From IMG/VR virus record IMGVR_UViG_3300012038_000017, positions 1-57,461 of that record: 57,461 bases of DNA; one strand, written 5' to 3'. Below the pieces are notes generated by a model. That model saw only the letters and a program-made list of their open reading frames with translations, made no database searches and was not told where the DNA came from. The stretch comes from a virus (lineage: Duplodnaviria; Caudoviricetes). Shown here piece after piece: positions 1-57,461 of this stretch (positions within the stretch are counted from its first letter, which is position 1; every line of letters begins with the position of its first letter). A program made the position numbers and the translations under genes.

Positions 1-328
1 TTCGGACATCTGGTTGGTCATCCAACCAAATAAGATAATCAAAATCTACTTCTTCAAGTTTGGTATTCTTCCATTTACCAAATCCCATGACGTGGGAATG
101 ATAAAAACTCCTGGCTTCATCATACGGCATTGGGGTGAAGTTATGCTTCGGTGGTTTACCTACAAATTCTTCTGCAACTCGACGAGTAACTTCACTTTGT
201 TCTTCAGTTGTGAATGGGTACTCGTCGAGTACGTTGTTAATTAATTCGATGCACGCAGTTACAGCTTCACTTTTTTGAATGTTACGTCGAAGCTGCAACT
301 CTTTATCTTCATTATTACAACTTGCCAT
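1..328 (-). CDS. DUF3820-like protein, 5' part (continues at 57389-57461)
   Basis: ATG at 328 with GGAG upstream; MASCNNEDKE...MGFGKWKNTKLEEVDFDYLIWLDDQPD matches the M-x-FGK-x-K...YL-x-W pattern. Absent from the ORF track because it runs off the edge. Confidence 0.7.
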   Translation of the reverse strand, partial: MASCNNEDKELQLRRNIQKSEAVTACIELINNVLDEYPFTTEEQSEVTRRVAEEFVGKPPKHNFTPMPYDEARSFYHSHVMGFGKWKNTKLEEVDFDYLIWLDDQPDVR

Positions 329-515
329 TTGCAATCAATCTCCAATCTTTTTCTAGGCGTTCAGTAAGCTCTACAATTTGCTGCGAATGTTCATAGCAAG
401 GTGTGATATTCCAAACTCTCGGCACTCCAAGTGGACAATCTATTACTGGCCAACTTCCGCTACAACCACATTCGTAGCGAATAATTTTAGCAACGTAGAC
501 AGCTTTCAGCATCAT
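315..515 (-). CDS. hypothetical protein
   Basis: Overlap-coupled to both neighbours; GGAG upstream. Confidence 0.6.
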   Translation of the reverse strand: MMLKAVYVAKIIRYECGCSGSWPVIDCPLGVPRVWNITPCYEHSQQIVELTERLEKDWRLIANGKL

Positions 516-775
516 CTTCTTCTCCCTTGTTCAAGAAATTGAATTGCCTTAATAATATTATCTGCTGCTTCCATTCCATTTTTTATAGAAGTATCATACC
601 CATCTAACTTTTGTTTTGCGTATTCAGGATTAGTAGCAATTTTTTGTACATCAGCACGATTAGTTACTAATGTCCTGATATAAAATTGTTCATTTTTAAA
701 AAGTTTTTGTAGTTGTGAAATGTCATTTATCGCAATATATTGCTGTATGCTATATGTGTGCTGTGGTGTTGTCAT
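512..775 (-). CDS. hypothetical protein
   Basis: Start overlaps the primase-helicase stop; AAGGA upstream. Confidence 0.65.
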   Translation of the reverse strand: MTTPQHTYSIQQYIAINDISQLQKLFKNEQFYIRTLVTNRADVQKIATNPEYAKQKLDGYDTSIKNGMEAADNIIKAIQFLEQGRRR

Positions 776-3609
776 TAGAACTTTTCCTTTAAGTAATCAG
801 GTGGAGGTATATCCAAGTTTAATTCTGCAATGAACTTGATGAATTCGGTGGTCTTGGAGTAGCGATCACCTTTGATTTTTTGAAGTGCATTGCATTGAAT
901 TAACTTTGCAAAAAACGTCGCACCTGTATGAAAATCTCCGCATAAGTCTCGAACAAAATTACTCGATATAACATCCTCTGATCCTAAACGCACGATGATA
1001 GATTTCGCATTCATCATGCCGCGAATGAAATCTTCCAATGATTTCTTATCTCGTAGTAATGTTGACGCTTTCACCGAATTTGCTTTTTCATTTAATTTAA
1101 TTGAAGGTGCAGAATAAATTCGATCAAGATATCTTGCAATATAATCAACGTGACAATTTCTTACTACTAACTTTTCCTCTTTATCTCCTGGTTCGTAGCT
1201 GCAAGTACGTGCTGCTAATGCAGTAGATAATTTTGCAATCTTTAAATGAGCGGCATTCGTATTCAGTATAGGCGGTCCATATCCGTACTTCTCACAAAGT
1301 ACAGATGTTGTCTTTAGGATATGCGGTATATCCTCAAACTCTACCTCAGTACACTTCCACGCTTTTAATACGAGTTGCTCGCATAAAATATCAGTATAAA
1401 CATGTGATATAACTGGTGGTGAAAGACGTGTTTCATCGAGTAACTCGCGATTAATATCGTTCTTACCAATGACAACTACAAAGTCAAATCTTCGTAAATC
1501 TTCATAACGTGAGATTATACCTGATGCTGCATCTATTCCATAGGTATAGCTATCTATTTGTCTACCATCCGCTGCATTACTGAGTGCGATTAATCTAACT
1601 CTTGCTTTCTTTTTCCTATTCTCAATCTTACTTAACTTTATCTCTCCGCTTGATCTAACTTCAGTAAACTTTGTGAATACTGTTTCCGCCATTTGTTTTA
1701 ATTCTTCAAATATGACTAACATTCTGTCATTCTTTGGATAAACACCATATACCGCAAAGTTCTTTTTACCGTGTGAATCAATACCGATTAATAACCCTGC
1801 TGGTGTAGCGTTCTGGCAATCAACTGTCACTCCAAGTGAATAATGATGTTGAATTTGCTTTGTTATTTCAGATTTACCTTCTGAAGTATCACCTACCAGT
1901 AATAACTCCAACCAACCATTACAATATGTTTCGCCTAAATTGAAATGTAATACGCTATGATATACAAGATCAACTGCTATATGAACGTCACGACGTTGAT
2001 ATATGCGTGTAACATTTGCTTCAAAATCAGTGTAGATTTGATTGAGCTTTTCATCTATAGCATCAATTGACCAGTCACGCGGTTTGAATATCGAAAGTTC
2101 TGCACTTGCTGGTGGCAAATAAGAATCGAGAGCATCCCTGGTTTTTTCAATGCTACTAATTAGATAAGATGCTGCTTGCGTCTTTGGTGATGGATGTAAT
2201 CTGCCGATTAATTTATACGTCTCAGGCTCAATTACTGGCGGACCATCAATGATATATCCTACTCGTTGCGTTAATGGTTCAGCGCGTGAAGTTGCTTCTA
2301 TTTCTTCCTCTAACCTTACTTCTGCAACGGAATAACTTTCCTTGGCGGCAAAAGAACAAACTTTACAAGATGGAGGAATACGAAAGCATTCTCTAAATGT
2401 TTTGATATGTTCAGAAGTCCGTTCACCAATAAGAGCCAAGATTGCAGGATTTTCAGGTGCAATCTTCATTATCGTACCGATCATTCCATTTGATTCTTTA
2501 GACAACATCGCAGCACTATTAACATCACAGTGCATACATATTGCTTGTCCACGTGGACATGATACCTCTACTTTCGATGCAGCGAAATAAGTATCATTAT
2601 TCACAGCAGCAACTATTGCACTTATTTCAGTACGCTTACCAACATTTTTTGGATCAAACCCATCACGAAAATATACGGGCATTGGTGTATCATCTAATAG
2701 TTCACCAGCAGGAATCATTACCCATTCTGGAGTTTCGAGCAGTTTTGCGTATAGATCACCTCCAAGCCTCAGAAAATCGTTCAAATCACCCTTTTCTAAT
2801 AAACCTACTTCTTCTGACGTAAATGTAACCTTGTGAATCTCCCTCGCAACTGGTTTTAGTAGCCTACATCTTATCTCAGCGAATCTCTTACCTGTTTCGT
2901 CAACATCACAATTAATCCAAACTAACTTATTTTCAAATCTCCAACTCTGTTCGATTGGCCACATATTTTCTCCGCACGTAGGAGCAACAGCGCCAATATC
3001 ATATTTATTCAAGATAGCAGCAGCGGCATACGCTTTTAATTCGCCACCACATATTAATATCTGATCGTATTCAATCTGCTCGATAGGTGTGAATCGAATT
3101 TTCTGCTTATCTTTTTGTGCAAGATTAAGGAATTTGAATTCCTTAGCGCCTGGTAGATATAGGCGCATATTAGCATAATCACCAACATCATTTACGATTG
3201 GGATTGCTATTCTTTTTTGAACACCAGTATCATAAATACCTAAACGATATTTACGAATTATTGCTTCTGTTATGCAACGATGATGCAATTCATGTAGAAA
3301 AGTTGGATGCTTCCAAATCTCTTGATGTAATCGTTCTACTTCACTAGGTGCAACCGGATTCTTACAATCTGATTTTATATTGAACTTTTGATTGATTTGA
3401 TAGAGCGATAGATTGCTATACTTGATTAAGTAACTTTTGAATGACGCATTCTTATTACATACAAAACAATGGAATGCCCCTGTTTTATGATGGACTCCAG
3501 CACTTGCTACTTGATCGTCATGGTACGGACATTTTACTTTAAACCACTCAACACTTTTTTCATGTTTAATTCCGAATTCTAGCAATACAGATAAAATATC
3601 TGTTTGCAT
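775..3609 (-). CDS. DNA primase-helicase: CHC2 zinc finger + Toprim + MCM-like AAA+ helicase
   Basis: CPYHDD...CFVC zinc finger; Toprim DVD; second Zn motif CMHC...CKVC; Walker A LLVGDTSEGKS; Walker B IFEELKQM; Arg finger RRFD. Start moved to ATG 3609 (GGAGG RBS). Confidence 0.88.
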   Translation of the reverse strand: MQTDILSVLLEFGIKHEKSVEWFKVKCPYHDDQVASAGVHHKTGAFHCFVCNKNASFKSYLIKYSNLSLYQINQKFNIKSDCKNPVAPSEVERLHQEIWKHPTFLHELHHRCITEAIIRKYRLGIYDTGVQKRIAIPIVNDVGDYANMRLYLPGAKEFKFLNLAQKDKQKIRFTPIEQIEYDQILICGGELKAYAAAAILNKYDIGAVAPTCGENMWPIEQSWRFENKLVWINCDVDETGKRFAEIRCRLLKPVAREIHKVTFTSEEVGLLEKGDLNDFLRLGGDLYAKLLETPEWVMIPAGELLDDTPMPVYFRDGFDPKNVGKRTEISAIVAAVNNDTYFAASKVEVSCPRGQAICMHCDVNSAAMLSKESNGMIGTIMKIAPENPAILALIGERTSEHIKTFRECFRIPPSCKVCSFAAKESYSVAEVRLEEEIEATSRAEPLTQRVGYIIDGPPVIEPETYKLIGRLHPSPKTQAASYLISSIEKTRDALDSYLPPASAELSIFKPRDWSIDAIDEKLNQIYTDFEANVTRIYQRRDVHIAVDLVYHSVLHFNLGETYCNGWLELLLVGDTSEGKSEITKQIQHHYSLGVTVDCQNATPAGLLIGIDSHGKKNFAVYGVYPKNDRMLVIFEELKQMAETVFTKFTEVRSSGEIKLSKIENRKKKARVRLIALSNAADGRQIDSYTYGIDAASGIISRYEDLRRFDFVVVIGKNDINRELLDETRLSPPVISHVYTDILCEQLVLKAWKCTEVEFEDIPHILKTTSVLCEKYGYGPPILNTNAAHLKIAKLSTALAARTCSYEPGDKEEKLVVRNCHVDYIARYLDRIYSAPSIKLNEKANSVKASTLLRDKKSLEDFIRGMMNAKSIIVRLGSEDVISSNFVRDLCGDFHTGATFFAKLIQCNALQKIKGDRYSKTTEFIKFIAELNLDIPPPDYLKEKF

Positions 3610-3649
3610 TTTATGCCTCCTGCCGTATTTAATACGGTTGCATTTGCGC

Positions 3650-3680
3650 AAGAAAAGAAGCGGGGTGGTTGTCCCCCGCT
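3650..3680 (-). terminator. intrinsic terminator/attenuator between SSB-like and primase genes
   Basis: AGCGGGG/CCCCGCT stem followed by TCTTTTCTT on the minus strand. Confidence 0.6.
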
Positions 3681-3693
3681 ATTGAGAACAAAG

Positions 3694-4479
3694 CTAGAAT
3701 TTAGTTTCTTGCGATGCAGGCGCGGCACCGTCATCTAAATCATTTTCATCAAGATCAAGTTCCATTTGTTTGGAATCAATGATTTCTTGTAAGCCTCTGC
3801 TCATTTCAGCATAAAGTTTATATTGAGTTTCCTCAAGATATGGAATTGGATCATTAAAGAAATCCATTCCAATCCATCTTCGAGTTCCCTTTCCCTTTCG
3901 CGGAGATGATGTTGTTCGCCAACGACAAGGAATAATACTTTTTGTCGCGCGAGCTTGCCAAAGATCAATTAAAGATTGACCATCACGAAATGTACCACCA
4001 CGAAATACCGTTGCAACTGGTCGCATTGCAAGTTCAGGTATATCGCAAAATACAAATAAGAAGTTGAGAAATTCTCGATACTTAATATCGAGTTTTGGTT
4101 CTTCTGGACAAGGTTCATCAACATACTTCATCGCTTTTTGAGCGATTTCAGATTTTGGATCATAAGACATATCACGAATGAATCGCAAGTCCGGTTTATC
4201 TGCCGGGTTCATGCACGCATAGAAGCGAAAGAAATTCGTGACAATGAATGATGCTGGTTGTTCAGAATCAGCGATTAATCGCATATCTGGAACAATAACA
4301 ATATCGCCATCTTTGAACTGTGGTTTGAATTTGTCTCCCGTAGTTCCTTGAATAATCTTCAATCGCGGTGGACGAGCATATCGTTTTAAATCCTGCTCAA
4401 ATGATTGTGCTTTGATTTCTGCCAAATAAGAAGGAACTTGTTGCGGAACAGAAACGCCTGTTTTTGGAGATTCACTCAT
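3694..4479 (-). CDS. putative single-stranded DNA-binding protein
   Basis: PRLKIIQ N-terminal motif, acidic tail ending in Phe (DLDENDLDD...ETKF), located in the replication module. Confidence 0.55.
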   Translation of the reverse strand: MSESPKTGVSVPQQVPSYLAEIKAQSFEQDLKRYARPPRLKIIQGTTGDKFKPQFKDGDIVIVPDMRLIADSEQPASFIVTNFFRFYACMNPADKPDLRFIRDMSYDPKSEIAQKAMKYVDEPCPEEPKLDIKYREFLNFLFVFCDIPELAMRPVATVFRGGTFRDGQSLIDLWQARATKSIIPCRWRTTSSPRKGKGTRRWIGMDFFNDPIPYLEETQYKLYAEMSRGLQEIIDSKQMELDLDENDLDDGAAPASQETKF

Positions 4480-4663
4480 GGTTACGACAGACTCCTAATT
4501 TAAAGTATTTAAAAGAATCATCACGACCAGCAAAAACAGCATCAAAAGGATAACCGTTTTTTAATTCAGTCCATTCTTGTTCTGCAAGAATTAATGTCAC
4601 TGTCTTATTACATGCTTTGCATTGATATGTTATTTCAATATTCCCATCACTGGCCAGCTTCAC
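4472..4663 (-). CDS. small Zn-ribbon hypothetical protein
   Basis: CKAC motif; tiles between neighbours. Confidence 0.5.
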   Translation of the reverse strand: MKLASDGNIEITYQCKACNKTVTLILAEQEWTELKNGYPFDAVFAGRDDSFKYFKLGVCRNHE

Positions 4664-5096
4664 CGATAACTGGCGTAAGCTCCATAGGAAGATTGGATTG
4701 CCTCCTTTCTTGTAGCCTTGTACTTTCTAATTGAATTAATGAATAGAATAGCTTCTTTGCACCAATACCAACTTTGTCGAATTTAATTGGTAATGCGGGA
4801 ATGCTATTTTCAATCACCCATTCCGTTTCAGTCAAGAATCGCACTATCCAAACCTTCACTCCATGCTCTAAGAATCGTCTGTGAATGATAGTTTGGATTG
4901 TTCTAGTTTCTGTTTCTGGATTCTTAAATTCAATCCAGATATGGACATCTTTATAAAGGACAAGAGCATCAGGTAATCCTGGTTGTTGCATTTTATTGCC
5001 AACCATGCTAATTGCGAAGCAATTAAATTCTTTCCTCCATCGTGAAAGAATATCAGACTTTCTTTTTGTCTCACGCATCATGTCATCATTGGCCAT
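4647..5096 (-). CDS. VRR-NUC (PD-(D/E)xK) nuclease
   Basis: PGLPD...WIEFK...Q motif; start at ATG 5096 after AAAGGA. Confidence 0.82.
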   Translation of the reverse strand: MANDDMMRETKRKSDILSRWRKEFNCFAISMVGNKMQQPGLPDALVLYKDVHIWIEFKNPETETRTIQTIIHRRFLEHGVKVWIVRFLTETEWVIENSIPALPIKFDKVGIGAKKLFYSLIQLESTRLQERRQSNLPMELTPVIGEAGQ

Positions 5097-5097
5097 A

Positions 5098-5409
5098 TTA
5101 GTTCCTTTCTGGAGTTTTAAGAATGTCATCGTACTTTTCGTTAGCTTTATCTTTTATCTCAATTATCTTTTGAAGCGCAAATAACGCATTTTGAAGATGA
5201 GGATGTGAAGGGCTATCCTTCTTGCTCGACATTGCTGAAATAGCAATTACCGTATCAGCAACAAAATAAGGTACGCCCGAACGATAAATTTGAACGAGAA
5301 AGTTGAGTCCGTTCATTAGGCGAACTTTATCTTCATCAGACATCTTCGCCATTGCATCGTTCATTAAATTCAAACCTTCATCGGCCGCTAATTGTTTAAT
5401 GTCTTTCAT
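5098..5409 (-). CDS. hypothetical protein
   Basis: Tiled ORF with AAGGA RBS. Confidence 0.65.
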   Translation of the reverse strand: MKDIKQLAADEGLNLMNDAMAKMSDEDKVRLMNGLNFLVQIYRSGVPYFVADTVIAISAMSSKKDSPSHPHLQNALFALQKIIEIKDKANEKYDDILKTPERN

Positions 5410-5413
5410 GTGA

Positions 5414-5938
5414 TTATAAATCCTTCTTCATGGTTACTCTAAGTTTTTGAGTCGAATTGATTTTACCAGTTAGTCCCCACGGAACTTGCTTCGCTTCTGA
5501 CATCGCATCATAAATCCTTTCAACAATTGTTGGGTAATGAGGACGAACTTCATCAGGTTGCAACTGTTTCACAAATTCTTCATATCCTTCTTTTCCTGGC
5601 GCATTAGGAAATTCGACGTAGAAAGAAGGATTAGGTGAAATAGTGCAATACTCACCTGGGTAATTCTTCATATTTGCTGAGGCAAGAGTAAGCGACGCAT
5701 ACTTTGCCGCGTGCGATTCGAGTTCATTTAATTTCTTTTCAATTTGTTCAAGAATCTCTTTTCCCTTTCTACAAACAAAAGTCAGGTTTGATAGATGTGC
5801 AAGATTAGTTGAGTTAGTAACTATCTTCTCATCAATCTTACCTAAAATTGGAATTAATTCAAGTAAGCCTTTAAGCTCGTTAGCTAAAATTTGATGTTCA
5901 CGATCAAGGGGCATTGTCTTTTGATACGTTAGTACCAC
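5414..5938 (-). CDS. hypothetical coiled-coil protein
   Basis: 174-aa tiled ORF; start may be ATG 5914. Confidence 0.65.
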   Translation of the reverse strand: MVLTYQKTMPLDREHQILANELKGLLELIPILGKIDEKIVTNSTNLAHLSNLTFVCRKGKEILEQIEKKLNELESHAAKYASLTLASANMKNYPGEYCTISPNPSFYVEFPNAPGKEGYEEFVKQLQPDEVRPHYPTIVERIYDAMSEAKQVPWGLTGKINSTQKLRVTMKKDL

Positions 5939-6327
5939 TCCAATTTTGTTTCACTAATAAATTTCTTAGACACTTGTAATAACGAAAATAGAGTTACGAT
6001 CCAGTAATCTTCCTTTATACAATAAAGAGCACGTCCCATTAATGTTTTTAATCCGTTTGGTTCACCATCAATAAGTTCACCTGTTGCAAGCACCATACCT
6101 TTCGTTAATTCAAATTCAGGTTCATCAAATTTAACAAATAAGATAACTTCTCTAAAAGCAAGAAGTGCATCCTCACCAAAAATAATGTTAGAGTGCTGAA
6201 AATGCTTCAAGCACTTTTCACAAATAAGTTCTGGTCCATCACAAGCATCAATCCAGAATGGCGACCAAACTGCATTATGCCGACTTGCATTCTCATTCAT
6301 ACAACAATTGCAATACGCTGTATTCAT
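5929..6327 (-). CDS. hypothetical Cys-containing protein
   Basis: CNCC...CEKC; GAGGTG RBS. Confidence 0.6.
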   Translation of the reverse strand: MNTAYCNCCMNENASRHNAVWSPFWIDACDGPELICEKCLKHFQHSNIIFGEDALLAFREVILFVKFDEPEFELTKGMVLATGELIDGEPNGLKTLMGRALYCIKEDYWIVTLFSLLQVSKKFISETKLEWY

Positions 6328-6336
6328 TTTAACGGT

Positions 6337-7227
6337 TCACCTCACCTTTTGATACGGGGCGCACCAATGTTCGATATTTTCTACATTCTTTTGAATTACA
6401 CGAAATTCAACTTTACAATCTTTGCATCGTATTAGATACTTTGGAGAATAGGATTTTGGATCTTCATCCCAATAAGCCGCTAAAACTTCATATGGCCCAA
6501 CATTAGTTCCTATCACTAGTGACGGAACTGGTTTTTTAATTTTGTCTTTATACCGGCGATAATCCATTCGTGAAACATTTAAAGCTTTTGCCATTGCACG
6601 ATCTGAATATTCAGATTTATCTGAGCCTGTTCGTAAACCATTTGTATTCCTTTTCTTATCAGGATAATAATCACCAAGATCACATTTAGCACATCGTTTT
6701 TCATTTAATCCAATAAAGAAAAACAAAGCTTTTTGAACACTGACTGTTACTTGTGTACGACATCGAACACAAATAATATAGCGATTATACCAGATGCGAC
6801 TTTTACCAAATGCTTCTGGATTATGAGGTACAGCTATACCTAATTCAAATTCTCCAAATTCTCCTTTAAATCTAGTTCCTGGAAATAGTGTTATCGTCCT
6901 GTACGTTCCATTTGAAATGAATGCCGCATACGTGCGTGGAAAGTTACGCATCATCTCAATAATAGAATCTTCGTGAATGCTCTCCACGTCAATCTTTTTA
7001 CTTTGAAGATACTTTTTGAACATCCATAGAATATTCTCTTTCTTATATGACATTTCATAAACATAATTTGGATCGTCGCATACCGGACAAAATCCAAATC
7101 TTTTCTCTACTCCTACTTCATCCGGTCCAATTGAACCTAATGAAGTTGCACCTAATCCGGCATCTATTAGGCCATCATCGTAAGTGAAATACTTATTACA
7201 GTATCGACACTTCTTCTCTTTCAACAT
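6337..7227 (-). CDS. multi-Zn-ribbon protein
   Basis: Five CxxC pairs; C-terminal GTNVGPYEVL...RCKDC resembles the N-terminal DNA-binding modules of phage HNH proteins. Confidence 0.6.
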   Translation of the reverse strand: MLKEKKCRYCNKYFTYDDGLIDAGLGATSLGSIGPDEVGVEKRFGFCPVCDDPNYVYEMSYKKENILWMFKKYLQSKKIDVESIHEDSIIEMMRNFPRTYAAFISNGTYRTITLFPGTRFKGEFGEFELGIAVPHNPEAFGKSRIWYNRYIICVRCRTQVTVSVQKALFFFIGLNEKRCAKCDLGDYYPDKKRNTNGLRTGSDKSEYSDRAMAKALNVSRMDYRRYKDKIKKPVPSLVIGTNVGPYEVLAAYWDEDPKSYSPKYLIRCKDCKVEFRVIQKNVENIEHWCAPYQKVR

Positions 7228-7568
7228 TACCGTTTTACCCCCGCTCGAATCTTCACGAATACGAAATCACCGAATGGTTCAATCTCATATTCGTATAATG
7301 ATTCTGTAAACACTTCATCGTGTTCAAGTTCAAATAGGAAAGCATTACATTCGGCAGTTACCCAAAAGCGTCGAATATTAAATGGTAGACGTGGATAGCC
7401 GCCATCATAAGGTCCACCATGTATCTTTGCATAGAAACGATGTTTTTCATAGCGACGTGGATGCCTTTTGATTATCTCATCTGAGATAAACTTATCACAG
7501 TTTATACAAATGAAACCACTTGGTGAAGCAGTTACACGACGCCAGAAACACTTCCCTACTTTACACAT
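7227..7568 (-). CDS. hypothetical protein
   Basis: Start moved to ATG 7568 (AAGGAG RBS) to avoid overlapping csrA; CINC and HGGPYDG motifs. Confidence 0.6.
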   Translation of the reverse strand: MCKVGKCFWRRVTASPSGFICINCDKFISDEIIKRHPRRYEKHRFYAKIHGGPYDGGYPRLPFNIRRFWVTAECNAFLFELEHDEVFTESLYEYEIEPFGDFVFVKIRAGVKR

Positions 7569-7572
7569 GACA

Positions 7573-7767
7573 CTACTCCTTTTCGTTTTGAATTTCTTCT
7601 TGAATTTCTTCCTGAATACGACGTGTAATTTCTTCACGGTGAACAGATACTCCGCGTGGAGCATTAATTCCAATTCTTACTCGGTCGCCACGAATCTCAC
7701 ATATTGTGAGAATAACATCGTTGCCGATCATAATACGTTGACCTTGCTTGCGTGCTAATACTAACAT
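7573..7767 (-). CDS. csrA: carbon storage regulator CsrA/RsmA
   Basis: [46 protein letters not shown] is a canonical CsrA sequence; AAGGAG RBS. Confidence 0.95.
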
Positions 7768-7795
7768 TCTTGCTCTCCTTGCTTTTGAATTTTCA

Positions 7796-8017
7796 CTATG
7801 CAAAACGCATACTTGGACCACCATTAAATTCAACTACAATTGGTTTTCTCAATACTTCAAAATGTCGTTTAATTCCTCCTTTCTCTGGATAAGTATGCTT
7901 AAGAACAATTCCTAAATCAGTATCAAGCATTTCAATATGAAAATGCTCATTACCGTCCCCGTCAATGATGTGCGCGCTATTCAATCGTGGCTCATCGTGT
8001 TCCCAATCGTATATCAT
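7796..8017 (-). CDS. hypothetical protein
   Basis: AAGGAG RBS, ATGA overlap with the upstream gene. Confidence 0.6.
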
Positions 8018-8283
8018 TTGATTTCTCCTTTCGTTTCAGTTTTCAAGAGTTGTTCTTGTTTGAAAATTTCTTCATTCAACTCGTCTAAAATGATCTTTGA
8101 CATTTCTGCTGCTAATGCTCCAGCTTGATTATCACGGTCATAGAGATTCAGCAGTATGTCAATGAATTGTCTGTTTCTTCGTAGGCAATCAAGCCTTTTT
8201 TCTACTGGTAGAGTAGGATCAATTGGCGTTTTAACTGGTGAAATTACATTTAGCCGTTTGGCTAGTGCATCAAATCGTATCAT
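8014..8283 (-). CDS. hypothetical protein
   Basis: AGGA RBS; tiled. Confidence 0.6.
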   Translation of the reverse strand: MIRFDALAKRLNVISPVKTPIDPTLPVEKRLDCLRRNRQFIDILLNLYDRDNQAGALAAEMSKIILDELNEEIFKQEQLLKTETKGEIK

Positions 8284-8291
8284 CTTTTATC

Positions 8292-8579
8292 CTACTTCTC
8301 TAAATCAATCAGCATATAGAACACGTAATTCATTGTCAACTTTTTGTACAAGCTCATCGGATGATATTGTTCAATGATGAAGTATCCAACGTACTTCTCA
8401 TCGACAACCAACCACTCTTTTTCAATATCATTCTCAAATGTTACGAATTTGATTCTATCTTTCCAAAGATTCGGGTCATCTTCTTTAATGATGTTCTTCA
8501 GAATCTTCTCTTTTAGCTCAGCGCATGCTTTAGCAAATTCAGCACACTTTTCTTCAATATACTTACTAACGTCCATCAT
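8292..8579 (-). CDS. hypothetical protein
   Basis: GGAG RBS; tiled. Confidence 0.6.
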   Translation of the reverse strand: MMDVSKYIEEKCAEFAKACAELKEKILKNIIKEDDPNLWKDRIKFVTFENDIEKEWLVVDEKYVGYFIIEQYHPMSLYKKLTMNYVFYMLIDLEK

Positions 8580-8603
8580 TCATTCTCCGTTTTGGAAATA
8601 AAA

Positions 8604-8672
8604 CTCGTTATCGCTACTCTACGCGAACTAGCGCGCTTCAAACGCTGAACATCGTAGAGCAGCAATAAAGGG
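8604..8672 (-). ncRNA. long intergenic RNA stem (possible RNase III site)
   Basis: UUAUUGCUGCUCUACG/CGUAGAGUAGCGAUAA forms 16 bp that is fully paired only on the minus strand (G-U pairs). Confidence 0.55.
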
Positions 8673-8702
8673 TATTACTTCATTTTATCACACTCCTTTC
8701 TT

Positions 8703-9167
8703 TCAAACATTCTTCTCCACGAGGTAATTATGCAAATTCATCAACGCACCAATGTACTGTTTCCGGTTATCTTTCGTTTCATCGTGTCGATCAGCTAATT
8801 GACGAAATGGAGGAACAATATCATCTTCCAAATCATCACGATAAACACTATAAAGTAAACGATGTGCTTCACGAACGCCACCACAACGTAGCGAATTGAT
8901 TGCACATAATCGTTTACTTGTACCCGGATGCAATTTGTCGAGTTTGACGATATTCAAATCATCATCTTCAAATTCAAAATCTTTGTGATCGAACTCTTTG
9001 AGAATTGCAGCCCCGGCGAGACAGCAATAACAAACATCTTCACTTGGTTTATAAACCCAAGCGCTCATATTGATGCAGATGTTGGGTTCGTCCAAAATCT
9101 TTTCGAAATCAGATATAGCCAATAAGAGAAGATCATGGAGAGTTTTGCATTCTAATAGTCGGTTCAT
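8703..9167 (-). CDS. hypothetical protein, paralog of 9186-9665
   Basis: Shares NRLxExxTLHxLLxxAIxDFE, CxxCLAGA and AIxxLRxGGV with its neighbour. Confidence 0.75.
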   Translation of the reverse strand: MNRLLECKTLHDLLLLAISDFEKILDEPNICINMSAWVYKPSEDVCYCCLAGAAILKEFDHKDFEFEDDDLNIVKLDKLHPGTSKRLCAINSLRCGGVREAHRLLYSVYRDDLEDDIVPPFRQLADRHDETKDNRKQYIGALMNLHNYLVEKNV

Positions 9168-9185
9168 AACTACTGTCCTTCCTTT

Positions 9186-9665
9186 CTAAATACCAGTTTC
9201 AAATAGATACTGTTGCAATCTGCAAAGGTCACGGACAAACTTATCCGCACTAATCTGGAATCTTGTCACATGTTGGTCCCAATATTTGTCGCATTCCTTC
9301 ACTTTGTGAAAGTAACAATACGCATCATTCACGCCACCTGTACGCAATGCGTCGATTGCGTAAATTCGATCAAGTAACTTTGGATATTTGTTTCCAAGTT
9401 CAGATAGATCAAGAATCTTATGGCCTGCCGGATAGGTTTCTGGATGGTAGAACATCTGGCAAAACTCTAATTCAATTCCTTCTTGCAAAAGACATGCTCC
9501 AGCTAAACACCCAGTACATTTATCTGCCGGATCATTGTCGTAATGAACAAGCCAATCGCCCATTGAAACTTTGAAGTTGGGATTCTTCAATTGCAATTCA
9601 AAATCTTCAATTGCAATTTGCAATAGTTCGTGCAACGTCGTTGCTTCCATTAATCGGTTATTCAT
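9186..9665 (-). CDS. hypothetical protein, paralog of 8703-9167
   Basis: Same shared motifs; GGAGG RBS before ATG 9665. Confidence 0.75.
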   Translation of the reverse strand: MNNRLMEATTLHELLQIAIEDFELQLKNPNFKVSMGDWLVHYDNDPADKCTGCLAGACLLQEGIELEFCQMFYHPETYPAGHKILDLSELGNKYPKLLDRIYAIDALRTGGVNDAYCYFHKVKECDKYWDQHVTRFQISADKFVRDLCRLQQYLFETGI

Positions 9666-9861
9666 CTCGACCAACCTCCAATACTACGATGAAATTATTC
9701 GGTCGCAACTTTAACACGCGAGTACGAACACGTTCGTACTCATCAACTGTCACTTGATTCCCGTTAATATAATAACGGTCAGGTGTGAATTGTTGAGACA
9801 TTCCACGGAATTCTTCAATGTAAAGACCACCGTTCTCGGCTGTGAATTCAATAATAAGCAT
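9658..9861 (-). CDS. hypothetical protein
   Basis: Tiled; TAATG coupling. Confidence 0.55.
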   Translation of the reverse strand: MLIIEFTAENGGLYIEEFRGMSQQFTPDRYYINGNQVTVDEYERVRTRVLKLRPNNFIVVLEVGRDE

Positions 9862-10082
9862 TACTTCCCTTTCAATTTAGCACTAAGCACTTTATCTAGT
9901 TCTTTCGCCGCGTCATTCCATTGCTTATACTGTTTTTGTTCCATTTTAGCTAAAGCGTTGTGTCTCTCCTTAAACTCAATATTCAATGAATTCGCCCATT
10001 GAAAAGATTTCTTTTTATGCCATGCTGCGCGTTCATAACAAAAATCACGTAGCCATAATAATGAACTCATTATTCGTCCCAA
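9861..10082 (-). CDS. hypothetical protein
   Basis: Tiled; start may be ATG 10070. Confidence 0.55.
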   Translation of the reverse strand: MGRIMSSLLWLRDFCYERAAWHKKKSFQWANSLNIEFKERHNALAKMEQKQYKQWNDAAKELDKVLSAKLKGK

Positions 10083-10534
10083 TCCTCCGCGTTAGCTTGT
10101 TTCACGGCACAAAGATAAAGGCAGCAGCGAGAAATCAAGTCGAGTTGTTGCCAATACTCTTTTACCGAATCAGGTATGTAGTTACGCCAGTCGTGACACT
10201 TATTTGGCTTACACCATTTCGTGTTAGAAAGTTCTATAGGATGAAACGACCCGTTGTTCTCGGTAAAGATTGACATAAGTAACGAATCAGGTATAGCGGG
10301 CTTGACCTCACTAAACGCTAATTCAATTACGCAAGTTATATCTTCACTATGGACGTGAAATATTCTCCCGCTTATATTGTGTTTGAATACTGGATTTAAG
10401 CCGATTGATGGATCAGATGAAAGGAATTGACACCCAAACCATTTAACTTTTCCATCAAATTCCTTTATTTGAACCAAATAAGACTTACTTGGATCAAATA
10501 CTTCAAACTCCGAACGATTAAAGACTTGTCGCAT
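10070..10534 (-). CDS. hypothetical protein
   Basis: AGGAG RBS; TAATG coupling. Confidence 0.6.
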   Translation of the reverse strand: MRQVFNRSEFEVFDPSKSYLVQIKEFDGKVKWFGCQFLSSDPSIGLNPVFKHNISGRIFHVHSEDITCVIELAFSEVKPAIPDSLLMSIFTENNGSFHPIELSNTKWCKPNKCHDWRNYIPDSVKEYWQQLDLISRCCLYLCAVKQANAEDWDE

Positions 10535-10932
10535 TATTGTTGACACTCCTGTGGCATTGGTCCATTATGCGATAACCAATTCTCGATCGCCTGCTTGTGA
10601 ATTGACAATGCTAATTGCGCAGCAATAGTTAATTCAATTGGAACAGCGATTCGGTATCGACCGGGTAACATATCATCACCAAATCGAACTGAACCTCTAG
10701 GACCACTTCCCATTGGATGAAGTTTCGTGTGATTCGTATGAAGTAATACGTGCGGAATAGAATTATTCCGTAGAACGCACGATAGCTCGCGCTGATGCTT
10801 CATTCCGTAATAGTCCCAAGGCGTTGTTGAAGATGAGGGAGTGTAATCATCAATTACACAATATCCAACTGGAACTTGTTCTTCAACATGGCGAATGCCG
10901 TGATCTTCGTAAATCTTTATTTCGATAGTCAT
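10534..10932 (-). CDS. hypothetical protein
   Basis: GGGAG RBS before ATG 10932. Confidence 0.6.
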   Translation of the reverse strand: MTIEIKIYEDHGIRHVEEQVPVGYCVIDDYTPSSSTTPWDYYGMKHQRELSCVLRNNSIPHVLLHTNHTKLHPMGSGPRGSVRFGDDMLPGRYRIAVPIELTIAAQLALSIHKQAIENWLSHNGPMPQECQQ

Positions 10933-10934
10933 TA

Positions 10935-11342
10935 CTACTCCCTTCCTGGTATACAAATCATATTACCACAATCTTGACATTGAACCGCATTTAGCAAATG
11001 TCTATACGGATCATAACGATACTTCCAACCACAATTACCACATTCGACTTCTGCGGTTTTGAAATCAGTTTTGAAATCAGGATATTCTTTAGTTGGAGTT
11101 TGCACACGCACAAACTTACCGTCGATCTTCTGATATAGTTCCCATTTCGCACCGTCGCCAGCATCTTGTGGGAAACCAACTGAAGCGCCTTTAACTAACT
11201 CACGAAGTAATTGTTCCGCGAGTATCTTATTATCCACAATATCATCGTCTGCTTCGACGAATGAACTTCCTGGTGGATAGTATATCAGGTATTGCCGATG
11301 TTCTACTTTGGGTTCACTCATTCCTTTATTCTCCATTATCAC
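10935..11342 (-). CDS. hypothetical protein with C-terminal Zn ribbon
   Basis: CGNC...CQDC. Confidence 0.6.
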   Translation of the reverse strand: MIMENKGMSEPKVEHRQYLIYYPPGSSFVEADDDIVDNKILAEQLLRELVKGASVGFPQDAGDGAKWELYQKIDGKFVRVQTPTKEYPDFKTDFKTAEVECGNCGWKYRYDPYRHLLNAVQCQDCGNMICIPGRE

Positions 11343-11548
11343 TCTCCATTATCGTAAGCATCATTTGACGCCTTCACGGTGAAGGTATCAATCTCATCTT
11401 CCGTCAACTCGAAATCATTCCCATATTCGTCTGTCGCATAAACAGTTTCAGGTCCGTACGGAATTCCGACAGATTCATCACCGTCGAAATCGGTACACGT
11501 AATTGTGACGTGCGTACCTCGAATGAATTCGTCATATTCAAGTTTCAT
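11339..11548 (-). CDS. small acidic hypothetical protein
   Basis: GGAG RBS; D/E rich. Confidence 0.6.
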   Translation of the reverse strand: MKLEYDEFIRGTHVTITCTDFDGDESVGIPYGPETVYATDEYGNDFELTEDEIDTFTVKASNDAYDNGE

Positions 11549-11560
11549 TTTTCATTCTCC

Positions 11561-11612
11561 ATAAGTAACTTCAGCCGCCACACCCGCAGGTGTAGCGTAG
11601 GGAATTACTCAT
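11561..11612 (-). ncRNA. intergenic hairpin family, copy 6 (subtype B)
   Basis: AUGAGUAAUU/AGUUACUUAU outer stem, internal loop containing GCUGA, upper stem CGCUACACC/GGUGUGGCG. Confidence 0.6.
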
Positions 11613-11614
11613 TC

Positions 11615-11767
11615 TTATTCGCAAACAAACCACGATTCAATTTCATTCCAAACATCTTCGTCGATGTTGCTTTTGAATTCTTCCAACTTTTGTTGCCACG
11701 TTGATAATTTGAGATTAATTACCTGCGTCAAAAGTTCATTCAGCTTTTCCCAATCTGCTTCTGTCAT
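11615..11767 (-). CDS. small protein, paralog of the N-terminus of 14013-14315
   Basis: MTEADWEKLNELLTQVI...W..K..E...ESWF aligns with MLTSREWDTFNSLLAKIV...W..K..E...ASWF. Confidence 0.65.
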   Translation of the reverse strand: MTEADWEKLNELLTQVINLKLSTWQQKLEEFKSNIDEDVWNEIESWFVCE

Positions 11768-11771
11768 CCTT

Positions 11772-11972
11772 TCATTCTCCTGTTCGATCACTTGGTTTAG
11801 AAACATCCGGCCACATGAAACCTTCTTTCGCAATTAACTCATCACGTTGCTTACGAAGTTTTTCGATTTCTTTTGCTGCCAAAAGAAACAACGCTTGATA
11901 ATTAGTTACAATACTTTCATTGTAACTTGCTTCAATTAGATCGTCGATGATGTCTATCTGATTATTCATCAT
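11772..11972 (-). CDS. hypothetical protein
   Basis: DIIDDL...AAKEIEKLR is a common small phage protein pattern; start moved to 11972. Confidence 0.55.
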   Translation of the reverse strand: MMNNQIDIIDDLIEASYNESIVTNYQALFLLAAKEIEKLRKQRDELIAKEGFMWPDVSKPSDRTGE

Positions 11973-12219
11973 CCCCACCAAAATCAAATGCACGCGAATC
12001 TTCGTTCTGATCGTCCCACGGAGTAGATTCCCAATTAACTCCGTGTCCCATCGTAATATCGAGTTGTTGATCGTCTGGAATTGGCGTCGGCAATCTGCAA
12101 ATTCGCAGAATAGAAACCGTACCACATTTTTCAACTTCTGCTTCGTCATTGGTGTGAAAGTAAATCACACCACGTTCTGAATCAATCTCAAGTTCGCCTT
12201 TAATTGTGCGCGTGCTCAT
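11962..12219 (-). CDS. hypothetical protein
   Basis: Tiled ORF. Confidence 0.55.
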   Translation of the reverse strand: MSTRTIKGELEIDSERGVIYFHTNDEAEVEKCGTVSILRICRLPTPIPDDQQLDITMGHGVNWESTPWDDQNEDSRAFDFGGDDE

Positions 12220-12220
12220 T

Positions 12221-12427
12221 TCATAATCCCAATGCTTCAAGTGGACGTTGAATCAAATAATGATTTGGACCACTAACCGAATCTACGATATAGTCGTCCA
12301 AATTAAATAATTCTTTGCGTTGTTCATCCGAGGTGCAATACACAAAATTGTACTTACAACCGTTGATCGGATTAATTGCAGATTCGAGTGTAATATCCCA
12401 TTTCAGTAGCCACTCATTCAGCGTCAT
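12221..12427 (-). CDS. hypothetical protein
   Basis: GGAGG RBS before ATG 12427. Confidence 0.55.
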   Translation of the reverse strand: MTLNEWLLKWDITLESAINPINGCKYNFVYCTSDEQRKELFNLDDYIVDSVSGPNHYLIQRPLEALGL

Positions 12428-12632
12428 TCGGTTCCTCCTTAATATCATCAATATGAATCAATTTCATCTCACCATCTTGTGCAACGACGGTGTACCAATA
12501 AAGCATTTCTTTCGCTCTGTCACGAAATAAAAGTCTTGCTTGGCGCTTCGCAAAAGGAATTGTGACTCCTAATTCTTTTGCTACACGTTCAATGTCGTCA
12601 ATTGACGGATAGAAGTCAAATTTGATAATCAT
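12414..12632 (-). CDS. hypothetical protein
   Basis: GAGG RBS; ATGA overlap. Confidence 0.55.
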   Translation of the reverse strand: MIIKFDFYPSIDDIERVAKELGVTIPFAKRQARLLFRDRAKEMLYWYTVVAQDGEMKLIHIDDIKEEPNDAE

Positions 12633-12829
12633 TCAAGTTCAACCTCAATAAATGAACCAGTTCTACCTGATTGTGGACCCCAATCTAAGTCCTCATCAAT
12701 CTCCATTCCAGTTTTTCTATCAAAAGTCCAACTTCCACAAATAATAACTGTAGAAGTTAAATCAGTTATAACTAACTTCATTGATGCTGTACCACCAATA
12801 TACCGTTTTACAGTGTCACCTATTTTCAT
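12629..12829 (-). CDS. hypothetical protein (MKIGDTV, SH3/KOW-like)
   Basis: Tiled ORF. Confidence 0.55.
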   Translation of the reverse strand: MKIGDTVKRYIGGTASMKLVITDLTSTVIICGSWTFDRKTGMEIDEDLDWGPQSGRTGSFIEVELE

Positions 12830-12831
12830 AA

Positions 12832-13248
12832 TTAACAACCCATCCTTCTTTCCGAATCTCTCATTCGTTCGTATTCACGTTGTTCTTCTTCAGCAGCAAT
12901 TACTCTTGAATCGTCAGTAACAGCAACAACACGAAGTCCGCCGCAGTTATAACAACATACATCGTAACGGCCACTACAATAATCCTCTGCAAATTCTGGA
13001 TCATTATTGAATTCCTCAGCGCTAATTCCACCGGCATCGATAGAAGGGTTAACATGTTTTCCTTTACCATCACAAGTTGGACAAACTTCCCACGTGAACG
13101 GAGTTTCAAATTCAGTTTCATTGCCTTCATCATCTTCAGCAATGATAGTTGCAACCATTCGCTTTTGATCCAATGCTCTGTACCACTTCTTGTGCGAACT
13201 AGCGCGCACACGATAGTCGGAATAATAGTTTCGATCTTCGCTATTCAT
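12832..13248 (-). CDS. DnaJ-type CxxCxGxG zinc-finger protein
   Basis: CPTCDGKG...CYNCGG. Confidence 0.65.
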   Translation of the reverse strand: MNSEDRNYYSDYRVRASSHKKWYRALDQKRMVATIIAEDDEGNETEFETPFTWEVCPTCDGKGKHVNPSIDAGGISAEEFNNDPEFAEDYCSGRYDVCCYNCGGLRVVAVTDDSRVIAAEEEQREYERMRDSERRMGC

Positions 13249-13460
13249 TATTTATCTCCAATCACAAAATGAGAAGCATCACAATCTTTGATATAGTCGT
13301 GCATTTGTTGCCGATAGAAATACGTTCCATCTAACAAGATACCGGAAGTGACAATTCCATTTGCATTCGCGCTAACAGCTTTCAATCGTACTCCATGCTT
13401 CGGCCATTGTTCAAATGGTACGTCAATTAGTTTATCCAATTGTTTTAATCGAACACACAT
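13248..13460 (-). CDS. hypothetical protein
   Basis: GGAG RBS; tiled. Confidence 0.55.
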   Translation of the reverse strand: MCVRLKQLDKLIDVPFEQWPKHGVRLKAVSANANGIVTSGILLDGTYFYRQQMHDYIKDCDASHFVIGDK

Positions 13461-13482
13461 AACAATTACTCCGAGTTCTGAA

Positions 13483-13548
13483 AAGTAACTTCAGTCACCG
13501 GCGGAGCTGTATTAATTAAATACGGCCCGCCAGTGTAGGAAACTACTT
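13483..13548 (-). ncRNA. intergenic hairpin family, copy 5 (subtype B)
   Basis: AAGUAGUUUC/GAAGUUACUU outer stem, CUA/ACU internal loop, long upper stem. Confidence 0.65.
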
Positions 13549-14004
13549 CTTTTTCGCAGCAGCTTCTTTTGCTTTCTTTTTCGCTTCCTGCTTTTTCTTT
13601 TCTAATTGTTGCACTTTCTTTTTCGCACGCATGATATCCATTTCAATTGAGCGCTCTTCAACTGAATCACCTCTACTAATCATTTGCTCAATTGAAGCTT
13701 CGGCTTTCGCAACGTGTTGTTCGTGAAACCACTTCAACCACTTGAAATAATCAAGTGGATCAGCAAAAGCAGATGCGCTTAATTGTTTATGCCGTTCCAT
13801 GTTGAAACCTGGTGTTTCACATGATTGCAATTTACCGCTCGGAACCGAATATTCGATGCGAGGTAATTTGCTACTTTTCTTCTTCGGTGTTATTTCCTCT
13901 GGTTTAGTTTCCTCTGGTTTAGTTTCCTCTGGTTTAGTTTCTTCATTCACAGTTTCAGTCAATTGTTCAGAATTCATAATCATTCTATCCCTTTCGCTTT
14001 TCAA
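13543..14004 (-). CDS. charged protein, paralog of 21314-22030
   Basis: Shared IExxVPxGK..S.ETPGF...HKxL...FAxPxDxFxW..W.H block; Lys-rich tail. Confidence 0.75.
   Translation of the reverse strand: MKSERDRMIMNSEQLTETVNEETKPEETKPEETKPEEITPKKKSSKLPRIEYSVPSGKLQSCETPGFNMERHKQLSASAFADPLDYFKWLKWFHEQHVAKAEASIEQMISRGDSVEERSIEMDIMRAKKKVQQLEKKKQEAKKKAKEAAAKKK
13893..13941. repeat. 15-bp tandem repeat x3 (EETKP)
   Basis: TTTCCTCTGGTTTAG x3. Confidence 0.9.
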
Positions 14005-14012
14005 AATGTGAG

Positions 14013-14315
14013 TTATTCGTCATCTTCGTCATCAATTTCCGCGTCGATAGGAAGATCGTTATCTTCATCATCAATCTCATCCTCATAATCATCGTCGTCA
14101 TCGACGATTTCATCAACCTCATCATTTTCATATTCATCCTCATCTTCATCTTCATCAAATTTCCCAGAATCAGGAAACCAACTTGCGAATTCCTCCAAAT
14201 TCACTTCGTTGCAATGTTTTCGCACTTCCTGTGCTTTTTCATCCCAATCTGTCTCTGCGCGAACAATTTTCGCCAAAAGACTATTAAATGTATCCCATTC
14301 TCTCGAAGTCAACAT
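14013..14315 (-). CDS. protein with extremely acidic C-terminal half
   Basis: DEDEDEDEYENDEVDE... tail; start region AAAGGGTCTGCACTATG. Confidence 0.75.
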   Translation of the reverse strand: MLTSREWDTFNSLLAKIVRAETDWDEKAQEVRKHCNEVNLEEFASWFPDSGKFDEDEDEDEYENDEVDEIVDDDDDYEDEIDDEDNDLPIDAEIDDEDDE

Positions 14316-14336
14316 AGTGCAGACCCTTTCTAAAAG

Positions 14337-14660
14337 TTAGGAACGTGATGGAAACCGTGATGCTTTATCAAATATCTTTTCACGAACAATTGTGAAATCC
14401 GTTTCTGCGAGAATGAAATTCTTCATTTCACGCGGAATGAATTCGCCAAGATATTGTGTCCGTTCTTCCGTCTTATCATCCGAATAATCAACAGCAAACA
14501 ATTCGATCTTGTCGATAATAATTGACGGTGGCGGACAATCGGGATGCGGAATATCAATATGATATTCCGCTGCGAACGTCGCATGATAGAAACCGTTGTA
14601 TTTAGTAATACCGGCTCCACAATCAATGCGTTTGTCATAAATACTTACGGTCAATTGCAT
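14337..14660 (-). CDS. hypothetical protein
   Basis: Start moved to ATG 14660 (AAGG upstream). Confidence 0.6.
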   Translation of the reverse strand: MQLTVSIYDKRIDCGAGITKYNGFYHATFAAEYHIDIPHPDCPPPSIIIDKIELFAVDYSDDKTEERTQYLGEFIPREMKNFILAETDFTIVREKIFDKASRFPSRS

Positions 14661-14755
14661 GAATAATACCTTAATGCGGTGAAAAGATGTGCGAAGCAAA
14701 CAACCCAAACGAGCAATCCGAGGAATACAATTCCCCATAATGAAAATCGTTCCAT
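14651..14755 (-). CDS. 34-aa single-TM micropeptide (not in ORF track)
   Basis: GAAAGGA RBS; MERFSLWGIVFLGLLVWVVCFAHLFTALRYYSCN. Confidence 0.5.
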   Translation of the reverse strand: MERFSLWGIVFLGLLVWVVCFAHLFTALRYYSCN

Positions 14756-14783
14756 TTCTTTTATCCTTTCCTTCAATTAGAAA

Positions 14784-14831
14784 TAGTTACCTCAGTCTAC
14801 GGCGCGCCACCGCCGTAGTGTGAGAAAACTA
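14784..14831 (-). ncRNA. intergenic hairpin family, copy 4
   Basis: UAGUU.UCUCA-CA-[CUACGGCG/CGCCGUAG]-AC-UGAGG.AACUA. Confidence 0.7.
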
Positions 14832-16181
14832 CTCAACAACTTCTTCCATTAATGATGCAGCTAGATTAAACGCGTAATTCTGCAAATCACGCGTGAAATC
14901 GTCCGCACCAGTAAAGTAGTGCGCCAATTCTTCAAGGATAGTCGATGTGCAAGTTGCATTATCAACATTAATGCAAACTGCTTTGATCTTCTTATCGTAA
15001 TACCCACGAAGCGTTTCATTGTTGTTCGTGTTTTTCACGAATGAAATTATCTTCGGACATTCCTTTCCTTCAACACGACCACGTGCGCGAAGTGCACGAT
15101 AGATTTGAAATACTTTTTGTTCGGTTGCTTTCCGCAACTTCACAATAGTAACATTTTTGGTCAAATCAGAACCAACAATTGAATTGATTGTTGGCACACC
15201 GTAAGTTTGCATCTCTTGGAAAAAAGATGTTCCACCTACTGGCAATGTAATAACTGAGATATTCCGTTTCTCAGCAATTTGATTCAACCGCTTGTCAGAT
15301 GAAATGAGAGTCGCACCGGCAACTTGTTGCCAAAGCTTTGCCCATCTTGGATTTCCATTTAAGGAATAATATGGGACTTGCAATTCAAATATTTTCCTCT
15401 CATCACGAATTGCCTGAAAAACCGCGATTAACGCGGAATCATCACTTGAAAGAGATGTTGCAATATGTCGCATACAAATTGCATCATCCAAGTTGCGGCA
15501 TTCGTCAATCGGCAACTCTTTATCAAAGTTGTAATCGAATAGGGATTCTTCAAATCCATTCGATTTATTCGGCTGGAGTTGCCGAATAAAAACTCCTTTC
15601 CGATAAATACGCGGCGGAGATTTATCTCCTTTTGGAATGAACTTCAATTTTTCGAGCTGGCGGAAATGAAGAAATCGCGTTGCAATTGCAGAATGATATT
15701 CCCGAACGTGGTCGTTGTAAGGAATAAAAATACGCGTGTGTCCTGGAATTCCAGATGGCGACCAATCATATCCACCAATTTGGTATGGCGGATTATCAAT
15801 GGCATTGGAAACATATTCTCGCAATGCCATATCAAGATTGTTCCAATCAATTGCGCCAAACTCGAAACAATAACTGAGTTTGTGCTCTTGACCCTGCCAT
15901 CTGTACCAAACTTCACGATACATATGGCCATTATCAAGTTGTGCTTGACGAGAAAAGAATTCCAACTGTTCTTCACCGATGAAGATAATTGGATTGATTT
16001 CAGCGCGAAGGCATAAAAGAATTGCTTGTTTCACGCCTGAACCAAATTGGCCAATCTTATCATCGTTTCCACGTGATGTAGATAATCCCATCACGGTGAA
16101 ACATTCGACTGGCGAAACTCCTTCATTCTGAATTAGAAGCCATTTGGCTCCCGGTGAAGGTTTATCTGTCGTGTACTTCAT
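14829..16181 (-). CDS. GHKL-type ATPase (permuted motif order) with C-terminal zincin-like motif
   Basis: IQNEG, STSR...IGQFGSG, ALREYVSNAID, GHTRI; C-terminal LEELAH. Confidence 0.7.
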   Translation of the reverse strand: MKYTTDKPSPGAKWLLIQNEGVSPVECFTVMGLSTSRGNDDKIGQFGSGVKQAILLCLRAEINPIIFIGEEQLEFFSRQAQLDNGHMYREVWYRWQGQEHKLSYCFEFGAIDWNNLDMALREYVSNAIDNPPYQIGGYDWSPSGIPGHTRIFIPYNDHVREYHSAIATRFLHFRQLEKLKFIPKGDKSPPRIYRKGVFIRQLQPNKSNGFEESLFDYNFDKELPIDECRNLDDAICMRHIATSLSSDDSALIAVFQAIRDERKIFELQVPYYSLNGNPRWAKLWQQVAGATLISSDKRLNQIAEKRNISVITLPVGGTSFFQEMQTYGVPTINSIVGSDLTKNVTIVKLRKATEQKVFQIYRALRARGRVEGKECPKIISFVKNTNNNETLRGYYDKKIKAVCINVDNATCTSTILEELAHYFTGADDFTRDLQNYAFNLAASLMEEVVE

Positions 16182-16225
16182 TCTTTCAATCCTCTCTCAA
16201 TTAGAATACTGGGTTTTGAAATACT

Positions 16226-16284
16226 GCGAATTCGATTCGGTCACCGGCGGAATTTTCTCCGCCGGTGTGCGAAGCAAACTCAGC
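16226..16284 (-). ncRNA. intergenic hairpin family, copy 3
   Basis: GAGUUUG.C.UUCG-CA-[CACCGGCGGA/UCCGCCGGUG]-AC-CGAA.U.CGAAUUC. Confidence 0.75.
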
Positions 16285-16635
16285 TTATTTGGCCTGAAAT
16301 ACACTGAAGAATGCTTTGAATTCTTCACATGATTTAAATCCCGCGTTGGGATTTTCCTCAGTTAATAAATTCAAAGTTTGCTGCCATTCCTTCGTGTCGT
16401 TTTCTTCAATCGTGCGAACAATTTGATTCGCCCATTCAATTGCGTTGAACCAATTGTGCGTCAATAAAACTTGCACGATGAAGATCCATTCCGGTGAAAG
16501 ATCAGCTTGATATACGCCGCGCGTACAACTTTCAAGTAACGAGTTGGAATGCCCATATGCTGCGGCATATCCATCTTCACGGAATTCGGCAGCAATAAGA
16601 ATTGCTTGCGCTAAATCGTAACTTCTCATTTGCAT
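16285..16635 (-). CDS. hypothetical protein
   Basis: GAAAGGA RBS. Confidence 0.65.
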   Translation of the reverse strand: MQMRSYDLAQAILIAAEFREDGYAAAYGHSNSLLESCTRGVYQADLSPEWIFIVQVLLTHNWFNAIEWANQIVRTIEENDTKEWQQTLNLLTEENPNAGFKSCEEFKAFFSVFQAK

Positions 16636-16656
16636 TTATATCCTTTCGTATTGTGT

Positions 16657-16905
16657 TTAGGGGATTGGTCTGCATTCTGGCGGACAGTTTGCTAGTAATT
16701 GCTCCAGCATTGGATAACTTTCTGCTGGAATATCACCATGACAACAAATCATTCCAGCAACCATCTTTTCAAATTGGCAGAATTCCATCTGCAATGAAAA
16801 GATGTTGCCCGATTGATTATCAATCAATCGAACCCACAATTTGCCAGTATCAATGTCGTCGGCAATTACGCGATTGTCCTCGCACGTTAAATCGAAATGA
16901 AACAT
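16657..16905 (-). CDS. hypothetical protein
   Basis: Start moved to ATG 16905 (AAAGGA upstream). Confidence 0.55.
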   Translation of the reverse strand: MFHFDLTCEDNRVIADDIDTGKLWVRLIDNQSGNIFSLQMEFCQFEKMVAGMICCHGDIPAESYPMLEQLLANCPPECRPIP

Positions 16906-16921
16906 TATGTTGTTTGATCCT

Positions 16922-17308
16922 TTATAAGTGGTCGGGATTGTATTTGACACGCAATTCAGCAATTTCGTACTGATCGACACTTTCCTCATTTGTGCCGTGA
17001 AAATGAGTAATAGTAACCATCGCGAGAAATTCGTCGCGTTCACACCATGTTGTATTTTCCGGTGTGTAATCAATTCGGAATGTCGCATCGTTGCGCATTA
17101 GTTGTGTTCCATGCGTCACTTTAATTGACGCAATTGCAATTCGTAAAGCTTCATCGCGATTAATGAAACTTCCGAAGTGTGCGAGTGTTCGTCCCGATTC
17201 TTCATCACGTACTCGAACCGTATAATGATTCGCTGGCGGTGAAGTTGGATGAACCGATAATACTGGCTCGCCTGATTCCATTATTTTTACTTTCTTCTTT
17301 CTCCCCAT
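16922..17308 (-). CDS. hypothetical protein
   Basis: Start moved to ATG 17308 (GAAAGGA upstream). Confidence 0.6.
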   Translation of the reverse strand: MGRKKKVKIMESGEPVLSVHPTSPPANHYTVRVRDEESGRTLAHFGSFINRDEALRIAIASIKVTHGTQLMRNDATFRIDYTPENTTWCERDEFLAMVTITHFHGTNEESVDQYEIAELRVKYNPDHL

Positions 17309-17344
17309 TTTCTTTTCTATCCTTTCGTGCATGATAATAGGTTG

Positions 17345-17400
17345 CTAATTCGATTCAGTCTCGCGCCCGTGAATGCGGGCGCGAGTGTGAAGCAAACTAG
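17345..17400 (-). ncRNA. intergenic hairpin family, copy 2
   Basis: CUAGUUUG.C.UUCA-CA-[CUCGCGCCCG/CGGGCGCGAG]-AC-UGAA.U.CGAAUUAG. Confidence 0.75.
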
Positions 17401-19613
17401 TTGCCATTCTCGATCTGCGGAATCAAATTCAGAATAGCTTGCAAGATTTCCTTAATATCTTGCAACCGTTCCGACATTTCGATCTTACCTTGCACCCGAT
17501 AATAGATATCCATATCTATTGTTCCTGGGATAAGTAAGTCGGTAATATGAAGCGGAACACGCGTGATAAGACGATGTGCTCTATCGTCAGCTTGCGAACG
17601 ATTTCCAGCACTCCAATTGCTGGAATAATAGATACAGTCAGTCGTGTTGGTTGTATATTGCGTTGGATTGTGTGGGTCAAAACCAACTAGATTAAGACCT
17701 ACGCCACCACTTGCAGCAATACCAACAAATACTTGCGTTTCCGGGTCGCAATTAAATTGGTCGATTGAATTTTGCTTGTCAGCATCTTTCATCGTACCGT
17801 GAAACCCAACTGATTTAATTCCATGTTTCGCGAGACGTTCGCGAATCATTTCAATATTTTCTTTGAAACAAACCCAAACCAAAGCTTTCCGATTCTTATC
17901 TTGTAGGATTCCTTCCATCGCGCTACCATTCTCGGAATCTTCCGAATCTTCTAATTCAGAATCCGGCTTATCGCCAATAAGATATCGAATAAGCAATTCC
18001 AACTTCGCGCCATCGGTGAAGTAATGCGCTTCTTTATTATCAAGACGGGCATAACCGCTTGTAATTTCAGCAAGACGCAACATCATCGACAACACGTTAT
18101 TAACTGTCATCGTTTCTGGTGCACCACGTGCTTTATCAGCCGCAATCTTTGCTTCGATTTCTGCACCAAGTTGCGATGCAAGTTGCACGTAAACACGTTT
18201 TTGCTCTTTCGACATTGAGGTTTCTAATGTTCCCCAAGTTTTCTTTGGCAAAAATGGTAATGCTTCCTCCTTTCCGATAATGAAAGCATATCGTGCCATT
18301 TTCTCCTTTAATAAAGGAATGTTCTGAAAACCAGTTAACTTCGCCATTCCTTCATGTGAAGCTTGATATTCACCGTAGAATGCCTTGAACGCGGAATAAG
18401 ATTCAAACCCGGAATATCCATTTCCAAGGAATTCAAGCTGACAGTAGATATCGAACGGAGTATTGCGGAACGGTGTTCCAGTTGCGAGAACTACCGATGC
18501 AAAGTGCCCGTTGCGCCGTGCTTCAAGATAATACTTTGTCCGCTTTGTCGATGGATTGCTAATATTGTGTCCTTCATCTAAAAGACACAAATCAAATTCC
18601 ATGCTGAGAGGAGCGGCAAGTAATTGCTTTGTTGCGACAAAGCTTTCATATCCACTAATGAGAACAATATGCTTCTCAAGATGCGCCACCGATGCAATAT
18701 CGGTAAGACAATTCACCAATCGTTCCGTGTTATTTAAACCACGGAGGGTGATGATATGAATCTTGTCAGCACAATTGCTGAATTGCGCGATCTCAGTTTT
18801 CCAATTAGTTCTTATTGTCTTTGGACAAGAGATAAGAGTAAAACTGACGCGACCAGATAATTCGGCATTGTGGATAGTGTGGTCTAATTTCCGAATCATC
18901 ATTAAAGTTTTGCCCGTTCCTGGTGCGCAGAAAAGAGCAAAAGCTTTAGAATGACAAGAATTAAAACTAGCACATTTCTGATATGCAGTTAATTCCTTGC
19001 CAGTACGCTCCTTCAGGATTCGGTCCTGTTCGTCAAACCATTCCGATGAAGGAACAATGCCATTTATTTTGTAATTGGCAGTTCTCTCAGCATTTTGCTC
19101 CGCCACAAATTCGCGGAGATAAATTTCTTGAAAGAATGGTTTCGCAGCATCCGAAATAACAGTTCGATTAGTCCATGCACGTTGAATAAGATGCACGGTG
19201 TAATCTGTCATTGGCACTTCGTATATTGGATGATATACGTTTGCACGATTTAATTTCGTTGCACCATGAAGGAAACGCTTTTCTACAAAGCGTTGAGCGC
19301 GAATAGAACGCGGTGAACGTGCAACTTTCATTTTGACGATAATAGGATTACCGTCGCCATCTAATTGCTCCATGTCTTGCATAACTTCGTCATATATTTC
19401 AATGACGAATTTATTAACAATCCGGCCATCGGAGCGAGTTGTTTTATGAACCGATAGGCGAAGGACAGCTTCACCTAGGTTCGTTTCTGGTTTCAAATAT
19501 TCCTGTGATGCCAACGTCTCAGCGATATATTCGCTATTACGCGCATCTAAAGGAATAATTTGATCGATTGAATTTTCGGACACTCCGGTGCCCAAATCAA
19601 CAGCGGTGCTCAT
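17397..19613 (-). CDS. SNF2-family SF2 helicase
   Basis: APGTGKT, LDEGH, ATGTP, SGGVGLNL, QADDRAHR. Confidence 0.92.
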   Translation of the reverse strand: MSTAVDLGTGVSENSIDQIIPLDARNSEYIAETLASQEYLKPETNLGEAVLRLSVHKTTRSDGRIVNKFVIEIYDEVMQDMEQLDGDGNPIIVKMKVARSPRSIRAQRFVEKRFLHGATKLNRANVYHPIYEVPMTDYTVHLIQRAWTNRTVISDAAKPFFQEIYLREFVAEQNAERTANYKINGIVPSSEWFDEQDRILKERTGKELTAYQKCASFNSCHSKAFALFCAPGTGKTLMMIRKLDHTIHNAELSGRVSFTLISCPKTIRTNWKTEIAQFSNCADKIHIITLRGLNNTERLVNCLTDIASVAHLEKHIVLISGYESFVATKQLLAAPLSMEFDLCLLDEGHNISNPSTKRTKYYLEARRNGHFASVVLATGTPFRNTPFDIYCQLEFLGNGYSGFESYSAFKAFYGEYQASHEGMAKLTGFQNIPLLKEKMARYAFIIGKEEALPFLPKKTWGTLETSMSKEQKRVYVQLASQLGAEIEAKIAADKARGAPETMTVNNVLSMMLRLAEITSGYARLDNKEAHYFTDGAKLELLIRYLIGDKPDSELEDSEDSENGSAMEGILQDKNRKALVWVCFKENIEMIRERLAKHGIKSVGFHGTMKDADKQNSIDQFNCDPETQVFVGIAASGGVGLNLVGFDPHNPTQYTTNTTDCIYYSSNWSAGNRSQADDRAHRLITRVPLHITDLLIPGTIDMDIYYRVQGKIEMSERLQDIKEILQAILNLIPQIENGN

Positions 19614-19645
19614 ATTGGTTTAATCCTTTCGATTTGTTGGTTCAA

Positions 19646-19672
19646 TTAGATTGATTAGATTGATTAGATTGA
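19646..19672. repeat. 9-bp tandem repeat x3
   Basis: ATTAGATTG x3. Confidence 0.85.
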
Positions 19673-19674
19673 GA

Positions 19675-19743
19675 GGCGAATTCAATTCGTTCCGGGCATT
19701 AGAATGAAGATATATCTGATGCCCGGTGCGGAGCAAACGCGCC
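19675..19743 (-). ncRNA. intergenic hairpin family, copy 1
   Basis: GGCG.GUUUG.C.UCCG-CA-[CCGGGCAU/AUGCCCGG]-AA-CGAA.U.UGAAU.CGCC. Confidence 0.65.
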
Positions 19744-19748
19744 GATTA

Positions 19749-19982
19749 TTAACGCACGTAATTGCAATCCATTAATTCAATTGCTTTATTTGCAAATGAA
19801 GGTGAAGTGACAGGATTACAAAATTCGACCAAAGCACGGGCGTCGAATTGGGGTAGACATTCAACCGATAGATATGGCGAATTATTTGGTTCAGTTAATT
19901 CACCAGTGTCGACAATGAAAACACGCCACATTTTGTTGTGACGCATAATGTAGAAACAATCGTTTGTGGAATACCATTGCAT
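19749..19982 (-). CDS. hypothetical protein, first gene of the leftward operon
   Basis: AAAGGA RBS before ATG 19982. Confidence 0.55.
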   Translation of the reverse strand: MQWYSTNDCFYIMRHNKMWRVFIVDTGELTEPNNSPYLSVECLPQFDARALVEFCNPVTSPSFANKAIELMDCNYVR

Positions 19983-20079
19983 GATTGATTTAATCCTTTG
20001 TTGCAATTAGAGTTGTAATTGCCGATTTAATTCGACCCGGATTCCAAACCGCTCGCCCGCGCGAGCCTTCCGGCGTCAA

Positions 20080-20220
20080 ATTATACGCAACAGTCAAGGG
20101 CTGCCATTTTGACAGGCACTTTTCGTGGGAAATATGCGTGTTTTCGCCATTGGACACATGGTTTCACCATGAAACTGCCATAATGACAGACTCTAGGAGG
20201 TAAAACTGTCATTATGACAG
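20080..20220 (-). promoter_or_regulatory. leftward promoter (TATAAT at 20085-20080) with three CTGYCATWWTGACAG palindromes
   Basis: Palindromes at 20101-20115, 20175-20189 and 20206-20220. Confidence 0.6.
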
Positions 20221-20271
20221 TTGTTTATTAGGTTGTTATTAGGCTTGAATTAGGAATTAGAGTGCTAATTG

Positions 20272-20327
20272 AATTAATGCTGCAATTAATGCTGCAATTA
20301 GTGCTGCAATTAGTGCTGCAATTAGTG
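20272..20327. repeat. 12-bp tandem repeat x4.6
   Basis: AATTARTGCTGC. Confidence 0.9.
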
Positions 20328-20375
20328 GGCGGTCATCGTCCGTGCGTGTGTTCGGAATTATTGGGGAAACCCTAA

Positions 20376-20536
20376 TTAAAGTTGTTCAGATGGCGTAAGA
20401 CTCTGTTATACAGAACTCATATAAGCCGCACCCACACCACCACCACACACACACACACACACACCCTATATATGGTATATATTGTATGTATGTATGTATG
20501 TATATAACGCGGTCTTACGGACTTGAACAACTTTAA
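20376..20536. repeat. ~35-bp inverted repeat enclosing (CA)n and (TATG)n tracts; candidate origin
   Basis: TTAAAGTTGTTCA..CGTAAGAC..GTTATA (20376-20410) and its inverse (20503-20536). Confidence 0.8.
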
Positions 20537-20652
20537 CTACCGCTTTCGCGGTAGTTCCGAATTAGGAGGGGGCTTTCATTGGGCGGTCATCGTGCGCACG
20601 CGTAATTGCAGCGTTGATTCAAATTACGGTCATCGTGCGCGGTCATCACACA

Positions 20653-20698
20653 CATGTATTGCACGCATGGTTGTTCGCATGTATTGCACGCATGGTTG
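20653..20698. repeat. 21-bp direct repeat x2
   Basis: CATGTATTGCACGCATGGTTG at 20653 and 20678. Confidence 0.85.
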
Positions 20699-21031
20699 CA
20701 CAATACGTTGTTACAATATGTTGAAATAACTACGTTGGAATTACGCGTAGTTTAAATAGGGGTGTTCGCGCACGATACAAATTGCCCGAATTCGGATGAT
20801 ATTGTTCGCGCACGAATTGAATTTGCAATTGGAAACTATGCCTGTAGAACGCATAGAATGCTCTACGTTGCGTGATCTTGTTTGAGGTATCCCAGTACAG
20901 AAAACAAAAGATCTCGCAAACGGAGCGAAATGGCCTTATTTTTGTACACTACTTTGTACACTACAAAAAATGGCCTGTGGGAGAGCTATATATAAGGAAT
21001 AGAATTCGATACCGAATTGACGATACCCCTA

Positions 21032-21060
21032 TTGACAGTTTGACCAATAGTCATCAAACT
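21032..21060 (+). promoter_or_regulatory. putative rightward sigma70-type promoter
   Basis: TTGACA-N17-CAAACT, overlapped by the inverted repeat CAGTTTGA/TCAAACTG. Confidence 0.4.
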
Positions 21061-21313
21061 GCCGTTGTCGGTTGTTTGCTCTTTCACAATTCGGTTCGGT
21101 TTTGGCGACGGAGTGTTGACGCCTAGTCACGCGACGTTCCGCAAAGTTTCTGTCACGTGAATTCAATTCACGACGGAGCGCGGAGCGGTTGCAAACGACA
21201 ATGGCCAAGCATATGCCGCATTAAGCGACGTTTCCAAACTGAGTAGCAATCACCAATCACGCGACATTCTGTCGCGTGAAATCTTTCCTCTATTCCTCAA
21301 AGGAATATCTCAA

Positions 21314-22030
21314 ATGTCAGTTGCAACTAGTTCCGCCAGCGTTGTCGATTCCAGTTTGCCAACTTCAGCTGATATCATCGACGAACCAATTGATTCTGTC
21401 ACGCAACCAGAAACGGATGCGACGGACAATGGTTCGACCGATACGGCAGAAACGCAACCAGAAACGACAGGTAAGAAACGCGGGCCAAAAGCTGGTTCCA
21501 AACGACCCGGAGCTAAGATCGAATTCGGCGTTCCTGAAGGAAAGTTTCTGTCAAAGGAAACTCCCGGATTTGAATGTCGCTTTGAGAACAAAGGCGGACA
21601 TAAAAAACTCAAACCGGAAGATTTTGCTTGTCCGATGGACTGGTTTGAATGGCAATTATGGTATCACAACGAATTCGCACGGATGGCGAAATATGAGCGC
21701 GACGAATATCGCGCTCTAGGTGATACTGAGGAACAACGCGCCTTGAATGTCGATTTGAACGCCGCTTTGAACGCTGGTTTGAGCAAACTCAAATCAAATG
21801 AATCGACGGCGGTTGCGAAGCCAAAAGCAACTAATGCAATGATCGACAAAATGCGCGAAATGCAAGCTGAATTGGCCCGCGTAATTGCGGAATCAATGGC
21901 AGCCAACGCTGAAGCTGAAGCAACCGAGCAAGCTGAAGCATCCGCGCAGCAATCGGTTGTGATTGAAGTTTCCGAAACCGTTTCGGAAACCGTCGTCAAT
22001 GAAACTAAATCGAATAAGCGCAAACGATAG
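21314..22030 (+). CDS. charged protein with basic patches (possible DNA-binding), paralog of 13543-14004
   Basis: KKRGPKAGSKRPG patch, shared ETPGF/HKxL/FAxPxD block, own terminator. Confidence 0.8.
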   Translation: MSVATSSASVVDSSLPTSADIIDEPIDSVTQPETDATDNGSTDTAETQPETTGKKRGPKAGSKRPGAKIEFGVPEGKFLSKETPGFECRFENKGGHKKLKPEDFACPMDWFEWQLWYHNEFARMAKYERDEYRALGDTEEQRALNVDLNAALNAGLSKLKSNESTAVAKPKATNAMIDKMREMQAELARVIAESMAANAEAEATEQAEASAQQSVVIEVSETVSETVVNETKSNKRKR

Positions 22031-22048
22031 TTTGCGGTTGTTCGTCGT

Positions 22049-22089
22049 CACGCTGGCGGGAGAATTCTCCCGCCAGCGTGTTTTTGTTT
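22049..22089 (+). terminator. intrinsic terminator formed by a perfect 32-bp palindrome
   Basis: CACGCTGGCGGGAGAATTCTCCCGCCAGCGTG followed by TTTTTGTTT. Confidence 0.85.
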
Positions 22090-22117
22090 CTACGTTTCTA
22101 ATTCAAGGAAAGATTAG

Positions 22118-22189
22118 ATGGATGATTTGAATGATTGGCGTGACGCATGGTTTGAAGTATTCGTTGACGACGGAGATATTGACGCATGA
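22118..22189 (+). CDS. 23-aa acidic micropeptide (not in ORF track)
   Basis: AAGGAAAG RBS; MDDLNDWRDAWFEVFVDDGDIDA; ATGA-coupled to the next gene. Confidence 0.5.
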   Translation: MDDLNDWRDAWFEVFVDDGDIDA

Positions 22190-22716
22190 AATATCTTACA
22201 TGTCCTCGTTGCGGAAATCTTGCAAAGGAAACGCCAATAGGAAAGCGCTGTCGTGATTGTGCCGAAGCATATGATATGAACGGAAACAAGATATATGCGA
22301 AGCGCAATAGTGATGGCGATCTTTTGGCAAGCTTGTGCGAGATATGTTGTCCTACGCAACATGGAACGCGCCGATGGAAACTTGATATCGCGGAGCGGTT
22401 GCTAGTTGTTCAAAGCAACCTAGCACGCGTTTCTGGTTCATTGGTATCGGTTGCTAATCCCGATATCACAATGTCAGTCGTTATGAGATTAGAATCGCAA
22501 GCACAGCGCTGGTTGCAACGTGCTAAGCGTATTGAGGAACGCCTACAACGCAACACGCGCAATAGATTGAAACTTTATCTCAAACTCAAACGATTAGAGT
22601 TTGAGATTGCATTGTTGCAAGATCGAATGTTACGCAAGAAACATATCTCAAAGCGTGAATTGAAGCGCGTTGTGAACGCGTACATGAAACGCACATATGG
22701 AAACTTCAAGGGATGA
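22186..22716 (+). CDS. Zn-ribbon/basic coiled-coil protein
   Basis: CPRC...CRDC; GGAG RBS. Confidence 0.65.
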   Translation: MKYLTCPRCGNLAKETPIGKRCRDCAEAYDMNGNKIYAKRNSDGDLLASLCEICCPTQHGTRRWKLDIAERLLVVQSNLARVSGSLVSVANPDITMSVVMRLESQAQRWLQRAKRIEERLQRNTRNRLKLYLKLKRLEFEIALLQDRMLRKKHISKRELKRVVNAYMKRTYGNFKG

Positions 22717-22720
22717 AACT

Positions 22721-22927
22721 ATGAGATACTTAGTTAGCTTTAGCCCCTGTCAACAAAAGATCGACGCCGAAGAATTCGCATATGAGCGCGAATTCAATCG
22801 TTATTTGCGCGAAGCAAAACGACTGATCGCAAAACATGGCGCATCGAAAATGTCGATCGCGCTACATAGCCGGATTGAACGTCTGTTGATCGCTCAAATG
22901 AGAATTGATAATTGCATAGGAGAATAG
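22721..22927 (+). CDS. hypothetical protein
   Basis: AAGGGA RBS. Confidence 0.55.
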   Translation: MRYLVSFSPCQQKIDAEEFAYEREFNRYLREAKRLIAKHGASKMSIALHSRIERLLIAQMRIDNCIGE

Positions 22928-22931
22928 AAGC

Positions 22932-23249
22932 ATGACAACAATCGCCGTCAGTAATTGGGAACGTGGTGATGATCTTGAAACGCGTGCAACCGCTTGTGGG
23001 TTCAAGCTTGTGCGAGACAAAGGCCACAAGCCATCCGATAAATGGCTTTACGAATTGTGGTCTGATGAAACTGACGAATTGATATTCGTCGGCAATTGTG
23101 CTTCAGTGTTCGCATACCTTGCAGGCATGAAACGCGGAGCGGAGCAAATGTTTCGCTATGTCATGCTTCAGCGCGAAAAGCGTAAAAACGAATTGCGCGA
23201 ATTATTCGCGCATGAAATCAAACCAGTTTCCGCCAGCGAAATATGGTAA
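22932..23249 (+). CDS. hypothetical protein
   Basis: AGGAG RBS. Confidence 0.65.
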   Translation: MTTIAVSNWERGDDLETRATACGFKLVRDKGHKPSDKWLYELWSDETDELIFVGNCASVFAYLAGMKRGAEQMFRYVMLQREKRKNELRELFAHEIKPVSASEIW

Positions 23250-23259
23250 TTGTTCAGAC

Positions 23260-23297
23260 AGGCCGGGAGTGTTTACGCACTCCCGGCCTTTTTCTTT
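23260..23297 (+). terminator. intrinsic terminator
   Basis: AGGCCGGGAGTG/CACTCCCGGCCT followed by a T-tract. Confidence 0.85.
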
Positions 23298-23612
23298 AAG
23301 TGCTCCCATCACTCTACTTACGGGAACCATTTTTACACCAATTTTCCACCACCGGCACAATCAATTAAAAGTTGTGTAGTGCATTACTATAAAACTACAC
23401 ATACATTTTGAGTTGCAGAGGGTAATGCCATGAAACTCTGCAACTATTCAAAAACCTGTTCAACTCTCGTATGAAGTGAACACTTTTGCATTTTTCACGT
23501 CGCCAGCGTTGTCCATCAGCAAAATTCTGTCGTCCTAACCCGTTACGCACATGCACTTTCCAGACATTCCGGCCCCACATACACTTCCTTTTGCACCTCT
23601 CGGCAGCGTACA

Positions 23613-24305
23613 ATGAGCATTGGCGAACATGACATTTTTACCCCTCCGGCAGTAATTAATTCAGTAGTTCCAATTATCGTGGAAAATGCAATGACAGCAA
23701 TTGAATCTAATTTCGAGCAATCTTTACAAGAGAATCTTACCCTATATCTTCATCAAGATATAGATGAGGCAAATATATTCCAAGCGAATCGAGAAATTTC
23801 AATTGCTCGGTATGCTCTTACTCAACAAGCTGAATCCTATTTCAAGGCTATTCAAATATTAAATAAGTTTCTTGAAGTTGCAAATCTGAATTCTGGAAAT
23901 GCAATTGATAAAAATATTCTTACTAATGTAATGACAGCAATTGCTACTATCGAATCAAAGAGCAAGTCTCTTATTGAAACAGTTCACCAAGTAACTCGTC
24001 TTATTAAAGACGCCTCTACTATTGATATTGACAAGAGCGCCCTCAGAACAATCGTCGTTAATATCCCTGTTCTCGTCAAACAGAGCATCAGTCGAATTAG
24101 CGGTGACGACCAATTAGCTGAGTCTGTAAGTCTCAATTTGAATAATAGTATTTCGGAGTTAATGACAGCTTGCCGTCTCGACAGAGATCAACTCTTACCT
24201 TCAACTTCAACAAATATGCAAGAGAAGGGAATTAATGCAGAGCAGTTTGTTGATCTTTTCAACTCAGTTCCTTCACAACCTCGCGCCGGAGAGTTACTAA
24301 TGTAA
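23613..24305 (+). CDS. helical protein, possible terminase small subunit
   Basis: First gene of the late arm, all-alpha with a REISIAR segment; no other TerS candidate. Assignment is positional only. Confidence 0.35.
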   Translation: MSIGEHDIFTPPAVINSVVPIIVENAMTAIESNFEQSLQENLTLYLHQDIDEANIFQANREISIARYALTQQAESYFKAIQILNKFLEVANLNSGNAIDKNILTNVMTAIATIESKSKSLIETVHQVTRLIKDASTIDIDKSALRTIVVNIPVLVKQSISRISGDDQLAESVSLNLNNSISELMTACRLDRDQLLPSTSTNMQEKGINAEQFVDLFNSVPSQPRAGELLM

Positions 24306-24319
24306 GGAGATATTTTATC

Positions 24320-25819
24320 GTGAGAGTGGTCTGCACAATAATTGTAGTGAGCGCGCTATTTGTTTTACCGGGAATTACACAGGAGCCAACACCAGCAAGA
24401 ATACCGACGCCTGCTGATGCTACGGGTTGGGCGCTTGCGGATTTAGCTCTCATCCAAGCATCAGATCGACCATTTCAACGGTATATATGGATACCTTCAT
24501 TTGGCGATAAGCGATGGATAGCTGCAATAAATTTCACAATCAATACCGCAGTATCTCATTCGTCAGTAATTCAATTAGGTGCTGAATGTGCAAACGGATG
24601 GTTATTGCGGTATGATCTTCGTCGTCTTGCACCTTCACCACAGCAATTAGCGAAGTTAATTCAGACGTGGGACTCACTTGCATTACAGGATTCTTATTTT
24701 CATATCTCATCATCTACCCTGGGGGTGAGCAAATTACCTGCTGCAATACTCGGACCACATTTGAAACAACCAGAAGCAGTAGCATTAGCTGGATTAAACC
24801 TATCATCCGGTGGCATATACAGGGGAGATTGGTTTATTGCTAAAGCTCTTTCGACATTAGAAGGTGGAGCTTATTACGAATTTTTGCAAATTCAAAGAGT
24901 TGTAGAAAAGAATAGAACACCGCAAGGAGTATTTTTAGCTAGTTTAGGTGTATTTGAAGAACAAACTAAGTTAATAAGTGGTGATGAAAGGATTGCTATT
25001 TTCCGTTCAAATGTGACTTCAAAAGCACGTCGGGCGGATATTTTGTATGGATTAGGTCGTCGAGGAGCACTTGCAACAATTACTCATGATATTTCAGATA
25101 ATGATGTTCAAGTTGAAGCTCATCCACTTAGAAATCTTTTAGCCTTTCAAGATAAAGCGAGAGAAGTGATTGTGCAGAAAGCAAATGGAATGCACGTTTT
25201 TGCCCTCTTTGATAATAAAGGGAATTTTCAAGATGCAGTTCCTCCTGATATTGCTGCCGATCATTTAGTTCCTGCACCACACACTAAAAACCTACAGCCA
25301 GCAATTTCTTGTATTAGATGTCATGGTCCGTTCGATGGTTATCATCCGTTGCCAAATGACGTTCAAACTCTCCTTACTTCTAAACTTGATGTCTTTACCG
25401 ATTTAGTAGATGTTAATAATTCAAGAGAAGCAATTATTGACAGACTTGCCGGACTTTATTCTGGTCAACCTGATCTTCCTGACGCGCCACTTGGTAGAGC
25501 GAGACGTGATTATAAAGCTGCTGTTTATAAAATAACGCAAGACTCATATCCTGATGAAGTATCACCTGTTGTCGCGGTAAGTAATCACATATCTGAAATC
25601 TATGCTAATTATAGATATGATGTTGTGAGTCCGCAGAAAGCAGCTTTGGAGTTAGGACTTCACTCACTTGATGAATTTGTAATTGGAGAAGGTGAAGCCG
25701 TCGATCCAGTAGTAGGAAGTTTGAAAGCAGGAATTTCAGTAAATAGAAGCGATTATGAGCATGTATATGCTGATATGGCATTGCAAGTAAGTCTCACCAG
25801 AAAAAAGCAGGAGAATTAA
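24320..25819 (+). CDS. exported protein with a CxxCH heme-c motif
   Basis: Hydrophobic N-terminal signal; ISCIRCHG; AAGGAG RBS. Confidence 0.75.
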   Translation: MRVVCTIIVVSALFVLPGITQEPTPARIPTPADATGWALADLALIQASDRPFQRYIWIPSFGDKRWIAAINFTINTAVSHSSVIQLGAECANGWLLRYDLRRLAPSPQQLAKLIQTWDSLALQDSYFHISSSTLGVSKLPAAILGPHLKQPEAVALAGLNLSSGGIYRGDWFIAKALSTLEGGAYYEFLQIQRVVEKNRTPQGVFLASLGVFEEQTKLISGDERIAIFRSNVTSKARRADILYGLGRRGALATITHDISDNDVQVEAHPLRNLLAFQDKAREVIVQKANGMHVFALFDNKGNFQDAVPPDIAADHLVPAPHTKNLQPAISCIRCHGPFDGYHPLPNDVQTLLTSKLDVFTDLVDVNNSREAIIDRLAGLYSGQPDLPDAPLGRARRDYKAAVYKITQDSYPDEVSPVVAVSNHISEIYANYRYDVVSPQKAALELGLHSLDEFVIGEGEAVDPVVGSLKAGISVNRSDYEHVYADMALQVSLTRKKQEN

Positions 25820-25821
25820 TT

Positions 25822-26400
25822 GTGGATTTGCCAGAAGTAGATGGAGTTGAATTTAAGATCATCGAAGGTTATCCTGACTATATAGTTGGGAGTGATGGAA
25901 CCGTTTGCAGTAAAAGAAGTAATAAAAGAGGGATCGAAAGATGGTGGACTCAAATGAGTCCAAGTCGAGATAATGCTGGATATCTAAGAGTTGGATTAAG
26001 AGTATTAAATTCTCCACGAAAGTTTTTCCTTGTCCATCGTCTTGTGGCAATGGCTTTTGTGTCAGGATTTCAACCTGAATTAACAGTTAATCACAAAGAT
26101 GGAAATAAACAAAACAATTCTAAATCTAATTTAGAGTGGTGTACTTATGGAGAAAATCATAAGCACGCTTTCAAACTTGGATTAAGAAATAGTCATGGTG
26201 AAGCTAATTCCAATTGCACTGTTTCAGATGAAGAAGTGAGAGAAATTATTAAATGTGTTGAGAATGGTGAATCGCAAAGATCGGTTGCTTTGCGCTTTGA
26301 TATTTCATATCAGACTGTGAATGACTATTGGTTGGGTAAGCGACGTGCGCGTAGTAACCAAAATTTAGTTGTCCTTCCTGAAAATAAGGAACTTATATGA
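25822..26400 (+). CDS. NUMOD4-HNH homing endonuclease
   Basis: IEGYPDYIVGSDG, VHRLVA, VNHKDGNKQNN..SNLEW, C-terminal HTH. Confidence 0.9.
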   Translation: MDLPEVDGVEFKIIEGYPDYIVGSDGTVCSKRSNKRGIERWWTQMSPSRDNAGYLRVGLRVLNSPRKFFLVHRLVAMAFVSGFQPELTVNHKDGNKQNNSKSNLEWCTYGENHKHAFKLGLRNSHGEANSNCTVSDEEVREIIKCVENGESQRSVALRFDISYQTVNDYWLGKRRARSNQNLVVLPENKELI

Positions 26401-27308
26401 AACTTGCAATCCTCGCATTACTTTTACTTTTGGTTTCATCTGCAACTTCAGATGCTTGTAATCGTTGTCGTCGATTTGGTAGCTCTTGCATTTATTATAG
26501 AGCACCAGTTGTTCAGTATGTACCTGCTGCGCAAATTGCACAACCGAATATTTTAGTTGTGCAAAATTCTTATCCTGCACCAATAGCTGCTCAAGGAAAT
26601 ACAGTCTATTCTTATCAACAAGCATCGACTCAGTATTCGGTTTCACCTGCTGAGTTATTTCGCCAAGCTGCTGATTTCAGCCGTGCCAGTATCCAGAGTT
26701 CACAACTCGCAGTAAACGGTTATAATCAATTAGCCAGCACGCAGCTTCAATTACAATCTCATTTGAACGAACCTCTTATCAGAAGCGCTGCAGCAATTCA
26801 GCTCTTAGAAGCTGCTGGATTATCCCAATCTGCTCCTGCGCAGCGATCTTCTATTTCATTACGTATTTATCAAGAGAGTAATGGAAATTGGAGAGTCGAT
26901 CAACAACAGCAATCTTCTGATCCGAATTCTCCAATTCAAGCTGACGGTAAATCTCAACAATCTTCATCACCAATTCAAGCACCTTATTTCCAAAAAGGTC
27001 AACAGACACAACTTCAATCAAATAGTGTAATCTCATCACGCTGTCTGAAATGTCATAGTTCAACCCTCACTGAACCAAAAGGTGAATTAGTTCTTGATCG
27101 TGCTATTTCACCTGAAATTTTCAGAGAAGCTATTATTAGAATCAAATCAAATGATCCGAAAGTTCGTATGCCTCCCGATGGGAGTCTTACTCCTGGCGAA
27201 GCAGGAGAAGTATTAAATGAACTTCTGGAACTTTCACAACCAGTAGCCGCCCAACTTCCAGAAAATGATGTTGTTCCACCTGCACCTCAAATTAACCCCA
27301 ACCAGTAA
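26397..27308 (+). CDS. exported protein with C-terminal planctomycete cytochrome c (PSCyt1-like) domain
   Basis: Signal peptide ending SDA; SRCLKCHS...KGELVLD...RI.S.DP.VRMPPDG.L (CxxCH plus distal Met). Confidence 0.82.
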   Translation: MKLAILALLLLLVSSATSDACNRCRRFGSSCIYYRAPVVQYVPAAQIAQPNILVVQNSYPAPIAAQGNTVYSYQQASTQYSVSPAELFRQAADFSRASIQSSQLAVNGYNQLASTQLQLQSHLNEPLIRSAAAIQLLEAAGLSQSAPAQRSSISLRIYQESNGNWRVDQQQQSSDPNSPIQADGKSQQSSSPIQAPYFQKGQQTQLQSNSVISSRCLKCHSSTLTEPKGELVLDRAISPEIFREAIIRIKSNDPKVRMPPDGSLTPGEAGEVLNELLELSQPVAAQLPENDVVPPAPQINPNQ

Positions 27309-27324
27309 TAAGGAGTTTCTCATT

Positions 27325-27633
27325 ATGAAGAAGTTCTTCATTCTCGCTGTTACTTTGCTTGCGTCATTCGTAATTACGAATGATATTCAAGCATGGCCAC
27401 GTCCACCACGTTTTGGTGGATTTTCACGTTCTGTCAATGTTCGGCGTGAAGTTGTTGTTCAACGCTCACGAAGTTTCGACGATTTCAGTTTCCGCTCACG
27501 TCCACAAATTCTTGTTATTCCGCAAAGTCATTGCTTCGGTAATAGCTTTGGTGGATTCGGTGGATTTGGTGGTGGCTTTCAACAGTCGTTCAGTAGTCAA
27601 TCGTTTTCCTCGCAATCGTTCTTTGGAAACTAA
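27325..27633 (+). CDS. secreted low-complexity F/G/S/Q/R-rich protein
   Basis: AAGGAG RBS; signal peptide ending IQA; FGGFGGFGGG and SQSF repeats. Confidence 0.75.
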   Translation: MKKFFILAVTLLASFVITNDIQAWPRPPRFGGFSRSVNVRREVVVQRSRSFDDFSFRSRPQILVIPQSHCFGNSFGGFGGFGGGFQQSFSSQSFSSQSFFGN

Positions 27634-27657
27634 TTCTTTACTCGGAGGTCTGCACAA

Positions 27658-27906
27658 ATGTTGAAGATCCCTTTATTTCTAATGTTTGTTATCTTCTTTC
27701 TTGCCGCTGCTGACGCAGCTACAAATGTTATTTGCAGGAATGGAAGGTGACAACCAGTATATTCCCAACCTACAGTTAGTAGGTCTTGTTCTGGATCATT
27801 ACACAAACCTTTAACCGCCGCAGAAAAGTATGCAGCGGCTAAAGAATACCGAAAGCAAGCGTATTATGCAAAGCATCCAAATATTAAGGAGAAGTCAAAG
27901 AAATAA
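27658..27906 (+). CDS. 82-aa secreted protein with in-frame TGA at codon 31 (recoded or pseudogene)
   Basis: GGAGG RBS; signal peptide; CRNGR-TGA then 51 more open codons to TAA and a terminator. Confidence 0.55.
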
Positions 27907-27934
27907 TGTCCATTAAATTGGACTTATCAACGCG

Positions 27935-27976
27935 CCACTTCGCATTCCCGCAAGAATGCGAAGTGGACGTTTTCTT
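27935..27976 (+). terminator. intrinsic terminator
   Basis: 13-bp stem CCACTTCGCATTC/GAATGCGAAGTGG then ACGTTTTCTT. Confidence 0.7.
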
Positions 27977-28018
27977 GTCAATTTTTGCGGAAATTAACAA
28001 GGAAACGAGGTTGATTTT

Positions 28019-28477
28019 ATGGCTCGCTTAACGGTAGAACAGAGATTTTGGAAAAAAGTTGGACCAGTAACAAATACAGGCTGCATGGAGTGGCTTGCTT
28101 ACCGTAATGATGATGGTTATGGTATATTTTCCCTTGAACGCGGATTAAATATAAAGGCACATCGTTATGCCTATTGGCTTAAACACGGTGATTTTGATGA
28201 GAATTTATTAGTTTGTCATACTTGTGATAATACACTTTGTGTAAATGTTGCGCATCTTTTCTTAGGCAGTAGAAAAGACAATACTGGTGACATGCTTAGG
28301 AAAGGACGTTCTGTGTCATCTTTGACAGTGGAACAAGTAATCGAGATTCGTCGTAGGTATTGGGAAGAAAGTGAATTACTTCGTGTACTTGCTGAGGAAT
28401 TCAGTGTTGGAATAAGTGGTATCTACTCAATAGTGTGTAATCGAACTTGGAAACATTTACTTTCAAATCAAAAGTAA
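28019..28477 (+). CDS. HNH homing endonuclease
   Basis: RFWKKV..CMEW..GYG..AHRYAY..VCHTCDN..CVN..HL; C-terminal HTH. Confidence 0.9.
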   Translation: MARLTVEQRFWKKVGPVTNTGCMEWLAYRNDDGYGIFSLERGLNIKAHRYAYWLKHGDFDENLLVCHTCDNTLCVNVAHLFLGSRKDNTGDMLRKGRSVSSLTVEQVIEIRRRYWEESELLRVLAEEFSVGISGIYSIVCNRTWKHLLSNQK

Positions 28478-28526
28478 TTGTTAGTTGATTTTGCATCACC
28501 CTTTCTTGAAAATAAGGAGAAAAGAA

Positions 28527-28784
28527 TTGACCGAAACCCAAAAAGAAACCAAGCATGAACACGCAGCAACAAAACCAACGCAATACGATCAACCCGGCGC
28601 GAGTTCCTACGTTGGAGTTCCAACATCACAAATCACGGAAGAAAATCCTTACGGTAATTTGCCAAATGATCCGGCAGGATTCAAAAGAATAGTTACGAAA
28701 GGGCCGGACGAATTCGCAAAGGAAGATCGAGAACGGGAAGAAAAGCAAGCTGCTGAGAAGGAAAAAGAAGCAAAGAAGAAATAA
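28527..28784 (+). CDS. small charged hypothetical protein
   Basis: AAGGAG RBS before TTG 28527. Confidence 0.6.
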   Translation: MTETQKETKHEHAATKPTQYDQPGASSYVGVPTSQITEENPYGNLPNDPAGFKRIVTKGPDEFAKEDREREEKQAAEKEKEAKKK

Positions 28785-28787
28785 CGA

Positions 28788-28910
28788 TCTTTGCACAACT
28801 CGGTAATGATAGCCAATTATATCATTACCGAGAAACAATAGGGTTCTTTGTGCAGACCCCGCCTGTCGTACTTGTACCCGCGAGGAAGCAAGTGCGGCAG
28901 GTTATTTTTC
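28788..28910 (+). ncRNA. candidate 3'UTR-derived sRNA ending in a terminator
   Basis: 13-bp hairpin 28799-28832; segment TTTGTGCAGACCCC 28847-28860; terminator stem 28862-28901 (G-U pairs on + strand) followed by TTATTTTT. Confidence 0.55.
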
Positions 28911-28949
28911 TCAAGTGTTTCTCGAAAACTTTTGAGAAAGGTAATTACA

Positions 28950-29165
28950 ATGTTCAGTCTACTTGCCCAAGCAGCATTCGGTGGTTATTCTTTAATCCAG
29001 CTTGCGATCTTTATCATCGTAGTAGCTGGAGTTGTAGCTATCGTAGTAGTGATTTTGAAGCAACTTGGTGTAACAATTCCACCTTGGCTAATTGCAATTT
29101 TGTGGATAGTGTTAGCCGTGATCGTCGGAATTTTTGCAATTAAAGTAATTGCATCAATGCTATAG
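28950..29165 (+). CDS. 71-aa two-TM membrane protein, holin-like
   Basis: Two hydrophobic helices separated by KQLGVTIPP; GAAAGG RBS. Confidence 0.55.
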   Translation: MFSLLAQAAFGGYSLIQLAIFIIVVAGVVAIVVVILKQLGVTIPPWLIAILWIVLAVIVGIFAIKVIASML

Positions 29166-29176
29166 GATAAGCAGTA

Positions 29177-31942
29177 ATGGAATTCCCAGCATTTGCATAC
29201 GGTGGTGAAGTATTTCTTGGTCCTGCTACAGCAGGATCAGCAAATCAAGTATTGCGCCGTGGTGCAAATCCATCTGAAACATTATGGGGTGATGCTCCAG
29301 TAACATTGCCTGGTGGATTAGATGGTCAACTTCAATATAATGGTGGTAGTGGTCAATTTAATGGTGTAAGCGGTAGTTATGTTTATGGTGTTACAGGAAA
29401 TAATGTAGGATTAGAAGGAGAACTTACCGCTAGAAATATAGTATTAAATCCACCTAATACTATTGGAATTAAGTTAAACCTCGCCGCCGGTCAAACTGCT
29501 AATGCAATTGAAGTCAATAGTAGCGGTGGAAGTGGTGGTGATCGTTTTAAGGTTGCCGCAAATGGTGATATTACTGTTACAAGTAGTAATTGGCCTACCA
29601 TTACACTTTTATCTACTTCTGGTAATGGTGGCACTCTCGACCTTCGTTCTGGATCAAATTCTTGGCAAATATATAATCATTCAGGAGTATTGAAGATTAA
29701 TAACGGTGGTTTAGATCATGTTCATATAGAAAGTGTTGGGGGAAATATTGGGAATGTTGCTCTTGGAAGGGATTTAGTAACTGCTATTGCTCAATTACAT
29801 CAAAAGGTTCCCGCTCTCGACGTTACTGGTCATCGAATTGATTTAGCAGTTTCGCAAACTGCACCAGCGATTGAAGTGCGGAATTCTGCGAATGCTACTG
29901 TTTTTCGAGTTGCTGCAACTGGTGCTCTTTCAGTTACTGGCGGCATTGGCACTGATGGCCCTATTACTACCAGTAATACTATTACTGCCGGGAGTCATAT
30001 TCAAACTGGTGCTGTATCCGCTTTTTATTGGACAGGTTTATCAATAATTAAATCACCAGCAGATGGAGTTATTCGACTAACTAATAACGCAGAAGCGGAT
30101 TTCAACCGCTTGCAATTCGGTGGTACCACAAATGCTTTTCCCGCCCTCAAACGTAATCTCACCGCTTTAGAATGCAAGTTGGCAGATGATTCAGCTTTTG
30201 CACCGTTCAAATGTGGCACTTTCGATAGTCGCGCATCAGGTTATCCAAATAGTTCAATTCAATTCACAGATGGTTATGGTGGAATAACTAGCGGTCCTGT
30301 AATTCAAATAACAAGCTATGCTGGATCGCATACAGGTAAGATTTATACAAGTAATGCTGGTTATCTAACACTACAAAGTGCAAATGATTCTGGAATGATC
30401 TTTTTTGGATCAGGTGACGCTTCTATAAACATAAATGGATTTGTTTATCAAGCAGTATCTACTAATAAAGTTGGTCACCGATTAGATTTCGCAGTTGGCC
30501 AATTAGTAGATATGGCTCAATGGAATCCAGCTGCATCACTTCCCGGCGAGCGAGCGAGAATAACAAAGAATGGTGAGTTCTCGCATAAAGGTTTAACTGG
30601 TGCTAATTCTGAACAATTTGGTGAAGGTGCCGTTGCAAGAGGTCAAGACTCTCTTGCCGTTGGTAATAATGCTACTACTGGTGCTGGAAATAGTTTTAGT
30701 GTTGCGTTAGGACGAAATTCATCTGCTGTTGGTTATGGTTCTACATGCGTTGGTTATAGCGCTAATTCTGCCGGTGTGTCCGCCTATTCTGTAGCGATAG
30801 GGCATAGTGCTGGGGTTATTACGAATCAATATGCTATTGCAATAGGCACTCTTGCTGTTTGTGGGGGTATTGGAATAGGAGGTAGAGCTAATGTAACTGT
30901 TGATAGTGGTATTGGAATGGGTTATAATGTATATAATGCTTCAGCAAATCATTTTGTTGCAGGTAGTGATTCATCACCAATTAATGATATTTATTTTGGT
31001 CAAGGTATTTTGCGAGCAACTCCAACCTCTTACACAATTCATGGGACTAATTCTACAGGAGCCGCCGCAGGTGGCGACGTTCGCATTGTCGGCGGAAGTT
31101 CTGCTAGTGGTACTGCTGGGAATGTAATTCTTTGTCATGATGGTACTGCTGCGAGAGGTAATGTTCTTATTGGTACTCTTACAGGTACAGGCTCTAAACT
31201 ATTTGTAGTCGGTACAAGTTCACCTTTTGAAGGTGATCGCGTTGCATCATTCTTTGATAATAATTTACAAGTTGGTGTTAATGTAACTATTGGTTGGACA
31301 GGTGGTGGCGTAAATGGTAAATATAAATCATTTGTAGTTGATTCTGCTGGTTTTGGTATTGGCAGGATGACGGATACTCTTGTATCCGCACCAACAGTAG
31401 ATTTTCGTATTGATAATACCGGCAATGTTGCAATTGGGAGTTTGACTGCTTCTGCCAAGTTGCAAGTGATTCATACACTTACTCAATTACGAATTGGGTA
31501 TAATGCTGCTAACTACTTTAATGTGACTGTTGACAGCGCTGGAGCTACTGCTTTTGAGACAGCATCTGGACAAAGTTTTACTTTCCAAGGTGCTAGAAGT
31601 GGTGCCACATTTCATACCTATATAAGTAATACATCCAATTCAACAGTGAATAATGGTACTGCGTTAAACATCAGTGTTGCGGATTTGAATTCAGGTGATC
31701 CGTATATTTCTTTTGGCGTTACTGGTGCTTCTGTTTGGTATATGGGCGTAGATAATAGTGATGGTGATAAATTCAAGATTGCGTATGGAAGTCAATTAGG
31801 TACTGGTGACACATTTATGATTGATGGTGCAGGTGTAGTCCAATTCGGTACATTTGCTGCTCTTGCTGGTGAAACATTGAACGGTTATATCACAATTCGA
31901 GATAAAGCAGGAACAACACGTAAACTCGCAGTAATCGCATAA
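29177..31942 (+). CDS. virion fibre/adhesin with YadA-head-like repeats
   Basis: Gly/Asn/Thr-rich; PGGLDGQLQYN; xxAxGxxA repeats; GNVxIG repeats. Confidence 0.75.
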   Translation: MEFPAFAYGGEVFLGPATAGSANQVLRRGANPSETLWGDAPVTLPGGLDGQLQYNGGSGQFNGVSGSYVYGVTGNNVGLEGELTARNIVLNPPNTIGIKLNLAAGQTANAIEVNSSGGSGGDRFKVAANGDITVTSSNWPTITLLSTSGNGGTLDLRSGSNSWQIYNHSGVLKINNGGLDHVHIESVGGNIGNVALGRDLVTAIAQLHQKVPALDVTGHRIDLAVSQTAPAIEVRNSANATVFRVAATGALSVTGGIGTDGPITTSNTITAGSHIQTGAVSAFYWTGLSIIKSPADGVIRLTNNAEADFNRLQFGGTTNAFPALKRNLTALECKLADDSAFAPFKCGTFDSRASGYPNSSIQFTDGYGGITSGPVIQITSYAGSHTGKIYTSNAGYLTLQSANDSGMIFFGSGDASININGFVYQAVSTNKVGHRLDFAVGQLVDMAQWNPAASLPGERARITKNGEFSHKGLTGANSEQFGEGAVARGQDSLAVGNNATTGAGNSFSVALGRNSSAVGYGSTCVGYSANSAGVSAYSVAIGHSAGVITNQYAIAIGTLAVCGGIGIGGRANVTVDSGIGMGYNVYNASANHFVAGSDSSPINDIYFGQGILRATPTSYTIHGTNSTGAAAGGDVRIVGGSSASGTAGNVILCHDGTAARGNVLIGTLTGTGSKLFVVGTSSPFEGDRVASFFDNNLQVGVNVTIGWTGGGVNGKYKSFVVDSAGFGIGRMTDTLVSAPTVDFRIDNTGNVAIGSLTASAKLQVIHTLTQLRIGYNAANYFNVTVDSAGATAFETASGQSFTFQGARSGATFHTYISNTSNSTVNNGTALNISVADLNSGDPYISFGVTGASVWYMGVDNSDGDKFKIAYGSQLGTGDTFMIDGAGVVQFGTFAALAGETLNGYITIRDKAGTTRKLAVIA

Positions 31943-31955
31943 AGGAAGTCTGCAC

Positions 31956-32300
31956 ATGACTGGAACCGTAAAAGCTGGTATAGATTTCAACACACCGCTC
32001 AAAAATCTTCGTGGCGAGGAATTGAAGGATATTACTGATGGAAAAGAGCAACCTATTACCTTAAAAACGGTATGTGTTGAAGCTCTTTTGACCGCTTATC
32101 CAAAAGAAGAAATAAGCGGTACTGAGAAGATGAAGCGATACCGAATTGCCAAGAAGGTTGATGATGCGAATGGTGAGGTTCTTCAACTTTCAGTTGAAGA
32201 ATTGAAATCATTGAAAGAACTAGTTGGTATTCGATTTAGCCCCCTCATCGTGGGCGCTGCGTATGCTATTTTGGACCCGACTGAATTAACCGAGAAGTAA
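31956..32300 (+). CDS. probable fibre-associated chaperone
   Basis: Directly follows the fibre; EKMKRYRIA..LSVEEL..LKE pattern common after phage fibre genes. Confidence 0.5.
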   Translation: MTGTVKAGIDFNTPLKNLRGEELKDITDGKEQPITLKTVCVEALLTAYPKEEISGTEKMKRYRIAKKVDDANGEVLQLSVEELKSLKELVGIRFSPLIVGAAYAILDPTELTEK

Positions 32301-32304
32301 TACG

Positions 32305-33174
32305 ATGCGTACATTAGAAGCCACAGCGCCAGAAACGCTTACTTCTTTTACCGTTGAGGTAATAGCTGGTGGCGTTGTCGTTGAAACTATTGTAATGTCG
32401 CAAATTGCAGCAGAAGGACCAACTTGGCAAGGAGAAATAACTGATCCTCTCAGTACAGGTTTTTGCAAAATCAACTTCTTTTACAACGGTAGTGCAGTTG
32501 CAAATGCCAGATATCATGCCAATATTTCATCTGTTGACGGGTCGATCTCATATTGTTATGATATGGTTTACAGTGACGTGGTGGTTGATAGTTCTGGTGG
32601 CTCTGGCACCGGAGCAAGAACAGTAGTTATTACTGTGATTGATGGTGTTACACTTCTTCCAGTTGAAAATGCTAATGTTCGTTTAACTTCTGGTTTGAAT
32701 ACTAGAGTTCAACCAACTGATGCTGTTGGCGAAGTTACTTTTAATGTTGATGATGCAACTTGGATTGTTGCTATTACTTCTTTTGGTTATTCTTTTCCAG
32801 GTGCTTCACTTATTGTCAATGCTGACGCTGCAATTACTTATGAGCTAACTCCATTAGGTAGTACAATTCCGCCAGTTCCACCTGGTTTTTGTATTCTTCG
32901 TATTAGAGTTTGGACAGTAAGTGGAAATCCAGCAGAAGGTGTAACTGTTAAAGTACAAGTTGAAGAAGTTCCACCTGGAGTTGGTGAAATATTTGATAGA
33001 TCGGTTCAAGTTAAAGAAACTGCTGCTGACGGTTATGCGAATTTTGAGGTACCCCGTGGTTCAGAAGTAAAGTATTGGGTTGGTCCAGTTGAAGAAAGTG
33101 TTGATGAAATTCCTTCGGATGAGGATATTGTTTACGTGGAAAACCAGTTGGGATTACCAACGGTTTCGGTGTAG
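32305..33174 (+). CDS. virion protein with carboxypeptidase-regulatory-like beta-sandwich domains
   Basis: Two PvEnA.V...TdA.G...F repeats. Confidence 0.55.
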   Translation: MRTLEATAPETLTSFTVEVIAGGVVVETIVMSQIAAEGPTWQGEITDPLSTGFCKINFFYNGSAVANARYHANISSVDGSISYCYDMVYSDVVVDSSGGSGTGARTVVITVIDGVTLLPVENANVRLTSGLNTRVQPTDAVGEVTFNVDDATWIVAITSFGYSFPGASLIVNADAAITYELTPLGSTIPPVPPGFCILRIRVWTVSGNPAEGVTVKVQVEEVPPGVGEIFDRSVQVKETAADGYANFEVPRGSEVKYWVGPVEESVDEIPSDEDIVYVENQLGLPTVSV

Positions 33175-33183
33175 AAATGAACG

Positions 33184-34515
33184 ATGATACTCCAGACACA
33201 GCCAATTACAGAGGCACCGAAGTGCCATTGGGAGAAATTCAGGTATCATCCTGTTCAATCTGCACTTTGGGTTAATCGAAGTCAGCACGAAGAAGTTGTT
33301 GCTGGTCGTGGTAGCGGTAAAACAGTATTATGTCGGAGAAAGATGATTCTTGACATGGCTTTATCAAAGCCGTGGAATGATCCTTTATATTATTATGTAT
33401 TACCTACTTTCCAGCAAGCAAAACGAGTTGCATGGTATCCTTTTTTGCGAGATATACCTAAGAATTGGTATAATCCCCGTACAGGAGTCAACAGAACTGA
33501 CCTCTCGATTGAATTGTATAATGGATCAAAACTTTACATCATTGGAGCAGATAAACCAGCACGTCTTGAAGGAAATCAGGCCGATTGGGTTATGGTTGAT
33601 GAAGGTTCTGACCAAAAACCAGGATTGGTTGAGAATACAATTTTCCCTATGCTCACAAGGAAAAACGGTAAGTTTACAAGATTGGGTATTCCGAAAAGAA
33701 CAGGCATTGGGAGAGTTGAGTTTAGGGAGTATTATGAACGTGGAATGCGTGGTGAGGGAGGAGTTAAATCCTTTTTTTGGAAAACGATTGAAACGTGTAC
33801 CCCAAAAGAATTAGAATTGATTGAAGCACGTCGGGCCAATATGGACCCGAAGAATTATGAAGAACAATATGAAGCGAAATGGTTGGATATTGGTGGAAGT
33901 GTTTACTATGGTTTTACCGAAGCAAACCTTTCGCACGAAGCAAAATACGATCCGAAACTTGAAATAATGGTTGGTTGTGACTTTAATGTTACTCCGATGA
34001 GTTGGACATTAGGGCACTTTACAGACGGTAAACTTTACATCTTCGATGAAATTCATTTAGAAGAAACGCATACGCAAGCGACGATGGATTATCTTCATGG
34101 TAAGTATTACACTCACATGGCCGGATGGCGTTTCTTTGGAGATGCAAGCGGACGAGCAAGAAAAACCTCAGCTACTCGATCAGATTATGCAATTATTAAA
34201 AACGATGCTAGATTCGGACAAAAGAAAGTACATTTCCCTCCACGTAATCCTCACGTGCGGGATAGAATCGCCTCAGTCAATAGAGCATTTCAAAATGCAG
34301 CCGGTGAGATTAGCTGTTACATCAATCCGAAGTGCCAAAAACTAATTCGCGATTTGAATTCGATGAGCTACATTGAAAACACGATGGAATTAGAAGATTA
34401 TAGCGGAACGCAAATTGGGCATATGTCAGATGCTTTTGGATATAAGGTTCATTGGCTAATGCCAATTCGTGTTGAGTATACTTCGATTCCGGCAGTATGG
34501 AGTACGGCGAGTTAA
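33184..34515 (+). CDS. terL: terminase large subunit
   Basis: VAGRGSGKT, VMVDEG, C-terminal nuclease GCDFN, DASG, HMSDA. Confidence 0.95.
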   Translation: MILQTQPITEAPKCHWEKFRYHPVQSALWVNRSQHEEVVAGRGSGKTVLCRRKMILDMALSKPWNDPLYYYVLPTFQQAKRVAWYPFLRDIPKNWYNPRTGVNRTDLSIELYNGSKLYIIGADKPARLEGNQADWVMVDEGSDQKPGLVENTIFPMLTRKNGKFTRLGIPKRTGIGRVEFREYYERGMRGEGGVKSFFWKTIETCTPKELELIEARRANMDPKNYEEQYEAKWLDIGGSVYYGFTEANLSHEAKYDPKLEIMVGCDFNVTPMSWTLGHFTDGKLYIFDEIHLEETHTQATMDYLHGKYYTHMAGWRFFGDASGRARKTSATRSDYAIIKNDARFGQKKVHFPPRNPHVRDRIASVNRAFQNAAGEISCYINPKCQKLIRDLNSMSYIENTMELEDYSGTQIGHMSDAFGYKVHWLMPIRVEYTSIPAVWSTAS

Positions 34516-34532
34516 AGCTGTAATTTTGGAAG

Positions 34533-35915
34533 ATGCCACTTGCACTTGAGCCGGTAATCAAATTATCTGATCCAGATAATAAAAAGAGTGAGAAAACTCC
34601 TGCGCAGATTCTCGATCATATTGGTTGGGATTCTCGAATCTTTCACCATCAACATCCACTTGATTATCGTCAAATACGCTGCTATTCGAAAAACCCTACT
34701 GCGAAACTTGCAACGTGGGCAATTCTTTCGCAGATGATTCATACGCCGTGGGTGCCAAAGAATTACAGAGGTAAAGCGACAAAAGAGATGATGGACTATC
34801 TCGAACAGTCCCTCACTCCATTGCGAAATTTGTTCTTGATGCACGCAGTATTTAATACGCTTAATTATGGTTGGGGACCATTTGAAGTTGTTTGGAAACC
34901 AGAAGAAGGATATGTGTATATCCATGATTTTAAGGCACTACTCCACGATTTTACAGATATTCTTGTTTACGTTGATAGTGGTCAATTTGCTGGTTTTACT
35001 AATGAAACATTTGGATTTACGGAAGTAAACAATTCCGCGAATAAAGTTCTCGGAATGTATGCTCTTAATACGAACTTTGAATACGAAGGAACAGATTATT
35101 ATGGCGAATCGGTATATGAAACCATCGCGCCCGCCATTAATGCTTGGAACAATGTGGAGAAAGCAGCTTCGCGCTATGATTCTAAAATTGCCGGAGCGAC
35201 CTGGGTCATTTATTATCCTGTCGGCAAAACACCGTACAATGGAGTGCCAGAGGAAAATGATGTTATCGCTCGTAGATTGCTCACCACGCTTGAATCATCA
35301 GGATGTTTAGCAATACCTGACGAAATACAAGATTGGATGGATGATACACTTGATAGAGAAGTCAAAGGGAAATGGCGAGTAGAACTTATTACTGCAACAG
35401 GTGGTGGACAAGATATGTTCATCGACCGAGAAAAGTATCTCGACGTATTAATGATGCGAGGATTTGGATTCGCAGAACGATCTATTCTCGAAGGTAAGCA
35501 CGGAACGAAAGAAGATGCACAAGAACACGGAGATATTTCTCTCGCAATTGTTGATACTAGGCATCGCTTGCTCACTACTTGCCTTAATCTACAAACTATT
35601 CCTCATGCTCTCAGTATAAACTTTGGAAAGAAAATGGCGTATGAAGCGGGTATTGAACCTGCTCCGCTAGTTGATTCACAGTTTGCTCTTATTAAAGACA
35701 TCTACCGAGTTTTACTTCAGAATCCAAGAGTTGCTGAGGCTGAAGTTGAACGGATTAATATGGTAGATATGAAAGTAGAATTGGGAATACCGAATGATGG
35801 AAAGAAAACTGAATTACCTGAACCAGAGCCGACAGGTGGCGGACCTCCTTCATTAACTGCTACACCGAAAAAAGAACCTGGAAAGCCAACAGTGAAGGAG
35901 CAAAAGAATGCCTAA
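34533..35915 (+). CDS. portal protein (Mu gp29/DUF935-like)
   Basis: Follows TerL; LNYGWGPFEVVW, YYGES and AQEH segments. Confidence 0.85.
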   Translation: MPLALEPVIKLSDPDNKKSEKTPAQILDHIGWDSRIFHHQHPLDYRQIRCYSKNPTAKLATWAILSQMIHTPWVPKNYRGKATKEMMDYLEQSLTPLRNLFLMHAVFNTLNYGWGPFEVVWKPEEGYVYIHDFKALLHDFTDILVYVDSGQFAGFTNETFGFTEVNNSANKVLGMYALNTNFEYEGTDYYGESVYETIAPAINAWNNVEKAASRYDSKIAGATWVIYYPVGKTPYNGVPEENDVIARRLLTTLESSGCLAIPDEIQDWMDDTLDREVKGKWRVELITATGGGQDMFIDREKYLDVLMMRGFGFAERSILEGKHGTKEDAQEHGDISLAIVDTRHRLLTTCLNLQTIPHALSINFGKKMAYEAGIEPAPLVDSQFALIKDIYRVLLQNPRVAEAEVERINMVDMKVELGIPNDGKKTELPEPEPTGGGPPSLTATPKKEPGKPTVKEQKNA

Positions 35916-36492
35916 TTACACTTCACAAGAGAAGTTAAATATTGTGTTCGGAGAAACGAATGTTATTCGTTGGGCGAATCTCTCGAACACTAATAACATC
36001 AACAACAAAGAAATCAAGGATCGAATTGACTACTTCTGTTTGATCGCAACTTCTTATGTTAACGGTAGATTCCAACTCACGCGTTACACTGATGATATTC
36101 CTTTCGTTGTTGACCATGTACCCCACATGGTTGAATTTATCACAACTTTGCTTGGTGGTGCTCTCCTATTTGACGGTAGAGTTAATCGAGTAATGTCTGA
36201 GGATAAAGAGGTTAATAAGAGTCGTCGTGAGTTCGGAAAGTTAATGCGACAGATTCTTTGCGGTCAATTGAAATTAGAAGATCCTTTATCTGGTGAACTC
36301 CTTGGAACCTCCTGCTACCTTGCACCATCTGTTGCGTTAGCCCCCAGCAGCGGTGCAGGTAGCGGGAATGGTTGTTGTGCAGGTTGTAATTGTCCTTGTT
36401 GTCGTTGGTTGAGTTGTTTTACTACCTGCCATAACTCAAGTTGCTATTGTTACTCTTGCATCAATTCACGAGTTCTCATTTACGCAAATTAG
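35908..36492 (+). CDS. head-tail adaptor (Mu gp36/DUF1320-like) with Cys-rich tail
   Basis: YTSQEKL..FGE...ATSYVNG..RY..P pattern; 11 Cys in 30 residues near the C-terminus. Confidence 0.7.
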   Translation: MPNYTSQEKLNIVFGETNVIRWANLSNTNNINNKEIKDRIDYFCLIATSYVNGRFQLTRYTDDIPFVVDHVPHMVEFITTLLGGALLFDGRVNRVMSEDKEVNKSRREFGKLMRQILCGQLKLEDPLSGELLGTSCYLAPSVALAPSSGAGSGNGCCAGCNCPCCRWLSCFTTCHNSSCYCYSCINSRVLIYAN

Positions 36493-36503
36493 GGGATAAA
36501 CCA

Positions 36504-37676
36504 ATGCCATATACATGCAAAGCAGTTGGTGAGAAATACCATTTGACGAAACGTGGTTCCGATAAAGCATTCGGAACTCACGATTCGCAAGCTGATTGTA
36601 TGAAGCAGATGCGTGCGTTGTACGCGAATGAAACAACGCGACCTCAGAACATCACTTTCGACGGTATGATTTTGCAACCGTTTAATTTTGATGAAAAGGT
36701 TGCAAATGCTGGAAATGAGATCACTCTTGTAATTAATTCACAAGGCGGTGATTTTCTTGATTCAATTACGATGCACAATAAGATTCGCAACAGCGGTAAG
36801 AAAGTCACCGCTTATATAAATCCATTTGCGATTTCTGCCGCTGCTGTTCTTGCGTTGTCCGCAGATGAGATTTATATGGTTGAGAATGGAGTAATGAAGT
36901 TTCATGCTCCAATTGCTCGACAGGATGGGTATAAAGACGCTGCTGAATATGAAAAAGTTGCAGCAGGTTTGCGTGTAGCAGAAGATATGCTTGTCAAAAC
37001 AATGGCAAGCAAGATCAAGAAAACAGAAGAAGAATGTCGCGCTATTATGAACAGCGACGCTTATTATACTGCTGACCAAGCGTTAGCAGCAGGAATAATC
37101 GACGGGATTATTCCAATTTATCGTGACCCTGGTTCAATCTCAAATCTGGGTTTTCCTGCTCAGATTATGAACTTTCTTGAGGAGAAAAAAGATATGCCGC
37201 TCCAAGAACTTTGTGCAAAGTTTGGTGTTGCAGATGAAACAGCTTTGGAAACCTTGATTGCAAACTTGCAGAAGAATCAAGTCAAAGCGCCGCCGGTTGT
37301 CACACCTGCTCTTGTGAACATGGTGAAACAATCGCGCGAGAAAGATTTGGAGTATCTTGTTACTGACGGTATTTGCACGCCAGATACCGTCAATGCTTTG
37401 AAACTCGAATTCTTGAATGATGATTCGATGAAGTCGGATTGCATCAAAGATGATCCGAATTCGCAATTCAACAAGATCATCGGAGCAATCAAAAAGAATC
37501 CGAAGGTTTTGAACTTCAATCCGAAAACTGGTCGTCAAGAGCCGATTAATGATCCACCGGCTGATGATGAAGAATCGGAAGAAAATCTTGATCCGAAAAA
37601 GAATCCTCTTATTGCGAACATGATTGATCGCAAAAAGCAATGGGATGAGCAGAACAAATTAATGGGAGTTCAATAA
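36504..37676 (+). CDS. ClpP-type prohead protease fused to scaffold
   Basis: INSQGG, AISAAA, KFH, YTADQALAAGIID; start ATG 36504. Confidence 0.9.
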   Translation: MPYTCKAVGEKYHLTKRGSDKAFGTHDSQADCMKQMRALYANETTRPQNITFDGMILQPFNFDEKVANAGNEITLVINSQGGDFLDSITMHNKIRNSGKKVTAYINPFAISAAAVLALSADEIYMVENGVMKFHAPIARQDGYKDAAEYEKVAAGLRVAEDMLVKTMASKIKKTEEECRAIMNSDAYYTADQALAAGIIDGIIPIYRDPGSISNLGFPAQIMNFLEEKKDMPLQELCAKFGVADETALETLIANLQKNQVKAPPVVTPALVNMVKQSREKDLEYLVTDGICTPDTVNALKLEFLNDDSMKSDCIKDDPNSQFNKIIGAIKKNPKVLNFNPKTGRQEPINDPPADDEESEENLDPKKNPLIANMIDRKKQWDEQNKLMGVQ

Positions 37677-37749
37677 TAAGGAACTCTTTGGTTTTCCCTT
37701 TTTGACGTCTTTTCTCCGTAATCTCCGAAATTCAAAGGAAATAACTGAT

Positions 37750-38187
37750 ATGGCTACAGAACGCCTTTGCACTCCTGGCGATTTGGTTCCTTACTTGCTG
37801 AACCCGCACTTCAATACTGTTTCGGCTATTATCCGAAACCCAACTGCTGGTGTTCAGAGTTTGTATAACATTGTTGGTATGCCAGTTGTACTTGGCACCA
37901 ATGGTGCTGGTTACAATCTCATGGTTGCTGGTGGTGAAGCCAACGTACTTGGTTTAATTCTTTCAGGACCGCCGGGCGGTTCTGCTGAATCTGTTGCTGC
38001 TACAACAAATTCCAAGTTTCCGTATCAAGTTCTGAAACAAGGTCCAGTTGTCGTTAATCGCGACAAGATTTCACTTGTCGATATTGCTGGTGCAGCATTG
38101 AATGTTACTTCAATTGTAACTGCATTGTTGGCACTCAACAAGGATTTCGATTTCCGTACTGAACCTGTGAAAAAGACAACGCTGTAA
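37750..38187 (+). CDS. head decoration protein
   Basis: Lies between protease and capsid genes; lambda gpD-like size and Gly/Ala/Val composition. Confidence 0.7.
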   Translation: MATERLCTPGDLVPYLLNPHFNTVSAIIRNPTAGVQSLYNIVGMPVVLGTNGAGYNLMVAGGEANVLGLILSGPPGGSAESVAATTNSKFPYQVLKQGPVVVNRDKISLVDIAGAALNVTSIVTALLALNKDFDFRTEPVKKTTL

Positions 38188-38242
38188 TCATCCTCACGGG
38201 GCAATCTTCTCTCGCTACACATCTTAACCGGAGATAATTCAT

Positions 38243-39277
38243 ATGCCGATGTCAACAACGCTTGATATTTTCAACAACAACGCATTTTCTGCGTCGAGTT
38301 TGTCTGTCGCAATTCAAACCGGGCCTTATAAGCCTCGAATGATTGGTGAAATGGGTCTTTATTCTGAAGATCCAATTCGTACTACAACTGCGTGGATTGA
38401 AAAGCGACAAGGGAAATTAGCGCTAATTAAAACTAGCGCTCGTGGAACAATGGGAGATGTTCGATCCACATTGCCACGTTCCGCAGTTCCGTTTCAGATT
38501 CCTCACTATCCTTATCATCAGAACATTCTTGCTGATGATGTTCAAAATGTTCGTGCATTTGCTTCCAACGAACTTATGGAAGTTTCGGAGCATGTGAACG
38601 ATCAACTTGAAGGAATGAAAGACGATCACGAAGTTACGCAAGAATTCGGTCGTGTGAAAGGAATTCAAGGTATTGTCTATGACGCAGATAATACCACTGT
38701 CATTTACAACTTCTTTACTCAGTTTGGTTTGTCCCAAACTTCGGTGAATTGGTTGACAACTGACGTTTCTTTCGTGACGACAACGAATACTGTTATTCGT
38801 ACAATTTCCGATAAACTCGGAAGTCAATCGTTTAGCGGTATTGTTGCATTCTGTGGTGATAATTACTTTGATGCTGTCATTGGGCATCCAAGTGTTCGCG
38901 CGGCGTATGATCGTTGGAAGTTTGGTGAATTCTTCCGAACGAATAAACTTGGTCCGCAATTCTACAAAGCGGCAAGTTACAATGGTTTTGAATTTCAAGA
39001 CATCTATTTCATCAATTACCGTGGTCAAATTGGTGACGCGAAATTCATTGCAACGAACGAAGCGTATTACGTTCCGTTCGGAATTCCCAATCTGTTCATC
39101 GAAGTATTGGCACCTGCCGATATGATTCCTTTCATTAATAAGAAGGGAAAGCGTTGGTATGCAAGTAAAGAATTCCTTCCTCATCAGACTGGAATTCAAC
39201 TTTACACGCAACACAACATTCTTCCTGTTCCATCTCGACCTGATGTTGTTATTAAGAGCACTTGGGCTGCTGCTTAA
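38243..39277 (+). CDS. major capsid protein (Phage_cap_E-like)
   Basis: DIFNNNAFSASSL..P..IGEMGL..IPH..ADDVQNVRAF..N.LP..RP pattern. Confidence 0.92.
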   Translation: MPMSTTLDIFNNNAFSASSLSVAIQTGPYKPRMIGEMGLYSEDPIRTTTAWIEKRQGKLALIKTSARGTMGDVRSTLPRSAVPFQIPHYPYHQNILADDVQNVRAFASNELMEVSEHVNDQLEGMKDDHEVTQEFGRVKGIQGIVYDADNTTVIYNFFTQFGLSQTSVNWLTTDVSFVTTTNTVIRTISDKLGSQSFSGIVAFCGDNYFDAVIGHPSVRAAYDRWKFGEFFRTNKLGPQFYKAASYNGFEFQDIYFINYRGQIGDAKFIATNEAYYVPFGIPNLFIEVLAPADMIPFINKKGKRWYASKEFLPHQTGIQLYTQHNILPVPSRPDVVIKSTWAAA

Positions 39278-39310
39278 TTGTTTGTTTGCTTCCCTGGCGG
39301 GATGGTCGCG

Positions 39311-39351
39311 GGGGTGCAGGTTTCTCGCCTGTACCTGCACCCCTCTTTATT
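39311..39351 (+). terminator. intrinsic terminator after capsid gene
   Basis: GGGGTGCAGGT/ACCTGCACCCC followed by TCTTTATT. Confidence 0.7.
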
Positions 39352-39365
39352 AGCGAAATTTAAGT

Positions 39366-39866
39366 ATGGCAGGAGAAATATTTCTTCGGATTGATGTTAC
39401 TGCTGATGTGTCAGAGTTTATTAATATAATGCGATTTGCAGAAAAGAATCGTCCACTTCTTTTACGTACTGCTGCTGAACGATATTTAAGATGGATGACT
39501 AAAAGATTTGTTGCTTTTTCAGCAGGTGGTGGACATTGGCCAGAATTGAAAGAGACTACAATATTACGAAAGGAAGCTAGAGCAGAAGCAATTAATCCTT
39601 ATTGGATTTTACGTGAGTCTGATGATTTATTAAATAATTTATCAATTAAAGAAGATGATGACGGAATTTGGGTTGGATATCATGGCGATGAACCAGATCA
39701 TTCAATAAGTTCAGAATCAATGATATGGCTAGTTGAGCATCATGCCGTAGATAATAGAGATGCAGTTGCTCCACCTGATCGAGCGACAAAAAGACAAATG
39801 ACAGAAGATATTAGAAAAGAATTTAGAAAAGTAGTTAAAAGGATGAATAGAAAGGGTAAACAATGA
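39366..39866 (+). CDS. neck/virion morphogenesis protein (Mu gpG-like)
   Basis: F...GG.W..LK.TI.RK...IL....L pattern; position. Confidence 0.7.
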   Translation: MAGEIFLRIDVTADVSEFINIMRFAEKNRPLLLRTAAERYLRWMTKRFVAFSAGGGHWPELKETTILRKEARAEAINPYWILRESDDLLNNLSIKEDDDGIWVGYHGDEPDHSISSESMIWLVEHHAVDNRDAVAPPDRATKRQMTEDIRKEFRKVVKRMNRKGKQ

Positions 39867-40381
39867 AATTTTCAGAAGAACATCTTGATCCATTTTCAAT
39901 GGTGTATGATGCTCTATGGGTAATGATTGAACGTAATCAAAAATTAAAAGAGTACATTCCTCCTGGAAATCGTATTAAATATGGAAATGAGACACTTCCA
40001 AAGGAAGAAAATGTTGAATCTGATACGCCTGAATTAACACTACTTATCACTGGTGGAACGCATGAATTAATATCATCGTGTTCAACTACAAAATTTAGAA
40101 AATCATACGCATGGGCGCTTTCTACTGGCGATTTGGAAAACGCAAGGTTTCATTGGATGGAATTTGAATTGATGAGATGTTTAGTTGATTGGGAAACAAC
40201 ACTAGCACCATTAAAATGGAAAGATTGTCCATTTGTAGTGAATTTAATATTTACTGGTGCTGAAATTGGAACAATGATGCGAGAATTGAATAAAAATGTA
40301 GAAGGATGGGCAGCAATGCTTTCAATTGACGTTGAAATGGAATTTCAAACTCGTTTACTTCGTTTAGACCCATTACCTTAG
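39863..40381 (+). CDS. putative tail terminator
   Basis: Position between neck and tube genes; size. Confidence 0.55.
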   Translation: MKFSEEHLDPFSMVYDALWVMIERNQKLKEYIPPGNRIKYGNETLPKEENVESDTPELTLLITGGTHELISSCSTTKFRKSYAWALSTGDLENARFHWMEFELMRCLVDWETTLAPLKWKDCPFVVNLIFTGAEIGTMMRELNKNVEGWAAMLSIDVEMEFQTRLLRLDPLP

Positions 40382-40405
40382 CACTTTCCAAATAAGGACA
40401 TTAAT

Positions 40406-41314
40406 ATGGCAGTATGCTTAGCTCCTCCTCCAGTACGTTCTGGTCGTCATGGATTTGTGATGGAGTATACTGCTCCAGTTACAAATCAAAGAATGTCACG
40501 TATTCGTAATTGGACTTTGGATACAGTTACGAATCCATTGCTACGTGTTTATTCTGGAACAAGGTTTGGTACTCAGCGAGAAAGAGGAATTCCTGAATAT
40601 CAAGGAAGTTTTGCAGGTTGGGGATCAATTCCACCTTTGTTTGCTGGCGATAATTTTGTTTTCCTTGGGTATACTGCACCTGATAGTGGTCAACCATGCA
40701 CTACAGGTTGTGCGTACAGTGTTCCAGCAATTGTTTCTGAATTAACAATTAATTGGAGTTGGACACATGAAGAACGTCGATCAGATTGGGTGATTAATTT
40801 TATGAGTAGAGGTGCAGCTACCTTTATTCCTGATTTTGATGATCCATGTGATGATGCTTTGTACTGTCCAGATTTTCAATGTCTGTGTCCGTTGTTTTGG
40901 GATTGCTATGAAGTTGAATTTGATTTTTGCAACATTCATGCTGCAACACTCACATTCAATCCAAATCTTATTGAGTATTCAAATTGTTCAACGATTTGTC
41001 AGAAGCAACGAATTGCCGGAAATCTTGATTGGTCTTTAGATATTATGGATCACAATAATTGTAAGATTCCAATTATTGGTGATGACTATCATATTGTGAT
41101 TCCAACTGATGCTGCTGGAAAGACTTGGGATTTAAAATGGGGTCATCATTCTGGTGTCACCAATTATCTCGTCGATATCGAAAATGGTGCAGTAATTGGG
41201 AAAACAAGTCGCTTTGACATGCAAGCTATTAATTGTTGCGTTGATCCTGAACTTGGAGTAATTCTTGATCCAAACTTGAGACAAGTTTGGCCGTATCAAA
41301 TTGGTTCTTCTTAA
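40406..41314 (+). CDS. putative major tail tube protein, Cys-rich
   Basis: Precedes chaperones and tape measure; SGRHG..IRNWTL tube-like N-terminus; 14 Cys. Confidence 0.65.
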   Translation: MAVCLAPPPVRSGRHGFVMEYTAPVTNQRMSRIRNWTLDTVTNPLLRVYSGTRFGTQRERGIPEYQGSFAGWGSIPPLFAGDNFVFLGYTAPDSGQPCTTGCAYSVPAIVSELTINWSWTHEERRSDWVINFMSRGAATFIPDFDDPCDDALYCPDFQCLCPLFWDCYEVEFDFCNIHAATLTFNPNLIEYSNCSTICQKQRIAGNLDWSLDIMDHNNCKIPIIGDDYHIVIPTDAAGKTWDLKWGHHSGVTNYLVDIENGAVIGKTSRFDMQAINCCVDPELGVILDPNLRQVWPYQIGSS

Positions 41315-41344
41315 TTCTTTTGGTCTAGTTGGGGGTCTGCACAA

Positions 41345-41866
41345 ATGTCTGAGAAAAATGTTCCATCTCTTTCTGCAAACGATTCAAAACTTTTTGACGC
41401 TGCAATTGAATTTAAGGTAGGTGATGAAGTATTTTATGCTTCAATGCTTACTGATCGAGATTTTGGAGATTTAGATCAGTGGATTAAATCTAAGTATATT
41501 AACATGGCATATGAAGCTGCTGATCTTGCTGTTGAAGAAGCAAGTAATGATCGTGAGCGATCTTCTGCATTGAATCGAAGAAAGGAAATGATCGAAACTG
41601 CACTTCTTTCTGCAACTAGTATCGGATGGGGTAGTGATGAAGGTTGGAATTTTATGATGACGAGTGAAGGTATGATTCGGTTAGGATTTCAATTTTGTCG
41701 TAAACGTCATCCAACTTTGAAGTTTAAAGAGTTTGATAAAGAAGCGCGGAAAGATGTAGATAAGACTGTTGTTGAAATTGATAAGATTTACGGGCGATTT
41801 TACCCGAAAAGAGTAAAGGAAGAAAATACAGGAGGAACTCCTGATGGGAACTCGAAAAGTGGATAG
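41345..41866 (+). CDS. tail assembly chaperone
   Basis: Position between tube and tape measure. Confidence 0.65.
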   Translation: MSEKNVPSLSANDSKLFDAAIEFKVGDEVFYASMLTDRDFGDLDQWIKSKYINMAYEAADLAVEEASNDRERSSALNRRKEMIETALLSATSIGWGSDEGWNFMMTSEGMIRLGFQFCRKRHPTLKFKEFDKEARKDVDKTVVEIDKIYGRFYPKRVKEENTGGTPDGNSKSG

Positions 41867-42026
41867 CGAGGATATGTATTTGGTGCTTACCGAAAAAGGA
41901 CTTACTTTCGATGAAATTGCGGATATGAATCATCATCGGCAGTATGTCCTTTATCGTGGATCGAAAATTCAGAAGTTTTCTACAACTGAAGAATTTGAAG
42001 CTTGGCAAGCAAGTAGAAAGCTGTAA
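41844..42026 (+). CDS. tail assembly chaperone second ORF (gpT-like)
   Basis: GLTFDEIADM..Q pattern; overlaps the chaperone end in the +1 frame. Confidence 0.6.
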   Translation: MGTRKVDSEDMYLVLTEKGLTFDEIADMNHHRQYVLYRGSKIQKFSTTEEFEAWQASRKL

Positions 42027-42039
42027 TTAGGAAATACGA

Positions 42040-44211
42040 ATGGCAGCCGACGATAAAATCAGATGGCAAATTTCGATGGCTTTACCTCAAAATGAGGTAA
42101 AGCGCATCATGGGTGAAATGAAAAAGCAAGCTCATGCAGAGCTTACTAAGACTTTGCCATTACATTTTGCAGGAGCTAAAGCAGAAGGAAAGATACCGGG
42201 TAAGCCATCTGTTCAATTACAAAGAGTAGAAGAAATTGGAGGTAAGAAGTATTTATTTTCCCTTGAGACGTTTGCGAAAAAAGTTCCTCATAGAAGTAAA
42301 GAAACTGGAAAAGCTACTCTTGAGGATATAGATCGAGGATATCGTCTTTCTGTTAAGGAACTTCGTGAGACTACAAAAAAGGTGCTTAGTGAGGATGCAC
42401 AAAGAATTCGCGAATTAAAGCAGAAGATTAAATATCAAGAAAAAGATGTTCAAAAGGCAGAAATTGAAAAGTTCTTTACTGCTGGATTCAAGGATGTGAA
42501 TAATGAATTAAAATTTAGGCTTAATAAGATCAATAAGGAATTGAATGTTGAGAAACTTGCTGGTTTACGCGCAAAAATTGCTGGGATGACCGATCCTAGT
42601 GGTGTTACTAAAGTAATTAATAGGTTTGTAAAGAATAATGCAGACTTAGTGAAAGAAGCCGATGAGATTCGAGCAGAGGTTAAAAAGAGATTCTCATCGG
42701 AAAAACTCGCTGCAAGAAAGGAAGAATGGCAGTCGTTAAAAGTTGAAATGACAGGGAGGGATATTCCTGAACAAATTTCGATGGTTAAAGATTTTGCAGT
42801 TAAGCATAGGCAATTTAGGCCTGCGCGAGCAGCTTTAAGAAAGCTTAGGATTCAAGAAGCGAATGCGATTCAAACTGCTGATAATAAAGCATTAGCAGAA
42901 GCAAAAAAAGAATTTGCTAGTGTACGTTCGCACGCACAGTCACTTGATCCGATTAGTGGGATTAAATTTGTAAAAGATTATAAAAAAGAAGAAGGCGCTT
43001 TAATTGGTGATGCAAATCTTTTGCTGAAAAGATTAGGTCTTAAATTTAAAGCAGTAAGAGGTAGCTTAGCACAAAAGCAATTTGCTGCTACGAAGGTTGA
43101 TATCACTGGTAGAGAAATTAATGATGCAATTGATATAGTTCAAAAGCATATTGCTGATGGACTTGGAATGCCAGAACAAGCGAAAGCTTTATTGCGTAGT
43201 CTTGAAAAGACTAGAGCTACGAAAGGTAGAACGCAGCGTAAGGCTGATTTTAATTCTAGACTTCGTGATGTTCAGCTACTCAGCTCTAACGATCAGATAG
43301 ATGCGTATACCGAAATAATTAAAACTACTACAGGATGGATGAGGAGAGAAGCAATTCTAGCTAGACGACGAGCTAGAAGAAATATTCAGCAAAATGCAAA
43401 TAGAACTGCACAAGATCAGAAAAGAAATTTTGCTAATATTGCATTATCTGCTGCTGGTGCCGGTCTTGGATTACTTGGTCCGATGGGATTTCCATTATTG
43501 AATGTTGGTTTTGCTGCAATGTCCGGTGGTAAAATGGCTGCTGGAATAGTTGGGTTTACTACAGCACTTGGTGAAGCAATACGAATGCTGGACGGTTTTG
43601 CTCAACGAACAGAAGGTGCTGCAAGAACCTTAGGATTTGTGCCTAAATCGTTAAAGCTTATTGAATCTAGACAACAAGCAATAGAAGCTTTTGCTGGTTT
43701 TGGTGCATTGAATGTAAGAGAAATTGGATTACGCAGACGACAAGAAGATTTATCATCATCAGGACTTACTGGAGTTGGATTGAATGAAACATGGGGTGCG
43801 ATAAAAGAAGCTACATTTACACAAATACAAAAATTAGCGACTGGTCAAAGTAAACGATTTGGCCCACCTATGGGTGCCGATATTACTTTTGGGTTGCAAG
43901 GTTGGGTAGACGAGTTTATGGAGATGAAAGATGAAATAGAAGCAACAAGACTTCCAAAAATGGAATCAGCTTTAAAATCAGCAAGAGCACAAGTATTTGG
44001 AGGTTCTGTTGGTGTTGAATCTGACCCTTATGAAGTATGGAAAAGAATTCAATCTGCTGCATTTGATACGAGTAAGAATGAAGAATTAGAAATAGCAAGA
44101 ACTTCGTTGAAAACATTAGAAGAAATGGTTCAAATTGAAAGAGAAAGAGCAGCAAGAGAGAAGTCGGCAGAGGCATTACCTTGGTATCTGAAAATGTTAC
44201 CTTCTCTCTAA
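42040..44211 (+). CDS. tape measure protein
   Basis: 723-aa helical Lys/Ala-rich protein with a Gly/Ala hydrophobic segment, after the chaperones. Confidence 0.8.
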   Translation: MAADDKIRWQISMALPQNEVKRIMGEMKKQAHAELTKTLPLHFAGAKAEGKIPGKPSVQLQRVEEIGGKKYLFSLETFAKKVPHRSKETGKATLEDIDRGYRLSVKELRETTKKVLSEDAQRIRELKQKIKYQEKDVQKAEIEKFFTAGFKDVNNELKFRLNKINKELNVEKLAGLRAKIAGMTDPSGVTKVINRFVKNNADLVKEADEIRAEVKKRFSSEKLAARKEEWQSLKVEMTGRDIPEQISMVKDFAVKHRQFRPARAALRKLRIQEANAIQTADNKALAEAKKEFASVRSHAQSLDPISGIKFVKDYKKEEGALIGDANLLLKRLGLKFKAVRGSLAQKQFAATKVDITGREINDAIDIVQKHIADGLGMPEQAKALLRSLEKTRATKGRTQRKADFNSRLRDVQLLSSNDQIDAYTEIIKTTTGWMRREAILARRRARRNIQQNANRTAQDQKRNFANIALSAAGAGLGLLGPMGFPLLNVGFAAMSGGKMAAGIVGFTTALGEAIRMLDGFAQRTEGAARTLGFVPKSLKLIESRQQAIEAFAGFGALNVREIGLRRRQEDLSSSGLTGVGLNETWGAIKEATFTQIQKLATGQSKRFGPPMGADITFGLQGWVDEFMEMKDEIEATRLPKMESALKSARAQVFGGSVGVESDPYEVWKRIQSAAFDTSKNEELEIARTSLKTLEEMVQIERERAAREKSAEALPWYLKMLPSL

Positions 44212-44221
44212 AGGTTTAATT

Positions 44222-45097
44222 ATGGCAGAGATGCTTCCTAGAAGCGGTAAGTTTGGCTACTTTATTAAATATAATCTTGAGGACAGCACCATTAGCGTGC
44301 TACCAATAGGTAGTTGGGAATTAAATGTTACTAAAAATAGGACAATGTATAGAACAGCTAAATCATTCCCAAATTTTGTTAGATCAGGTATGCCAGTTAG
44401 TGAGACTTTAAGCATATATGGATTTAATTATTCACCTGCTTTTTCTACAGAAGGTTTAGTTGAAGGTCGTATTGGTTGGTTTGATTTAGTTACGAATAAA
44501 TTGCATTCTATTGGCGTTAAAGCCAGATTGCAGAAATTTCAGTATGTGCTTGATTATCGCGTAGGACAGCAATCACCACCATTTTCATGGACTGCCGATT
44601 TCGTAGATTTTACAGAAAATGATAGTAACGCCGAGTACGATAAATATTTTTTTGAAGAAGATGATTCAGCCGAATCATTAATTGAAAAATTTAAGCAAGA
44701 GTGCTTTGTTCGTCAATGTGATAAAACTATAGAAACAGATGACGTGCTCTACCATGATTTAATACTGCATCATGTTAAAAGAGCTGTATTAACATTTCAA
44801 AGAGAAATGTTAGACTTTATAGACACTAAGTCTTATCCAAGATTTGCGAATGGAGATGGAACAAGAGATTGGACTGCTGAATTAGAGATAGAAGGTGATT
44901 TTAATTATTGGTATGATAAAATCAATTATGAAGGTACTATGCGGAAGTCTAACTTATATAGATTCCATTTTGGACCCGATCCACTTATAGTAATTGAGCC
45001 TCCAAAGATGCACGTTCTTGGACTAAGCAATTTACTTACGAATATTGAAACTGCTGAAATAGTTTCCGCTACTGTTTCCTTAGGAGCCGCACAATAA
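44222..45097 (+). CDS. distal tail protein, paralog of the tube protein
   Basis: RSGKFG, AVLTF, DWTAEL and LTNIETAEIV align with RSGRHG, ATLTF, DWSLDI and LVDIENGAVI. Confidence 0.6.
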   Translation: MAEMLPRSGKFGYFIKYNLEDSTISVLPIGSWELNVTKNRTMYRTAKSFPNFVRSGMPVSETLSIYGFNYSPAFSTEGLVEGRIGWFDLVTNKLHSIGVKARLQKFQYVLDYRVGQQSPPFSWTADFVDFTENDSNAEYDKYFFEEDDSAESLIEKFKQECFVRQCDKTIETDDVLYHDLILHHVKRAVLTFQREMLDFIDTKSYPRFANGDGTRDWTAELEIEGDFNYWYDKINYEGTMRKSNLYRFHFGPDPLIVIEPPKMHVLGLSNLLTNIETAEIVSATVSLGAAQ

Positions 45098-46065
45098 TGT
45101 CAATATGGATTCCTAATCCAACTTTTGGTAGCTCATCATCTGATGATGATGAAGTAACTGAAATTCACGGATCACATGATGAATCACATAATATTCTTAG
45201 TGGAAATCCGACATTTCGAGCTAGATTAGCTTGTCCGTGGAATCAATATTCAAGAGTAGTTAGTGAATTATTGGGTAAACCGCAACCGTGGCCACATCCA
45301 ACTGTTTTTGATAAAGCTATTAGTGATGCTACAGCGGTTTCGATTCAATTGATTAATGATAAGGGTGACGCACTTACTGACTCATCTAAACAAAAGTTTG
45401 AGTATAAGCATTTTGCCATATTTGATGTAGTGTATATGGCGAGAAAAGGATTGTATTTTTTGAACAATAATGATGAAGAAATATATGTTGAAGATGAGAT
45501 TCAGCATCGTGTTGAAACTCAGCCAATGAATCATTTATTGCTTAAATGGGGTAAAAATTCCAGTAGTGCAGTAACACTGACTGAGGGTGCAGCTGCGCCT
45601 TCATTAACCTTTAATGAAGCGCCGGTTAAATTTGGAATTGGTGAAACAATTGTTAAAACTATTGAAGGATGGTGCTGTGATCTTTCTAATGTAGCTGTTG
45701 AAGGTACGGTTAATGACAGCGCATTACATTCTTTTATCCTTGATCGTGATTTTCCAGCTTTAACGCTTAAATTACGTTCTATAACTGCAACACCGTTATT
45801 TTCATTTCGTAGTTACAGAGACGAAAATCCTTCTGGACCACCACCAACTCCAACTCCACCGCTTCCTAAAAGATATGAAAGAAGTGGTAGAACTACTTTA
45901 ACTTTAAGACTTCAATATGAGTATAGAGAAGATGGATGGGAAAGGTTTTGGAGGAATACCCCTAAAGCCGCAGAAGCTGGATATTATCATATGATTGATA
46001 GTGAACCTCCATATGCTAATGTGATTCCGTTTCCTGCTGTCGATCATAAAGCATATTGGGAATAA
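45097..46065 (+). CDS. tail tip/hub protein
   Basis: Position in the tail module. Confidence 0.5.
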   Translation: MSIWIPNPTFGSSSSDDDEVTEIHGSHDESHNILSGNPTFRARLACPWNQYSRVVSELLGKPQPWPHPTVFDKAISDATAVSIQLINDKGDALTDSSKQKFEYKHFAIFDVVYMARKGLYFLNNNDEEIYVEDEIQHRVETQPMNHLLLKWGKNSSSAVTLTEGAAAPSLTFNEAPVKFGIGETIVKTIEGWCCDLSNVAVEGTVNDSALHSFILDRDFPALTLKLRSITATPLFSFRSYRDENPSGPPPTPTPPLPKRYERSGRTTLTLRLQYEYREDGWERFWRNTPKAAEAGYYHMIDSEPPYANVIPFPAVDHKAYWE

Positions 46066-46071
46066 TATATT

Positions 46072-48279
46072 ATGAATATTGATAGCATTCGTGATCGAAC
46101 AATAGATAATCAACTCTTGAATTTTCAAGAGATGAATGTCATATTGAATATGCTCCGTGGACTAACGAGCGGGTCAATGCAGGAGAGAAATTATTTAGGA
46201 AATACAATTCTTCCAGATCGTCCGTATATTGGGACTATCAACGTAAAATTCGATCAATATCTTACTTACGATATACCGCCATACTCTGTATTTCCTTTAA
46301 TATTCAATGGGCATGAATTTTTACCGTATATAGCTACGGCCGATTTTAGTGGTGAAGGGGAATCACCTATATTCTGCACTAATGGACCGTTCCCATTAAA
46401 GACTGGCTCGAAATTAGATTGTTTTATCGTTGGTGATGATACCCCAAGATTAGTGCATTATACATTATTTAATACTGGTTCAGTAGTGCCACAATTTGGA
46501 GATAAGGTGCAATTCTTTGGCGCTTTTGTTGGGGGTAGCGATACTATTCTTGCAGTTGAAACTTTTTCAGATCGTGATAATAAAGGGCATTTTGTATGCG
46601 TTTCAGAACCAGATACAACTACTCAAAGAATATGGGTATTGCGAACTTATTTAGCTAAAGATGATGTAAAATTCAAACCATTAATGCTAATGAGGGCGCA
46701 TGATTGGATGGACGTAGGTTGTGCTGTTGAAGTTTCTATTTGGAATTTCTATAGTGATTCATGGGAACCTGATGCTGCTTTAGCTGGTGGTGAACCAGTT
46801 GCTTCTGCTATAGCTCAAGATGTTGGCAATCGTAATTTCCTTAAACCAAGTGATCTTTGTTGGGGTAGATTTTTAGGAACTACAAAATCAAGCTCTAGTA
46901 GTGATGATGACTCAGTAGATGTATATGAAATCATTGGTGAAAATGGTTTGCATCAAACAGGAAAAGCAATGACACCTGTTGATTGCGGACAATCTGCCGA
47001 TTTTGAAATTACTTGTGGTGATCCAGAAGCAGGATCGCCGGGTGAGTATTTTCCAGAAGATAAAGATATTGATATGGAGGATCTTTCTGCTAATGATTAT
47101 TTAACATTAAGAAAACAATTAAATGGAGAATCTGTCGCTTGCCCAGGAGACATTAAAAAACATACAATTGAGGCTTGCACCCCCAGCAAAGGTTGCGTGC
47201 GACATATATTTGAAGGTGAATTTGCCAAACTCCGTTATATCACTTCAAATAGAAAATGGGAAGCTCGACCAGTACCGGATACACTATTTGCTAAAGGAAC
47301 TCTTTACGCAGAAATGTGTCCAGAAAATGACGGTCAAATACAAGGTTTACAACCATACGGTTGTTGTGCTGGACAACAAACAGTTACTATTCCAAACGGA
47401 ACAGCGCTAAATACCAGTGATTTCAAACTTGCTGGAAAGACTGGGTATAATGTATTCGCTGTTTATAGCGGTGTGGGTAATACTTGGATGATTATCCAAG
47501 TATTACACGAAGAAGTAGAACTTCTTGAAGATGTTATATCTGACATCGGCACTTCTGATGATTGTCCATCAGTATCTGGAAAGAAGCGTAAATTCGCATT
47601 GATGACTTGTGTTCCAGAACCAGAACCATTTGATCTATTAACTTTCGAGAAGATGGATGCAATTACTGGTATCACTTTAGGAACGTGTGGTCTTGAATTA
47701 GAAAAGACTTCAATTTGTGTTGCAGCAGTTGGTGCTAGTAGTGCAGGTGGTACAGTTGATTTTCAGCAAGTTGAAGTTGTAACTAATGTATTTGCTGGTC
47801 CTGATTGCAGCTTTACAATAGATAAAAAACTTGTATGTGTTGCCGGATCATTAGGAGCTTCTCCGTCACTTGCCACTCTTATGACTGTAGATGTTGATGT
47901 AGTAACATCATTTGAAGTTTATGATACTAGCGGTGATTTGCTTAGTGCGCCAGATGATGGCGGAACGTGTCAGGTACTTGCGAAAACTAAAACTATCAAA
48001 GTCTGTGCCGCATCAACAGAAAGTCCATTTGCACTTGATGTGATTACATTTGAATTGCAATCTCTATTGTATAATGTTTATGATGATGGTGAAGATATTA
48101 TTGGATGCTGGTTAGATATATTTGTTCCGTGTGTTGGTGGCTCTTTCTGCGATGTAGTTATTCCAGTTGATCCTTGCCCACCAGAAGGTAGTGGTACACC
48201 AGAAGAATTAATCATGCACGAAAGAATGCTAAGAGAAGCTGAACAACTGAGAATAAAATTAGATGGGTCTGATTCGTAA
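46072..48279 (+). CDS. Cys-rich tail tip/fibre protein with ~40-aa repeats
   Basis: Repeats of V.VVT.V....C......K..ICV in the C-terminal third. Confidence 0.55.
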   Translation: MNIDSIRDRTIDNQLLNFQEMNVILNMLRGLTSGSMQERNYLGNTILPDRPYIGTINVKFDQYLTYDIPPYSVFPLIFNGHEFLPYIATADFSGEGESPIFCTNGPFPLKTGSKLDCFIVGDDTPRLVHYTLFNTGSVVPQFGDKVQFFGAFVGGSDTILAVETFSDRDNKGHFVCVSEPDTTTQRIWVLRTYLAKDDVKFKPLMLMRAHDWMDVGCAVEVSIWNFYSDSWEPDAALAGGEPVASAIAQDVGNRNFLKPSDLCWGRFLGTTKSSSSSDDDSVDVYEIIGENGLHQTGKAMTPVDCGQSADFEITCGDPEAGSPGEYFPEDKDIDMEDLSANDYLTLRKQLNGESVACPGDIKKHTIEACTPSKGCVRHIFEGEFAKLRYITSNRKWEARPVPDTLFAKGTLYAEMCPENDGQIQGLQPYGCCAGQQTVTIPNGTALNTSDFKLAGKTGYNVFAVYSGVGNTWMIIQVLHEEVELLEDVISDIGTSDDCPSVSGKKRKFALMTCVPEPEPFDLLTFEKMDAITGITLGTCGLELEKTSICVAAVGASSAGGTVDFQQVEVVTNVFAGPDCSFTIDKKLVCVAGSLGASPSLATLMTVDVDVVTSFEVYDTSGDLLSAPDDGGTCQVLAKTKTIKVCAASTESPFALDVITFELQSLLYNVYDDGEDIIGCWLDIFVPCVGGSFCDVVIPVDPCPPEGSGTPEELIMHERMLREAEQLRIKLDGSDS

Positions 48280-48835
48280 CGGAACTAGAATACTTCGAGC
48301 TAAGTCTGGAAAGTTAGCTCACTCTCTCAATTGCTGTTGCAAGAAATTAAATTGCAGTCAGAAATTGTGCGATTGTGCTGTTACTACTCCACCATGTTTA
48401 TCTGCGCCTTCATACCGTTACCGAATGAAAACTGGTGACTTCACTAATTGCTTGCCAAATTGCTTCGATCAAGTAAATACTAATTTTGTTAATGCTGGTG
48501 CTGGTCCTGGTGGTGTCGGTATTTCAATGGCAAGATTAGGTGGAACAAGTTGCTGTTCTTTTGGTCCCGGCGCAACTATTGGCGTTTGCAATTGTGCTAT
48601 TCAACCTGCAATGATAACTCCCGGTCAAATGGGTGTTCTCACTTTAATGGGTTGTGAAGAATATAATGGTGAATGTCGTGTGAGAGCTAAACTTGCTATA
48701 GCTAATGCAGAGTTTATGTGCTTCCCGTTCCGATTAGATGCAACTATTGCTGCGCCCAATGTAATGACCTTAATTGCAGGTACTACTTTCCCTTGTTGCA
48801 ATACACCGACTGAAATGGAAGTTTGGGCTGGATAA
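48263..48835 (+). CDS. small Cys-rich tail-associated protein
   Basis: 18 Cys in 190 aa including NCCC. Confidence 0.55.
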   Translation: MGLIRNGTRILRAKSGKLAHSLNCCCKKLNCSQKLCDCAVTTPPCLSAPSYRYRMKTGDFTNCLPNCFDQVNTNFVNAGAGPGGVGISMARLGGTSCCSFGPGATIGVCNCAIQPAMITPGQMGVLTLMGCEEYNGECRVRAKLAIANAEFMCFPFRLDATIAAPNVMTLIAGTTFPCCNTPTEMEVWAG

Positions 48836-48837
48836 TT

Positions 48838-49968
48838 ATGACATTAGCATCACGAATAAAGATTCAGGAGCAAACGAAGAAGGCATTTGAGCAGTATGAA
48901 AGAGTTAAACGTGCTGAATCAAAGCAAATGGCTATTTATTCACAATTTGATTGTGGATACCGTTCTCCAGCCAATACATGCACTTTGTATGGTGATTGTT
49001 CTCAAATTCCTAAAGACGGTGCAGCTTATTGCGGTAGTTGTTCTAGTAGGTTGATTGAACTTGGAATTGCATTAGTGCAACCAACTCTTAATGAATTACC
49101 TTCACAACTACTCGAACCAATATTTAGGCATAGAGTTGGTAATTTGGCAGTCGATCAGTTTCAGCTTAATTGTGGTATAATTAAGTATGAAGGTAAGACT
49201 TTACTCGCTTATCGTAAAGGTTGGGGTAATGCAGAAGTCTGGTTAGCTGAATTGGATGATAATTTTGATGCAATATCGAATGTAAAACTAGAAGTGCCTG
49301 CTACAAAATATAATGAATTAGGGTCAGAAGATCCTCGTTTATTCATTCACGAAGGTAAGCTATTCTTAATGTTTATTGGGTATACGCAAGCGACAGGTAA
49401 GCGTGCAACCCATATTCTTTACTCGCTTATCTCATCGAATGGTGCAGTAGTTTCTACTTTCCTTCCGTATCTATCTGCTAGAGGCGCTTGGGAAAAGAAT
49501 TGGGGATTCTTTTCTTACAGGAAGGAATTGTATGCTGTCTACTCGATTCATCCACATATCATCATTAAGGTAAGTGATGATCGTGCTTGGATCAGTACAA
49601 TTACTTCATTAGTGTATCCTGATTATTTAGGTTCGCCTCGTAGCGGTTCTTCACCATTCCTTCATAATGATGAATGGTATTGCTTTACGCATAATTGTTT
49701 TCGTTATGGAAATAATCGTTGGTATGGAATGTGTTGTTATACATTTGAGAATAAACCACCATTTAAGCCATTAAGGTATGCAGATGGATTTTTAATGTTG
49801 CCGGATAAAAAAGATCGACCAGCTTCGCATGTTCCACACGTTATTTTCCCGAACGGTGCTTACTTGGAGAATAATGAGTGGATAGTAAGTTACGGATACT
49901 ATGATAAGTACAGTGAAGTTGTGAAATTTGATGCGATGCAGCTTGAGGGAGTATTGAAGCCAATATGA
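48838..49968 (+). CDS. GH130/GH43-like five-bladed beta-propeller glycosidase with N-terminal Cys module
   Basis: QLNCGI, SEDPRL, EKNW, RSGS, VIFPNG, SYG..D. Confidence 0.75.
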   Translation: MTLASRIKIQEQTKKAFEQYERVKRAESKQMAIYSQFDCGYRSPANTCTLYGDCSQIPKDGAAYCGSCSSRLIELGIALVQPTLNELPSQLLEPIFRHRVGNLAVDQFQLNCGIIKYEGKTLLAYRKGWGNAEVWLAELDDNFDAISNVKLEVPATKYNELGSEDPRLFIHEGKLFLMFIGYTQATGKRATHILYSLISSNGAVVSTFLPYLSARGAWEKNWGFFSYRKELYAVYSIHPHIIIKVSDDRAWISTITSLVYPDYLGSPRSGSSPFLHNDEWYCFTHNCFRYGNNRWYGMCCYTFENKPPFKPLRYADGFLMLPDKKDRPASHVPHVIFPNGAYLENNEWIVSYGYYDKYSEVVKFDAMQLEGVLKPI

Positions 49969-51602
49969 AGCTATATTGTATATGTTGCGATCAAATTCCG
50001 TGGCGAAAAGAAGCCGCGATTAAAGAATTCGCAACACAAAACCTTGATGTTGAAATGTTTCAAGGTATCCACGGACCAACATTTGGTTTAACCGCAAGAT
50101 TGCCATGTTTCGACAGTAAGCCGTATTTTATTTCACCTGGGTATATTGGCCTTCATCTTTCTAACTTATTATTATGGAGTAGATGTTGTGAGAGAGATGA
50201 TGAGCATATTGTAATCTTTGAGGATGATCCAGTTCTTTTGCCGAACTTTATGGCTCGCCTCAATGAAGTCATTGAAGTTCTTCCGAGGTATTGGGACATT
50301 TGTAATCTTTCACCTTGTTGCGATGAAGAATCTAAAACAACGCAGGATGTTAATGAGTTATTGAAAGTAACGAAATATCCGATGTGCATGAACGCAATGC
50401 TTTATAATAAGAAAGCGTTGCCATTCATTATCAAGCAATTGAGTGTAATATGCAACTCGCACGTTGATATTGAGATGGAGAAGTTAGTTCTTCCATATCT
50501 CAATCAATACTGTGTCAAGGCACCGCTTGCAAAACAAGTTGTCGATTATAGCGTATGTGGCAGAGGAGAAAGAACATATAAAGATTTAGAAGGGTGGGAA
50601 TTTGATTTCAGTGTCATATATGATGAAGCATTAGATAGGGTACAAGCTCCATCTGTATTTGTTGAAATTGGTTCATGGTTCGGCAAATCTGCTTCGTATA
50701 TGGCAGAAGAAATTAAACGTAGATACTTACCAGTCAACTTCTACGCGGTTGATACTTGGAAAGGATCAATGAATCAACCAGAAATGCTGGAAGTAGTTCA
50801 GAAACATGGCGGAGATTTATTCAAGAAGTGGCAGATGAATATGTCGGTCACTGGAGCTATTGACTTTGTAATCCCGATACAGAAAGATTCAATTGAAGCT
50901 GCTAAGCAATTTGAAGATAAATCGGTTGATTTTGTTTTCTTCGACAGTGAGCATACATATAAGCATTTATTAGCTGAACTAGCTGTTTGGCTGCCGAAGT
51001 TGAAAGATACTGGTGTTGCAGCAGGTCACGATCTTGTTTTATTTCCAGAAGTGCGTAAATGCGTACATGCAGTATTTGGAAATCAATACAGAACATATAA
51101 GAATTCTTGGATCGTCGAAACACATCCGAATAAGTATGCAGCTAATACGTCGCCAGTTAGAATGACATCAAGAGAAAGAATTGCTAAACAAACAAAAGCG
51201 GCGATAGAGCGACGCCCGCCAAAACGAATGCGTCAAAATAAAGGACATTATCCTTTAGTTTTATTTAATTGCATTCATCGCGGAACAGATAAAATAGGTG
51301 AAGTACCATGCGGCTGTTCTACTTCACCACCAATATTTAAATGCAATCATCCTTATTTACAACCACCAAAGTTTAGTGGTGAGTGTGTTAAGATAATTGA
51401 AATTGGAGCAAGAGAGCAGCTAATAGAAGAAAGAAAGTTACTTGTCTGTCAGAGTTGTACTCTGAGAGTTTCTGCACCTGGCGTTCCAGGTACAGTAGAA
51501 GAATGGAAATTACTTAATAATTCAGAAGGAGATAATAATGTCTCAAGAGCTTCCGACCAGACCGGAACAACAGAGGAAAGAAAAGAAACCGCCAGCACCT
51601 AA
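49965..51602 (+). CDS. GT25 glycosyltransferase + class I SAM methyltransferase + Cys-rich C-terminal module
   Basis: GYIGLHLSN, IFEDD and HVD (GT25); VEIGSWFGKS, AVDTW, FFDSEHTY and GHD (Methyltransf_24-like). Confidence 0.8.
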   Translation: MKLYCICCDQIPWRKEAAIKEFATQNLDVEMFQGIHGPTFGLTARLPCFDSKPYFISPGYIGLHLSNLLLWSRCCERDDEHIVIFEDDPVLLPNFMARLNEVIEVLPRYWDICNLSPCCDEESKTTQDVNELLKVTKYPMCMNAMLYNKKALPFIIKQLSVICNSHVDIEMEKLVLPYLNQYCVKAPLAKQVVDYSVCGRGERTYKDLEGWEFDFSVIYDEALDRVQAPSVFVEIGSWFGKSASYMAEEIKRRYLPVNFYAVDTWKGSMNQPEMLEVVQKHGGDLFKKWQMNMSVTGAIDFVIPIQKDSIEAAKQFEDKSVDFVFFDSEHTYKHLLAELAVWLPKLKDTGVAAGHDLVLFPEVRKCVHAVFGNQYRTYKNSWIVETHPNKYAANTSPVRMTSRERIAKQTKAAIERRPPKRMRQNKGHYPLVLFNCIHRGTDKIGEVPCGCSTSPPIFKCNHPYLQPPKFSGECVKIIEIGAREQLIEERKLLVCQSCTLRVSAPGVPGTVEEWKLLNNSEGDNNVSRASDQTGTTEERKETAST

Positions 51603-51777
51603 TGACGCTGAAATACTTACGAAAAAACTTGGTTTAACTGCATTTGGTGTTGCACAACCTGAAATGCCATCGGCAGCGGCGGAAAGAGTTCCCGAAAAGC
51701 CTGATGATGTTCCAGAAAGAACAAAGCAATGGCTGGACAAAACCGTACCAGAAAAGCCCGTGGTGTTGGAGAAATAG
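51538..51777 (+). CDS. Pro/Glu/Lys-rich hypothetical protein
   Basis: AAGGAG RBS; overlaps both neighbours. Confidence 0.45.
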   Translation: MSQELPTRPEQQRKEKKPPAPNDAEILTKKLGLTAFGVAQPEMPSAAAERVPEKPDDVPERTKQWLDKTVPEKPVVLEK

Positions 51778-52049
51778 TCAAGCAAACTTTATCTGCTTGG
51801 CATATTAGTTCCCACGTCGGCTGTAATTGCGATGCTCTTACTAATGAACTCGATGCGGTAGGCGCTGACGCAATAGAAATATTATTCGATGAATATGTAG
51901 ATAAGTTCATCGAATCTTCAAAGACGTGGCGGGAAACGGGAAATCTTATCCAGAGACATATCCCGCTTCCGCCACGTTTTGTTTTTGAAGAATTACTTGA
52001 GTATGGAATTACGAAGCATCGGGAGGAATCTTCTGCTTCCCCTGATTAA
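51729..52049 (+). CDS. hypothetical protein (RGVGE...GCNC...ELD)
   Basis: Motif resembles small Cys proteins at the ends of phage tail modules. Confidence 0.55.
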   Translation: MAGQNRTRKARGVGEIVKQTLSAWHISSHVGCNCDALTNELDAVGADAIEILFDEYVDKFIESSKTWRETGNLIQRHIPLPPRFVFEELLEYGITKHREESSASPD

Positions 52050-52293
52050 TGTTTGTAATTTCAACCGCAACTGATTGAAGGAAATATTTTACTCTTTCTT
52101 CAAAGAATGCTGGTTCATTTTTACGTTCAAAAACAACTTCTCCTGGGAAGTTCAATTCTCCACGATATTTCTGGCCTTCAACCAGTTTCATCACTGTGAT
52201 AAAGAATCCACCTGTATATCGGTCGGATTCTATCTTGTAATCGTCAATCACACGATCTATCTTAGCGCTAATCAATTGCAGGATCATTTTCAT
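52009..52293 (-). CDS. hypothetical protein
   Basis: AAAGGA RBS; converges on the late arm. Confidence 0.55.
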   Translation of the reverse strand: MKMILQLISAKIDRVIDDYKIESDRYTGGFFITVMKLVEGQKYRGELNFPGEVVFERKNEPAFFEERVKYFLQSVAVEITNINQGKQKIPPDAS

Positions 52294-52498
52294 TTCCTTT
52301 CATCAACTTTTCGAGTTGTACTTCAGTAATGTGCATTCGATCTACGAGATTATCTACCGCTTGGATATAATAATCCCACTTTTTGTATTGTCCTGATGGA
52401 TGCGCAGTTGAATCATCTGTGCCAATAATCTTGTAGATGATTCCACCGATAGAAACATTCTGACCGATATCAAATTTAAGTTTTCGTGGCTCTGACAT
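52268..52498 (-). CDS. hypothetical protein (KFDIGQNV, SH3-like)
   Basis: Tiled ORF. Confidence 0.55.
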   Translation of the reverse strand: MSEPRKLKFDIGQNVSIGGIIYKIIGTDDSTAHPSGQYKKWDYYIQAVDNLVDRMHITEVQLEKLMKGNENDPAID

Positions 52499-52781
52499 TT
52501 TGCTCTGCTTCTTTCTTTAGTTCGAGTAAGAACGGTAAACAACGACTCCAAATATACCTTCTTCTAACTTCTTTCTTGCCGTGTATCATACCATGACACA
52601 TATGGCAAATTGAAAGTAAATCTTCATCTCGTTCAAAACCGAGACGTTCATACGTTCGGTGATGAACTTCAGTTGCCCAGCGAAGTTCGCATACTTCGCA
52701 CAAGCCATCTAGGCGCTGGCGAACTAATTCAGTGCGCGCGAACCATTCGGGTGAATTAATATAAGCGTAATAGTCAATCAT
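52476..52781 (-). CDS. small HNH endonuclease
   Basis: Y..SPEW...CEVC..EVHHRTY..L..C..CH..IH. Confidence 0.85.
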   Translation of the reverse strand: MIDYYAYINSPEWFARTELVRQRLDGLCEVCELRWATEVHHRTYERLGFERDEDLLSICHMCHGMIHGKKEVRRRYIWSRCLPFLLELKKEAEQNVRATKT

Positions 52782-53028
52782 CTTTTCTCCTCATCCCTAC
52801 TGGATATTTCCAAACTTCATCATTGATCCAGATTGGTTCATCCTTATCAAGATATTTGATCCAATTACTCGGATTAGGTCCAAGCGTTGAATCAAATAGA
52901 ATTAGATAAAACAAACAAGCTACTGCCATTTCAGGTGAGTTACCTGTTCCACAAGGTGGAGTTCCCGGTAAATCGAGACAATCAGCACGATAATAATGCT
53001 CATTCACTTGGTCAATTTTGATGTTCAT
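52774..53028 (-). CDS. HicB-like protein
   Basis: YYRADCLDLPG...GNSPEMA matches the HicB N-terminal pattern. Confidence 0.55.
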   Translation of the reverse strand: MNIKIDQVNEHYYRADCLDLPGTPPCGTGNSPEMAVACLFYLILFDSTLGPNPSNWIKYLDKDEPIWINDEVWKYPVGMRRKDD

Positions 53029-53318
53029 TTCTGAAAATCCTCCTTCCTCTTGAATTCCCTGTATGTGACGAAGATATTCTCTACCTTCTCACAGAAGTCG
53101 ATTATACTCCTTGCACGTTCTAAATCTTGACATTCAATTGCAATAGTAGCATTACCTCTGAATGCTGCCATCACTGAGTCAATATTAAAAGCTACCTTCT
53201 TGAATTTATTCAGTGTAACCGATTGGTCGTGTAAAGGAAACCAGTAGATACCGTGATTCCTTATCCAAGTCGATTTTCCACTTGCTGGTGGTCCGTAGCA
53301 AATTATTATGTGGATCAT
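53025..53318 (-). CDS. short P-loop (AAA/kinase-like) protein
   Basis: GPPASGKSTW. Confidence 0.65.
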   Translation of the reverse strand: MIHIIICYGPPASGKSTWIRNHGIYWFPLHDQSVTLNKFKKVAFNIDSVMAAFRGNATIAIECQDLERARSIIDFCEKVENIFVTYREFKRKEDFQK

Positions 53319-53596
53319 TTATATTTCACCTTTCTGCTCTCTGGTTTTGGAAATCTGTTCTTCAATTTGTGGCAGTTGCGGCAACCTGTACTTGCAGTCA
53401 AAGCGTCTTGCACTAGAGTTGCAATGAAACCACATTTCTCGCATTCTACAGAATAATAGTGGTATCCACCGCGCGAACCGACTAATCGAAGTATCTTCTT
53501 ACCACTCACAACCTGCCCAACCTTATAGTAAACTCTCCGTTTATACGGGTAAATCTTCCTACCCTTCTTTACGCGACTATCCAATGCGCGTGACAT
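53315..53596 (-). CDS. basic Zn-ribbon protein
   Basis: VGQVVSG..CEKCG...CRNC. Confidence 0.6.
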   Translation of the reverse strand: MSRALDSRVKKGRKIYPYKRRVYYKVGQVVSGKKILRLVGSRGGYHYYSVECEKCGFIATLVQDALTASTGCRNCHKLKNRFPKPESRKVKYK

Positions 53597-53844
53597 TACT
53601 TCCTCCCCATAAAAATGTCAATGAGGAATTGATCTAATTCCTCATTCAATGAAAAAACATAAAGCTCCAATGCTTTATAGTCATCAGGTCCAATTTCAAG
53701 TAAATACTTGAAAGCCTTTGCTCCAGCGTAGAAAGCTCTACGCATTTCGGTAACTTGAATTTCAGGTGCATCAGGTGGAATAACATTGAATCTGAAATCA
53801 ATGAATTGCTGTTGCAATGTTCGCTGTGGTGGAAGTTCTGGCAT
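53596..53844 (-). CDS. hypothetical protein
   Basis: Q..EMRRAFYAGA motif; AGGAG RBS. Confidence 0.65.
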   Translation of the reverse strand: MPELPPQRTLQQQFIDFRFNVIPPDAPEIQVTEMRRAFYAGAKAFKYLLEIGPDDYKALELYVFSLNEELDQFLIDIFMGRK

Positions 53845-54022
53845 TTTATCTCCTAGTTAATACTGTAATTAATTGCCTAATTAGCCCCTGGTCGCCCTGT
53901 TTCGCCCCAATCAGGGGGTGGTCAGTCGATTTTTGCCTCTATACGCCAATCCTATAGGGTAGACTTTGCGAGCCTTGAGCGCTGGCTATCGAAACGGGTT
54001 TCGGGTCGATTCGGTAGGCGAT

Positions 54023-54062
54023 AGCCTAGCCTAGCCCACGCTAGGGGCTGCCATTTTGACAG
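54023..54062 (-). promoter_or_regulatory. fourth CTGCCATTTTGACAG site with a downstream TAGGCT (-10-like)
   Basis: GGGCTGCCATTTTGACAG is identical at 20098-20115 and 54045-54062. Confidence 0.55.
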
Positions 54063-54108
54063 TCTACCCATCCTGGCCCAGCAGGGTAATTACCCGATTA
54101 ATTCAAGT

Positions 54109-54408
54109 TTATTCTTCCCCTTCAATAAAGTTCGGCTCAATGAATTCCCTTCTGAATGAATTTAATTCTTCATTCAACTTTGAAGTTAATTCAATAGCTT
54201 CATCCTTCGTCAAATTACGCGCGCACATCATTGCACCGGGTCCATTATATGCAATGAACATCACGGTGAAGATATTCTGAGCGTAGCTGCAATAACTAAA
54301 TCTTCCGGTTAATCTTGGGATTTCCGGTTCTGACGTTCTTGAATCTCTGCGATCATCAAGCGGTGGCACCATTCCAAATTCCTCTCTCAAATAAAGTATT
54401 GTTTGCAT
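54109..54408 (-). CDS. hypothetical protein
   Basis: Tiled ORF overlapping the end of polA. Confidence 0.5.
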   Translation of the reverse strand: MQTILYLREEFGMVPPLDDRRDSRTSEPEIPRLTGRFSYCSYAQNIFTVMFIAYNGPGAMMCARNLTKDEAIELTSKLNEELNSFRREFIEPNFIEGEE

Positions 54409-56356
54409 TTTCTAGTTTCGATTTGAAAATTTCTTTCTTATCTGTGAACCTCCAATTCATATCTGATATTCCGTACTCAGCTTTCAATGGAACACTAAAC
54501 TGTACGCCTTCAATTGGCTTCTCAATTTCTTCCAAAATCAATGGCACTAATTCTTTCACTCTGCTTCTCTTAATAGAGAAAAGAAAAGCATCGTGAATAA
54601 GAGCATGAAGTATACAATCCATTGAAATAAACTTCTGTAATCTCAAGCAGATATCTTTGAATATGTCTGCTGCACTTCCTTGGCACACACTATTGAATGC
54701 TTTGAAATGAAATTCATATGGTAGATGTCTTTCCCTTCCTAGCAATGTTCGCACGAATCCTCTGCTCTTGATTACATCACCCGCTCTGTATTGCGTTGGT
54801 TTTAATTCAGGTAAAGTCTCATGGTATTTGTTGTATACTTGCAATGCGCGTTGCACCCTTAATTCTTCAGTTTTTAATTCACCAGCAATTTCTTTTAAGG
54901 ATGAAAGCATAGTGAGGCACTTACCCTTACCTCCCCCATATCCAAGCATGAAATTAACATTCTTTGCAGGTTTACGCGGTATCTTACACATATCAGCAAC
55001 CCACACATGAAAATCAGTAGTAGGATCATCATTGAATGCTTTGATTGCTTTTAGATTGTTAATGTAGTGAACGATGATTCTGAATTCAATCTGCGATAGA
55101 TCGAAGTTCACTAACACATATTCATCTTCCCACGGAACAATGTATTCTTTTGCGGGTTCCGAAAGTTGCATCATGTTCGGGAAAGTACATGACAGCCGCC
55201 CAGTCCTCACAATTTGATTATTATTTGGATGTATTAAATCCCAACCTAAAACGTGTTGTGTTATGTATGGAGTGGTGAATGAGGTCAGTAATTTCTGTTC
55301 GCGTTGATAATCAAGATATGTTTTAACTAAATGTGGATTCTCATCATAATGTTTGAACACAGATGCTTTATCAAAGCTATATTCTATTTCATCTTCTGGT
55401 AATTCACATTCAGCAAGCTTCTTCAATGTTTTTTCAGTAAAATCCATTTTCCAACCGAGTACATCACAGAATAATTTCTCAAGATATTCTTTCTTACCAG
55501 GATAGAAATGCTGCATTCCAGTTAAGCTTTTGATCTTTGTTATTCTTCGATGCTGTCTACCATGTATTCCTTTCAAATCTTTCATCAACTTTTCTCTGTC
55601 GGTCTTTAATCCAATTTGCTCCATTTGAAGAAGCATAGGAAGAAGTTGATGTTCTGTATTTACTACTCGTTGGCATCCTTTATGAATATTTGCATTACAC
55701 CATCTATATAGATGACGAACGGCAAGAACGTCAACTGCGGCATATACTGACATATGATCTGGTGGTATTAATCCATAATCTTTTAATTTTCTACCAAGAA
55801 ATTGTTTTATTCCGGCTTCATATGGTGTAATGTCAATCCCAAGTTCTTTCATCATCTCAGTCAAACCATAACTAAATTTTTCCTTTATCGGTGCGAGCTT
55901 TGAAAGATTCAAAGTATCGAGCATCGCACATTGTGGAATATATCCTGTTTCATTAATGAGAACATGCAAATCATACTTGATATTATGATTAACCCAGTAT
56001 TTTGCTCTCTGAAGTAATTCTTGAATCCATTCAATTATTCGTTCAGATGAGATATTAGGGCAATCATTTCGATTATAACAATACTCACCCTTATCATCAA
56101 TAAAAGCATGTCGCACGGGGGCGTAATAAGGTATAGGCTCATTGTCAAAAAGAATCGCTACACCAAGTATTTTGCACTTTTCATGGGGATGTATTGATGC
56201 AACATCTTTTTCACCTGATGTAGTTTCAAAGTCAAGATAAAGATTTGTTAGTGAAGATGGGAGAGGTAATTCATCATTTGGATGAAGAAGTTTAACGCAA
56301 GTATTCCATACCGGATCAATACTATTTCCTAAATAAGTAATCGGTAGTTGAAGCAT
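54356..56356 (-). CDS. polA: family A DNA polymerase with 3'-5' exonuclease
   Basis: Exonuclease DFET, HNIKYD, YAAVD; RTGRLS; motif A DLSQIEFR; motif B KNVNFMLGYG; motif C IHDA. Confidence 0.95.
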   Translation of the reverse strand: MLQLPITYLGNSIDPVWNTCVKLLHPNDELPLPSSLTNLYLDFETTSGEKDVASIHPHEKCKILGVAILFDNEPIPYYAPVRHAFIDDKGEYCYNRNDCPNISSERIIEWIQELLQRAKYWVNHNIKYDLHVLINETGYIPQCAMLDTLNLSKLAPIKEKFSYGLTEMMKELGIDITPYEAGIKQFLGRKLKDYGLIPPDHMSVYAAVDVLAVRHLYRWCNANIHKGCQRVVNTEHQLLPMLLQMEQIGLKTDREKLMKDLKGIHGRQHRRITKIKSLTGMQHFYPGKKEYLEKLFCDVLGWKMDFTEKTLKKLAECELPEDEIEYSFDKASVFKHYDENPHLVKTYLDYQREQKLLTSFTTPYITQHVLGWDLIHPNNNQIVRTGRLSCTFPNMMQLSEPAKEYIVPWEDEYVLVNFDLSQIEFRIIVHYINNLKAIKAFNDDPTTDFHVWVADMCKIPRKPAKNVNFMLGYGGGKGKCLTMLSSLKEIAGELKTEELRVQRALQVYNKYHETLPELKPTQYRAGDVIKSRGFVRTLLGRERHLPYEFHFKAFNSVCQGSAADIFKDICLRLQKFISMDCILHALIHDAFLFSIKRSRVKELVPLILEEIEKPIEGVQFSVPLKAEYGISDMNWRFTDKKEIFKSKLENANNTLFERGIWNGATA

Positions 56357-56372
56357 ATCAGGAGCCTTTGGA

Positions 56373-56867
56373 TCAGGAGCTTTGTTGTAATTTCGCTGCT
56401 GCTACTTTTGCTCTTGCATCTGCGTATGCTTTTGCTTTCATTGCAGCAAACTCAGCATATACTTGATGCCCAGGAAATCCCTTTATATCTATCATATGGA
56501 TATATCCATTTTCTTCTGGATATTTTATTGCTTGCTTTTCATATTGTGTATAATCCTTACAATAAAATACGACTTCCCATTTAAGGTCTGCTGGTATCCA
56601 TTTTGCGATTATATATTGCATCGGTGGTGCTCCTATCTTTGGTTGCTGTTTCCAAAACTTTAACGGACAAAAATCTGGAACTACTGGCATGAAGCCAATG
56701 AAATTACTAAATTCGCCAGCATCAGGAGTATTAATCCCAGGAGTAAACAAATCATCATGCCCGCACCAGAATTGATATGCTTCATCTGGTAACTCCATAT
56801 CCTTACGTTCTTCGTGAATAAGATGTTCGCATCCATCACAAGTTTCTGGTTCGCTTTCCATACTCAC
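56373..56867 (-). CDS. hypothetical protein
   Basis: CDGC...C...FCPL N-terminal module. Confidence 0.6.
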   Translation of the reverse strand: MSMESEPETCDGCEHLIHEERKDMELPDEAYQFWCGHDDLFTPGINTPDAGEFSNFIGFMPVVPDFCPLKFWKQQPKIGAPPMQYIIAKWIPADLKWEVVFYCKDYTQYEKQAIKYPEENGYIHMIDIKGFPGHQVYAEFAAMKAKAYADARAKVAAAKLQQSS

Positions 56868-57388
56868 TCCTTATTTGGATTACGCATCAGTGATTGACGC
56901 CAATCCATACCAACTGGGAATTCCATTTGAACTATTCCAGTTAATCTACAACTCGGACAATCTGGATACCAACAATCAGTTACTAAAGTCGGTCTTTCTG
57001 CGAATGCGTACCATTCTTCATTCGATTGCATCGCAATATACTTTGCGATTAACCATTCTGGCCAAGTCCATTTCTTTTTCAGGATTACCGCTCGAAATGA
57101 TTTCCAAGTAGAGAACTTCTCATCAGGCTCTTTGAGTTGTCCGTAATCGTCAATCCAATAGTCAGTAGTGGTAGGACAACGCATCACCGCATCAGCCAAT
57201 TCGTAACCTTCGGGAATTTCTACTCCAACTAATGCTATTCTATTCGCTACAATTTCCACTTTTGGTTCCTCACTTTTTGGATGAACAGTTTCAGTACCAC
57301 ATCGAGTACATTTGTGTTTTTCACCAGATGGAACTTGATATGGTAATTTAAGCATGTAATCTGAAGTGCAACAATATTGACAATACAT
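56864..57388 (-). CDS. hypothetical protein
   Basis: Zn ribbon plus PEW..KYIAM...W..F..RP...DWRQSL. Confidence 0.65.
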   Translation of the reverse strand: MYCQYCCTSDYMLKLPYQVPSGEKHKCTRCGTETVHPKSEEPKVEIVANRIALVGVEIPEGYELADAVMRCPTTTDYWIDDYGQLKEPDEKFSTWKSFRAVILKKKWTWPEWLIAKYIAMQSNEEWYAFAERPTLVTDCWYPDCPSCRLTGIVQMEFPVGMDWRQSLMRNPNKE

Positions 57389-57461
57389 TTATTTACTCCC
57401 TAAATAATGAGCATTACGAACAAACTCTGACGCCATGAATCTAGTTAAATCCCTTCGGAAA
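57389..57461 (-). CDS. 3' end of the gene starting at 328
   Basis: FRRDLTRFMASEFVRNAHYLGSK-stop; its TAA abuts the ATG of the next gene. Confidence 0.65.
   Translation of the reverse strand, partial: FRRDLTRFMASEFVRNAHYLGSK

Follow-up and report, generated by a model that had tools for sequence, protein, structure and literature searches.

The stretch of DNA analysed here (hereafter, the window) comprises 57,461 nucleotides from the DNA genome of an uncultured freshwater phage, and the record is estimated to be 88% complete. Among the phage's gene products are a primase/MCM-type helicase, an SNF2 helicase and a family-A DNA polymerase, and no phage RNA polymerase turned up in the record's 57.5 kb. 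Domain searches across the same 57.5 kb returned no match to RNase III, to a dsRBD or to a T7-type RNA polymerase, so that host enzymes would serve; for the T7-type polymerase this is a weak negative, since the search also left the control genomes unmatched. The minus strand carries six hairpins, all of them between co-oriented ORFs that probably belong to a single long leftward early transcript. The early ORFs are mostly ORFans without a family match.

The sequence-only reading had placed six hairpins here, each directly after a stop codon, and all six were found in place, with the stop codon either within the base of the stem or no more than 5 nt before it. Their minus-sense RNA folds range from −25.8 to −34.9 kcal/mol (z −4.1 to −8.7), and for each hairpin none of 200 shuffles was as stable as the native sequence. 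A covariance model, proposed earlier as a check, was built from hairpins 2, 3 and 4 only (hereafter, R1) and used to scan the whole window with filters off. The three-copy model recovered two further copies firmly, hairpins 5 and 1, and the sixth marginally.

Hairpin 1 (19675–19743; −27.2 kcal/mol, z −4.1) has an ORF of 77–85 aa on one side and the SNF2 helicase gene on the other. It was matched by R1 at 19677–19741 (23.3 bits, E 3.2e-4) and is the most diverged type-A copy, with a CA/AA loop and an extended apical part. Hairpin 2 (17345–17400; −33.2 kcal/mol, z −8.7; 71.8 bits as a seed) lies directly 3' of the helicase gene and is composed of 8 bp, a C.U mismatch, 4 bp, a CA/AC internal loop, 10 bp and a 6-nt loop. 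Hairpin 3 (16226–16284; −34.9 kcal/mol, z −7.0; seed, 73.9 bits) precedes a conserved 450-aa gene and is built of 7(+2) bp, C.U, 4 bp, CA/AC, 10 bp and a 6-nt loop. On the 3' side of the same gene lies hairpin 4 (14781–14834; −27.9 kcal/mol, z −5.6; seed, 54.4 bits), with 8 bp, U.U, 5 bp, CA/AC, 8 bp and a 6-nt loop. Hairpin 5 (13481–13550; −30.6 kcal/mol, z −6.0; non-seed, 33.8 bits, E 1.7e-7) consists of 12 bp, a 3x3 loop (CUA/ACU) and 9 bp, followed by an apical extension. Hairpin 6 (11561–11612; −25.8 kcal/mol, z −5.2; 12.2 bits, E 0.95) is formed from 10 bp, C.A, 1 bp, a 3x3 loop (CUA/GCU), 9 bp and a 4-nt loop, and its 3' arm continues into the next gene's Shine-Dalgarno sequence. Because hairpin 6 scores below the top non-family match (13.4 bits), the family is counted as five firm members and one marginal member; hairpin 6 is retained because its arms match those of hairpin 5, the 12-nt 3' arm CUGAAGUUACUU being identical in the two and CCUAC common to their 5' arms.

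As the earlier reading had it, the stem contains the UAG in three copies, which the ORF ends and folds identify as hairpins 2, 4 and 5 (17397–17399, 14829–14831 and 13543–13545). In the others a UAA precedes the stem by 0 nt (16285–16287), 2 nt (11615–11617) or 5 nt (19749–19751). The next start codon follows 12–61 nt downstream of the hairpin, at a variable distance.

A shared architecture could be defined from a small comparative set of 11 copies on four contigs. From the base upwards it comprises a lower stem, a 1x1 mismatch (pyrimidine-pyrimidine in most copies), 3–5 bp, an internal loop, a C-G pair, an upper stem and a variable loop. The arms are about 25 nt long and mostly covarying, the apical part spans 4–30 nt, and the predicted folds of the 11 copies give a helix of about 22–25 stacked positions, counted from the base up to the apical loop. 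The internal loop is either 2x2 (CA/AC) or 3x3 (YUA/ACY), and one or the other lies 8–10 bp beneath the apical loop in all 11 predicted folds. The C-G pair at the base of the upper stem and the A on its 5' side are invariant (11/11 each), and AC follows 3' of the pair in 9 of the 11. We describe the family as two interconvertible loop subtypes with one invariant C-G pair, which goes beyond the first reading. The consensus given there holds in part: the outer stem AGUUUG/CGAAUU is present in two of the six hairpins and GUUUG in three, but not in the rest; the CA/AC loop is found in hairpins 2, 3 and 4 but not in 1, 5 and 6; and the C.U mismatch occurs in three of the six, with U.U in hairpin 4, C.A in hairpin 6 and none in hairpin 5. 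The upper stem, described there as GC-rich and free in sequence, has 8–10 bp with 5–9 G-C pairs and differs in every copy (cross-copy pairing 3.97 of 8).

Pairing is specific to each copy. In the upper stem, 79 of 80 positions across 10 non-redundant copies are paired within the copy, versus 43.6 ± 5.9 with partners swapped, and the lower region gives 112 of 130 versus 81.0 ± 5.0; none of 10,000 permutations equalled the observed value in either test. Of the cells in the model-fitted alignment A9, 91.2% are paired versus 61.5 ± 2.3 when shuffled (0/500), both sides change in 21 of 22 pairs, and sliding the partner by 1–3 columns lowers pairing to 30–40%. The claim of a covarying family is thus borne out, and the element is structured, covarying and strand-specific. 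It is also no known Rfam family: Rfam 15 gave no match over the window at gathering thresholds, six weak matches at E ≤ 5 over 11400–19900 with none overlapping a hairpin, and three tRNAs only over the relatives. DNA of unrelated phages, 940 kb in total, gave no match to the family.

The strand had been assigned from G-U pairs. In the stems of 10 copies there are 24 G.U pairs versus 2 A.C oppositions, and the minus sense is the more stable in five of the six hairpins; hairpin 1 is the exception, its antisense fold being stronger (−35.7 versus −27.2 kcal/mol). RNA parameters give the full bipartite fold in six of six copies, while DNA parameters lose or rearrange the lower stem in the MFE fold of three, and on these predictions we argue that the hairpins would be RNA rather than DNA structures. 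The GC skew changes sign at about 18–20 kb and the genes are co-oriented with the likely replication direction, so that the hairpin strand would also be the lagging-strand template; strandedness alone would therefore accommodate a role as single-stranded DNA.

The hairpins share with terminators a G+C-rich stem, but U-tracts are absent from all six, as previously claimed, and the 13 terminator-like sites in 10500–21500 include none of them. U-tract terminators exist elsewhere in the window on both strands, at 3659–3680 (minus), 22049–22080 (plus) and 23260–23289 (plus), and a plain intrinsic (Rho-independent) terminator was rejected on this basis. None of the 26 sigma-70-like sites in 10500–21500 falls within 60 nt downstream of any hairpin, and their number shows no excess over shuffled sequence (28.0 ± 5.7). 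A short word, TCTAATTGA, lies on the minus strand downstream of three of the six hairpins only. After hairpin 1 (19642–19650) it closes a run of three 9-nt tandem units and may be a regulator site or promoter element; after hairpin 3 (16197–16205) it is spaced 21 nt from the hairpin and 15 nt before the ATG; and at 14773–14781 its first base is the last paired base of hairpin 4. The word near hairpin 3 is partly kept in two related contigs, L051 and L055, as TATTCTTATGAGAGG. CTAATTG occurs 26 times versus 10.75 expected, a count reached in none of 100 shuffles.

Three contigs with an SNF2 helicase 48–69% identical carry the family at syntenic positions, with many compensatory changes, and coding DNA flanking the syntenic copies is only 67–70% identical. 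Copies follow the helicase gene at L051:1506–1557 (identical to L055:721–772) and L002:11969–12046. An ortholog of hairpin 3 precedes the 450-aa gene at L055:1548–1601 (45.8 bits), and the copy that follows this gene at L051:3401–3454 is syntenic with hairpin 4 but of the 3x3 loop type. A hairpin with a different loop is present in L056 (helicase identity 64%), and the family was not found in L053 (45%) or L054 (36%).

In two cases hairpin copies border gene-cassette indels. L055 and L051 are 90–94% identical, and one ORF plus hairpin (L055:1147–1607) is replaced in L051 by a degenerate hairpin only (1934–2018), with the right breakpoint no more than 7 nt from the hairpin 3' end. In L002, a single ORF is flanked by two near-identical hairpin-plus-leader units. 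In the window, an orphan 13-nt 5'-arm word lies within an ORF at 14689–14701. The occurrence of the family in related phages and at cassette borders is added here to the first reading, and we infer a second, evolutionary role in which the conserved arms and leader would be homology patches for the gain, loss or swap of ORFan cassettes.

The interpretation that we tentatively prefer, as possible rather than probable, is that host RNase III cuts the transcript much as in T7, with a protective 3' hairpin left behind; the enzyme, the cut and its effect are proposed, and the original interpretation is as a whole partly supported. The hairpins would be cis-acting RNA elements in the long leftward early transcript, each a helix of about two turns broken at its centre by the small conserved loop beside the invariant C-G pair, with the 1x1 mismatch 3–5 bp below that loop. 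Host RNase III, a double-strand-specific endoribonuclease, would bind the helix, and the central loop would limit cutting to one strand, probably on the 3' side of the loop (between GAC and UGA). The polycistronic RNA would be divided into six or seven segments; the hairpin would stay at the 3' end of the upstream segment and shield it from 3' exonucleases, and the downstream segment would gain a fresh 5' end 12–61 nt ahead of its start codon. An idealised RNase III substrate has 22 bp, and loops or mismatches at the target site lead to single-strand cleavage after which stabilising 3' hairpins remain (PMC3867540). The helix length fits this ideal, which may not match the enzyme of this phage's host, and the predicted folds place the loop one turn or so under the apical loop, as expected of an RNase III target. 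The helix imperfections are conserved and unneeded for a plain exonuclease block or terminator, which argues that the hairpins are more than these, although they could also help the RNA to escape RNase III instead of directing the enzyme. The better antisense fold of hairpin 1, the small size of the comparative set, the absence of the family from L053 and L054 and the different loop in L056 count against RNase III processing.

Since RNase III requires no conserved sequence, the A / C-G / A junction points equally to a sequence-reading protein. A dedicated phage or host protein could bind the junction (A / C-G / AC) and the mismatch to control read-through, the stability of the RNA or translation of the block that follows. 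Sequence invariance is indeed limited to the internal-loop junction, with the remaining helix free to vary, and, as the early ORFs are mostly ORFans, a novel RNA-binding protein could be among them; we nevertheless consider this unlikely, as no candidate protein was identified, the variable distance to the start codon argues against a fixed translational operator, and the apical loops, the usual reading heads of phage RNA-binding proteins, are not conserved. A related proposal, to which we likewise give little weight, is that the junction and mismatch form a recognition code read by an ORFan protein of the phage or by some host nuclease that is not RNase III, with the hairpin-plus-leader of about 100 nt as a portable joint.

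It appears distinctly unlikely that the hairpins act only passively, as 3' stabilisers, insulators or weak attenuators that stall 3' exonucleases or pause RNA polymerase with no specific cut. The folds are very stable and lie right after stop codons, and the promoter-early stem-loops (PeSLs) of T4-like phages act as terminators or attenuators (PMC2839356); yet the loops and mismatch are conserved in position and sequence across relatives of 48–69% identity, beyond the needs of a passive block, and the U-tract of the genome's true terminators is missing. On a passive account, the imperfections would only avoid destruction by RNase III or DNA instability. A mainly DNA-level role, either as PeSL-like homology patches for cassette exchange or as lagging-strand single-stranded hairpins for priming or a nuclease, would suit the L055/L051 replacement with its breakpoint near the hairpin end, the paired units of L002, the orphan arm word and the GC skew flip. 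Recombination requires sequence identity only, however, and the compensatory changes would be unneeded for it. The difference of every upper stem also implies that the copies were not spread by copy-and-paste, the G.T-rich lower stems would be weak as DNA, and a Y1/HUH transposase domain is absent from the record; taken as the main function, a DNA-level role is therefore very improbable. REP/RAYT or IS200/IS605-type hairpins were rejected, as the stems are unshared and PF01797 is absent from the 57.5 kb (88% complete) in a search that matched its controls.

The preferred reading, processing by host RNase III, has its closest parallel in T7. Five early intergenic regions of T7 are predicted to form homologous hairpins with upper stems of 9, 10, 9, 10 and 13 bp and then a conserved unpaired 3' segment; these regions hold the RNase III processing sites R0.3, R0.5, R1, R1.1 and R1.3, which two T7 records leave unannotated. 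The analogy drawn at the outset holds in architecture: both phages have dispersed homologous hairpins, bipartite in predicted fold and directly after stop codons, between cistrons of a long early transcript, a probable one in the case of the window. There is no sequence likeness, the covariance model finding no match in T7 bases 1–9000 (L070). The T7 hairpins keep the sequence of their upper stem (AAGGUC...GGCCUU) and have a weak lower stem, whereas the window hairpins have a free upper stem, a strong lower stem, a small symmetric 2x2 or 3x3 loop and an added 1x1 mismatch. Cleavage is a property of the T7 sites and, for the window hairpins, a prediction.

Panganiban and Whiteley reportedly found in 1983 that conserved hairpins of the SP82 early transcript are processed by host RNase III. 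Early mRNA sites of this Bacillus phage are described as cut by B. subtilis RNase III (PMC4838370), so that the hairpin-processing strategy would not be confined to T7 or E. coli; the likeness would lie in conserved early-transcript hairpins processed by a host enzyme. The extended start-associated sequences (ESAS) of Cluster K mycobacteriophages have 17-bp conserved arms and a 4–13 bp spacer and are tied to a start-codon SAS (PMC3203893). Like the window hairpins, they are dispersed, imperfect inverted repeats in one orientation upstream of a subset of genes, and a second short conserved word lies near the start codon, here TCTAATTGA after three of six hairpins only. Membership was rejected on arm length, arm conservation, spacer and start distance as given in that account, the window arms being about 25 nt and mostly covarying, with an apical part of 4–30 nt and a start codon 12–61 nt away.

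PeSLs are described as repeated intergenic stem-loops in ORFan-rich early regions of T4-like phages that flank single ORFs and mark insertions, deletions and replacements between close relatives (PMC2839356; PMC4122927). On that description, the intergenic repeats at single-ORF indels seen here in L055 versus L051, and in the L002 arrangement, are alike. PeSLs as so described carry a consensus sigma-70 promoter and a terminator stem-loop, whereas the window hairpins, long and bipartite, covary, have conserved internal loops and lack both a neighbouring sigma-70-like site and a U-tract. If the recognition-code proposal were true, the unit of about 100 nt would punctuate the early RNA and let phages exchange ORFan cassettes, as a counterpart of the T4 PeSL system that is RNA-structured and lacks a promoter, in an unstudied lineage of freshwater phages.

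All six hairpins that the sequence-only reading had placed on the minus strand are present, at 19675–19743, 17345–17400, 16226–16284, 14781–14834, 13481–13550 and 11561–11612 (hairpins 1–6; copies are also named by start, with 14784 and 13483 for the fourth and fifth). Folded as minus-strand RNA they have energies of -25.8 to -34.9 kcal/mol and z-scores of -4.1 to -8.7, and for each copy none of 200 shuffled sequences was as stable. The proposed placement at stop codons also holds, with UAG located within the stem in three copies and a stop codon 0, 2 or 5 nt before the first pair in the other three. A covariance model (R1), built from copies 17345, 16226 and 14784, was run unfiltered on both strands of the entire window. 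The seeds score 73.9, 71.8 and 54.4 bits, and the model, a check that the earlier reading had called for, recovers two copies from outside the seed set, 13481–13550 (33.8 bits, E 1.7e-7) and 19677–19741 (23.3 bits, E 3.2e-4). The sixth copy, 11561–11612, scores only 12.2 bits (E 0.95), and the top unrelated match in the window, a palindrome at 27935–27966, scores 13.4 bits; this copy was accepted because its arms match those of the fifth, the 3' arm CUGAAGUUACUU being identical in both and the 5' arm CCUAC shared. The unfiltered R1 search found no copies beyond these six in the window. Separately, the 5'-arm word of the hairpins has four matches at up to one mismatch, versus 0.10 expected. An exact 13-nt copy, in the form carried by hairpin 3, lies at 14689–14701 (-) within the N-terminal hydrophobic part of ORF 14337–14738; it has no 3' partner nearby and may be a recombination relic.

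The hairpins lie in a leftward block of genes that runs from approximately 20,200 down to 1 and encodes an SNF2 helicase (17397–19613), a conserved 450-aa protein (14829–16181, minus strand) and a primase/MCM-type helicase (775–3651), the remaining genes being mostly ORFans. The rightward block (approximately 21,300–52,000) carries the terminase, portal, protease and major head protein genes, and a family-A DNA polymerase gene is found in a second leftward block. The record has an estimated completeness of 88% and a G+C content of approximately 40% over its 57,461 bases. Near-identical DNA occurs in metagenome runs from freshwater sediment and groundwater, all of them DNA runs. Megablast found no close relatives of 11000–20000 in the phage genome collection, where the best match at the protein level is MW202657, at 31% identity; the helicase locus of this outgroup has no R1 match with filters off, and its helicase gene is followed by no intergenic gap. 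An HNH endonuclease gene (25822–26400, plus strand; phrog_59, E 1e-43) sits amid unknown genes of the rightward block. The 450-aa protein, whose gene has hairpins 3 and 4 on either side, has phrog_8203, a family of unknown function, as its sole match and hits no Pfam family; its invariant IGQFG.G motif may recall the ATP-binding fold of GHKL/Hsp90-type ATPases.

Homologues of the SNF2 helicase in a large protein collection are 41–54% identical to it, approximately 19 of them being located on contigs of up to 54 kb in other assemblies, and an alignment of 20 homologues served as the query for retrieving related contigs. One IMG/VR contig (L002, with a helicase 48% identical to that of the window) and six metagenome contigs (L051, 69%; L055, 67%; L056, 64%; L052, 51%; L053, 45%; L054, 36%) were retrieved; the alignment gave no match among genome contigs, and a viral-contig scan with a single protein also gave none. 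An alignment of the 450-aa protein, which has 70% identity to its L051 counterpart and 41% to that of L002, returned from viral contigs the L002 contig again and distant phages only. The hairpin family was found in three of the seven related loci, L051, L055 and L002. It follows the helicase at L051:1506–1557 (23.2 bits), identical to L055:721–772, and at L002:11969–12046, a copy recovered by our own scan only, owing to its 30-nt apical insert. It precedes the 450-aa gene at L055:1548–1601 (45.8 bits), with a degenerate copy recognized by eye at L051:1961–2012, and follows that gene at L051:3401–3454 (31.0 bits); a further copy lies after a 117-aa ORF at L002:12425–12489 (20.6 bits). The sites after the helicase and before and after the 450-aa gene are syntenic with window copies 17345, 16226 and 14784, and the coding DNA flanking syntenic hairpins is only 67–70% identical. 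The hairpin after the L056 helicase has a different internal loop, and the family is absent from L053 and L054; L052 ends 46 nt past the helicase stop and is left outside this judgement.

With default filters, R1 gave no match at E <= 1 in a set of 58 unrelated phage loci (940,573 bases, T7 included), and the exact hairpin pattern had no match in viral contigs. Three loci returned by a looser pattern (L059–L061) were rejected as chance matches, with no R1 family match and no helicase. A different element follows the helicase at L053:12011–12055, comprising a 7-bp stem around the tRNA T-arm-like hairpin GGTTCGATTCC; ARAGORN calls no tRNA there, and the element could be a tRNA-like processing signal. 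The early operon of L002 holds three tRNA genes, Leu-taa (14180–14267), Met-cat (14699–14774) and Thr-tgt (19927–20001).

From the base upwards, the common layout consists of a lower stem of 6–12 bp, a 1x1 mismatch, 3–5 bp, an internal loop, an upper stem of 8–10 bp of free sequence and an apical part of 4–30 nt; the full helix in the predicted folds amounts to approximately 22–25 stacked positions. The mismatch is C.U, U.U or U.C in most copies, C.A in 11561 and absent in 13483. The internal loop takes a 2x2 form, CA/AC, in 17345, 16226, 14784, L055:1548 and both L002 copies, with CA/AA in 19675, and a 3x3 form elsewhere: CUA/ACU in 13483 and L051:1506, UUA/ACC in L051:3401 and CUA/GCU in 11561. 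Loop form can vary between syntenic copies (14784 versus L051:3401; 17345 versus L051:1506), which means that the two forms interconvert. All 11 copies have C-G as the first upper-stem pair and A on its 5' side; the two bases 3' of this pair are AC in 9 of the 11.

Because MAFFT alignments of all copies (A1 and A7) misplace the stems, pairing was assessed by coordinate-anchored counts and by a model-fitted alignment (A9). Ten non-redundant copies were anchored on the loop by coordinates and their 3' arms exchanged. Within copies, 79 of 80 upper-stem positions are paired, versus 43.6 ± 5.9 after swapping, and in the lower region the corresponding values are 112 of 130 and 81.0 ± 5.0; neither count was reached in 10,000 permutations. 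The A9 alignment has 13 rows, 12 of them distinct, including three antisense reads of window copies and the three R1 seeds. In A9, 91.2% of cells are paired versus 61.5 ± 2.3 shuffled (0/500), both sides change in 21 of 22 pairs, the sole never-varying pair being the C-G pair, and the covariation score is 0.787 versus 0.252, figures that lean towards structure because the alignment is structure-fitted and the copies are related. Sliding the A9 partners by 1–3 columns lowers pairing to 30–40%, and the swap and slide controls still clearly support the pairing.

Several described elements do not account for the hairpins. The claim of an undescribed family is borne out in Rfam 15, where none has a match, and, in line with the reported lack of U-tracts, none of the six appears in a terminator scan. 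Hairpins with U-tracts do occur elsewhere in the window, at 3659–3680 (-), in the same leftward block, and at 22049–22080 (+) and 23260–23289 (+). The first of these is classical and terminator-like, with the tail TCTTTTCTTG, and lies just ahead of the primase gene; another leftward-block hairpin, at 8608–8668 (-), combines 16 bp with a U-rich tail, and both are outside the family. K-turn, tRNA-like, CRISPR-repeat and ribozyme readings were rejected, with no Rfam match, no tandem G.A pairs in the loop sequences and no tRNA gene called by ARAGORN in the window. Read-through of the helicase UAG was also rejected, as the frame closes after 14 codons.

The word TCTAATTGA comes after hairpins 1, 3 and 4 and also after L051:1506. 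The window contains 26 occurrences of its core, CTAATTG, versus 10.75 expected; 0 of 100 shuffles reach 26, and 10 of the 26 are on the minus strand within 11.9–20.3 kb. The word may serve as a regulator site or belong to a phage-specific promoter. The core also forms part of five tandem 12-mers (20260–20331) in the control region from which the two operons diverge (20160–21300). This region is dense in repeats, with a (TACA)n...(GT)n stretch at 20441–20509, 21-nt direct repeats (20653, 20678), 13-nt repeats (20763, 20803) and a 12-nt tandem (20941–20964), which look like operators or origin iterons.

The hairpins may also mark sites of gene replacement. L055 and L051 are 90–94% identical except at one place, where L055:1147–1607, comprising one ORF and a hairpin, corresponds to L051:1934–2018, which holds the degenerate hairpin only; the right breakpoint falls within 7 nt of the hairpin 3' end. 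In L002, two near-identical units flank the 117-aa ORF, each consisting of a hairpin, a few upstream bases and a downstream leader of approximately 25 nt. With just two cases to go on, a second role in gene shuffling is a lead; the association of hairpin copies with cassette indels hints at the way in which this lineage reshuffles its ORFan genes.

As to function, a role at the DNA level is the least probable reading. The minus sense is the more stable in five of the six window copies (sense/antisense energies of -33.2/-31.7, -34.9/-27.2, -27.9/-23.1, -30.6/-29.4 and -25.8/-16.2), the exception being 19675 (-27.2 sense, -35.7 antisense). The stems of the 10 copies contain 24 G.U pairs versus two A.C oppositions. 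Antisense R1 scores at the same places are far lower (34.7, 30.5, 19.8 and 11.8 bits), a comparison that is partly circular because minus-strand sequences were the seeds of R1. When DNA parameters are applied, three of six copies lose or rearrange the lower stem in their minimum-energy fold, and energies drop to -10 to -19 kcal/mol. These predicted folds and the strand evidence favour RNA, and single-stranded DNA is also compatible with them; gene orientation follows the probable direction of replication, as judged from a GC skew sign change near 18–20 kb. The record encodes no Y1 transposase domain, and the hairpins are not a copy-and-paste repeat, as their upper stems are all different.

At the RNA level, we tentatively favour processing sites of the T7 type, cut by host RNase III. 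A helix of approximately two turns placed between early cistrons, in which a small conserved loop sits one turn beneath the apical loop, would match the T7 early RNase III sites in design. In our own folds, five T7 intergenic regions, which we take to be RNase III sites, form a homologous hairpin family with upper stems of 9, 10, 9, 10 and 13 bp; in every case a conserved unpaired stretch comes next on the 3' side. The phage record (57.5 kb) encodes no RNase III domain or dsRBD, and host enzymes would therefore do the cutting; no T7-type RNA polymerase was found in the record by a search that also matched nothing in control genomes. The review PMC3867540 gives 22 bp as the ideal RNase III substrate and states that loops, bulges or mismatches at the target restrict the enzyme to one strand, and that single-strand cuts create RNA-stabilising 3' hairpins. 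In vivo, according to PMC6212723, the two positions between RNase III cuts are usually paired, often as G-C. Recognition of the hairpins by a dedicated binding protein is an unlikely alternative to RNase III processing, and a passive stabiliser or attenuator is less likely again.

If the hairpins are indeed processing sites, the T7 strategy of having a host enzyme cut early RNA would be in use in a phage that lacks close cultured relatives, with a hairpin design that would be independently evolved. The design offers a compact motif that could define a new RNA family and a marker of early operons in metagenomic phage contigs, and, as the conserved loop and mismatch are easily mutated, a simple system in which to examine how imperfect helices direct double-strand RNases. 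The finding is real and has a wider scope than the sequence-only reading had recognized. The cassette pattern of L051, L055 and L002 has been described, in PMC2839356 and PMC4122927, for the promoter-early stem-loops (PeSLs) of T4-like phages; PeSLs carry a sigma-70 promoter, whereas the window hairpins have none. In kind the hairpins resemble the T7 and SP82 processing sites and the PeSLs, and their function is an inferred one. Compared with these known analogues, for which rather than for the motif itself the literature was examined, the hairpin design is new.

Follow-up and report, generated by a model that had tools for sequence, protein, structure and literature searches.

The window analyzed here is a 57,461-bp IMG/VR virus record with an estimated completeness of 88%, and the runs that contain this phage are labeled freshwater sediment and groundwater metagenomes. 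Its minus strand carries replication genes (primase/MCM-type helicase, SNF2 helicase, and DNA polymerase A), and the genes for TerL, a Mu-type portal, a head protease, and the major capsid protein are on the plus strand, 3′ of a cytochrome cluster. The cluster therefore heads the late, rightward arm, in which the original prediction had placed it, and its operon lies between the start of this arm and the terminase gene, upstream of a gene for a 71-aa protein with two hydrophobic helices. No tRNA genes were found in the window. Of the 345 residues of the major capsid protein, 1 is Cys, and a few late proteins are Cys rich (up to 9.4% Cys).

The features of the cluster are listed in Table 1. The lengths and motifs originally given for a 499-aa SCIRCH protein (orfA) and a 303-aa CLKCH...MPP protein (orfB), with an HNH gene between them, were confirmed. 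Two small secreted peptides had also been predicted; one of these, orfC, has a predicted signal peptide, and the fourth gene, orfD, proved not to be open under the standard code, as it contains an in-frame TGA. The conservation of orfC, the association with proteases, the orfD TGA, and the second HNH insertion were not part of that prediction.

Table 1. Features of the cytochrome cluster and adjacent region
Feature	Position	Strand	Description	Basis
orfA	24320..25819	+	499 aa; predicted to be exported or membrane anchored; single CxxCH	ORF
orfA central domain	24845..25525	+	Residues 176-402; predicted five-stranded beta-sheet, then CxxCH helix; weakly P460/c′-beta-like	AF2, VIA-align
orfA haem-c motif	25310..25324	+	CIRCH (within ISCIRCH), C331/C334/H335	Invariant in 35/35 aligned sequences
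HNH homing endonuclease	25822..26400	+	C-terminal HTH; separate gene at the orfA-orfB junction	PF13392, E = 1.7e-8
orfB	26397..27308	+	303 aa; predicted to be exported; C-terminal His/Met class-I-type cytochrome c domain	ORF, motifs
orfB CLKCH	27042..27056	+	Residues 216-220	
orfB MPP	27168..27176	+	Residues 258-260	
orfC	27325..27633	+	102 aa; predicted to be secreted; low complexity, R/V/Q- then G/F/S-rich stretches	ORF, signal peptide, AAGGAG upstream
orfD	27658..27906	+	Signal peptide, C-x4-TGA, then conserved 51-residue coding tail; candidate selenoprotein or read-through product	
orfD codon 31	27748..27750	+	TGA	
SECIS-like stem-loop	27748..27798	+	Starts at orfD TGA; apical hairpin 27768-27784	RNAalifold
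Second HNH endonuclease	28019..28477	+	In this phage, together with a 41-aa ORF, separates orfD from the gene that follows; inserted	PF13392, E = 5.1e-9
71-aa protein	28950..29165	+	Two hydrophobic helices; holin-like by topology only	Translation; conserved in L058/L059

As judged from sequence comparisons, orfA belongs to a large family, founded on it in this analysis, that lacks a Pfam model and is found almost exclusively on phage contigs. Relatives numbered 170 at E ≤ 0.001 among the 8,000 candidates scored, and the family comprises 2,800 clusters (50% identity) at E ≤ 0.001 and 784 at E ≤ 1e-30; orfA itself had no match in Pfam or PHROGs. Export of the cluster proteins was predicted from their hydrophobic N-termini. 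Such an N-terminus is present in the window orfA protein, a hydrophobic 12-mer occurs within the first 90 residues of 210 of the 254 homologues that start with M, and in most homologues predicted topology and alignment indicate an N-terminal anchor followed by a periplasmic body. Exactly one CxxCH is present in each of 262 homologues, which goes beyond chance, and the motif is invariant in alignments A1 and A3. Many polar residues are also invariant across 35 orfA sequences, a pattern that resembles an active site.

The predicted signal peptide of orfB ends in A-x-A. All 26 sequences compared share C216, C219, H220, M258, and P259, with Met-Pro approximately 40 residues past CxxCH; the conservation of CxxCH anticipated for homologues of both proteins was observed. 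All 18 locus homologues of orfB examined have a hydrophobic N-terminus, one CxxCH, and MP 39 to 50 residues farther on. The PSCyt1 model (PF07635), originally suggested for this protein, matched the window orfB with 18.7 bits (E = 0.0027), under the cut-off of 22, but exceeded it in the orfB homologue of L006 (24.2 bits). PF07635 was also present in the precomputed hits of P0124 and P0125.

Homologues of orfC were found in L058, L059, and L060, and a small signal-peptide ORF of similar V/Q/R/F/G-rich composition lies directly after orfB in 19 of 22 loci; by these predicted features, orfC is the third conserved member of the operon. The HNH gene is absent from the orfA-orfB junction of the relatives L059 and L060, in which orfA abuts orfB, and a related HNH gene occupies the same junction in L012. 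L059 and L060 also lack the second HNH gene, and there the orfD frame continues into the homologue of 28485-28784.

Downstream of orfA, 21 of 25 phage loci carry an orfB-like gene, which is directly adjacent in 16, separated by an HNH gene in 2 and by small ORFs in 2, and recognized in the remaining one through its motif and a weak Pfam match. Three of the four loci without such a gene end just past orfA; in L014, no orfB was found within 5 kb of orfA. The order orfA-orfB recurs in unrelated phages, again beyond chance, so that the synteny survey proposed originally speaks against a one-off capture of host genes. The phage context comprises 28 IMG/VR loci, including jumbo-phage contigs on which the operon adjoins a Tail_P2_I baseplate gene. 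Among 50,697 GenBank phage records there was one match, to an uncultured phage. Three of 401 Acidobacteriota genomes matched; a 2.6-kb contig held one full-length copy, and the other two matches were fused relatives. A search of a species genome collection by a narrow pattern gave three loci. Within the sets searched, cellular relatives were few and remote. The operon recurs in many uncultured phages and has never been studied.

In the two fused Acidobacteriota proteins (L063 and L064), an N-terminal CxxCH...MP cytochrome c domain is joined to an orfA-like domain. Using the orfA-family profile (alignment A1), an 818-aa Acidobacteriota protein was matched over orfA residues 41 to 488 (probability 99.1%, E = 1.3e-18), and the orfB profile matched the N-terminal domains of the two fused proteins with probabilities of 42% and 79% (E = 2.6e-4 and 1.6e-5), with CxxCH and MP aligned. 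A bacterial fusion with PSCyt1 had been mentioned in the original prediction; the fusion was found, but for both proteins Pfam gave only sub-threshold Cytochrome_CBB3 matches and none to PSCyt1. PSCyt1 next to an orfA-like domain was encountered only as Atlas leads in Planctomycetota and Myxococcota, with a score of 0.86 for the Planctomycetota clusters. The fused proteins, which are uncharacterized, differ from the phage pair in being one polypeptide, in having extra C-terminal repeats, and in lacking both the long N-terminal part of orfB and an adjacent orfC, and the neighbors of their genes were uninformative. As both domains are fused in bacteria, phage orfA and orfB are a split form of such proteins, a putative two-haem unit.

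The AlphaFold (AF2) model of orfA is confident (pLDDT 91.1, pTM 0.90). It places strands at residues 223-227, 237-243, 251-257, 280-286, and 292-298, followed by a helix (329-338) that contains CxxCH. Using VIA, the top five of 48,161 chains for both the whole protein and the core were all cytochromes c′-beta or P460, with Z values of 4.0 to 5.4 (5.3 to 4.0 for the core), below the level that the tool deems trustworthy; the five best matches to the core were PDB 8brk, 7s5o, 6hiu, 6amg, and 2je3 (PF16694). An hhalign comparison against 24 PF16694 sequences gave a probability of 36% (P = 3.8e-4), with the last hairpin and CxxCH of orfA in register, and CxxCH itself contributes to this score. Foldseek with orfA returned nothing significant (7s5o_C ranked 36th, E = 1.4), and PF16694 did not match orfA at E ≤ 1. 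P460/c′-beta is thus a weak echo in the predicted structure, and the only one seen. Like these cytochromes, orfA is predicted to be exported, to be a mono-haem c protein by motif, and to carry its haem motif after a five-stranded antiparallel sheet; unlike them, it is 499 aa long, has large N- and C-terminal extra domains that match no known fold, and has an insertion of approximately 16 residues before CxxCH. A 2025 review describes the fold as unique to the P460 and c′-beta families, which oxidize NH2OH or bind NO/CO (PMC11928373).

Unrelated proteases were identified near the operon in 13 of 25 loci, comprising seven matrixins, three subtilases, two astacins, and one trypsin-like protease, which are small, uncontrolled counts from crude ORF calls with representatives checked by Pfam. 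They have no signal peptides, and in the window itself no recognizable protease adjoins the operon. Immediately 3′ of the operon, the density of small ORFs with a hydrophobic helix was approximately three times that in the rest of the loci (7 versus 6 counts, likewise small, uncontrolled, and from crude ORF calls). The 71-aa protein had no match in Pfam or PHROGs, and no holin, endolysin, or spanin was recognized among the window ORFs tested against these databases.

As codon 31 of orfD is TGA, its 82-residue product would need recoding; under the standard code the ORF holds 30 residues, a signal peptide plus a few residues. L058 and L059/L060 retain both this TGA and its flanking frames and show synonymous changes in the tail, and the TGA is unchanged in contigs from all four runs examined. 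TGA serves as an ordinary stop in 13 of the 62 window ORFs. From RNAalifold analysis of three sequences, representing only two lineages, a hairpin of 14 pairs was obtained, two of them with compensatory double changes; single-sequence folds were no better than shuffles (z = -1.06 to +0.43), and no Rfam SECIS model matched at orfD. No orfD relatives, with Cys in place of Sec or otherwise, were found in IMG/VR, and a literature search found no report of a phage-encoded exported selenoprotein. As the conserved hairpin follows a conserved in-frame TGA, orfD is considered a candidate selenoprotein.

The best reading of the operon is that of a late-expressed periplasmic oxidoreductase. We put the probability at roughly 60% that the three genes orfA, orfB, and orfC make up a conserved phage operon encoding a redox unit of the periplasm that has two haems and a protein or envelope target. 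The mechanism proposed draws on established c-type cytochrome maturation and on two-haem periplasmic enzymes. Late in infection, the host Sec system would export the three products, and the host Ccm or Ccs system would attach haem to orfA and orfB, each at its only CxxCH. The C-terminal His/Met cytochrome c domain of orfB would shuttle electrons between host periplasmic carriers and orfA, the haem of which would sit on the five-stranded sheet as in cytochromes P460/c′-beta. The phage and bacterial forms of orfA share no conserved distal His or Met, for which reason the haem of orfA is most likely open, as a ligand-binding or catalytic site. The substrate may be the secreted orfC protein or proteins of the host envelope; targets of this kind are favored over a metabolite because the family is phage centered, lies near unrelated proteases, and occupies a position like that of the lambda lysis cassette.

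Auxiliary genes reported from phages include c-type cytochromes, for instance SoxD, which carries CxxCHG (PMC8190135). With the chemistry of the P460/c′-beta superfamily as its single structural lead and a sediment and groundwater origin, orfA could likewise be an auxiliary metabolic or detoxifying enzyme for small molecules. During infection of a sediment bacterium, it would bind or convert periplasmic NO, hydroxylamine, or peroxide, with orfB as its electron partner. We consider this unlikely, as such genes are usually close to host genes, whereas the orfA family is large in phages and its cellular relatives are few and remote; moreover, the fixed company of orfC and proteases would be left unexplained, and the P460 link is statistically weak. 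The same weakness of the fold match, together with the lack of a match between orfA and any Pfam cytochrome model, would fit a protein of another function in which CxxCH serves as a metal site or a disulfide, leaving orfB as the only cytochrome. However, C, C, and H are invariant in every one of the 262 homologues, the protein is predicted to be exported, and orfA is always paired with a cytochrome c domain or, in bacteria, fused to one, which makes a non-haem orfA very improbable.

A noncatalytic envelope or lysis device would account for the anchor and periplasmic body of most orfA homologues, for the location of the operon ahead of the terminase and the two-helix protein gene, for the enrichment of small membrane ORFs, and for proteases that lack signal peptides, as holin-released enzymes do. 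Here an inner-membrane-anchored orfA with secreted orfB and orfC would act like a spanin or as a superinfection barrier, its haem being structural or a redox/gas timing sensor. The invariant polar residues suggest an active site instead, a dedicated His/Met cytochrome partner, fused in bacteria, argues for electron transfer, and no lysis gene was recognized among the window ORFs tested, so this explanation appears quite improbable. Rather unlikely, too, is an extension of the favored redox unit in which orfA, orfB, and orfC would join the proteases and, for the present clade, a peptide with selenocysteine in a phage-specific redox machine that chemically alters a secreted low-complexity protein or host envelope proteins late in infection. 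Such a machine would be a new kind of system for lysis, egress, or a barrier to superinfection, and its haem fold would be a third and much expanded branch of P460/c′-beta.

If the P460/c′-beta link is confirmed, it would extend a fold described in that review as unique to two families (PMC11928373) and raise the question of phage effects on sediment NO and hydroxylamine chemistry. If orfA and orfB bear haem, many uncultured phages use host cytochrome c maturation for periplasmic redox chemistry of their own, a side of infection shown by no model phage. The association with proteases and orfC points to an unexplored envelope function, and the orfD UGA, if decoded as selenocysteine, would give a phage-encoded exported selenoprotein. 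With a confident predicted fold and no solved relative, the orfA family is a target for structural and enzymological work.

Among known systems, cyanophage plastocyanin is a phage-borne electron carrier encoded by an auxiliary gene. Like it and phage SoxD, orfA and orfB are phage genes for putatively exported redox proteins that need host maturation, but plastocyanin and SoxD are close copies of host genes in known pathways, whereas the orfA family is phage centered, has no pathway context, and is accompanied by orfC and proteases. Bacterial cytochrome c peroxidase, MauG, and SoxAX are two-haem periplasmic enzymes with one electron-transfer and one catalytic haem. By analogy, they share the logic proposed here, in which a His/Met haem feeds a catalytic haem, but in the searches made they had no sequence or fold relation to orfA or orfB. 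The lambda-type lysis cassette consists of holin, endolysin, and the Rz/Rz1 spanins. The operon resembles it in its late-arm position before the terminase and in its gene order, with a predicted anchored periplasmic protein preceding small, putatively secreted ones; unlike the cassette, it matches none of these lysis families, and its proteins are far larger and carry haem motifs.

The genes orfA, orfB and orfC constitute a real, conserved and previously unstudied phage operon, predicted from sequence to specify an exported two-heme unit together with a secreted partner. The original prediction had described an exported c-type cytochrome module of four genes with signal peptides. Three of these (orfA, orfB and orfC) are open as described, while the fourth, orfD, is stopped at codon 31; the end coordinate first assigned to it implies reading through this TGA, and it therefore exists as described only with recoding. 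The orfA-orfD region lies at the head of the plus-strand late arm of the window, a 57,461-bp virus record with an estimated completeness of 88% in which no tRNA was found by ARAGORN. No match in PHROGs was obtained for orfA, orfB, orfC or the 230-aa ORF upstream.

Features of the window and proteases beside the operon in related loci
Feature	Location	Strand	Description
orfA	24320-25819	+	499 aa; short hydrophobic N-terminal segment; ISCIRCH (C331/C334/H335)
HNH gene	25822-26400	+	PF13392 (E=1.7e-8); stop codon overlaps orfB start
orfB	26397-27308	+	303 aa; signal peptide; CLKCH at residues 216-220; MPP at 258-260
orfC	27325-27633	+	102 aa; AAGGAG upstream; signal peptide
orfD	27658-27906	+	signal peptide; open through codon 30; codon 31 is TGA (27748-27750)
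Two-helix protein	28950-29165	+	71 aa
Replication genes		-	primase/MCM-type helicase, SNF2 helicase, DNA polymerase A
Late genes	from ~21.3 kb	+	TerL (33184-34515), Mu-type portal, head protease, major capsid protein
Operon-side proteases	L001 9258-9896; L004 7880-8782; L010 3620-4738; L016 13455-14648; L006 13236-14000		matrixin, subtilase, astacin, trypsin-like

Twenty-eight loci coding for orfA relatives were identified in IMG/VR, of which 24 were studied along with the window (L024 to L027 were left out as partial matches), and ORFs within 5 kb were clustered by BLAST across these 25 loci. An orfB homologue follows orfA in 20 loci, immediately in 16 of them, after an HNH gene in two (the window and L012) and after small ORFs in a further two. 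The gene after orfA in L022 encodes a 405-aa CxxCH...MPP protein that lies outside the BLAST cluster yet can be aligned with the orfB family, so that an orfB-like gene follows orfA in 21 of the 25 loci. Three of the remaining four end within approximately 400 bases of orfA, and the other, L014, has no orfB inside 5 kb. Every orfB homologue examined begins with a hydrophobic N terminus and carries one CxxCH with an MP 39 to 50 residues further on, and the five residues of these motifs are the sole invariant positions in an alignment of 26 sequences. In an Atlas protein-cluster search, the only leads from orfB were weak ones to small cytochromes (scores ≤0.84). When ORF starts were sought up to 500 bases from the orfB stop, a small signal-peptide ORF (55 to 147 aa) was found in 19 of 22 loci, the majority beginning no more than 50 bases past the stop. 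The mature parts of these orfC-type products have a high content of V, Q, R, F, G, P and N and repeatedly contain runs such as R-Q-x-V-V-V and V-x-P-Q; orfC of the window falls into this class, and a clear homologue of it is present in L059/L060, close relatives of the window phage. As orfB followed by an orfC-type gene recurs across loci, the conserved unit is orfA-orfB-orfC.

The orfA family is large and phage-centered. A word-indexed search (8,000 candidates scored) returned 170 relatives at E≤0.001, in none of which a Pfam domain overlaps the orfA part, and an exhaustive search with the orfA profile returned 2,800 cluster representatives at E≤0.001, 784 of them at E≤1e-30. Conservation of CxxCH, by which the original prediction was to be judged, is complete, with exactly one motif in 262 of 262 orfA homologues. 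C331, C334 and H335 are invariant in the alignment of 35 sequences, as are many polar residues (e.g., H128, R168, D170, Y185, Y186, R224, R237, D257 and E282). Four loci are on contigs of 146 to 408 kb, where the operon adjoins a 1,200-aa protein that contains a Tail_P2_I baseplate domain; these contigs represent jumbo phages rather than chromosomes. Among 50,697 GenBank phage records, a single orfA match was found, in an uncultured 595-kb phage (26% identity), and none in a cultured phage. A narrow pattern identified three orfA loci in a one-genome-per-species collection, all in metagenome bins, and 401 Acidobacteriota genomes yielded full-length orfA in one (on a 2.6-kb contig) and distant relatives in two. 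No longer fused relatives were found among proteins of 875 to 2,495 aa, nor any extra Pfam domain in ten longer orfA homologues. Two homologues, P0022 and P0042, carry a C-terminal CAP/YkwD domain (PF00188), and no other domain fusion was seen in phage members of the family. The orfA homologue in L060 (246-1729) is divided between two overlapping frames (267 and 228 aa), reflecting either a frameshift or a fault in assembly; where L059 overlaps it, the region is unbroken.

Both HNH genes of the window are later insertions, since they are absent from L059/L060, whose orfB is 65% identical to that of the window and in which orfA and orfB abut. Related HNH genes occupy the orfA/orfB junction in the window and in L012 (9473-9946), despite the orfA proteins of the two being only ~34% identical. 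With the insertion absent from the closer relatives L059/L060, this junction may be a site of repeated homing. No HNH-less joint for the window strain was present in the sequencing-run contigs examined, and Rfam identified no intron near the second HNH gene within 27500-28000. In L059/L060, the orfD frame continues without a stop into a homologue of the window ORF at 28485-28784 (L059 1962-2453); in the window, a 41-aa ORF and the second HNH gene, together within 27906-28477, separate orfD from the next gene, and the gene downstream of this HNH restarts with TTG after AAGGAGG at ~28527.

Sequence words of the region are present in at least 24 public runs, labeled freshwater sediment or groundwater metagenome, and no RNA runs are on record among those listed. 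The capsid protein did not point to a host, being 31 to 36% identical to its counterparts in phages of both Proteobacteria and Cyanobacteria. Cysteine-rich late proteins are encoded in the window at 48263-48835 (9.4%), 35908-36492 (7.2%) and 40406-41314 (4.6%); the major capsid protein has one Cys in 345 residues. The end of the late arm (48823-51602) encodes a Glyco_hydro_130-like protein and a combined family 25 glycosyltransferase/methyltransferase protein, which may have a role in surface sugar modification.

That orfA and the orfB cytochrome domain probably work together is best supported by the finding that the two are joined in bacterial proteins. Two distant Acidobacteriota relatives (818 and 684 aa) consist of a signal peptide, a CxxCH...MP domain and then an orfA-like region, which bears out in substance the bacterial fusion of a large SCxxCH domain with a cytochrome domain put forward in the original prediction. 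The orfA profile matched the 818-aa protein over orfA residues 41 to 488 (probability 99.1%, E=1.3e-18), and the orfB profile aligned with the N-terminal domains of the fused proteins with CxxCH and MP in register (probability 42% and 79%). Pfam gave only sub-threshold matches to Cytochrome_CBB3 for these domains. The Atlas provided a lead only, to Planctomycetota clusters of ~600 aa with PSCyt1 in 56 to 70% of members (score 0.86). The neighborhoods of the two fused genes share no theme: one includes GWxTD proteins, a methyltransferase and an MFS transporter, and the other an ECF sigma factor and a Ser/Thr kinase.

The AlphaFold2 model of orfA, from the 35-row alignment, has a pLDDT of 91.1 and a pTM of 0.90 (pLDDT 77.7 for the core, residues 176 to 402, modeled alone) and contains five strands followed by a helix carrying CxxCH. 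This agrees with the P460/cytochrome c'-beta fold as described in a 2025 review (PMC11928373), where the fold is said to be unique to those two families. Using VIA-align with the whole model against 48,161 chains, c'-beta/P460 entries took ranks 1 to 4 and 6, namely 8brk (Z 5.4, rmsd 3.3 over 104 aligned residues), 6hiu (Z 4.7), 7s5o (Z 4.6), 6amg (Z 3.8) and 2je3 (Z 3.7), all falling on orfA residues ~186 to 389. The same five entries took ranks 1 to 5 with the domain alone (Z 5.3 to 4.0; 106 to 120 of 135 to 158 residues covered). Foldseek found nothing significant with the whole model against PDB and BFVD, and the orfA profile gave chance rows only against PDB sequences. In a comparison using hhalign with 24 PF16694 domains from Acidobacteriota genomes (one unpublished genome left out), the last hairpin and CxxCH were aligned over 93 columns (probability 36%, P=3.8e-4). 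As the Z values are under the level regarded as safe by the tool, the domain model had no significant Foldseek hit in PDB (7s5o at rank 36), and Pfam found no PF16694 match, the likeness of the modeled orfA to P460/c'-beta is suggestive and does not amount to membership. H128, invariant in phage orfA, aligns to a glycine in one aligned bacterial fused protein, and no Met is invariant among the 35 aligned orfA sequences; across the wider family the orfA heme thus has no conserved sixth ligand, and the predicted heme would fit an open, reactive site.

From what is known of c-type cytochromes, the products of orfA, orfB and orfC would be exported via the host Sec system, a host Ccm or Ccs system would put heme on each CxxCH, and the His/Met heme of orfB could exchange electrons, in either direction, with the orfA heme as the site of chemistry. 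Of this scheme, the motifs, the synteny and the fusion were observed. The CxxCH of orfA could instead be put to a non-heme use, a reading to be weighed against the joining of the orfA-like region to a cytochrome domain. Alternatively, orfA/orfB could act on small molecules as a P460-type enzyme, as the model likeness would allow. A protein or envelope target is loosely favored over a metabolite, because the family is phage-centered and not taken from a host pathway, orfC is a regular companion and a protease is often adjacent.

Proteases of unrelated classes are encoded within 5 kb of the operon in 13 of the 25 loci, with none beside it in the window itself. In seven loci, a ~210-aa HExxHxxGxxH protein is encoded immediately upstream of orfA or at a distance of one small ORF; both representatives checked score as Matrixin (E=6e-12 and 2e-27), and one also has a PG_binding_1 domain. 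A subtilase cluster occurs in three loci (one representative, E=2e-51), an astacin-type cluster in two and a trypsin-like protein in one. Most of these operon-side proteases, which are found in different phages, lack a signal peptide. Other frequent neighbors are tail-fiber or beta-helix proteins and capsid-module genes, and in one jumbo-phage locus a radical SAM protein (L028 12905-13942) comes right after the orfC-type gene. A structural or sensing role of the operon in lysis is a further rival; small hydrophobic-helix ORFs are ~3 times denser in the 2.5 kb past the operon than in the rest of the loci, on counts of only 7 versus 6, and no window ORF tested had a family match to a holin, endolysin or spanin in Pfam or PHROGs.

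The fourth gene, orfD, is a candidate for a phage-encoded exported selenoprotein or a programmed read-through. Its TGA is kept in L058 (a 97% identical strain) and in the 65%-level relatives L059/L060, and the reading frame is preserved both before and after it, with runs of synonymous change at conserved residues in the tail; there is no in-frame start past the TGA in the window. Contigs from four of four sequencing runs keep the TGA and none has a Cys variant there; one strain differs at the two codons after it. As TGA is an ordinary stop in 13 of 62 window ORFs, the code of the window as a whole is standard. Bacterial SECIS elements follow a rule on spacing from the UGA and on loop bases. 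A stem-loop (27748-27798) starts at the orfD TGA, with an apical hairpin 17 nt downstream and a G within the first two loop bases, and two of its pairs are changed on both sides between lineages. Single-sequence folds of it were no better than shuffles, and Rfam identified no SECIS family at orfD. If the TGA is decoded, the mature peptide would contain C-x4-U. Whether the TGA specifies selenocysteine or permits leaky read-through stands at roughly even odds. No orfD relatives, and no Cys-bearing homologue, were found in IMG/VR with the single protein or the alignment as query. Genes resembling orfD past orfB were seen only in the window, L058 and L059/L060; their absence from 20 more distant loci makes orfD a clade-specific addition to the operon. 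Among the papers listed in a literature search on selenoproteins and bacteriophage, none reported a phage selenoprotein.

Among the matches listed in literature searches on phage-borne cytochrome c, PSCyt1 and viral c-type cytochromes, there was no report of an orfA-like or PSCyt1-type cytochrome pair in a phage. An auxiliary gene for phage SoxD, which has a CxxCHG motif, was reported earlier (PMC8190135). Set beside known systems, orfA/orfB is a divergent variant of known heme-c protein kinds.

Follow-up and report, generated by a model that had tools for sequence, protein, structure and literature searches.

Why would a tailed phage place the same eight letters at the starts of genes scattered over its genome, and carry one further, inverted copy of them in non-coding sequence next to a predicted terminator? 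We sought to answer this question for the window, which is the whole stretch of DNA analysed here and also the whole of a 57,461-base viral record (39.6% G+C; completeness estimated by CheckV at 88%). An earlier note on this DNA had read the inverted copy as part of a switchable small RNA (sRNA) from a 3'UTR that is antisense to the start regions of five phage genes, or else as belonging to a shared protein operator. To our knowledge, a handful of cultured Escherichia coli and Vibrio phages account for the known base-pairing RNAs that phages encode.

The phage and its relatives

Genes of the window read leftward over approximately 1–20 kb and 51.6–57.4 kb, and rightward over approximately 20.2–51.6 kb. 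Recognisable genes of these blocks are as follows.

775–3651, leftward block: primase/MCM-type helicase
7573–7767, minus strand: CsrA homologue, 64 aa (78 bits against a cut-off of 27)
17397–19613, leftward block: SNF2 helicase
33184–34515, rightward block: large terminase
34533–35915, rightward block: portal
36441–37676, rightward block: ClpP-like protease
38243–39277, rightward block: major capsid protein
54356–56356, leftward block: family A DNA polymerase

We compared 51 phage proteins with PHROGs and 30 of these with Pfam as well; apart from the genes above, most gave no family match. A search for tRNA and tmRNA genes found none. The phage genome had zero blastn matches among cultured phages, and the best match of its large terminase in any cultured phage was only ~31% identical. 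Closer terminase homologues were found at 84% (P0002) and 69% identity (P0003), with further ones at 55–62%, and six of the 12 best terminase matches in prokaryote assemblies were Planctomycetota MAG contigs. Relatives were sought with the large terminase as query and with a profile built from 32 sequences. Only one of the 240 loci returned by the profile was close, the next best being 57% identical; this locus, L002 (9,367 bp), was the only informative relative covering the region of the inverted copy. A terminase search of viral contigs added one close fragment (L001, matching window positions 32194–39290) that covers zero motif sites, searches with the proteins encoded at 40406–41314 and 24320–25819 gave no close relative, and pattern scans gave 34 unrelated chance matches with zero BLAST similarity, two further scans returning 0 and 0. 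Of 24 sequencing runs listed for the phage, none is recorded as RNA; contigs assembled from four DNA runs showed diverged strains, one of them with an L002-type replacement in the fibre gene.

An 8-mer placed at gene starts

The 8-mer GTCTGCAC occurs in six exact copies when both strands of the whole genome are counted, against 1.10 expected, and none of 100 shuffles reached six. All six copies reported in the earlier note were found in place, the positions it gave being those of the start codons. The copies are listed here with the genes that they accompany.

14317–14324, minus strand: 1 nt upstream of the ATG of a 100-aa gene (14013–14315, minus strand)
24329–24336, plus strand: codons 4–6 of the gene for a 499-aa secreted-looking protein (24320–25819)
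27648–27655, plus strand: 2 nt upstream of the ATG of a 30-aa signal-peptide-like ORF (27658–27750)
28850–28857, minus strand: inverted, non-coding, in the 3'UTR of gene 28527–28784
31948–31955, plus strand: abutting (0 nt) the ATG of a 114-aa gene (31956–32300)
41335–41342, plus strand: 2 nt upstream of the ATG of a 173-aa gene (41345–41866)

Four of the six copies thus end 0–2 nt 5' of the ATG of real genes, which confirmed the earlier placement of the motif between the ribosome-binding site and ATG in four genes. The fifth lies within a coding sequence, where the span of codons 3–7 given earlier holds for an 11-mer, the 8-mer itself occupying codons 4–6 as counted from the GTG at 24320. All five gene-associated copies are sense-oriented. 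The four copies upstream of ATG codons occupy most of the short spacers (13–30 nt) that follow the preceding stop codon, and the purine tracts 5' of them vary from site to site (GGAGG, GGAA, AAGGG and GGGGG).

None of the five motif-bearing genes had a significant match in the family scans. The 100-aa protein is very acidic (pI 4.05) and ends in a poly-Asp/Glu tail. The 30-aa peptide is hydrophobic, and its length and sequence pattern are kept in L002. Gene 31956–32300 is the first after a 921-aa fibre-like gene and lies two genes before the large terminase. The 173-aa gene lies downstream of the capsid gene and is flanked by genes for proteins of 302 aa and 723 aa; this gene order suggests the position of a tail assembly chaperone, and since the 'chaperone' label of the earlier note comes from gene order only, we keep it in this weak sense. 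The 'cytochrome' label given to the 499-aa protein is likewise weak, being drawn from a single CXXCH motif and a signal-peptide-like N-terminus in a protein that matched zero Pfam families. For one secreted protein of the phage a sub-threshold match to 'Planctomycete cytochrome C' was recorded, at 18.7 bits where the cut-off is 22.

At least a dozen other 8-mers exceed GTCTGCAC in the ratio of observed to expected copies, and its raw enrichment alone fails multiple testing, but its placement exceeds chance. When ATGs opening ORFs of at least 30 codons were counted, GTCTGCAC ranked first among all 8-mers ending 0–2 nt upstream of an ATG, with four copies against three for the runners-up. Not one of 150 first-order Markov genomes held any 8-mer with four such copies; the maximum was two in 96 of them and three in 54. 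Variants with one mismatch showed no enrichment: there were 17 of them, for a total of 23 matches where 29.97 were expected. At the start sites we found no one-mismatch or wobble variants, which is stricter than in typical sRNA regulons. In 2.72 Mb of sequence from relatives and near-relatives (241 loci) the count of the 8-mer was 83, equal to the uniform expectation, and it therefore appears to be private to this phage group. The spacing of 0–2 nt to AUG, together with the strict sense orientation, points to mRNA and translation initiation and not to DNA. Three other readings of the motif were discarded. A leaderless promoter is ruled out by the variable ATG spacing (0–2 nt), and an extended Shine-Dalgarno sequence by purine tracts that differ between sites while the motif stays constant. 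An invertible segment bounded by the inverted 8-mers at 28850 and 31948, around the fibre gene, was rejected because similarity stops at the 8-mer and six-frame scans of the record found no recombinase.

Parts and predicted folds of the intergenic element

The inverted copy falls within 165 bases between genes 28527–28784 and 28950–29165, on an element that lies on the strand transcribed with its neighbours. Its parts, given in order below, place the inverted copy between hairpin P2 and a predicted intrinsic terminator, P3, directly 5' of the latter.

28527–28784, plus strand: upstream gene, 85 aa, with a TTG start after AAGGAG; the candidate RNA would be its 3'UTR
28789–28799, plus strand: anti-seed CTTTGCACAAC, a sense near copy of the start-site motif, predicted to pair in cis with 28848–28856
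28799–28832, plus strand: hairpin P2, a 13-bp stem with an 8-nt loop holding a conserved AATTAT
28832–28841, plus strand: linker GAAACAATAG, conserved and unpaired in the fold
28847–28860, plus strand: seed TTTGTGCAGACCCC, whose core GTGCAGAC (28850–28857) complements the start-site 8-mer exactly
28861–28912, plus strand: predicted intrinsic terminator P3, a 15-bp stem with a GCGA tetraloop apex that includes the conserved GCGAGGAAG, followed by TATTTTTCTC
28950–29165, plus strand: downstream gene, a 71-aa membrane protein

The anti-seed and the linker are each unique in the genome, and the 85-aa protein gave no family match. The 128-nt plus-strand RNA (28785–28912) folds at -55.6 kcal/mol with a z-score of -7.6, and none of 200 shuffles folded as well; the minus strand of the same segment gave a weaker fold (-43.5 kcal/mol). 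The minimum-energy fold bears out the cis pairing proposed earlier: in a helix that we call P1, UUUGCACAA (28790–28798) pairs with UUGUGCAGA (28848–28856), one of the pairs being G-U. It further shows the unpaired linker GAAACAAUAG, four unpaired C residues, and the P3 stem followed by the U-tract UAUUUUUCUC. The hairpin and T-run of a terminator are present 3' of the seed, as the note had said; a simple terminator scan did not list P3, since its apex in the fold exceeds the 3–8 loop limit of that scan. The G-U pairs and the T-run indicate a structure specific to the plus-strand RNA.

The mean unpaired probability of the seed core rose from 0.17 in the full 3'UTR form to 0.60 in a form lacking the anti-seed, where the core sits in the loop of a small hairpin with a stem of GGG/CCC plus UCU/AGA. 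Beyond the terminator, a further hairpin, P4 (28900–28946), forms between the U-tract of the terminator and the Shine-Dalgarno region GAGAAAGG of gene 28950. It is predicted in the window phage and in L002, with different inner stems, and read-through transcripts would by this pairing hide the start site of gene 28950.

Neither the promoter and terminator scan nor inspection by eye found a convincing promoter for the element; the best promoter-like match, TTGCAC-N18-AATTAT, was absent from the output of the scan and, by eye, agrees at seven of 12 positions. Rfam gave no match at gathering scores over the whole window, and four weak, chance-level matches below threshold in 28700–29000. A minus-strand ORF (28626–28838) that would start after the inverted copy was ruled out, since its counterpart in L002 starts elsewhere.

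Complementarity of seed and start sites

The seed is complementary at 14 of 14 positions to 41331–41344 and at 13 of 14 to the 27648 site, both values as reported in the earlier note. The complement of the 8-nt core is exact at five sites, and at the 24329 site 11 contiguous bases are complementary to the seed region by reading. In a genome-wide RNAduplex scan (22,974 scan windows; mean -9.6 and standard deviation 3.1 kcal/mol), the 41335 site formed the best non-self duplex of the genome (-28.6 kcal/mol). The duplex of the seed region with the 27648 site reached -26.8 kcal/mol in the scan, or -30.7 kcal/mol in a second calculation, and that with the 14317 site -22.5 kcal/mol. A non-target stretch at 29936 scored as well as the real sites (-27.6 kcal/mol). 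Pairing of the seed with the start-site 8-mer is fully Watson-Crick; with the cis partner, in both phages, it contains a G-U pair and leaves the last C unpaired. A seed that is perfect to its partner in trans and imperfect to the one in cis fits a trans partner that can out-compete the mask.

Conservation and covariation in L002

DNA identity between L002 and the window is 92% in the terminase/portal block and 65–75% upstream of it, with replaced segments. L002 covers three of the six motif sites of the window, and all three are kept exactly. The 27648 site corresponds to 1952–1959 in L002, ahead of a small ORF (1962–2051), and both the spacer and the coding flanks have diverged around it; the 31948 site corresponds to 4834–4841, inside a 175-bp stretch that BLAST leaves unaligned. 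At the element, whose upstream 85-aa protein is conserved in L002 (ORF 2073–2453), the 9-mer GTGCAGACC is invariant, and the preceding eight bases and the terminator stem are almost wholly replaced. The invariant blocks of the element are CTTTGCACAAC, AATTAT in the P2 loop, GAAACAATAG, GTGCAGACC, GCGAGGAAG at the P3 apex and GTTATTTTTCTCAAGT in the T-run.

The stems between these blocks have been rewritten with pairing preserved. Of 17 P3 pairs, 10 differ from L002 on both sides, four on one side only and three not at all; for P2 (12 comparable pairs) the corresponding numbers are 9–10, 0–1 and two. P1 is present in the minimum-energy folds of both phages, with 9 bp in the window and 7 bp in L002 and one G-U pair in each. 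Removal of the anti-seed raised the unpaired probability of the L002 seed core from 0.27 to 0.77, and its short form likewise holds the core in a hairpin loop, on a different stem (UGAGG/CCUCA); the notion of a switchable RNA therefore fits the folds of both phages. Rewriting of the stems while the seed, anti-seed and linker stay constant is expected if these segments are read by their sequence and not only for their shape.

The same comparison qualifies the extent of the pairing. At both targets visible in L002 the predicted duplex comprises the 8-bp core only (approximately -12.4 kcal/mol) with unpaired flanks, so that chance may account for part of the 14/14 match in the window. The earlier note had looked to related phages for covariation of seed and targets; none was seen, the core being invariant in L002, the single informative relative. 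The placement of the motif, its complementarity to the seed, the structure of the element, and its conservation and covariation in one relative are what these genomes show.

Alternative explanations

We consider it about an even call that the element is a phage base-pairing RNA, derived from a 3'UTR or proximal to a terminator, that would occlude the ribosome-binding sites of five genes and whose long form would be masked by a conserved cis anti-seed. The sRNA reading of the earlier note gained from L002, where the seed, the anti-seed and three sites are invariant and the hairpins covary, and the alternative it had named, a protein operator, still stands as a serious if unlikely competitor. 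By that account a protein such as a RegA-like translational repressor or a nuclease would recognise the 8-mer as its RNA operator, or else ribosomes would read it as an initiation signal; the inverted copy, forming P1 with CUUUGCACAAC, would be a masked decoy in a 3'UTR. The exact placement relative to AUG and the strict invariance of the 8-mer, with zero mismatch variants at starts, fit a protein site; the anti-seed is itself a sense near copy of the motif, and a CsrA-family translational regulator is among the products of this phage. Other relatives have phage-specific motifs upstream of ATG codons (GGAGAGCCGCC-ATG at five genes of L139, GGGGTAGTAAA-ATG at many in L077/L076, and L044 has its own) for which no convincing inverted copy was found in the partial sequences, and a start-site motif therefore needs no antisense RNA. 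A protein leaves unexplained, however, why the inverted copy is a perfect complement to the distant motif and an imperfect one to its cis partner in both phages, and why conservation extends to the last C of the seed 8-mer, which is unpaired, and to the C that follows. GGA, which CsrA proteins bind, is absent from the 8-mer. The T4 RegA family (PF01818) had no match in the phage, in a search that matched no control genome either and so carries little weight. If instead GTCTGCAC were bound as double-stranded DNA by a phage or host protein, whether an activator or a repressor of the roadblock or stoperator-like type, the copy at 28850 would be simply a sixth site, since such a site gives the same readout in either orientation. 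All six copies do fall within short non-coding spacers or at their edges, and conservation in L002 would be explained equally well. Cluster A stoperators, however, are dozens of 13-bp sites across transcribed regions, whereas here there are six exact 8-mers and variants are not enriched. A roadblock needs no ATG spacing of 0–2 nt, as seen at four of four upstream sites, and all five gene-associated copies share the sense orientation; PMC3203893 does describe orientation-biased sites at gene junctions in Cluster A mycobacteriophages, and contrasts these with the start-associated sequences discussed below. Stoperators go with a phage repressor and a temperate life style. Six-frame scans of the record gave no integrase, resolvase or HTH_3 match, and none of the 51 scanned proteins was a repressor, the only HTH being part of an HNH endonuclease; as the record is an estimated 88% complete, such a gene may lie in the missing part. 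An anti-seed, and a hairpin that presents the seed in its loop on different stems in two phages, are not predicted by a DNA site, and we regard this account as quite improbable.

The remaining two accounts concern the inverted copy itself. It might belong to a cis-acting leader or attenuator of the structural operon from 28950, with P1, P2 and the linker as sensor and the terminator and P4 as platform, in which the motif match is incidental or lets those mRNAs open P1. Conserved unpaired blocks beside covarying helices are indeed seen in riboswitch-like leaders, the terminator stands directly upstream of the late-gene block, and P4 pairs the U-tract with GAGAAAGG in both phages. No Rfam family matched, however, and such a leader explains neither the enrichment at five start sites nor the exact reverse complement; with 1.10 copies expected genome-wide, a chance antisense copy in the few percent of DNA that is non-coding is unlikely. 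We judge this account very improbable. The least probable in our view is that the start-site copies are real and the inverted copy is a functionless chance match kept by hitch-hiking. Only a single relative is available, 8-mers are short, and several are more over-represented in raw counts. Against it, the 9-mer is invariant in L002 amid eight replaced bases and a replaced 15-bp stem, and its anti-seed partner is invariant too.

Comparison with known systems

In the c4 antisense RNA of phages P1 and P7, reportedly described by Citron and Schuster in 1990, exposed RNA segments also pair at a ribosome-binding site, as is predicted here. The c4 RNA comes from the same transcription unit as its target, and its exposed segments pair with short sites overlapping the ribosome-binding site; it serves immunity and its target sites are in one operon only, whereas the five sites here lie in three transcription blocks and on both strands. 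The RegA protein of T4 represses translation of several phage mRNAs via a short sequence in the start region. The candidate RNA would resemble it as one regulator reading a short sequence at several mRNA starts, but RegA is a protein, and a protein model does not predict a complementary copy.

The closest likeness in layout is to the start-associated sequences (SAS) of Cluster K mycobacteriophages. According to Pope et al. (2011, PMC3203893), these are 13-bp sequences present in 11–19 copies, 3–7 bp before gene starts and in one orientation, with a consensus (GGGATAGGAGCCC) that includes the Shine-Dalgarno core. Four K1 phages each have a single reverse SAS away from gene starts, and the authors left open whether the SAS reader is RNA or protein. 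The role of SAS is still called unknown in papers of 2024/2025 (PMC11373665, PMC12699233), and no paper proposing an antisense RNA as the SAS reader was found in the literature searched. In the genome of Anaya (JF704106) we counted 16 forward copies and one reverse copy at 59870–59882. The reverse copy lies in the 385 bp that separate gp96 from gp97, where a hairpin predicted on the plus strand holds it in its loop. The window phage shares with these genomes the pattern of sense copies near starts (five) plus one odd reverse copy. It differs in sequence, in length (eight letters, not 13), in copy number (five, not 11–19) and in having two copies in the structural module; its motif lies 3' of the Shine-Dalgarno sequence, whereas SAS contains it. 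A mechanism is suggested by the setting of its reverse copy, a covarying RNA structure closed at its 3' end by a terminator. The element is not a member of the SAS family, given the differences in sequence, length and Shine-Dalgarno position; the layout is common to both. To that layout the element adds a concrete candidate reader for the motif.

Trans-acting phage sRNAs include VpdS of vibriophage VP882 and PreS of lambda, which PMC12197685 describes as RNA-seq finds that are Hfq-dependent, VpdS being reported there to alter both phage and host mRNA levels. The element proposed here, from sequence alone, would likewise be a small phage RNA acting by base pairing. It differs in that no Hfq gene was found in the record (88% complete) and in that its proposed targets are the five start sites of the phage itself, which share one exact 8-mer.

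Proposed mechanism and significance

We propose that the intergenic element is a structured regulatory RNA which, from 5' to 3', would comprise the anti-seed, P2, the linker GAAACAAUAG, the seed UUUGUGCAGACCCC and the intrinsic terminator. Its seed core GUGCAGAC would pair in trans with GUCUGCAC, which fills the space between Shine-Dalgarno sequence and AUG in four mRNAs and lies in codons 4–6 of the fifth, and this pairing would block the 30S subunit and so repress translation of a dispersed regulon. That regulon would consist of the acidic early protein, the secreted 499-aa protein, the 30-aa peptide, the first gene of the packaging block and the gene in tail-chaperone position. In the full-length transcript the anti-seed would mask the seed via helix P1. 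Shortening of the RNA would leave the seed displayed in a hairpin loop; cleavage within the A-rich linker might produce such a short form, as might, with lower probability, an internal promoter. Accumulation of the RNA, its processing, trans pairing and repression are all steps that we infer from these layouts and folds. As an alternative to a separate 3'UTR-derived sRNA, the RNA could act as part of the 3' end of an mRNA.

CsrA could be a partner of the candidate RNA, which we offer as speculation. CsrA proteins bind GGA, and the CsrA homologue of this phage is canonical and matches the PHROG 'CsrA-like regulator'. Csr/Rsm sponge RNAs, which work together with a CsrA protein, display several GGA motifs in hairpin loops. 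The window RNA has one GGA, at the conserved terminator apex, the L002 RNA has five, and the 8-mer has none.

More broadly, we put forward as a tentative idea, and one that we would not yet favour, that SAS-type motifs are handles for a phage-made 'anti-start' RNA released from a 3'UTR, by which one post-transcriptional switch, possibly helped by CsrA at the GGA apex of the terminator, would act over dispersed early, accessory and structural genes. By analogy, the same anti-start logic could explain the single reverse SAS of the K1 mycobacteriophages.

Start-associated phage motifs have been described since 2011 without a mechanism. The element described here links such a motif with a candidate base-pairing RNA, in that one genome holds both a start-site motif and, within a covarying RNA bounded by a terminator, the exact complement of that motif. 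Should the link prove real, it would give a sequence-only rule for uncultured phages, namely a start-site k-mer together with an inverted copy beside a terminator. If the proposed reading is true, this phage would also stand as a case of an RNA regulon from a lineage that lacks cultured relatives (best terminase identity ~31%), and the long-standing question of SAS function would be reducible to a simple test.

Start-site motifs in other phages

In Mycobacterium phage Anaya (JF704106; L278/L279), the start-associated sequence (SAS) that recurs at start codons in Cluster K mycobacteriophages is found in reverse orientation as a single copy with one mismatch (59870-59882), between gp96 and gp97, which are 385 bp apart. 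This copy lies in a predicted hairpin loop on the + strand, with a strong terminator-like hairpin upstream of the SAS hairpin, and the layout is the same as that found in the window. Among the distant relatives recovered by terminase searches, L139 carries GGAGAGCCGCC-ATG at five genes (2426-5270), many genes of L077 and L076 have GGGGTAGTAAA-ATG or variants of it, and L044 carries GGGGGCGGGCA-ATG. These loci each repeat their own sequences immediately before ATG codons. Start-site motifs private to each phage may be common.

Sequence surrounding the element

Four features of the window were compared with L002, a 9,367-bp contig from its only close informative relative, or lie nearby:

25822-26400 (+), HNH endonuclease gene, also with an HTH domain
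28019-28477 (+), second HNH endonuclease gene
28900-28946 (+), predicted hairpin, terminator U-tract with Shine-Dalgarno region of the next gene (L002 2573-2618)
29177-31942, fibre-like gene, middle (29304-30470) replaced in L002 (2976-3344)

In the predicted hairpin, the U-tract of the terminator pairs with GAGAAAGG, the Shine-Dalgarno region of gene 28950-29165, whose start site would thereby be masked in read-through transcripts. The L002 counterpart is retained with a different inner stem. Between the aligned blocks that flank the second HNH gene, L002 has only ~37 bp where the window has ~660 bp, and this gene therefore looks like a mobile insertion. In place of the middle of the fibre-like gene L002 holds a shorter, unrelated 367-bp segment, and the protein is 659 aa there as against 921 aa in the window. 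Contigs from sequencing run X14 share the L002-type joint, and the swap has the appearance of a host-range-type mosaic.

Other genes of the window

41844-42026 (+), 60-aa ORF in a different frame from gene 41345-41866, whose 3' end it overlaps
14013-14315 (-), acidic protein, 100 aa, pI 4.05
7573-7767 (-), CsrA homologue, 64 aa from ATG 7767 (PHROG 'CsrA-like regulator')

The 60-aa ORF immediately precedes a 723-aa gene, and together with 41345-41866 it could form a frameshift-extended chaperone pair. The C-terminal half of the acidic protein is nearly all Asp/Glu; no family match was found for this protein, which on composition alone resembles a DNA mimic. The product of 7573-7767 is a canonical CsrA homologue (Pfam PF02599, 78 bits, E 3e-23), and the phage programme may include post-transcriptional control at ribosome-binding sites.
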